A stretch of 32,000 bases of DNA from Aquamicrobium soli (GTDB lineage: Bacteria; Pseudomonadota; Alphaproteobacteria; Rhizobiales; Rhizobiaceae), in contig NZ_JBHRTK010000012.1 of assembly GCF_042646345.1 (NCBI RefSeq), positions 75,330-107,329 on the forward strand, read 5' to 3'. Positions 1-32,000 of this stretch are shown here, in pieces. The notes under the pieces were generated by a model, which saw nothing but the letters and a program-made list of their open reading frames with translations, made no database searches and was not told the origin of the DNA. Positions within the stretch are counted from its first letter, which is position 1. Every line of letters begins with the position of its first letter. The translations under genes were made by a program, and so were the position numbers.

Positions 1-1712
<1,712 letters not shown>

Positions 1713-1928
1713 CGGGACGAGCTGTTCAGAGCACGTCCAGCAACAGTGCGAAGCAGCCTTGCGTCCGGAAATGCGGCCAGAACAACCGGTTGGAGCGGTT
1801 ATGCCTATCCCGCGAAAACCAGAACCATTCCGGCACCGCAGCGGCCGTTCACGGGACGCCAGATAGCGCCCAAAGTGCAGCACGACCTTGCGGGTCGCTC
1901 ACCCGGCGCCCGGTATCACGCCAGGACT

Positions 1929-3461
1929 TCACGCGGCATGCGCCATGCTCTGGGCGCTCATGCGATAGGCGATCGCCTCCGCCACGTGAAGGCGGCCGAC
2001 GGTCTCGCTGGCGTCGAGGTCGGCCAGCGTGCGCGCCACCTTCAGCAGCCGATGATAGGCGCGGGCCGAAAAGCCCAGCTTGTCGGCGGCATCGCTCAGC
2101 AATGCCATGCCGGCGGCATCCGGCGCGGCGATCGTCTCGATCAGGGCCGGCGGGCAATGCGCGTTGGTCGTCGCGCCAGCGACACCCAGCTGCTCGAAGC
2201 GCCGGCGCTGGATTTCCCGCGCCCGGGCCACGCGCTCGGCGACAACGGTGCTTGTCTCCGCCCGGTCCGAGCGGATCAGGTCGCGGGTCGAGACCGCCGG
2301 CACCTCGATCCTCAGATCGATGCGGTCGAGCAGTGGGCCGGAAATGCGCGCCTGGTAGTCGGCGCGGCAGCGCTCGCCGCGCGCACAGCGAAAACCGGGC
2401 TCGCCGGCCATGCCGCAGCGGCACGGATTCATCGCCGCCACAAGCTGGATGCGCGCCGGATAGGTGACGCGGTGGTTGGCGCGCGCGATCATGCATTCGC
2501 CGGTTTCCAGCGGCTGGCGCAACGCATCCAGCGTCTGCGGTGAGAATTCGGGGAACTCGTCGAGGAACAGCACGCCATTGTGCGCCAGCGACACTTCGCC
2601 GGGCCGGGCGCGCAGGCCACCGCCGACCAGCGAGGCCATCGAGGCCGAATGGTGCGGCGCGCGGAACGGGCGGCGGTCGGTCAGCTTGCCTTCGCCGAGT
2701 TCGCCGGCGACCGAGGCGATCATCGAGACTTCCAGCAGTTCCTTCGGCGCCAGCGGCGGCAAGATCGAGGGCAGGCGCTGCGCCAGCATCGATTTGCCGG
2801 AGCCCGGAGGGCCGATCATAAGCAGGTTATGACTGCCGGCCGCCGCCACTTCCAGCGCGCGCCTGGCCGTTTCCTGGCCTCTTATGTCGGCGAGGTCGGG
2901 CAGGTTGCTGGCCGGCGCATGGGTTCCTGGTTCGGGGCGCGACAGCACCTGCGTGCCGCGAAAATGGTTGGCGATGGCAATCAGGCTGCGCGGCGCCAGG
3001 ATGTCGATGTCCGCGCCGGCCCAAGCCGCCTCCGGGCCGCAGGCGAAGGGGCAGATCAGGCCCTTGCCCTCGGCATTGGCGCCGATGGCCGCCGGCAGCG
3101 CGCCCGCCACCGCGGCGATGGTGCCGTCGAGCGACAGCTCCCCCAGCACGACATAACCGGCCAGCATGTCGCCCGGAACCGCGCCAATCGCCGCCATCAG
3201 GCCGAGCGCGATCGGCAGGTCGTAATGGCTGCCTTCCTTGGGCAGGTCGGCGGGCGCGAGGTTGATGGTGACTTTCCTTGCCGGCATCGACAGGCCGGAG
3301 GCATGCAGCGCCGCCTGCACCCGCTCGCGGCTTTCGGCCACCGCCTTGTCGGGCAGGCCGACGATCGACATGCCGACCTTGCCGGGCGCCACCATCACCT
3401 GCACGTCGACCGGCACGGCCTCGATGCCCTGGAACGCCACCGTGCGAACGCGCGAAACCAT
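1929..3461 (-). CDS. yifB: YifB/ComM-family Mg-chelatase-like AAA+ ATPase
   Basis: 510-aa ORF. N-terminus MVSRVRTVAFQGIEAVPVDVQV, Walker A GPPGSGKS, Walker B VLFLDEFPEF, and a C-terminal Mg-chelatase-C-like tail ending in an HTH-like region. Confidence 0.9.
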   Translation of the reverse strand: MVSRVRTVAFQGIEAVPVDVQVMVAPGKVGMSIVGLPDKAVAESRERVQAALHASGLSMPARKVTINLAPADLPKEGSHYDLPIALGLMAAIGAVPGDMLAGYVVLGELSLDGTIAAVAGALPAAIGANAEGKGLICPFACGPEAAWAGADIDILAPRSLIAIANHFRGTQVLSRPEPGTHAPASNLPDLADIRGQETARRALEVAAAGSHNLLMIGPPGSGKSMLAQRLPSILPPLAPKELLEVSMIASVAGELGEGKLTDRRPFRAPHHSASMASLVGGGLRARPGEVSLAHNGVLFLDEFPEFSPQTLDALRQPLETGECMIARANHRVTYPARIQLVAAMNPCRCGMAGEPGFRCARGERCRADYQARISGPLLDRIDLRIEVPAVSTRDLIRSDRAETSTVVAERVARAREIQRRRFEQLGVAGATTNAHCPPALIETIAAPDAAGMALLSDAADKLGFSARAYHRLLKVARTLADLDASETVGRLHVAEAIAYRMSAQSMAHAA

Positions 3462-3650
3462 CCTTCCGCCCCCTTCGGGCAGGCAGGCTCATGTTCCGTC
3501 ACCCGTCCGCCCCATGCCAGACAAGCACAGCCAGGCGATCGAATCAAGAACATTTCAGGAACAACCTAGCGACCAGCGTGTGATTCGGTTGTGCCAGGTT
3601 GCATGGCTGGAACAAAGCGCAAGGCCAGCGCCGCCGCGGCTTTCGTCATT

Positions 3651-4595
3651 TCAGCCGCGCTTCTTGTCCTCGACCACGTCCCAGAACAGGCCGGCGATGT
3701 CGGGGCCGCCGAAGCGCTGGATTTCGCGGATGCCGGTGGGCGAGGTGACGTTGATCTCGGTCATATAGTCGCCGATGACATCGATGCCGACGAGGATGAA
3801 GCCGCGTTCCTTCAGGGAGGGACCGATGCGCGCGCAAATCTCGCGCTCGCGTTCGGTCAGGCCGGCCTTTTCGGCGCGCCCGCCGACATGCATGTTGGAA
3901 CGCGACTCTCCTTCCGAAGGCACGCGGTTGACGGCACCGACCGCCTCGCCGTCGATCAGGATTATGCGCTTGTCGCCCTTGCGCACGTCCTTCAGGTAGC
4001 GCTGAACGATGAACGGCTCGCGGAACATCTGCCCGAACATCTCCAGGAGCGAGGTCAGGTTGCGATCGCCGTCGTTGAGCTGGAACACGCCGGCGCCGCC
4101 GTTGCCGTAAAGCGGCTTGAGGATGATGTCGCCGAACTCCTTGCGGAAGGCCTCGACCTCGCGCACGTCCTTGGTGATCAGCGTTTCCGGCATCAGGTCG
4201 GGAAATTCGGTGACGAATATCTTTTCCGGGCTGTTGCGCACCCAGGCAGGATCGTTGACCACCAGCGTCTTCGGGTGGATGCGCTCCAGCATGTGGGTGG
4301 TGGTGATGTAGTTCATGTCGAAGGGCGGGTCCTGGCGCAGCAGGATCACGTCCATTTCCGACAGGTCGGTGCGGACGGGTTCGCCCAGCGTGTAGTGGTT
4401 GCCCTTCTCGTCGCGCACCTGCATTTCCTCGATGCGGGCAATAACCTTGCCGTCGCGCATGGAAAGCCGGTCGGGCGTGTAGTGGAACAGCCTGTGCCCG
4501 CGCCGCTGCGCTTCCAGCGACAGCGCGAACGACGTGTCGCCCGCAATCGAGACGGTAGAAACGTGGTCCATCTGGACGGCGACCTTGAGAGACAT
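3651..4595 (-). CDS. gshB: glutathione synthetase
   Basis: 314-aa ORF with the prokaryotic GshB N-domain ([16 protein letters not shown]) and ATP-grasp region ([39 protein letters not shown]). Confidence 0.9.
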
Positions 4596-4793
4596 GGCGA
4601 GCCCTTGGCGTTCGGGGAAACTGTCTTGCCTTTACAGCTTTGGCCCCAAGCTGCCAATCGCCGGATTGCCCGGCGGCCGGCTGGCAGCTCGAAAACGCCG
4701 GCCCACCGCGGCCGCTTTCTGCCTGGCCCGCTTGTGCGGGCCGGCCACGCGCTTTACAGCAGGGGCGATAACCGAAAGGCGATAGCGACAGAC

Positions 4794-6083
4794 ATGCGAC
4801 TGGGCGGACGGCTGGCGGCAGCCATCGAGGTGCTTGACGACATCGAGCGACGCCACCGGCCGGTGGCGGAGGCGCTGAAGGACTGGGGCGTCTCGCATCG
4901 CTTTGCCGGCGGCGGCGACCGCGCCGCCATCGGCAACATCGTCTACGACGCGCTGCGGTACAGGCGCTCCGCCGGCTGGCTGCTCGGCCAGGACACGCCA
5001 CGCGCCGTTGGCTTCGGCGCCCTGCTGCTTCGGGGCGAACACTCGGCCGCCGGGCTCAACGCTGTGTTGGAGGACGACAGGTTCGCGCCACCACCGCTGG
5101 ACGACGCCGAATTGAAAGCGCTCGAGGGTAGGCAGATCGCCGATGCGCCGGGCCCGGTGCGCGCCGACATCCCCGACTGGTGCGTGCCGCTGTTCGAGCG
5201 CGCCTTCGGCGACGATTGGGTCGGGGAAGGGGCTGCCCTGGCCGCACGCCCGCCTCTCGATATGCGCGCCAACACCTTGCGGGCCGGCCGCGACAAGGTT
5301 CTGGCCGAACTGTCCCAAACCGGGGCGCGGCCGACCACGATCGCACCGGACGGCCTGCGCATCGCACCGATTTCTGGCGACGGCCGCCACCCCAACGTCC
5401 AGGCCGAGGCCGCCTTCCAGAAAGGCTGGTTCGAGGTGCAGGACGAAGGCTCGCAGATCGCCGCAATGCTCGCCGGAGCGAAGCCCGGCATGCAGGTGCT
5501 CGACTATTGCGCGGGCGCCGGCGGCAAGACGCTGGCCCTGTCGGCGGCGATGGACAACCACGGCCAGGTTTTTGCCCAGGACGCCGAAAAGGTGCGGCTC
5601 GCGCCGATCTTCGACCGGCTGCGCCGCAGCGGCAACCGCAATGTGCAGGTCGTCACCAAGCCGGCGGAACTGGCGGCGCTCTCCGGGCATATGGACATCG
5701 TGCTCATCGATGCGCCCTGCACCGGCAGCGGCACGTGGCGGCGCAGGCCCGACGCCAAATGGCGGCTGACGCAAAGGCAGCTCGAAACCCGCATGGCCGA
5801 ACAGGCCGCGATCCTCGACGCGGCCCGGGATTTCGTGAAGCCGGGCGGGTTGCTGGTCTACGTCACCTGTTCGGTCTTCGATGAAGAAAACGGCGCGCAA
5901 ACCGCCGCCTTCCGCCAACGCGACCCGCGTTTCGCGGCTGTCGATCACCGGGCCCTGTGGCAGAGCCGTTTTCCGGGCCATGAGGCGGCCGCGCGCATCG
6001 ATCCCGAAGGCGGCATCCGCCTTTCGCCGGCGAGAAGCGGCACCGACGGCTTCTATTTCTGCGCCATGCGCCGGCAGGCCTGA
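4794..6083 (+). CDS. RsmB/NOP2/Sun-family SAM-dependent RNA (cytosine-C5) methyltransferase
   Basis: The real start is taken as ATG 4794 (MRLGGRLAAAIEVL), in frame with track ORF 3591..6083. The upstream 400 codons of that ORF are antisense to gshB. SAM motif DYCAGAGGKTLAL; catalytic Cys motifs DAPCTGSGTWRRRPD and YVTCSVFDEEN. Confidence 0.85.
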   Translation: MRLGGRLAAAIEVLDDIERRHRPVAEALKDWGVSHRFAGGGDRAAIGNIVYDALRYRRSAGWLLGQDTPRAVGFGALLLRGEHSAAGLNAVLEDDRFAPPPLDDAELKALEGRQIADAPGPVRADIPDWCVPLFERAFGDDWVGEGAALAARPPLDMRANTLRAGRDKVLAELSQTGARPTTIAPDGLRIAPISGDGRHPNVQAEAAFQKGWFEVQDEGSQIAAMLAGAKPGMQVLDYCAGAGGKTLALSAAMDNHGQVFAQDAEKVRLAPIFDRLRRSGNRNVQVVTKPAELAALSGHMDIVLIDAPCTGSGTWRRRPDAKWRLTQRQLETRMAEQAAILDAARDFVKPGGLLVYVTCSVFDEENGAQTAAFRQRDPRFAAVDHRALWQSRFPGHEAAARIDPEGGIRLSPARSGTDGFYFCAMRRQA

Positions 6084-6166
6084 TTGCTGCGCCGCAGCAT
6101 TTGAGGATTGCCTGCCCGGCCGGGCTCTGCGATAAGCCCCCTAACGCAGCAGCGAAAGCACTCGCC

Positions 6167-6625
6167 ATGGCGGCAAAGATCGTACCGGCCCCGAACTACG
6201 AGGAACGCGTTCGCGCCTCTTTCCTGCGCCAGCAGGCGATGAAGACCATCGGCGCGGAACTGACGCTGGTGACGCCCGGCATCATCGAGATCGAGATGCC
6301 CTATTCGTCGGCGCTGACGCAGCAGCACGGCTTCCTGCATGCGGGCGTCATTTCCACGGCGCTGGATTCGGCCTGCGGCTACGCCGCCTTTTCGCTGATG
6401 CCGGAAAACGCCGGGGTGCTGACCATCGAGTTCAAGGTCAACCTGCTCGCGCCCGGCAAGGGCGAGCGCTTCCTGTTCAGGGGCTCCGTCACCAAACCCG
6501 GCCGCACCATCATCGTCGCCGACGGGCAGGCCTATGCCTTTGCCGACGACGGCGAGGCACGCCTCATCGCCACCATGACGGGCACGATGATGACGGTGGT
6601 CGGCCGCGACGGCATCGACGGCTAG
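6167..6625 (+). CDS. PaaI-family hotdog-fold thioesterase
   Basis: Start chosen at ATG 6167 (MAAKIVPAPNYEERV). Typical PaaI core QQHGFLHAGVISTALDSACGYA and TIEFKVNLLAP. An alternative upstream start exists at 6101. Confidence 0.7.
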   Translation: MAAKIVPAPNYEERVRASFLRQQAMKTIGAELTLVTPGIIEIEMPYSSALTQQHGFLHAGVISTALDSACGYAAFSLMPENAGVLTIEFKVNLLAPGKGERFLFRGSVTKPGRTIIVADGQAYAFADDGEARLIATMTGTMMTVVGRDGIDG

Positions 6626-6627
6626 GC

Positions 6628-7263
6628 GTGACGACCCTCACCAGCCTCGGCGGAAAGAACGTGCTGTTCGCCATGGCGGCAGCGGCGGAATACGGACCGC
6701 ACCTCCAGCGCCTGTTCACGCCGCTGATGACCGGCGTCGGCCCGGTGGAGGCAGCCGTCACGCTCACCGCCGAACTCGCACGGTTGCAGGCAAGAGCGGC
6801 CCTGCCCGATCTGGTCGTGTCGCTCGGCTCCGCCGGCAGCCGGCGGCTCGCGCAGGCCGAAATCTACCAGGCCATATCGGTAAGCTATCGCGACATGGAC
6901 GCCTCCGCGCTCGGCGTCGACAAGGGCGTGACGCCGTTTGTCGGCCTGCCGGCAACCCTGCCGCTCCCCTTGCGCATCCCGGGCATCCCCGAGGCGAGCC
7001 TGTCGACGGGGGCCGTGATCATCTCCGGCCGCGCCTATGACGATATTGCCGAAGACATGGTCGACATGGAGACCTATGCCTGCCTGCGCGCCTGCCAGCA
7101 TTTCGGCGTGCCGTTGATTGCCCTGCGCGGCATTTCGGACGGAGCGGCCGAGCTGCGGCATGTCGGCGACTGGACGGCCTATCTTCACGTGATCGACGAC
7201 AAGCTCGCCGAAGCCGTAACGGCGCTTGGGCAAGCGCTGGCGCGCGACGAAATCCTGCTTTGA
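6628..7263 (+). CDS. MTA/SAH nucleosidase-like nucleoside phosphorylase (PNP_UDP_1 family)
   Basis: 211-aa ORF with a GTG start, 2 nt after the previous stop. Family-like segments GVGPVEAAVT, SLGSAGS, DMETYA and ALRGISD. Confidence 0.6.
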   Translation: MTTLTSLGGKNVLFAMAAAAEYGPHLQRLFTPLMTGVGPVEAAVTLTAELARLQARAALPDLVVSLGSAGSRRLAQAEIYQAISVSYRDMDASALGVDKGVTPFVGLPATLPLPLRIPGIPEASLSTGAVIISGRAYDDIAEDMVDMETYACLRACQHFGVPLIALRGISDGAAELRHVGDWTAYLHVIDDKLAEAVTALGQALARDEILL

Positions 7264-7315
7264 TACCGGCCGGACAACCCACGAGCCCATTGCACCGGAC
7301 GAAGTTCTTCTTTAA

Positions 7316-8887
7316 ATGCCCGCCATGACGATCACCCATCCTTCCGACACCGTTCTCATCATCGACTTTGGCAGCCAGGTCACGCAGCTGATCGCCAGGC
7401 GCGTGCGCGAGGCCGGGGTCTACAGCGAGGTCGTGCCGTTCCAGTCGGCGCAGGAGGCTTTCACGCGGATCAGGCCGAAAGCGGTCATCCTCTCCGGCAG
7501 CCCGCATTCGACCGTCGACATCGGCAGCCCGCGTGCGCCGGACGCCGTCTTCACCGCCGGAATCCCGGTGCTCGGCATCTGCTACGGCGAACAGACCATG
7601 TGCGCCCAACTCGGCGGCAAGGTGGAAGCCGGCCACGACCGCGAATTCGGCCGCGCCTTCCTAGAGATCGAGGGCGATTGCGCGCTGTTCGACGGCATCT
7701 GGGCCAAGGGCACGCGCCACCAGGTGTGGATGAGCCATGGCGACCGCGTGACCGCGATCCCGCCCGGCTTCAAGGTGGTCGGCACCTCGACCGGCGCCCC
7801 CTTCGCCGCCATCGCCGACGACGCCCGCAAGTTCTACGCGGTGCAGTTCCATCCGGAAGTGGCACATACGCCGGACGGCGCCAAGCTCATCACCAATTTC
7901 GTCCGCGAGATCGCGGGCCTGCGCTCCGACTGGAGCATGGCCGCCTATCGCGAACAGGCGGTCGAGGCGATCCGCAAGCAGGTCGGCAAGGGCAAGGTCA
8001 TCTGCGCGCTTTCGGGCGGCGTCGATTCCTCGGTGGCCGCGCTCCTGATCCACGAGGCGGTCGGCGAACAGCTCACCTGCATCCTCGTCGACCATGGCCT
8101 GATGCGCAAGAACGAGGCGGCCGATGTCGTCGCCATGTTCCGCCAGCACTACAATCTGCCGCTGATCCTGGTCGACGCCTCGGACAAGTTCATTTCGGCG
8201 CTGGAAAGCGAGAGCGATCCCGAGAAGAAGCGCAAGACCATCGGCCGGCTGTTCATCGAAGTCTTCGAGGAAGAGGCGAAGAAGCTCGGCGGAGCGGACT
8301 TCCTGGCGCAGGGCACCCTCTACCCCGACGTGATCGAGAGCGTGTCCTTCACCGGGGCGACTTCTTCCACCATCAAGTCGCATCACAATGTCGGCGGCCT
8401 GCCCGAGCGCATGAACATGAAGCTGGTGGAGCCGCTGCGCGAACTGTTCAAGGACGAGGTGCGGGTGCTGGGCAAGGAACTCGGCCTGCCGGACAGTTTT
8501 ATCGGCCGCCATCCGTTCCCGGGCCCGGGCCTTGCCATCCGCTGCCCCGGCGGCGTGACGCGCGAAAAGCTGGAAATCCTGCGCGAGGCGGATGCCGTCT
8601 ATCTCGACGAGATCCGCAAGGCAGGCCTCTACGACGCCATCTGGCAGGCCTTCGCGGTTCTCCTGCCGGTGCAGACGGTCGGCGTGATGGGCGACGGCCG
8701 CACCTACGAATTCGTCTGCGCGCTGCGCGCGGTGACCTCGGTCGACGGCATGACGGCGGATTTCTATCCCTACGACATGGGCTTCCTCGGCCGCGCCGCC
8801 ACCCGCATCATCAACGAAGTCCGCGGCATCAACCGCGTCGTCTACGACGTGACCTCGAAGCCCCCCGGCACCATCGAGTGGGAATAA
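7316..8887 (+). CDS. guaA: GMP synthase (glutamine-hydrolysing)
   Basis: 523-aa ORF. GATase-1 domain ([15 protein letters not shown]). ATP-PPase P-loop [11 protein letters not shown]-terminal dimerisation domain ending in the canonical PPGTIEWE. An alternative start is at 7325. Confidence 0.95.
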
Positions 8888-8890
8888 TTC
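8873..8890 (+). repeat. attL core (ATCGAGTGGGAATAATTC), comprising the last codons and TAA stop of guaA
   Basis: Identical 18-mer recurs at 18719-18736. Identity rises to 20 of 21 positions when extended 3 nt to the left. Confidence 0.8.
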
Positions 8891-9014
8891 GCGCCTACCC
8901 AAAAGCCGCCGACAACCGCCGATTTCCCTCCATAACGCGCTGAAAATAAAGAATTTTCTCTCTGTCGTCTTTCGCCGTCAATCGCCGGGCAAGCCTCGCG
9001 ATCGACGGCGGAGC

Positions 9015-9161
9015 TGACGGTATGGGGCGTCTTGTGACACCGAAGATTTGCATATACCGTCATGGCTTAGAGAGCTTGTGACGGTATTTTTTTGGACCTT
9101 ATTCCATTGAGAATAAAGGAAAATTCTCCGTCAGGATTGGTCGATTTTGGCCTGACGGTAT
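9015..9161. promoter_or_regulatory. Cluster of TGACGGTAT repeats; candidate integrase/RDF arm-type binding sites
   Basis: The exact 9-mer occurs at 9015-9023 (+), 9054-9062 (-), 9079-9087 (+) and 9153-9161 (+). Copies 3 and 4 are followed by a T-run. Partial TGACGG copies lie at 8975-8980 (-) and 9128-9133 (-). All sit between attL and the integrase start. Confidence 0.45.
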
Positions 9162-9206
9162 TTTTAGGGGCTCTCTGGCGTTTTTTGAACGATCTTGGAG
9201 GGTCCG

Positions 9207-10463
9207 ATGCTTACCGATGCGGCAATCAAAGCACTGAAACCAAAAGACAAATTATACAAGGTCGCTGACCGTGACGGTATGTATGTCGTCGTGAGCCCGT
9301 CGGGCGCCGTCGTGTTCCGCTATGACTACCGCATGCACGGTCGACGCGAGACCTTGACCCTCGGTCGATACGGGCCGGCGGGCCTCTCTTTGGCCCGTGC
9401 GCGGGAGAAGCTGATCGACGCGCAGCGCTCGATACAGGAAGGGCGGTCGCCGGCCCAGGAGAAGCAGCGCGAGAAGCGCCGCATCAAGGAAGCAAAGAGC
9501 TTCGGCGAGTTTGGCGAACGCTGGCTGCAAGAGCACCGGATGGCCGAAAGCACCCGCGCGATGCGCCGCTCGATCTACGAGCGGGACATCCTACCGACGT
9601 TCCGCAATCGGCTGCTGACGGAAATCACGCCCGAGGATCTCCGGGCGATGTGCGACAAGGTGAAAAAGCGGGGAGCACCGGCCACGGCGGTCCATGTCCG
9701 TGACATCGTGAAGCTGGTCTTCGCCTTTGCTAAGCTGCATGGGGAGAAGGTGCCGAATCCCGCCGAAGAGGTCGGGCCGGCGTCGATCGCGACGTTCGTT
9801 CCCAAGGACCGCTCGCTCTCGCCCGCCGAAATTCGGGTGATGCTCGGCCAGCTAGAGCATGTGGCGACGCTGCCGACAATTCGGCTCGGTCTGAAGCTGA
9901 TCCTGCTAACGATGGTCCGCAAGAGCGAGTTGCAGGACGCGGTGTGGGATGAGGTCGACTTCGAGAATGCGGTGTGGTCCATCCCGAAGGAGCGGATGAA
10001 GCGTTCCAAGCCGCACAACGTCTATCTGTGCGAACAGTCGCTCGACATCCTTGTCGCGCTCAAGACCTGTGCCGGCAATTCGCGCTACCTGCTGCCCTCG
10101 CGCTACGACGCGGATGCGCCAATGTCGCGCGCGACCTTCAACCGCGTCACTACGGCGGTCGTCGTGCAAGCTAAGAAGGCGGGCCTGCCGCTGGAGCCGT
10201 TCACCGTGCATGACCTTCGCCGCACGGGCTCGACGCTGCTTAACGAGCTGGGCTTTAACAGCGACTGGATCGAGAAGTGCCTGGCGCACGAGGACGGGCG
10301 TTCTTCGCGCGGCGTCTATAACAAGGCCGAGTATGAGCACCAGCGCCGCCACATGATGCAGGAATGGGGCAATCTGATTGACGCATGGGTCGGCGGCCAG
10401 AAATACACCCCGACGCTCTATCCGGCCTCCATGGACCTTCTGACCCCGGAGCCTAGTCTTTGA
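9207..10463 (+). CDS. P4-type tyrosine recombinase/integrase (DUF4102 arm-binding N-domain plus catalytic domain)
   Basis: ATG 9207 is preceded by GGAGGG 5 nt upstream; the track start at 9195 is a TTG. N-terminus LTDAAIKALKPKDKLYKVADRDGMYVVVSPSG. Catalytic residues R (MVRKSEL), HDLRRTGST and LAHEDG...GVYNKAEY. Confidence 0.9.
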   Translation: MLTDAAIKALKPKDKLYKVADRDGMYVVVSPSGAVVFRYDYRMHGRRETLTLGRYGPAGLSLARAREKLIDAQRSIQEGRSPAQEKQREKRRIKEAKSFGEFGERWLQEHRMAESTRAMRRSIYERDILPTFRNRLLTEITPEDLRAMCDKVKKRGAPATAVHVRDIVKLVFAFAKLHGEKVPNPAEEVGPASIATFVPKDRSLSPAEIRVMLGQLEHVATLPTIRLGLKLILLTMVRKSELQDAVWDEVDFENAVWSIPKERMKRSKPHNVYLCEQSLDILVALKTCAGNSRYLLPSRYDADAPMSRATFNRVTTAVVVQAKKAGLPLEPFTVHDLRRTGSTLLNELGFNSDWIEKCLAHEDGRSSRGVYNKAEYEHQRRHMMQEWGNLIDAWVGGQKYTPTLYPASMDLLTPEPSL

Positions 10464-10659
10464 CCGGACGGGTCTTCCTGAGCGTGACGTCGGGCGCCGG
10501 CGCACGCTTGGTCGTCTTCGCCTTGGAGGCTCGGCGGCGTTCTTCAAGCCAAGCCTCCACTTCGCCGAGGTCCCAGACGACGGTTCGAGAGGTCAGATAG
10601 AAGCGCTGCGGAAACTCGCCGCGCTGCTCCATGTCGTAGATGGTCGTGTCGGCCATCAT
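10453..10659 (-). pseudogene. AlpA/excisionase-family wHTH gene, apparently 5'-truncated
   Basis: The 68-aa ORF begins MMADTTIYDMEQRGEFPQRF...VVWDLGEVEAWLEERR. This aligns with the second half of the AlpA HTH (xSRSTIYxMxxxGxFPxP...W...EVxxW). The first helix, about 15 aa, is absent. Sequence directly upstream is antisense to a trbB fragment. Confidence 0.55.
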
Positions 10660-10822
10660 GCGCGCCGATCAGGCCGCGACCTTGCGCGAAGCCGTCGCCG
10701 CACGCGCCAACATTCTCGTCGCGGGCGGCACCTCCACCGGCAAGACCACGCTGACCAACGCGCTGCTCGCTGAAGTCGCCAAGAGCGCCGATCGCGTCGT
10801 CATCATCGAGGACACGCGCGAA
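10658..10822 (+). pseudogene. Internal fragment (about 55 codons) of a TrbB/VirB11-type type IV secretion ATPase
   Basis: Reads RADQAATLREAVAARANILVAGGTSTGKTTLTNALLAEVAKSADRVVIIEDTRE, i.e. the Walker A and following strand of VirB11/TrbB. There are no N- or C-terminal domains. The frame runs into antisense ParB-like sequence after 10822. Confidence 0.65.
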
Positions 10823-11618
10823 GCCGTTCCAGCAAGGCCGGGTCTTCAAAGAAACCGCCGCGATCCTCGGTGAACAGGTCGCGGATGATGGTGCCGCCCG
10901 CCTCGGTATAGGCTTGCGCGCCGACGAAGACCGCGCAGCGATCCGTCGCGGCCACGTTCATCTTGGTCAGGTCGCGCCGGATGATGGAGGGATCGCGGTT
11001 ATAGGACAGGTTCTCATAGACGTGTTCCTGCCGCGCGTGATCGTCGGTGATGGCGAAGGCCATCAACTGGTCCAAGGTCAGGTCGCCGTCGCGATAGACC
11101 TGCAACAGCTTCGGGCTGACCGCGCCGAGTCGCATCCGCTGCCTCACCACATGGGCAGTCACGCCGAACCGGGCGGCGATTTCTTCCGCGCCCCATCCAC
11201 GATCCTCCGAAAGCTCGCGGAAGCGCTCGAACTGGTCGGCAGGGTGCAGGTCTTCGCGGGTCACGTTCTCGTCAAGGCTGATTTCCGCCGCGTCGTTCGC
11301 CGTGTCGATGACGCAGCGAATGGGCTCGGTCTTCTTGATCTGCTTGCGCTTCACGCGCAGCATCTGCGCCAGCCTGCGGCCTTCCCCGATGCTGACGAGA
11401 TAGAAGCCGGTCGGCTCGCCGCCTGCGTCAAACTCCGGCTCCACCACCAGATTTTGCAGAATGCCCTTGGCGGCGATGCTCGCCGCCTTCGCCTCGATAG
11501 ACACCTCGCTGTGCGGGGTCTTACGGGCGTTCCTCGGATGCTTCTTGAGCTTGTTGAGCGGGATGAAGACGGTCGCGCCGTGTTCGACGATCGGGGCGGT
11601 GTTGTCGGTCGTGGTCAT
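10803..11618 (-). pseudogene. ParB-like N-terminal (nuclease/partition) domain protein of ICE/plasmid type, 3'-truncated
   Basis: ATG 11618 is preceded by TGGAGAAAGACC (SD). ParB-N motif LKKHPRNARK and an HTH region EIAARFGVTAHVVRQRMRLG. Homologous sequence ends at ...FFEDPALLER. The last roughly 6 codons and the stop are read from the reverse complement of the trbB fragment (10803-10822). Confidence 0.6.
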
Positions 11619-12083
11619 GGTCTTTCTCCAATGGGCTTGGGTTGAAGCGCAGCGCTGCGCTGCAACCCTGCCCGTCGGCGAGACCGGGGGGTGCAAGGTG
11701 CAAGGGCGACCGGGACGGAGGGGGATCACCCGGCCTGCACAAGCGGATCGAAGCCATGGCGAGAGTGGGAAACACGCATCCGCGCGGAAGGCTGGGGAGA
11801 CCGTCCCGGTCGAGCGCCAGCGATCCCTTGCGCCGCGCCAGGGGGCAGAGCCCCTAAGCGATGAGCCTGGTCAGAGCGGAACGGCGGCTTGGCGCAAGGA
11901 CCAGAGGATAGGCCGTTGCCGATCAATTCCCTAGGACGCGCAGAGAAAGCGACATTGGCGCGCTTTAATCGAAGGAATAATAGCTCATGATCCGGGAGAA
12001 CATACCGTTGTCATTAGAGATATGGCTCCTCCTCATCCATCGAGCGAGCTCCGCCCGGAAATTGAGTCAGTGGGGCATTTTCA

Positions 12084-12120
12084 TTGAAAACTGTCAGAAA
12101 AGCTCATAGAGTTCTGACGG
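12084..12120 (+). promoter_or_regulatory. Candidate sigma70-type promoter (TTGAAA-17-TAGAGT) with overlapping inverted repeat CTGTCAGAA/TTCTGACGG
   Basis: TTGAAA at 12084-12089 and TAGAGT at 12107-12112. Inverted-repeat arms at 12091-12099 and 12112-12120 match 8 of 9 positions. It lies immediately upstream of the AbiEi/DUF6088-like gene. Confidence 0.35.
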
Positions 12121-12130
12121 GAGAGTGGGT

Positions 12131-12724
12131 GTGCGACGGTTGACCGAACAGATTCTTGATCATGCAGGTGAGTTGCCGGAGGGAAGTCCTATCGCGGCAA
12201 AAGCCTTGCTCCACCTCGGCAACCGCGCTGCGGTGGATCAGGCACTGTCACGCCTTGCCGAACGAGGTCAGCTGATCCGCGCCGGGCGCGGCCTATATCT
12301 ACGACCTGTTTCCAGTAGACACGGTGTCCGCTCGCCATCGGTACAAAAAGCTGTTGACGCGCTCGCAAGCCAGAAAGGCGAGGTCATCGTGCCGAGCGGT
12401 GCCGCGGCTGCCAATACACTTGGGCTTACAACGCAGGTGCCAATGCGATTGGTCTACCTGACTTCGGGCCGTAGCCGAACGATCTGTTTCGGCAACCAGG
12501 CGATCGAACTGAGACATGCGCCTCGCTGGCAGCTTGCTCTGGCTAATAATCCCGCGGGTGTCGTAATTCGAGCGCTTGCTTGGCTCGGGCCTGAGAAGGC
12601 CGATGCCGCTCTCGTGGCACTGAAGCGTGACCTGCCGCCGTCTACGTTTAACGAACTTATTGCGGTAGCGCCGCAGCTACCGACCTGGCTTGCGCGAAGC
12701 GTCGGAAAGGCCGTTCATGGCTGA
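12131..12724 (+). CDS. AbiEi/DUF6088-like antitoxin-family winged-helix protein
   Basis: GTG 12131 lies 7 nt after GGAG (12120-12123); an alternative GTG is at 12125. Family-like segments LGNRAAVDQALSRLAERGQLIRAGRGLY, VIVPSGAAAANTLGLTTQVP, VYLTSGRSRT, IELRHA and APQLPTWL. Confidence 0.55.
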   Translation: MRRLTEQILDHAGELPEGSPIAAKALLHLGNRAAVDQALSRLAERGQLIRAGRGLYLRPVSSRHGVRSPSVQKAVDALASQKGEVIVPSGAAAANTLGLTTQVPMRLVYLTSGRSRTICFGNQAIELRHAPRWQLALANNPAGVVIRALAWLGPEKADAALVALKRDLPPSTFNELIAVAPQLPTWLARSVGKAVHG

Positions 12725-12880
12725 TTCCCGCCTCCGGTATCTCATCTTCACCCCGGGGGCATCCCCTCGGGCTTTGATCCACCAAAGTGTTATGTATTCC
12801 GCTGTTCTGCCGCAGATGCCTGAAGGCTGTTCGCTTGATCGAGTGCTAGGTCGGGAAATAGCTGGCAATGGAGAAACAAA

Positions 12881-14299
12881 ATGAAGGCGGCTCGAGCAAA
12901 GAGTAGCGGAGATTTAGTTAAAAGAATCTGGGGTCTTTGTCATATACTAAGGGGCGATGGGGTCAGTTATCATGAGTATATCTCTGAGCTTACCTATCTT
13001 CTATTTCTCAAGATCGCAGAGGAAACTGATACCGATAGGGCTTTGCCCGAGGGGTATCGCTGGCGCGACCTTATAGATTACCGCGGAGCTGATCTTCTAA
13101 CCTTCTATCGTGACATGCTGACATACTTAGGTGGTCATGCAGAGAATCGCGTGGTTCAAGAGATTTATGCATTTCCCACGACCGTATTCTCTCATTCGGA
13201 GAACCTGCGGGCGGTCATCGATGGAATTGCCAAGCTTGACTGGCATTCCGTTGATGCCGACGGAATGGGTGATATTTATGAGGGACTCCTAGCCCGTAAC
13301 TCTCAGGATGCGCGATCGGGTGCGGGGCAATACTTTACGCCCCGGCCACTGGTCGACACAATGGTGCGCCTGATGCAACCCGCTGCTGGTGAGGTTGTAC
13401 AAGATCCGTCATGCGGAAGCGGCGGTTTTCTGATCTCAGCCCAGCAGTTCTCCAAAATTATGTCTCCCGGCTCTACTACCTCACCTCGTTTCGAAGGTGT
13501 CGAGATCGAGAAAGGTACTTACCGCATATGCCAGATGAACTCATTTTTGCATGGACTGAATGCGGAATTGATACTTGGTGATGCACTAACTGCGGACGCG
13601 GCGGCACTGACGCCTGCTGACGTGATTTTGGCCAACCCGCCGTTCGGGAATAAGGCAGGCAGCGCGCGAAAATTAAGAGACGATTTGCCACATCGAACCG
13701 CTAATAAGCAGTTGGCGTTTCTGCAGCACATTAGGCTCGCGCTTAAGGAAGGTGGCCGTGCCGCAGTAGTCGTGCCGGACAACGTGCTTTTCGAAGGCGG
13801 TGTAGGGCGGGCAATTCGCGTCGACCTCATGGAAGAATGCGACCTCCACACCATCCTAAGGTTACCAAACGGCATATTCTATAGTCAGGGTGTAAACACA
13901 AACGTTCTTTTCTTTACACGCAGGACGAAAAACCCACGGAACTCTAGCCGTATTTGGGTCTACGACTTACGGACAGAAATGCCTCGTTTCGGTAAGACGC
14001 GTCCATTGCGGCCTGAGCACTTTAGAGAGTTCGAGGCCGTTTATGGAACGGACCCTTTTGGCAGCAAACGCCGTCCGGAATCTGCGGACATTCCCCGGTG
14101 GCGGTCGTTCAAACGGGAGGACATTGCGGCAGCGGGGGACAATCTCGACCTAATATGGATGACGCCGCGTGACGCTGACGAACCCGACAGCTCGACGTTG
14201 CAGGATGTGGCATCCACCGTTCTTTTTCATCTCCAGTCCGCGATCGCCGAAATTGAATCGCTGATGGAAGATCTGCCGGCGGACGAGGTGGAGCGATGA
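12881..14299 (+). CDS. hsdM: Type I restriction-modification N6-adenine DNA methyltransferase subunit
   Basis: 472 aa with GGAG 8 nt upstream of the ATG. HsdM_N region (IWGLCHILRGDG...ELTYLLFLKI), FTPRPLVDTMVRLM, motif I VQDPSCGSGGFL and motif IV ILANPPFG. Confidence 0.92.
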   Translation: MKAARAKSSGDLVKRIWGLCHILRGDGVSYHEYISELTYLLFLKIAEETDTDRALPEGYRWRDLIDYRGADLLTFYRDMLTYLGGHAENRVVQEIYAFPTTVFSHSENLRAVIDGIAKLDWHSVDADGMGDIYEGLLARNSQDARSGAGQYFTPRPLVDTMVRLMQPAAGEVVQDPSCGSGGFLISAQQFSKIMSPGSTTSPRFEGVEIEKGTYRICQMNSFLHGLNAELILGDALTADAAALTPADVILANPPFGNKAGSARKLRDDLPHRTANKQLAFLQHIRLALKEGGRAAVVVPDNVLFEGGVGRAIRVDLMEECDLHTILRLPNGIFYSQGVNTNVLFFTRRTKNPRNSSRIWVYDLRTEMPRFGKTRPLRPEHFREFEAVYGTDPFGSKRRPESADIPRWRSFKREDIAAAGDNLDLIWMTPRDADEPDSSTLQDVASTVLFHLQSAIAEIESLMEDLPADEVER

Positions 14300-15849
14300 G
14301 GAAGCTTCCCCGCGGCTGGGTGCAGACCTCCATTGGCGCGATCGCGGATCTTATAAACGGTCGGGCCTTTAAGCCTTCTGACTGGGGTGCGAGAGGTCTC
14401 CCCATCGTCCGTATCCAAAATCTCAATCGACAGGACACGTCCTTCAATCACTTCTCAGGAAATGTCGATGAGCGGCATCTCGTGCGCTACGGCGATCTGT
14501 TATTTGCGTGGTCGGGCACACCGGGTACGTCTTTTGGCGCGCACATCTGGCGCGGCCCGGAAGCGGTGCTCAACCAGCACATATTCAATGTACGTGTAGA
14601 TTCAGAAGCGGTTAACCGGGAATTCCTTAGAGCTGCAATCAACCACACCCTTGATCAGCAGATCGCAAAAGCTCATGGCGGTGCGGGGCTACGCCATGTC
14701 ACAAAAGCGGCTTTCGAGGCCACGCCGATCGTGCTGCCTCCTCTGGCTGAGCAAAACCGCATCGTAGAGAGGCTCAATGCCTATGAGCAGCGGATAGCCG
14801 CGATCCGCTCGAGCCTTGATGAGGGGGTCGTCGCTGTGGAGAAGGGGCGCTCAGCGCTGTTGGCAGCAGCCTACGATTTAACGCTGCTCCCTTCCACGGG
14901 ATCATATAGCTCCCCTGATAAGGCGCCTTTGGTTTCAGTTGGGGATATTTCTGTCAGCATCGCTTACGGCTCAAGCGCAAAGTCTTCCCCTACAGGAAAA
15001 GTAGTTGTTCTCCGAATGGGTAATATTCAACGGGGAGAACTCGACTGGTCTGACCTCGTCTTCACGTCGGACGAACGGGAGATAGAGCGCTACCTGTTAA
15101 AGCCTGGAGATGTTCTGTTCAACCGTACAAACGGAAGTCCGCAGCTGGTCGGGAAGACGGCAGTTTACCATGGAGAGATGGCCGCGATCCATGCGGGTTA
15201 TCTCATCCGGATTAGATGCGACGATCGCGTTCATCCGGATTACCTTGGATACTGCTTAAACAGTCCCGCTGGTCGCGAATACTGCTTCGCCGTTAGAAGC
15301 GACAGTGCAGGGCAGTCCAATATCAACGCGAAGAAATTGGCTGCATTTCAGCTACGTTGCCCCAGTCTCGAGGAGCAGCAAGCCATCGTGGATTTAGTGC
15401 GGTCCGGCATGAGTCGGCTTGCAGCTGGCGAGGCCGCCGTGACGCAGGCCATTAAGACGCTAGAGAGACTGCATCGTCGAATTATGGATGATGCTCTCGC
15501 GGGTCAGCTTAGCACTAATGATAGCAGCGACGAGCCGGCGAGCGCGCAGCTCGACCGACTAATCGCCACAAAGCAAAAACCCAAAATCCGCGCACAGACA
15601 CGGAGGAGCGGAGCGAAGATCATGAAGCGCACTGTATTGGAGATTTTGCAGGAAGCCAAAGCACCGGTCTCAGCCCAGCAAGTGGCGGAGCTCTATGGCA
15701 TAAAGGAAGGTGCGGCGCCTGAGGAGGTGGAGCCGTTTTATGCTGAGCTTCGAGCGCTGGACCAAGATGGACGATTGATTGCAGAGCCTGTCAAAGACGA
15801 TACCGGCGTCAAACTCGGTGACCGCCTCCAACTGAAAGCTGTCAGCTGA
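14296..15849 (+). CDS. hsdS: Type I restriction-modification specificity subunit with a C-terminal extension of about 100 aa
   Basis: The ATG overlaps the hsdM stop (ATGA, 14296-14299). Two TRDs are present (LPRGWVQTSIGAIADLINGRAF... and LVSVGDISVSIAYGSSAK...). Each is followed by a helical conserved region (LPPLAEQNRIVERL..., CPSLEEQQAIVDLV...). Extra tail from about 15538. Confidence 0.9.
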   Translation: MRKLPRGWVQTSIGAIADLINGRAFKPSDWGARGLPIVRIQNLNRQDTSFNHFSGNVDERHLVRYGDLLFAWSGTPGTSFGAHIWRGPEAVLNQHIFNVRVDSEAVNREFLRAAINHTLDQQIAKAHGGAGLRHVTKAAFEATPIVLPPLAEQNRIVERLNAYEQRIAAIRSSLDEGVVAVEKGRSALLAAAYDLTLLPSTGSYSSPDKAPLVSVGDISVSIAYGSSAKSSPTGKVVVLRMGNIQRGELDWSDLVFTSDEREIERYLLKPGDVLFNRTNGSPQLVGKTAVYHGEMAAIHAGYLIRIRCDDRVHPDYLGYCLNSPAGREYCFAVRSDSAGQSNINAKKLAAFQLRCPSLEEQQAIVDLVRSGMSRLAAGEAAVTQAIKTLERLHRRIMDDALAGQLSTNDSSDEPASAQLDRLIATKQKPKIRAQTRRSGAKIMKRTVLEILQEAKAPVSAQQVAELYGIKEGAAPEEVEPFYAELRALDQDGRLIAEPVKDDTGVKLGDRLQLKAVS

Positions 15850-15850
15850 T

Positions 15851-17524
15851 ATGCGCGTAGATAAGCTCACGATTGGATCTCCGAAAGATAGCGCCACGCA
15901 TAGGTTCAAGAACCTGAAGGACGTTACGATCGATTTTGATCAGAACGACTGGGTTACAGTGGTTATCGGCTGGAATGGCACGGGAAAGTCGAACGTGCTT
16001 GAAGCTTTGGCAGTGATCTTTCGCGAGTTGATTGATACGCGGCGATCCCCAAAGATCGATTTTGCTTTTGTTCTGAAGTATCGGATCGGCAGTGGCGATC
16101 TCCACCGATCAGTCACTATATCGCATGATCCTGACGAAAAAGAGCCATTTAACATTGTAGTGACGTTTATCCCTGTCGCGGAGGGGGCACCGGAAATGCC
16201 TCCAAAGCGTATGAGGATTGGGACATTCCTCAAAGACGATTCAAACCTACCGCGTTATGTCTTTAGCTACTACTCAGGCGAGAGTCCCCGAATGGGGGAA
16301 ATCTTCGCCCCCTATCTCCAATGGTACGATGAGCAGTTGCGGAAAGGCCGAGATCCTGGGCTCAAGCGGTTATTTTACGCTCTTCCGGTACATAGCCAGT
16401 TCGTTCTTCTTGCCTTTCTTATTGGAGGATCGCCCGCCGCCGAAAGCCTGCTACGTGATCATCTGGGTATTGATCCGGAGCATGGCTTCGAGTCGGTTCT
16501 CTTCGTGTTGCGGCAGCCGCCGTGGCCTCCCCACCGAGACGGGGATGCTCGGTTTTGGGGCGCCCGCGGCGTCGTCAGCAGCTTCCTAGATAGACTTCAA
16601 GAGGTTGCGCTCGCGCCAATCAATGTGCAACGGCGGGTCAATACGTCACTTTGGAACAAAACGCGGCTAGAATTCAAATATTTATACATAAAGGACATCG
16701 CAGCGCTGCGCCAGCTGGTGGGTGATCAGCCTCCAGCGCATTTTTTTCGCGACCTTGAGAGCACCTACGTCTCTCAATTGGTTGAGGAAGTGCGGATAAA
16801 GATCAAGGTCGACAACGGTGACGGTACCGTTACCTTCCGCGAATTAAGCGAGGGGGAGCAGCAGCTTCTAACGGTACTTGGTCTTCTTCGTTTCACGGCG
16901 GAAGAAGAAAGCCTGATATTGCTGGACGAGCCTGATACGCACCTCAACCCCAAATGGAGTGTTAAATACCTGGAGTTCCTTCGCCAGTTCATTGGCAACA
17001 CAGCTAGTGAGCAGGAAACAAGCCACGTGATAATGACGACGCACAATCCGATCGCGATTGCCGAGCTATCGTTGCAGCAAGTCCAAATTCTTCAGACCAG
17101 GATTGACGCAGGACACCGCAAAGTTGTGGTGTCGTTTCCAGACGAGCATCCGCGGGGGATGGGATACGCCTCGATTGTGACGAGCAATATGTTCGGAATA
17201 GCCTCGCAGCTCGATGAAACGACGCAGCTTGATCTGGAGCGACAGCGGCATCTCGCGTCTCGAGACAAACTAACTCCAGATGAAGCGACGGAGCTGGATG
17301 CGGTCAATGCGCGGCTAGACCAACTTGGTTTCCGGTTCTTCTTTCCGGATGACGAATACTCGCGGTACCTCCGAATTCGAAATCAAGAGATGGAGAGGGT
17401 ATTCGAAACGAAAGATGTAGAAGTCTTGGCGCGAAGGGTCGTTGATATGACCTTGGAAGAGCGGGAAGCTCTTGCTCGCCGTCTCATATCCACACTTGAG
17501 GAAGATGGGGGCGACATAGCGTGA
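15851..17524 (+). CDS. ABC/SMC-type (AAA_15/21/23-like) ATPase, PtuA-like
   Basis: The ATG lies 1 nt after the hsdS stop. Walker A GWNGTGKS (15968-15991), ABC signature LSEGEQQLL, Walker B LILLDEPDTHLNP and H-loop VIMTTHNP. About 285 aa are inserted between Walker A and the signature motif. No Toprim or helicase motifs were seen. Confidence 0.8.
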   Translation: MRVDKLTIGSPKDSATHRFKNLKDVTIDFDQNDWVTVVIGWNGTGKSNVLEALAVIFRELIDTRRSPKIDFAFVLKYRIGSGDLHRSVTISHDPDEKEPFNIVVTFIPVAEGAPEMPPKRMRIGTFLKDDSNLPRYVFSYYSGESPRMGEIFAPYLQWYDEQLRKGRDPGLKRLFYALPVHSQFVLLAFLIGGSPAAESLLRDHLGIDPEHGFESVLFVLRQPPWPPHRDGDARFWGARGVVSSFLDRLQEVALAPINVQRRVNTSLWNKTRLEFKYLYIKDIAALRQLVGDQPPAHFFRDLESTYVSQLVEEVRIKIKVDNGDGTVTFRELSEGEQQLLTVLGLLRFTAEEESLILLDEPDTHLNPKWSVKYLEFLRQFIGNTASEQETSHVIMTTHNPIAIAELSLQQVQILQTRIDAGHRKVVVSFPDEHPRGMGYASIVTSNMFGIASQLDETTQLDLERQRHLASRDKLTPDEATELDAVNARLDQLGFRFFFPDDEYSRYLRIRNQEMERVFETKDVEVLARRVVDMTLEEREALARRLISTLEEDGGDIA

Positions 17525-18378
17525 GGTATGTTGACATCGGTGATCTGCGTTTGGATGACGGTTGGCCCGCATTGGCGGAAACAGCCTGTCGAGACGTCAT
17601 AGAGAACGGTGCCAGTATTGCTAGCCACGATGATTTATGGCGGGATACTAAGAAGCGCTTGGGCGCGTTGCTTCACGACAAATGCTGGTTCTGCGAAACA
17701 CCCGTCGATCGATCAGATAATGCGGTTGATCATTTCCGCCCCAAAGGGAGAGTAGCGGACGCTCTTCAGGAACATAACGGTTATCGCTGGTTGAGCTTTG
17801 AGAGCCGCAATTTTCGCTTTGCATGTACCTTCTGTAATAGTCGAAGAGTGGATATCGAGAATGGGACTGCTGGTGGCAAAGCTGATCGCTTCCCCCTCGT
17901 TGATGAGGGCGCGCGAGTATACGCAGTTGATCCGGCGGTGATCGATTACGACGATTTGATTGCTACTGTAGAGGCCGAAACCCCGGCGATTCTCGATCCG
18001 TGTGACCCAGATGACTGGCTTCTGCTCGGATGCAAACGTGAGAATGGAAAGCCATGTGCTACCAGCTCCGAGCCCGCCGCCATCCGCCGTGTCGAGCAGT
18101 CGATTGAAGTATATCATCTCGACTATGAACCCACATGCAAACGGCGCCACACCGTTGCTGGCCAGCTTCTCGAAAAGGTGCGCGAGGCAAAAAAAGCATT
18201 TCTAGAGATCGATGAGGCCGATTTGAAAACTACGCGACGCTTTAAGCAGCTGTTTGTGGAGATACATCGTATGATCAAGATGAAGGCCCCTTTCAGCGGC
18301 GAAATGCACTTCTTGCTGCAAGGGCAGCGTTCTCCAGATCACCCCTGGATCGAAAACGTTCTTAGCGCAGGGGGGTGA
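17521..18378 (+). CDS. HNH (beta-beta-alpha-Me) nuclease, PtuB/TIGR02646-like
   Basis: The GTG start overlaps the ATPase stop (GTGA, 17521-17524). The motif block at 17683-17838 reads CWFCE-x10-DHFRPK...W...N...CTFCN, i.e. two Cys pairs plus the catalytic His. 285 aa. Confidence 0.75.
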   Translation: MRYVDIGDLRLDDGWPALAETACRDVIENGASIASHDDLWRDTKKRLGALLHDKCWFCETPVDRSDNAVDHFRPKGRVADALQEHNGYRWLSFESRNFRFACTFCNSRRVDIENGTAGGKADRFPLVDEGARVYAVDPAVIDYDDLIATVEAETPAILDPCDPDDWLLLGCKRENGKPCATSSEPAAIRRVEQSIEVYHLDYEPTCKRRHTVAGQLLEKVREAKKAFLEIDEADLKTTRRFKQLFVEIHRMIKMKAPFSGEMHFLLQGQRSPDHPWIENVLSAGG

Positions 18379-18718
18379 GGTGGGTTCAAACTGCCATCAA
18401 AATTCTGCTGAGTGGATCAGGGTACTATGTTTGAATACGCAGTTCGCGATCTCGCGACGGTGGGCGATTCACTGTGTTGAGGTATGATATGTAATGCTCA
18501 CGGTACTTTTTTGATGCTGATCAAGTTCGCCAAACCGGCATAGAGAGGTGCAAATGATCCGACTGGTCTCGATAGTAGGCGAAACCACGAAAATTTTTTT
18601 CCAGAAATTTTCCTTTTGAAATCAAAAGCATAACTTTTTGACGGTTCGCACGTCGGTTTGTGCGTTCTATTTGGATTAAATTTGTATATATTTCAAAGCG
18701 TTAGGTTGAGTTTGAACA

Positions 18719-18736
18719 ATCGAGTGGGAATAATTC
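18719..18736 (+). repeat. attR core (ATCGAGTGGGAATAATTC), a displaced copy of the guaA 3' end
   Basis: Exact duplicate of 8873-8890. It is flanked on the left by AT-rich island DNA and on the right by GC-rich chromosome. Confidence 0.8.
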
Positions 18737-18747
18737 TTTTCCACTCG
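18721..18747 (+). other. Stem-loop CGAGTGG-N13-CCACTCG overlapping the attR core; probably the native guaA 3' hairpin
   Basis: A 7-bp perfect stem (18721-18727 / 18741-18747) with loop GAATAATTCTTTT. The right arm is absent at the attL copy. No downstream U-run, so this is not a canonical terminator. Confidence 0.35.
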
Positions 18748-18816
18748 GAGTCCACGCCACGGTACCGAGGGAAAAATCGCGGCCTTTTTCGCTGATAGAC
18801 CCGGTGCGGTAAGAAA

Positions 18817-19743
18817 TCAGGGGGCCGGCAGGTTACGGCTATCGCCAGGCATGAGATGGCCGGCGGAGGCGGTGATGATTTCTCCGAGCTCAACAAAGTC
18901 CTGCTTGCGCGGAGAGCTCTTGCGCCAGGCCAGCCCGATGGTCCGCTTCGGTTCGGGATCCTCGAAGCGCATCAGGTGAATGTTCTCCCGCCGGGTTTCC
19001 AGGCCGACGCTCATTTCCGGGATCAGGGTCATTCCGAAGCCGTTGGCCACCATTTCCAGCAGGGTGGACAGGCTCGAGACGCCGAAGGTGGCGGCATTCT
19101 CGACCTGCCGCAGCCCGCAGAACGTCAGCGCCTGATCGCGGAAGCAGTGGCCTTCCTCCAGCAGCAGCAGTTTGTCGCGTTCGACCATGTCGGGGGTGGC
19201 CCGCACATGGTTGGTCATCTTTTTCGAGCGTGGCATCGCCAGCAGGAAGCGGTCGTCGAAAAGCCGCAGCGTTTCGACCGCGGGGTCCTCGATCGGCAGC
19301 GCCAGCAGCAGGAGGTCGAGGCTGCCGTCCAGCAGTTCGCGCAGCAAGAACTGGGTCTGCGTCTCGCGCAGCGAAAGATCGAGATCGGGATAGGCCGTGC
19401 GGATCGAAGGCAGCAGGCCGGGCAGGATGTAGGGGGCGACCGACGGGATCACGCCCAGCCCGAGCCGCCCGGACAACGGCCTGCCGTCCTGCCGCGCCAG
19501 ATCGACGATGTCGCGCGCATCGGCAAGCATGCGCGCGGCGCGAAGGGCGATGCTCCTGCCGCTGTTGGTCAGCATCACCGGCCCCCGGCCCCGCTCGAAG
19601 AGCGCGACGCCCAGGAACTTCTCCAGCTCCTGTATCTGCATCGAGAGCGCGGGCTGGGTAACGCCGCATTCCTCCGCAGCCGCGCCGAAATGCCCGCAGC
19701 GGGCCACGGCGTCGAAATACCGGATCTGCTTCAGCGAAACCAT
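18817..19743 (-). CDS. oxyR: LysR-family peroxide-sensing transcriptional regulator OxyR
   Basis: 308 aa. N-terminal HTH LKQIRYFDAVARCGHFGAAAEECGVTQPALSMQIQELE. Redox Cys pair in EEGHCFRDQALTFC. Divergent from a catalase gene. Confidence 0.85.
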   Translation of the reverse strand: MVSLKQIRYFDAVARCGHFGAAAEECGVTQPALSMQIQELEKFLGVALFERGRGPVMLTNSGRSIALRAARMLADARDIVDLARQDGRPLSGRLGLGVIPSVAPYILPGLLPSIRTAYPDLDLSLRETQTQFLLRELLDGSLDLLLLALPIEDPAVETLRLFDDRFLLAMPRSKKMTNHVRATPDMVERDKLLLLEEGHCFRDQALTFCGLRQVENAATFGVSSLSTLLEMVANGFGMTLIPEMSVGLETRRENIHLMRFEDPEPKRTIGLAWRKSSPRKQDFVELGEIITASAGHLMPGDSRNLPAP

Positions 19744-19745
19744 CC

Positions 19746-19796
19746 CGATCAGTTTTCCTTATTTCTTTTGGAAGCCATTATGATTGGACCTGATCG
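19746..19796. promoter_or_regulatory. Candidate OxyR operator / divergent oxyR-katA promoter region
   Basis: Inverted repeat CGATCAG (19746-19752) / CTGATCG (19790-19796) brackets an AT-rich 37-bp stretch directly upstream of oxyR. Position and size resemble LysR/OxyR footprints. I could not align a clear ATAG-N7-CTAT consensus. Confidence 0.3.
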
Positions 19797-19951
19797 CCGG
19801 GATTGTCTACCCTGAGGCGCTGCCGCATCCTTCGCACGAGCGACGAGCGCGGGCAGGACACCCGAATTGCATGGACGCTGCCCCAGCAACAGGGCAGGTC
19901 GACACACGACCCAACCATCCGGAAGACACGCCGGAAACGGCCAGGAAAGGA

Positions 19952-21454
19952 ATGACCCCCATGACAGACAAGAAACCAGGCATCGGCTCCACCACGGGCA
20001 CCGGCGCGCCCGCGCCCAGCGACCGCAATTCGCTGACGATCGGCGCGAATGGCCCGATCCTGCTGCACGACGTGCATTTCCTGGAACAGATGGCGCATTT
20101 CAACCGGGAGAAAGTGCCTGAGCGCCAGCCGCACGCCAAGGGCTCGGGCGCCTTCGGCACCTTCAGGACCACCGAGGACGTGTCGGCCTTCACCAAGGCA
20201 GCGCTGTTCCAGAAGGGCGCCTCGACCGAGATGCTGGCGCGCTTTTCCACCGTCGCCGGCGAGCAGGGCAGCCCCGACACCTGGCGCGACGTGCGCGGCT
20301 TCTCGCTCAAGTTCTACACCAGCGAGGGCAACTACGACCTCGTCGGCAACAACACGCCGGTTTTCTTCGTGCGTGATCCGATGAAGTTCCCACACTTCAT
20401 CCGCAGCCAGAAGCGGCTTCCCGATTCGGGCCTGCGCGACAACCACATGCAGTGGGATTTCTGGACCAGCAATCCCGAGACCGCGCACCAGGTCACCTAT
20501 GTGATGGGCGAGCGCGGCCTGCCGCGGACCTGGCGCCACATGAACGGCTACGGCTCCCACACCTATATGTGGATCAACGCCAAGGGCGAGAAGTTCTGGG
20601 TGAAGTACCACTTCCACACCCAGCAGGGCATGAAGTTCTTCTCCAACGAGGAAGCGGCCGCCATGTCGGGCGCCGACGCCGACTTCCACCGCCGCGACCT
20701 GTTCGACGCCATCGCGCGCGGCGAGCATCCGAGCTGGACGCTGTCGGTGCAGGTCATGCCCTATGCCGAGGCCAGCGCCTATCGCTTCAACCCGTTCGAC
20801 CTGACCAAGGTGTGGCCGCATGCCGACTATCCGCTGATCAAGGTCGGCACCATGACGCTCGACCGCAACCCGGAGAATTTCTTCGCGCAGATCGAGCAGG
20901 CAGCGTTCTCGCCGGGCAACACGGTCCCCGGCATCGGCCTGTCGCCGGACAAGATGCTGCTCGGCCGCGCCTTCGCCTATGCCGACGCGCAGCGCAACCG
21001 CATCGGCACCAACTTCCACCAGCTTCCGGTGAACCAGCCCAAGGTGCCGGTGAACACCTACATGTTCGACGGCCAGATGGCCTACCACCACAGCGGCAAC
21101 GCCCCCGTGCACGCCCCCAACAGCGGCGGCCGCGACTGGACGGACAATACCGGCCCGGTTGCCGACGGATGGGAAGCCGACGGCGCCATGGTGCGCAGCG
21201 CCTATACCCTGCATGCCGAGGACGATGACTTCGGCCAGCCGGGCAAGCTGGTGCGCGAGGTGTTCGGCGACACCCAGCGCGCCAATCTGGTGGACCAGGT
21301 CGCGGGCAGCCTGCTGGGCGGCGTGCGCGAGCCGGTGCTGAGCCGCGCCGTCGACTACTGGAAGAACATCGACGCCGAAACCGGGCGCCGCATCGAGGAA
21401 AAGGTCCGCCAGGGCAGCACGCCGAAGCCCGCCGAGGGCATGGGCGAGGCCTGA
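19952..21454 (+). CDS. katA: Monofunctional haem catalase
   Basis: The start is ATG 19952 or 19961, with AGGAAAGG at 19943-19950. Active-site region [22 protein letters not shown], then RFSTVAGE and a proximal-side segment [14 protein letters not shown]. The track ORF start at 19784 is an unsupported extension. Confidence 0.9.
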
Positions 21455-21608
21455 GCGCCAGCGACCGGGCCGCACGCCTGTCCGAGCACCATTCGTCCGG
21501 GCAGGCGGGCGGCCCGTTTCCGGCCGCACGAACGGGGCGGCGATCCCCAAACTTCGCCGGCGGTCTGCTATAGGAAGACACCTTCCTGATTCCCCGACGC
21601 AGGCCGCC

Positions 21609-23423
<1,815 letters not shown>

Positions 23424-23429
23424 CGCCGG

Positions 23430-24107
23430 CTAAAGACCGCCGATACGAGGCGGTCCGGGGAAATCCTCGCCGCTGTCCAGCGCATCGGCAAAGCCGTGGT
23501 TTACGTCCCGGTGGAGAGCCTCATCCTCCTGGATCGCGGCGATGACGTCGCTCAACCGCGCGTCGGGCGGCAGATTCCAATAGGCGATGGCCAGTTCCGG
23601 CGCCGGCGGGTTTTCCTGCCGGCGTTCGCGGATCTCGTCGAGATAGTGGCCATAGCCGCGCACCGCGTCCTCGGCAAAATAGCCGGCGATGCGGTGGCCG
23701 GTACGCGGCGAGAACAGATAGAGGAGGAAGTGGGCGTTGTAGAAAAGCCCTTGCGCGACCAGGACGACCAGCCGCTCGAACAGGTTCGGCCGGTCGATCG
23801 ACACGAATACCATCAGGTGGACACGCTGCGTCTCGGCCTCGTTGAGCAGGACGCGAATCCAGCCGCGGTCGTCGATCATCCGCCGCAGGCATTTGAGGTG
23901 AAGCAGCGTCGCCGCCACCATGCCTGGAACCGCCGCGATCGTTTCCAGGACGATGGTGCGGTGGCGATAGCGGCGGCCAAACAGCGCGCCGGCGCTGGAC
24001 TGGACCATGCCGACCAGCCGATAGGCGATCCGGTCGGAGAACGACCGGGGTACATGGTGGCGCGACAGGTCTGTCTTGTCGATGGTCAGCATGGCTCGCA
24101 GCATCAT
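23430..24107 (-). CDS. aox: Alternative oxidase (cyanide-insensitive di-iron ubiquinol oxidase)
   Basis: 225 aa. Di-iron ligand motifs LETIAAVPG, LNEAETQRVHLMVF (ExxH), YFAEDAV and QEDEALHRDVNH (ExxH). Confidence 0.85.
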   Translation of the reverse strand: MMLRAMLTIDKTDLSRHHVPRSFSDRIAYRLVGMVQSSAGALFGRRYRHRTIVLETIAAVPGMVAATLLHLKCLRRMIDDRGWIRVLLNEAETQRVHLMVFVSIDRPNLFERLVVLVAQGLFYNAHFLLYLFSPRTGHRIAGYFAEDAVRGYGHYLDEIRERRQENPPAPELAIAYWNLPPDARLSDVIAAIQEDEALHRDVNHGFADALDSGEDFPGPPRIGGL

Positions 24108-24324
24108 CCTATGGCGTCGCCCACATTATAAGCAGATCGGTCGCTGACAAAGGCCGACGGCGAATCCCCAAATAATAGCTGTGGAACCCGGCCGTGGCGG
24201 GCATGCCCCGGCTGTCGCGGCGTTTCTGCTTTTGCGGCAAACCGGGCTATGTTGGCGAAACCGTGTGCAGCGCCGCACGACTCGGCCGCCATGTCGGTTG
24301 AACAGGAGATCGGATAGACAGGCG

Positions 24325-25026
24325 ATGGTGGGCGGGCAAGCGGACCTGAACATTCTGGCGGCTACCGAAATCTTCCGCTTCCTGCCGGTGGAAACCGTCG
24401 AAGAGGCGCGCAGCCTCGCCGTCCGCAAACGCATCGCCAAGAGAACGGTGCTCTACCACCAGGGTGATGCCGCCGACACATTCTACGTCGTCATCGTCGG
24501 TCGGCTGCGCGCGATCCAGACGGCGCCGGACGGCAGCCAGATCGCGTTGCGCTATCTCGGCCCCGGCGAACTGGCCGGATACGCCGCGCTGTCCGGGATT
24601 CCCACCTATCCCGGCACTGTGACCGCCGTCGAGGATACCCACCTGTTCTCCTGGTCCGCGCATACCATCCGCCAGTTGATGGGCAAGCATGCGCAGATCG
24701 CGATCAACGCGCTCGCGGTGCTGGGAACGCGTTACCAGGAAACGCAGACGAGGCTGCGCGAGCTTTCCACGGAAACCGTCGAGCGCCGCATCGCTCATAC
24801 GCTGATGCGCCTGGCGCAACAGGCCGGGCGGAGGACCGCGCAGGGCATCGAAATCTGCTTTCCGCTGTCGCGGCAGGATTTCGCGGAACTGGCCGGAACG
24901 ACGCTGCACACCGTCAGCCGCACGCTCAGCGCCTGGGAAAAGGACGGCATCGTCTCGAGCACGCACCGCTACATCGTCATCCACCGGCCCGACGTCCTGG
25001 AACAACTGAGGGAAGACACGCTCTAG
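24325..25026 (+). CDS. nnrR: Crp/Fnr-family transcriptional regulator, NnrR-like
   Basis: Start chosen at ATG 24325 (MVGGQADLNILAATEIFRFL). cNMP-binding-like barrel (YHQGDAADTFYVVIVGRLR). C-terminal HTH SRQDFAELAGTTLHTVSRTLSAWEKDG. No N-terminal Cys cluster, as in NnrR. Located directly upstream of nirK. Confidence 0.75.
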   Translation: MVGGQADLNILAATEIFRFLPVETVEEARSLAVRKRIAKRTVLYHQGDAADTFYVVIVGRLRAIQTAPDGSQIALRYLGPGELAGYAALSGIPTYPGTVTAVEDTHLFSWSAHTIRQLMGKHAQIAINALAVLGTRYQETQTRLRELSTETVERRIAHTLMRLAQQAGRRTAQGIEICFPLSRQDFAELAGTTLHTVSRTLSAWEKDGIVSSTHRYIVIHRPDVLEQLREDTL

Positions 25027-25089
25027 CCGCTCTCCCAGCGCCGCGGCCGGCTGCGGCGGCACGCCGCACCTTGGCCAAGAATCGAAATT

Positions 25090-25103
25090 TTGCGCGGCAG
25101 CAA
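25090..25103. promoter_or_regulatory. FNR/NnrR-type box TTGCG-CGGC-AGCAA upstream of nirK
   Basis: Matches TTG-N8-CAA (FNR/NnrR consensus TTGCG-N4-CGCAA) at 9 of 10 half-site positions. The centre is about 67 bp upstream of the nirK start codon. Confidence 0.55.
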
Positions 25104-25163
25104 AGATTCCACGCGGCATCGGTTTAGGTCTGTCGTCGACAACAGCCACGAAGGAGTGAGCAA

Positions 25164-26285
25164 ATGTTGACGAGACGCGAAGCCCTGTTTGGAACGATGA
25201 GCGGAGCGGCCACCGCGGCCCTGCTGACGGCGGTAGCGGCAACGCCCGCAAACGCCGCGCAGCCCCCGCTCGCCGATGTCGGCAAGCTGCCGCGCGAACG
25301 CGTGACGCTGGTTGCCCCGCCCTTCGTGCATGCGCATGCGCAGGTCGCCACCGGCGGCCCCAGGATCGTCGAATTCCAGCTGACCGTGAAGGAACAGCCG
25401 ATGGTCATCGACGAGGACGGGACCGTCATGCAGGCTATGACCTACAACGGCTCGATCCCGGCGCCGATGATGGTGGTGCATGAGGGAGACTATGTCGAAC
25501 TCACCCTCATCAACCCCGAAACCAACGAAATGCCGCACAACATCGACTGCCATGCCGCGACCGGCGCCTTGGGCGGCGCGGCGCTAACCGAGGTCAACCC
25601 CGGCGAGCAGGCGACCCTGCGCTTCAAGGCGACGCGGGCCGGCACCTTCGTCTATCACTGCGCACCGGCCGGCATGATCCCCTGGCACGTGGTGGCGGGC
25701 ATGAGCGGCACCATCATGGTGCTGCCGCGCGACGGGCTGAAGGACGAGAACGGCAAGCCGCTGCGCTACGACCGCATCTTCTACATCGGCGAGAACGAGT
25801 TCTACATCCCGCGCGACGAGAACGGGAAGTACAAGAGCTACGCCTCGCTCGGCGAAAGCTACGACGACACGCTGAAGGTCATGCGCGGGCTCATTCCCAC
25901 CCATGTGGTCTTCAACGGCAAGGTCGGGGCGCTGACCGGCGACAACGCGCTCAAGGCCAATGTCGGCGAAACGGTGCTGTTCGTCCACGCACAGGCCAAC
26001 CGCGACACCCGTCCGCATCTGATCGGCGGGCATGGCGACCATGTCTGGGAGATGGGCAAGTTCCACAACCCACCCGCCAAGGACCTTGAGACATGGTTCA
26101 TCCGCGGCGGCTCCGCGGGGGCGGCGCTCTACACCTTCCGGCAGCCGGGCGTCTACGCCTATGTCAACCACAACCTCATCGAGGCGGCGGAACTGGGCGC
26201 CACGGCACATATCATGGTGGAGGGCGAGTGGGATAACGACCTGATGGCGCAGGTCAGCGCGCCAGCGCCGATCGCCGCCCTCTGA
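25164..26285 (+). CDS. nirK: Copper-containing nitrite reductase
   Basis: 373 aa. Tat signal TRREALFG...ANA. Cu ligands in HNIDCHAA and [17 protein letters not shown]. Cupredoxin-domain architecture. Confidence 0.92.
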
Positions 26286-26310
26286 CGGGCCGACGCTCGC
26301 GAACGAATGG

Positions 26311-26342
26311 CGGCCCGTCGAGTTCTCGGCGGGCCGTTTTTT
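26311..26342 (+). terminator. Rho-independent terminator-like hairpin after nirK
   Basis: Stem CGGCCCG (26311-26317) / CGGGCCG (26330-26336), a 12-nt loop, then TTTTTT (26337-26342). nirV begins 15 nt later, so termination may be partial. Confidence 0.5.
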
Positions 26343-26356
26343 CTGGGAGTAAAGCC

Positions 26357-27223
26357 ATGCGACTGATGATCCCGACAATGATAGGCGCGGCGGCGACCGC
26401 AACGGCCCTGATGGCCCTCGGCGCCGGCCGGCACGCCACCGTGAACAAAACCATGCCGCCCGTGGCGATGGTTGCCGTGCAGCCCGGCTCCTTCGACTTC
26501 CGGCTGCCCGGAGAATACCTCAAGGCCAACTGGCCGGTGGATGCCCCGAAGCGGAAGGTGACCTTCGACCGCGGCTTCGAGATGATGAAGTACCAGGTCA
26601 GCCTTGCCGACTATGGCGCCTGCGTCGCCGACGGCGCCTGCGAGGCCCTCGAGGGCGCTCGCAAGAGTGCGGACGTTCCCGTCACCGGCGTGAACTATCG
26701 CGACGCCACCGCCTATGCGGCGTGGCTGTCGAGGAAGACCGGCGAAAGCTGGCGCCTGCCGACCGACGAGGAATGGGCGTTCGCCGCCGCCGAGCGCCTG
26801 CCGGACGACGCGCTCGGCCTGCCGCAGGATACCACCAACCCGGCCACGCGGTGGCTGGCCCGCTATGCCGCTGAAAGCGGCACCGAGGCACGCGACGCCG
26901 AGCCGAAGCCGCGCGGCCATTTCGGGGAAAACAGCAAGGGGCTGGCCGACATCGCCGGCAATGTCTGGGACTGGACGACGACCTGCTACCGGCGCGCGAC
27001 GGTGGACGTGGACGGAAAAGTCACGCAGAGCACCGAAAACTGCGGCGTGCGGGTGCTGGGCGGCCGGCACCGCAGCTACATGTCCACCTTCATCCGCGAC
27101 GGCAAAAGCGGCGGCTGCGCGGCGGGGCTGGCACCGGACAATCTCGGCATCCGGCTGGTCCGCGAGCCGCCGACCCTCGTCAGCCGGGCCGCCCGGCTCT
27201 GGGCGACCGTAGCCGGCGCCTGA
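26357..27223 (+). CDS. nirV: NirV; formylglycine-generating-enzyme (SUMF1) family protein
   Basis: 288 aa with an N-terminal signal-like segment. FGE-sulfatase-like motifs VTGVNYRDATAYAAWLSRKTGESWRLPTDEEWAFAA and GNVWDWT. Canonical position downstream of nirK. Confidence 0.8.
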   Translation: MRLMIPTMIGAAATATALMALGAGRHATVNKTMPPVAMVAVQPGSFDFRLPGEYLKANWPVDAPKRKVTFDRGFEMMKYQVSLADYGACVADGACEALEGARKSADVPVTGVNYRDATAYAAWLSRKTGESWRLPTDEEWAFAAAERLPDDALGLPQDTTNPATRWLARYAAESGTEARDAEPKPRGHFGENSKGLADIAGNVWDWTTTCYRRATVDVDGKVTQSTENCGVRVLGGRHRSYMSTFIRDGKSGGCAAGLAPDNLGIRLVREPPTLVSRAARLWATVAGA

Positions 27224-27256
27224 CCGGCCGACGGCCGTTGTTCAGGCCCTTTCCGA

Positions 27257-28338
<1,082 letters not shown>

Positions 28339-28342
<4 letters not shown>

Positions 28343-29268
28343 GCTGTCGGCTCCTCGCTGGGCAGCGGTCCGCCATAGGAACGGGGACGGGTGGAAATCG
28401 CGCGCGAGGCCGTCTCGACGCCGGCGGCGAGGCATTCGGCCAGCGCCTGCCCGCGCGCCAGCGCGGCAAGGAAGGCGGCGTTGAAGACGTCGCCGGCGCC
28501 GATGGTGTCGACGACGTCGACGCGCGGCGCTGGGGCCCGGACCACGGCGCCGTCCGCGCCGATGGCGAGCGCGCCGTCCGGACCGCGCTTGACCACCACC
28601 AGCGCCTCCTTGCGCATGCCGGCGCGCAGCGCCAGCGCCGCCTCGGCAACGTCGTCGCGGCCGGTCAGCGTCGTCGTCTCGATCTCGTTGAAGAGCGCCA
28701 GCGTGCAGCGCGACAGCCAGCCGCGGACGGCCTCCCGGTTGGCGGCCGTCCAGCCCTGCATCGGCCAGCCGGTGTCGAGCGCAACGGCAATGCCATGCGT
28801 ATCGGCCCAGTCGAAGAAAGCGGGGTAGTCCGCCGTCAGGTCGTCGGTCAGGAAGGCCCCGCCCAGCAGCGCCCATCCGCCGGCAAGTTTTTTCCCCTCC
28901 AGCACCGCCAGCACGTCGGCGAGGCTGAAGCGCGGCAGGTGGCCGCGCGTTGTGAAGAAGGTGCGCTCCCCGTCCGGATGGGTGATGCCGACCGACAACG
29001 TCGTGCCTTGCGGGCTGACCGGCCATTTTTGCGCGCGGGCGCCGAATTCCTCGACCAACCAGCGGCCGAACTGGTCGTCGCCGACATTGGCGGCGATCTG
29101 GAAGTCCACGCCGAGCGCCTGCCAGACGAGCGCGCTGTTGCCGGCCTGGCCGCCGACGCGCAACTCGTCATGGTCGACGATGATTTCGGTGCCGGCTTTC
29201 GGCCACGGCACGGCCGGGCCCAGAATGAGGTCGACATTGACGTTGCCGATCACCGCCAGTGGCCGCAT
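28339..29268 (-). CDS. PfkB-family carbohydrate kinase
   Basis: 309 aa. N-terminal GNVNVDL and GGQAGNSA. C-terminal DTIGAGDVFNAAFL (PfkB signature 2). Confidence 0.85.
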
Positions 29269-30291
29269 TCACTCGCTCCGCGTGATTTTCGTGGAGCGCA
29301 CGGGCGTGCCGGCATCCTCGACGCGGGCGGCGGCGAAGGCGATCATCAGCCGCTGCGCCACCGGCAGCATGGCGAGGACGGCGGCAAGCCCGGACGCCGG
29401 CCGGAACGTAAGCGTCACCGCGCCCTCGACCGGCGGCTTGCCCGAGGCGTCGAACACCACCGTCGGCGCGCCCGCCGCGACCACCGAGGCCGCCATCGCC
29501 GCCACCAGCTCGCCGGTGGGGTCGTCGCCGCGAAACAGCACGACGCCGATCTCCGACCCCAGCATCTCCATCGGTCCGTGGCGCAGTTGCCCGCCTTCGA
29601 GCGAAAAGCAGGGGCGGCGCGACAGTTCGGTCAGCCCCAGCGCCAGCGCCTCCGCCAGCCCCTGCAGGCGGCGGCCGGACGTAACTACGCCCGCCACGCC
29701 GGAAAGTGCCGCGACCGCGTCTTCGACGCCGACCGCCTGCGGGTCGCGCAGGGCGGCAAGTGCTTCGGAAGGATCGTCGCCAAGCGCCGCCAGCACGGCC
29801 AGGTGCAGGGCGAAGCTGATGGTCAGGCTGCGGGTGGCGGCGAAGGCCAGTTCGCTGCCGCCGGAACCGACTAGGCAGGGAACCGTCCGACCGAGAAACG
29901 ACCCGGCTTCCAGCGTCAGCCCGAATGTATCCGGCCCGCCGCCATCCTCGGCGAACCAGCGCACCACTTCGGCGCTTTCGCCAGATTGCGAGCTCACCAG
30001 CACGGTGCGGCCCTGAAGCGGCAAGGGCTGCCCAAGCTGTTCCGAAAGCGGCAGCGCGACGGCGTCGATGCCATGGGCGCGGTAGAGCGGCTCGACCGCG
30101 CGGCCGACCGCATGCGAGCCGCCCATGCCGAGCAGGACGAGACGGCCGGTGCGCTTCAGCGAAGCGGCGATCTTTTGCGCCACAGCGTCGGCCTGATAGA
30201 ACGAGGCCAGCGCGTCGACATTCTGGCGTGCCATTTCGCGATCGATGGCGGCGAGCCCCGCCGGCCGTTTGTTTTCAGCGTTCATCGTCAT
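29269..30291 (-). CDS. SIS-domain sugar isomerase/deglycase (GlmS-C / FrlB-like)
   Basis: Start ATG 30291 overlaps the permease stop (ATGA). There are two SIS-like repeats: LVLLGMGGSHAV...VLVSSQSGES and a second half. The track ORF 29269..31173 is an artificial extension. Confidence 0.8.
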   Translation of the reverse strand: MTMNAENKRPAGLAAIDREMARQNVDALASFYQADAVAQKIAASLKRTGRLVLLGMGGSHAVGRAVEPLYRAHGIDAVALPLSEQLGQPLPLQGRTVLVSSQSGESAEVVRWFAEDGGGPDTFGLTLEAGSFLGRTVPCLVGSGGSELAFAATRSLTISFALHLAVLAALGDDPSEALAALRDPQAVGVEDAVAALSGVAGVVTSGRRLQGLAEALALGLTELSRRPCFSLEGGQLRHGPMEMLGSEIGVVLFRGDDPTGELVAAMAASVVAAGAPTVVFDASGKPPVEGAVTLTFRPASGLAAVLAMLPVAQRLMIAFAAARVEDAGTPVRSTKITRSE

Positions 30292-31133
30292 CCTTTCACT
30301 CCGCCGCTGGTCAGGCCCGAGATCAGCGCCCGCTGCATGAACAATCCGACCACGACCGGCGGCAGCGCCGCCAGCACGCCGGCGGTGGCGATCAGGCCGT
30401 AATCGGAAACGCGGCCGCCGGCGAGGTCGGCGATGGCGACCGTCAGCGTCTTGGCGCGCTGGTCTGAGGTGAACAGCAGGGCGTAGAAGAATTCGTCCCA
30501 GGCAAGCAGGAAGGCAAACAGCGCCGCCGTCGCCATGACCGGGCCGGCCAGCGGCAGGGTGATGATGCGCCATGTCTGGAGAAGGCCGGCGCCGTCGATC
30601 ATCGCCGCCGCCTCGATCTCGCGCGGAATGGTGTCGAAGCCCGACTTCATCAGCCAGGTGGTGAAGGGGGCCAAAATGGTCAGGTAGACCAGCGCCAGCC
30701 CGAAGACGTTGTTGAGCAGGCCAAGCCAGGCAAGGCCCATATAGAGCGGCACGGCGAGCGCCACCGGCGGCAGCATGTAGGTGGCGATCACCATCGACAG
30801 CGACCAGCCGACCGAGGGCGTGCGCGAAACGGCCCAGCCGGCCGGCACGGCCAGGACCAGCGCTGCCAGCGTCGCCATGCCGGCGATCTCGATGCTGTTC
30901 CTGAGCGAGGAGGTGAAGGCGGCGCCCGCGCTGTTTTCGGCGGTCGACAGCAGGACCGCGTAGCGCGAAAAATCGGCGTGTTGCGGCCACCACCTGAGCG
31001 GCTTGGCGGCAAGGTCGCCGGGCGGCGAAATGCTCATCACGAACAGCCACAGCACCGGCGCCAGGATGACGACGGCGAGCAGCAGCGCGCAGGCGTAGAC
31101 GAAGACGGTGAAGGTCCGGCTCCGGCGTTCCAT
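30288..31133 (-). CDS. Carbohydrate ABC transporter permease (MalG/UgpE-like)
   Basis: Start ATG 31133 (MERRSRTFTVFVY) shares its A with the upstream permease stop (TGATG). EAA loop IEAAAMIDGAGLLQTWRIITLP. Six predicted hydrophobic spans. Confidence 0.9.
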   Translation of the reverse strand: MERRSRTFTVFVYACALLLAVVILAPVLWLFVMSISPPGDLAAKPLRWWPQHADFSRYAVLLSTAENSAGAAFTSSLRNSIEIAGMATLAALVLAVPAGWAVSRTPSVGWSLSMVIATYMLPPVALAVPLYMGLAWLGLLNNVFGLALVYLTILAPFTTWLMKSGFDTIPREIEAAAMIDGAGLLQTWRIITLPLAGPVMATAALFAFLLAWDEFFYALLFTSDQRAKTLTVAIADLAGGRVSDYGLIATAGVLAALPPVVVGLFMQRALISGLTSGGVKG

Positions 31134-32000
31134 CAGGCCGCACTCCCCGCCGTTTTCCTGACCAGCGCGGCATAGGCGACGGCCAGGACCGTGACCAGCA
31201 GCGTGACGATCAGCGCCAGCGATGCGCCGGACCCCGCCCGCTGGAAGGAAAAGGCTTCTTGGTAGACGAGAATGGACAGCGTGCGGGTCGAGTTCGCCGG
31301 CCCGCCGCGCGTCATCACCCAGATGATGTCGAACACCTTGAACGCCTCGATGGTGCGCAGCACCAGCGCCACCATCAGCGGCCCGGCGAGATAGGGCAGG
31401 ATGACGAAGCGGAAGCGGTTGAACGGCCCGGCGCCGTCGACCAGGGCGGCGGCAGTGACATCGCGCGGAACCGCCTGCAACGCCGCCAGCGCGATCAGCG
31501 CCACCAGCGGGAAATTCTTCCAGCAGTCGGCGACGATCAGGGCGGCAAGCGCCGTGCCCGGCTCGCCCAGCCAGGAGCGGTAGACGTCGATGAGGCCAAG
31601 CTGCGACAGCGCGGCGTTGAGCGCGCCATATTCCGGGTTGTAGATCAGCCGCCACAGCGTGGCGTTGACGACGGTGGGCAGCGCCCAGGGCAGGATCAGC
31701 AGCGCGCGCAGGGCGGCGCGGCCATGAAAGCGCTGGTTGAGCAGAAGCGCCGCGAGAACGCCGATGACCATTTCGGCGGCCACCGAGATCACCGCGAACC
31801 ACGTCGTGGTGACCAGCGTGCGTTGGAAATTGGAGCCGGAAACCATCTTGACGTAGTTGTCGAAGCCGACGAAATTGCCGCCGGTCCCCACCAGCTTGGC
31901 GTCGGTGAAGGACAGCGCGACGGTATCGGCCAGCGGCCAGCCGATGACCGCCACCATGACGACGAGCAGCGGCAGCATCAGCAGCCAGGCGCGGGTCGTC
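31133..32000 (-). CDS. Carbohydrate ABC transporter permease (MalF/UgpA-like); 5' end outside the window
   Basis: The frame stays open to the window edge (reads ...TTRAWLLMLPLLVVMVAV). EAA-like loop AAALVDGAGPFNRFRFVILP. Confidence 0.9.
   Translation of the reverse strand, partial: TTRAWLLMLPLLVVMVAVIGWPLADTVALSFTDAKLVGTGGNFVGFDNYVKMVSGSNFQRTLVTTTWFAVISVAAEMVIGVLAALLLNQRFHGRAALRALLILPWALPTVVNATLWRLIYNPEYGALNAALSQLGLIDVYRSWLGEPGTALAALIVADCWKNFPLVALIALAALQAVPRDVTAAALVDGAGPFNRFRFVILPYLAGPLMVALVLRTIEAFKVFDIIWVMTRGGPANSTRTLSILVYQEAFSFQRAGSGASLALIVTLLVTVLAVAYAALVRKTAGSAA

Follow-up and report, generated by a model that had tools for sequence, protein, structure and literature searches.

Septu, which pairs the ABC-type ATPase PtuA with the HNH nuclease PtuB, was reportedly described by Doron and colleagues in 2018 and is canonically an autonomous two-gene system. 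Defence systems embedded in Type I restriction-modification, BREX and DISARM loci are said to have been described by Payne and colleagues in 2021 and 2024. Embedded systems are viewed as independent, and only 0.7% of Septu systems are embedded in Hma (10.1101/2024.01.29.577857). PrrC loci are arranged HsdR-HsdS-PrrC-HsdM (PMC11555353); the embedded prrC gene follows hsdS, and EcoprrI masks its product (PMC12707154; 10.1101/2024.01.29.577857). In retron-Eco7, PtuAB is sequestered by a partner module (PMC12819146, PMC12640716). MADS is named among methylation-based systems (10.64898/2026.09.23.753747).

The window, by which we mean the whole 32-kb stretch of DNA that was analysed, carries a cassette of four coupled genes:

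12881-14299, plus strand: hsdM, Type I N6-adenine DNA methyltransferase subunit, 472 aa (N6_Mtase and MTase_I matches)
14296-15849, plus strand: hsdS, Type I specificity subunit, 517 aa (Pfam Methylase_S, AlphaFold, alignment A1)
15851-17524, plus strand: ptuA-like ABC-type ATPase, 557 aa (PADLOC PtuA; Pfam AAA_21/AAA_15/SMC_N)
17521-18378, plus strand: ptuB-like HNH nuclease, 285 aa (PADLOC PtuB)

The junctions read exactly as the initial annotation had them: an ATGA overlap between hsdM and hsdS (GCGATGAGG), TGAtATG with 1 nt between hsdS and ptuA (GCTGATATGCGC), and a GTGA overlap between ptuA and ptuB (AGCGTGAGG). The motifs that it had listed are all present in the translations, namely motif I (DPSCGSGGF) and motif IV (NPPF) in HsdM; Walker A (GWNGTGKS), signature (LSEGEQQ), Walker B (LILLDEPD) and H-loop (TTHNP) in PtuA; and CWFCE...DHFRP...CTFCN in PtuB. 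The profile searches that it had proposed bear out the Type I identity of HsdM (Pfam N6_Mtase 4e-71, with HsdM_N; PADLOC MTase_I 592 bits) and HsdS (Pfam Methylase_S 7e-22). They also bear out the Septu identity of the other two proteins, which are full-length matches to PADLOC PDLC00302 (PtuA, 819 bits) and PDLC00330 (PtuB, 310 bits); the PtuB match to TIGR02646 lies under that model's cut-off.

As in Septu, the ATPase gene is followed by an overlapping HNH nuclease gene, both with intact motifs. However, PtuA gives only a distant sequence match (46 bits) to the solved retron and Septu PtuA chains, and a PDB sequence search with PtuB returned zero matches. Transfer of mechanism from Septu or retron-Eco7 is therefore weak. 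Retron-Eco7 (Ec78) and type I-A retrons likewise place PtuA and PtuB under a separate sensor/inhibitor module of the same operon (PMC12819146, PMC12640716, PMC12673091), but that module consists of a reverse transcriptase and msDNA, whereas the partner here would be the methyltransferase core of a Type I system plus a winged-helix adaptor; PtuA scores 47.5 bits against NCBIfam NF041760, which has a cut-off of 500. PrrC/EcoprrI shares with our locus an ABC-ATPase-linked nuclease placed directly after hsdS inside a Type I locus, and the gene order R-S-A-B-M of sister loci (A, ptuA; B, ptuB) mirrors that of PrrC. Latency imposed by the Type I complex, as proposed for PrrC (PMC12707154), may be a further likeness. 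Unlike PrrC, the effector is a separate HNH protein rather than a fused anticodon-nuclease domain, HsdS has a special tail, and the whole lineage is without HsdR, whereas PrrC is described with hsdMSR. In Hma, too, Septu genes sit between, and point the same way as, the genes of a methylation-based system (10.1101/2024.01.29.577857); here, in contrast, linkage is obligate for the subfamily, a dedicated domain has arisen in the host system, and that system can dispense with its own nuclease.

Two further families are more distant. The C-terminal half of PtuA matches TIGR04435 ('restriction system-associated AAA family ATPase'), which shares the Type I neighbourhood, but the match reaches 124 bits against a cut-off of 300 and covers residues 315-468 only. 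We therefore rejected membership and regard TIGR04435 as a related family. MADS resembles the cassette in combining a Type-I-like methyltransferase and S subunit with an AAA_15-type ATPase, outside classical HsdR-only logic, and PADLOC/NCBIfam gave weak matches to mad2, mad3 and mad5. However, the NCBIfam MAD scores are far under their cut-offs (89 against 720, 37 against 420 and 43 against 400), and none of the remaining genes of the eight-gene MADS system occurs here.

The cassette lies on an island with the following further features:

8870-8890, no strand: left border, attL-like direct repeat ACCATCGAGTGGGAATAATTC; overlaps the end of guaA, i.e. its final codons and stop (repeat search)
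9195-10463, plus strand: tyrosine integrase of the island (Pfam Arm-DNA-bind_3, Phage_int_M, Phage_integrase)
10453-10659, minus strand: AlpA-like excisionase/regulator (Pfam Phage_AlpA 3e-9)
10803-11729, minus strand: ParB-like HTH protein, cargo or maintenance (Pfam HTH_ParB 6e-6, weak ParB_N match)
12125-12724, plus strand: AbiEi-like/DUF6088 winged-helix protein (DUF6088 2e-27; PADLOC AbiEi 216 bits)
18716-18736, no strand: right border, attR-like repeat ACAATCGAGTGGGAATAATTC, with host-level G+C resuming just beyond (repeat search)

The island is bounded, as had been claimed, by att repeats: the two borders form a 21-nt direct repeat with one mismatch, whose left copy is formed by the 3' end of guaA (ORF 7316-8887, C-terminus PPGTIEWE). 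G+C content is 52-57% in the cassette versus 64-70% in the flanks. An HsdR HMM and tblastn detected no hsdR-like ORF or fragment in the whole 32-kb window, in agreement with the statement that the island has no hsdR; nor does the island hold a reverse transcriptase ORF or an Rfam RNA. The AbiEi-like protein, which has no AbiEii partner, is a candidate transcriptional regulator of the cassette. Its gene moves together with the cassette in the closest relatives: positions 11930-18465 are 93% identical to one locus (L001) and 85% to another (L002), and the flanks are otherwise unrelated.

We surveyed 99 related loci from Pseudomonadota, Bacteroidota and Chloroflexota, with PtuA 42-98% identical. 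In every one of them hsdS directly precedes ptuA-ptuB and the operon includes hsdM, in the orders R-S-A-B-M, R-M-S-A-B, M-S-A-B or S-A-B-M. Linkage to hsdS and hsdM is thus obligate for this PtuA/PtuB subfamily (zero cases without both genes among the 99 loci), unlike canonical Septu. Of 98 related loci, 96% have no more than 12 nt between the hsdS stop and the ptuA start (mode 2 nt), and a 4-nt overlap is the commonest ptuA/ptuB junction. Because these junctions recur, the coupling of the four genes is not due to chance. Losses are asymmetric, with hsdR gone from some loci, and M and S from none. HsdR and PtuAB occur together in 52/69 loci with enough flank (about 75%) and in 49/54 loci (91%) of an unbiased metagenome sample, which indicates that PtuAB is ancestrally an embedded partner of the system and not a substitute for HsdR. 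In 17 loci with 3.5 kb or more of flanking sequence on each side, hsdR is missing and no fragments were detected; these have no hsdR within 7-13 kb on either side.

The initial annotation had reasoned that relatives almost always carrying hsdR directly after the HNH gene would imply a simple deletion here. Most relatives do carry hsdR, but it sits upstream of the cassette, and its loss in the window's lineage is ancient and stable, with no local deletion. The window belongs to a monophyletic M-S-A-B clade without hsdR. Its cassettes are carried by integrative and conjugative elements and occur in three bacterial classes, with hosts among the Alphaproteobacteria, Gammaproteobacteria and Bacteroidota; the complete genome of Phyllobacterium sp. 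628 (NZ_CP050301.1) is one of those with the cassette. Within this clade, dN/dS is 0.03-0.14 across all four genes (0.04-0.07 for hsdM), indicating purifying selection, and motifs I and IV of HsdM, the Walker A/B and signature motifs of PtuA and the HNH motifs of PtuB are intact. Given its monophyly, low dN/dS and intact catalytic motifs, the clade is not decaying, and the conservation of hsdM without hsdR implies that methylation still matters to something.

Target recognition domains (TRDs) behave differently in the two groups. They are shuffled in loci with hsdR, where about 94% of pairs have had TRD1 exchanged, even with PtuA at least 85% identical, and frozen in the small R-less clade (about 12 distinct sequences), where TRD2 is the same in 55/55 pairs and TRD1 in all pairs save those with a single locus, L013. 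Among PtuAB-linked loci, the window's TRD pair is confined to the R-less clade. This freezing is evidence against an ongoing restriction arms race in that clade.

The HsdS tail, which had been singled out as unusual, proved to be the most informative feature of the locus. The AlphaFold model of HsdS (pLDDT 85) contains the two TRDs and both conserved helices claimed earlier, in the order TRD1, central helix (aa 150-194), TRD2, distal helix (aa 358-401), a disordered basic linker (aa 431-443) and an extra C-terminal domain:

15634-15834, plus strand: acidic winged-helix domain at the HsdS C-terminus, aa 447-513, with three helices followed by a beta hairpin (models, alignment)

Modelled alone, the tail has a pLDDT of 87.5, and Foldseek returned only winged-helix folds, every match with E>0.001. 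The tail (~70 aa) is a conserved feature of all PtuAB-linked HsdS proteins. When 1.84 billion proteins were searched exhaustively, it turned up only as the C-terminus of HsdS or as ORFs of ~75 aa; where HsdS relatives are tailed, PtuAB comes next, whereas HsdS proteins that share the TRDs (50% identical) but have no tail occur in ordinary R-M-S loci without PtuAB. Its net charge is -6 in the window and negative in 96% of 73 loci. Being acidic, which is atypical of a DNA-binding winged helix, the tail looks like a docking or adaptor domain, and PtuA or PtuB would be its proposed partner.

The domain may also exist on its own, given a putative start inside hsdS:

15602-15849, plus strand: putative internal translation start in hsdS, with SD-like GGAGGAG at 15602-15608, GGAG at 15610-15613 and ATG at 15622 (Met443)

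The nested in-frame ORF (15622-15849) encodes a 75-aa winged-helix protein, and stand-alone tail proteins of 74-76 aa begin at the same Met as Met443. The codon at the tail boundary is ATG, GTG or TTG in 64/72 loci; where it encodes Val it is GTG in 25/27 cases, versus 31% GTG elsewhere in hsdS. An SD-like motif precedes it in 86% of loci versus 14% for background (P about 6e-43), and only at the tail boundary. This conserved ribosome-binding site and start codon suggest that the domain is probably also made as a free 75-aa protein.

Linkage in 99 loci, a dedicated HsdS domain and the dispensability of HsdR where M and S are kept strongly support the view that the four genes work together as a unit and were not stacked by chance. 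Our favoured reading, to which we assign a probability of about 45%, is that the methylase core is the obligate partner of PtuAB through the HsdS tail and most likely acts as a guard, by analogy with EcoprrI and PrrC or with RT-msDNA and PtuAB in retron-Eco7. PtuA and PtuB would be hard-wired to the core (HsdM2-HsdS), with the flexibly tethered acidic domain docking one of them and so bringing HsdS into physical contact with PtuAB. HsdR would be an optional accessory in this family, lost long ago in the window's lineage. The core would then serve as a sensor/regulator that holds PtuAB latent until a phage perturbs it, possibly by means of a DNA-mimic anti-restriction protein or when the core engages foreign DNA, upon which the nuclease would be released or activated against DNA or tRNA.

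The rival that survives best, live though on balance unlikely, is the first reading of the initial annotation, a new restriction-modification enzyme. Here, M2S1 would find unmethylated sites and recruit or activate PtuAB through the HsdS tail, replacing HsdR, with HsdM methylation protecting self; alternatively, the cassette could be an addiction module on a mobile element, PtuAB being the toxin and methylation the antidote. Its notion of a single unit with M and S has stood, given the linkage and a tail that ties the specificity subunit to the effector genes. HsdM motifs kept under selection without HsdR are easier to explain if PtuAB reads methylation than under a pure guard, and R is lost where M and S never are. 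The TRD1 swap in L013 indicates that specificity can still change within the R-less clade; the mobile location fits an addiction role, which needs no TRD turnover; and MADS offers an earlier example of an AAA_15 ATPase that acts together with Type-I-like M and S. The specific idea of PtuAB as the occupant of the HsdR slot lacks support in that form. Intact HsdR beside PtuAB in most relatives means that PtuAB is not an ancestral replacement and would be a redundant second restriction effector there, and frozen R-less TRDs beside shuffled R-containing ones are the opposite of what is expected had PtuAB taken over restriction under the same phage pressure. Furthermore, PtuA has no translocase, and there is no known mechanism that would let PtuAB sense the state of methylation.

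Within a Type I family, several M2S1 cores can be served by the same HsdR subunits. A same-family hsdR elsewhere in the genome could thus complete a classical Type I system in trans, with PtuAB guarding it as in relatives with hsdR. Canonical R-M-S loci in which HsdS and HsdM are related and HsdR is 1082-1127 aa long are widespread, and our hsdR search of this genome covered 32 kb. We nevertheless consider this improbable: a compatible resident HsdR is unlikely in each of the alphaproteobacterial, gammaproteobacterial and Bacteroidota hosts, 17 loci have no hsdR nearby, and frozen TRDs would not be expected of an actively restricting system.

We give equally little credence to the second reading of the initial annotation, an autonomous Septu stacked by historical hitch-hiking beside an orphaned methyltransferase, with a tail serving DNA binding or regulation: autonomous systems are often embedded in modification-based ones (Septu in Hma; 10.1101/2024.01.29.577857), stand-alone Septu suffices for defence in other subfamilies, the winged-helix fold is generic and common to transcription factors, and hsdR was indeed lost, but S-A-B adjacency is unbroken although the loci rearrange often, recombine their TRDs and have lost R repeatedly, the tail is acidic and tracks PtuAB, and strong purifying selection on hsdM and hsdS in an old, widely transferred clade is not that of a merely orphaned methylase.

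Under the favoured guard model, a Type I methyltransferase core and a Septu-like nuclease pair, two anti-phage systems thought to be separate, probably work as one.

Four forward-strand genes make up the cassette, in which a Type I methylase core (hsdM and hsdS) is joined to a Septu-like pair (ptuA and ptuB):

12881-14299, + strand: hsdM, matching Pfam N6_Mtase (4e-71) with HsdM_N, and PADLOC MTase_I at 592 bits
14296-15849, + strand: hsdS, matching Pfam Methylase_S in two stretches
15851-17524, + strand: ptuA, an ABC-type ATPase matching PADLOC PtuA (PDLC00302) end to end (819 bits, residues 1-552)
17521-18378, + strand: ptuB, an HNH protein matching PADLOC PtuB (PDLC00330) end to end (310 bits, residues 1-282)

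The junctions are, in gene order, ATGA, TGAtATG and GTGA, the last being the ptuA/ptuB overlap. The locus has the components expected of a Type I methylase, namely an HsdM with motifs I (DPSCGSGGF) and IV (NPPF) and a two-TRD HsdS, whose target recognition domains (TRDs) are separated by conserved helices in an AlphaFold model. EcoKI HsdS aligns with the window HsdS at 112 bits, the alignment ending at window residue 443. The components of Septu, a PtuA ATPase and an adjoining downstream PtuB HNH nuclease, are also present: PtuA matches Pfam AAA_21, AAA_15 and SMC_N and has the Walker A, signature, Walker B and H-loop motifs, and PtuB has CWFCE...DHFRP...CTFCN. Searches of the 32-kb window with an HMM of 43 HsdR sequences from the family, and with tblastn queries of two HsdR types, found neither hsdR nor fragments of it, and the locus is therefore not a complete Type I restriction-modification system. 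The arrangement, junctions and motifs described in the initial annotation, its assignment of the genes to hsdM/hsdS and a Septu-like ATPase/HNH pair, and its claim that the island lacks hsdR were thus all borne out, by ORFs, junction sequence and translations, by the Pfam and PADLOC family searches, and by the HsdR searches, respectively.

The cassette (52-57% G+C, against a background of 64-70%) lies in an island of about 9.85 kb. As first described, att-like repeats delimit the island: a 21-nt direct repeat occurs at 8870-8890 and 18716-18736. The left copy coincides with the 3' end of the GMP synthase gene guaA (ORF 7316-8887, ending ...PPGTIEWE), at which the island is inserted, and the 18-nt exact core of the repeat, ATCGAGTGGGAATAATTC, restores the guaA stop. 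Pfam identifies an integrase, AlpA, a ParB-like protein and an AbiEi-like protein among the other island genes. The absence of a helicase ORF from the island likewise held, the sole helicase in the inspected 9000-22000 being a RecQ in the right flank. Genes next to the cassette or the island are:

12125-12724: AbiEi-like/DUF6088 gene, 157 nt upstream of hsdM (PADLOC AbiEi, 216 bits)
18817-19743, - strand: LysR/OxyR-like regulator in the right flank, divergent from the catalase gene (translation only)
19784-21454: catalase, right flank (translation only)
21609-23423: RecQ-type helicase, right flank, after the catalase gene (translation only)

The regulator, catalase and RecQ are, judged from translations only, ordinary housekeeping genes. 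The AbiEi-like gene scores 30 bits in NCBIfam against a cut-off of 150. No AbiEii toxin ORF was found in the island, where the next gene is hsdM, and an AbiE toxin-antitoxin system was rejected because the nucleotidyltransferase partner is missing. This gene moves with the cassette in two relatives, L001 and L002 (common block 11930-18465), and is absent from a third, L016; the small regulators upstream of other cassettes without hsdR differ (MarR in L097, Gp49/HTH_37 in L005). It may be an operon regulator. Between ptuB and the right repeat (18379-18715) lie about 340 nt of A+T-rich, non-coding DNA with a single weak terminator-like hairpin at 18647-18664. Positions 18559-18729 match a distant region of L002 at 73% identity and may be island-end sequence. 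Rfam gave no match at E<=0.1 in window 8000-20000, and predicted promoters and terminators were no more numerous than in shuffled sequence.

We surveyed 98 further loci with PtuA homologues (42-98% identity), drawn from genomes, contigs with database homologues, 80 metagenome contigs and plasmids, and classified their ORFs against reference proteins; a genome search with a single PtuA sequence gave only 4 loci. In every locus with enough flank, ptuA is directly preceded by hsdS and followed by ptuB, with hsdM in the same operon. Writing R, M, S, A and B for hsdR, hsdM, hsdS, ptuA and ptuB, the order is R-S-A-B-M in 44 loci (plus 3 cut at a contig end), R-M-S-A-B in 5, M-S-A-B without R in 14, the window among them (all 14 have 3.5 kb or more of flank free of R on each side) and S-A-B-M without R in 3; the remaining contigs are too short for an architecture to be assigned. 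The hsdS stop lies no more than 12 nt from the ptuA start in 96% of 98 loci (mode 2 nt), and a 4-nt overlap is the commonest ptuA/ptuB junction. Given these architectures, PtuAB of this subfamily is never seen without hsdS and hsdM (0 of 99 loci by comparative genomics), which speaks against its being autonomous, and hsdR is dispensable. Among the 69 loci with enough flank, hsdR is kept in 52 (75%), which carry a full R, M and S around PtuAB, and is missing from 17; it is present in 49 of 54 metagenome loci, a sample drawn without regard to closeness to the window. Directly downstream of R-S-A-B-M in Pseudomonas viridiflava (L011:14113-19533, L012:14182-19533) is an ORF of 1,783-1,806 aa, on the same strand as the operon and without a Pfam match.

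The window belongs to a lineage that lacks hsdR. In a neighbour-joining PtuA tree it clusters with 11 other distinct sequences, from Nitrospirillum, Phyllobacterium, Azospirillum, Methylorubrum, Sinorhizobium, Klebsiella, Dyadobacter and metagenomes. All members of this R-less clade are M-S-A-B, with hsdR in none that has enough flank, and their cassettes lie beside integrases, within an ICE that carries type IV secretion genes, or in surroundings resembling a plasmid. Comparisons of the window, L001 and L002 gave dN/dS of 0.03-0.07 for hsdM, ptuA and ptuB; ptuB reaches 0.08 in one further pair (L003-L018), and hsdS ranges from 0.11 to 0.14 within the clade, where the catalytic motifs are all intact. 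The window lineage is old and stable, and is no recent deletion remnant. Independent losses of hsdR occurred elsewhere in the family (L048/L050, L086, and Pantoea and Roseomonas plasmids). Some R-less members are decayed: hsdS is truncated or frameshifted, with a 75-aa tail ORF and ptuAB intact, in L104:5674-7228 and L010:8453-9999, and ptuA is interrupted by an IS element and hsdM truncated in L103:9700-12952.

The two kinds of locus differ in how their TRDs evolve. HsdS segments were set by fixed offsets from the C-terminus (regex anchoring of conserved regions reached only 34 loci), and TRDs with over 35% identity were counted as the same. Among loci with hsdR, only about 6% of pairs share TRD1, even at PtuA identities of at least 85%; this replacement is the usual Type I specificity shuffling. 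Within the R-less clade, in contrast, TRD2 is the same in 55 of 55 pairs, and TRD1 in all pairs save those with the basal Dyadobacter member; TRD1 is 74-86% identical, the best-conserved segment of the cassette. Among PtuAB-linked loci, the window's TRD pair is found in this clade only. The R-less lineage thus retains working, constrained DNA recognition, without sign of a specificity arms race. Frozen versus shuffled TRDs provide a signature, readable from sequence, that separates restricting from non-restricting Type I systems.

HsdS in these loci has an extra C-terminal domain. In an alignment of seven loci, the last 75 aa or so are conserved even where both TRDs are unrelated. AlphaFold places a disordered basic linker at 431-443, followed by three helices and a beta hairpin at 447-513 (tail-only model, pLDDT 87.5), and Foldseek with the tail returned generic winged-helix folds only, at E>0.001. 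The tail is acidic in 96% of 73 loci (mean net charge -4.2), an uncommon property in a DNA-binding winged helix that suggests a role in protein docking. An exhaustive phmmer search over 1.84 billion representatives found the tail in two settings only, at the very C-terminal end of proteins the size of HsdS and as ORFs of about 75 aa; an earlier word-indexed search with a 113-aa tail gave 2 proteins. Three top matches (P0243, P0244 and P0248) were rejected as artefacts, being MucBP-repeat adhesins with scores summed over repeats. HsdS proteins with the same TRD pair (at about 50% identity) but no tail occur in ordinary R-M-S loci without PtuAB, and tailed relatives, one with a divergent tail, are followed by PtuA-PtuB, with no hsdR found within their available flanks.

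Other HsdS proteins, of about 515-521 aa (P0169 at L102:8001-9563, P0154, P0155, P0158, P0168, P0170, P0175 and P0180), have extensions of about 80 aa with the same helix pattern as the tail, too diverged for the tail HMM. The sole case checked, from Sulfitobacter, is followed by PtuA/PtuB and lacks hsdR; HsdS adaptor tails may therefore be more widespread. Two canonical R-M-S loci with tail-less HsdS carry genes that may be additional embedded defence candidates: one for a 626-aa DUF7380/EMARD_N protein, which overlaps the stop of hsdS (L099:9323-11203), and DUF3800 genes between hsdR, hsdM and hsdS (L101:4575-5195, 6911-7564).

The tail also appears to have a start site of its own. Its first residue, Met443, is encoded by an ATG at 15622, with GGAGGAG and GGAG 8-19 nt upstream, giving one predicted feature:

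15602-15849, inside hsdS: Shine-Dalgarno (SD)-like motif and in-frame nested 75-aa ORF

Among 72 loci, the codon at this boundary is of start type in 64 (ATG 38, GTG 25, TTG 1). Where it encodes Val, it is GTG in 25 of 27, against 31% GTG over the rest of these genes. Positions -18 to -5 contain an SD-like motif in 86% of loci, compared with a 14% background (binomial P about 6e-43), and the enrichment is lost when the reference point is moved by 15 nt. Databases hold stand-alone proteins of 74-76 aa that start at this Met, and one close relative, in which hsdS is broken, retains an intact 75-aa ORF and ptuAB. Together, the conserved motif and start and the stand-alone proteins suggest that the tail domain is probably produced both fused to HsdS and as a free protein.

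Known systems match the cassette in part. Septu is an autonomous two-gene anti-phage system in which a PtuA6:PtuB2 assembly is regulated by ATP. The cassette pair qualifies as Septu by PADLOC, and falls below the curated NCBIfam cut-offs for retron-type PtuA, TIGR04435 and TIGR02646; TIGR04435, a restriction system-associated AAA ATPase, was rejected on a partial match of 123.9 bits against a cut-off of 300. Window PtuA has remote similarity only to solved PtuA chains, and sequence comparison found no solved PtuB relative. No reverse transcriptase ORF was found in the island, and lacking both this gene and the ncRNA, the system is not a retron-Septu (type I-A). MADS was rejected (MAD2 88.8 bits against 720, MAD3 36.8 against 420, MAD5 42.7 against 400; no further mad genes were found in the island), as was MANTIS, on scores and gene content. 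A Type I complex keeps PrrC latent until anti-restriction factors activate it. The cassette resembles such a guardian in having an ABC-ATPase-linked nuclease within a Type I locus, beside hsdS. However, PrrC combines an N-terminal ABC ATPase and a C-terminal anticodon nuclease in one protein, whereas the nuclease here is a separate HNH protein, and PrrC is absent among the best 25 PADLOC matches listed for PtuA and PtuB alike.

We infer that HsdM2-HsdS is the obligate partner of PtuAB, docked via the winged-helix domain. Our analysis favours, at a probability of roughly 0.45, a methylase core that acts as a guard or sensor: it would hold PtuAB latent, and a phage that perturbs the core would cause PtuAB to be released. 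Two precedents support this reading, PrrC, an RM guardian in the same Type I locus position (PMC12707154; 10.1101/2024.01.29.577857), and retron-Eco7, in which the same effector pair is held by a partner module (PMC12819146, PMC12640716). It also fits the frozen TRDs and the fact that most relatives have HsdR alongside PtuAB. In the main rival, PtuAB is an effector against DNA without methylation and may form an addiction module; what speaks most for it is that HsdM catalysis is strongly conserved in a lineage that has no HsdR, and we consider it conceivable, if doubtful. Of the composite system first proposed, the functional unit is upheld by linkage across relatives, but replacement of HsdR by PtuAB is not established. 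The stronger proposal that HsdM-HsdS-(winged helix)-PtuA-PtuB forms a distinct restriction-modification class, in which docked PtuAB took over HsdR's role of destroying DNA with unmethylated sites and the adaptor is also a free 75-aa protein, seems unlikely. An HsdR acting in trans, or a Septu system stacked independently on an orphaned methyltransferase despite that linkage, is quite improbable.

Defence-system finders would call this locus a Septu plus an incomplete Type I system, treating embedded systems as independent neighbours. Earlier work presents both Septu nested in Hma and systems embedded in Type I loci in that way (10.1101/2024.01.29.577857). In the literature searched, which was incomplete, we did not find an HsdMS-PtuAB unit, the winged-helix tail of HsdS or its internal start described, and an earlier description elsewhere is possible. 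We find instead a whole Septu subfamily tied to a Type I methylase core, whose specificity subunit has gained a dedicated domain with its own predicted internal start. PtuAB is known in stand-alone and retron-controlled forms; if confirmed, control by a methylase core would be a third mode. It would also widen the RM-guardian idea (PrrC, PARIS) to include an HNH/ABC pair that has a defined docking module, and would make this 5.5-kb mobile cassette a compact model for how a methyltransferase signals to a non-cognate nuclease. Experiments on the cassette would settle whether nature has replaced HsdR, in a family that can drop HsdR, but not HsdM or HsdS.
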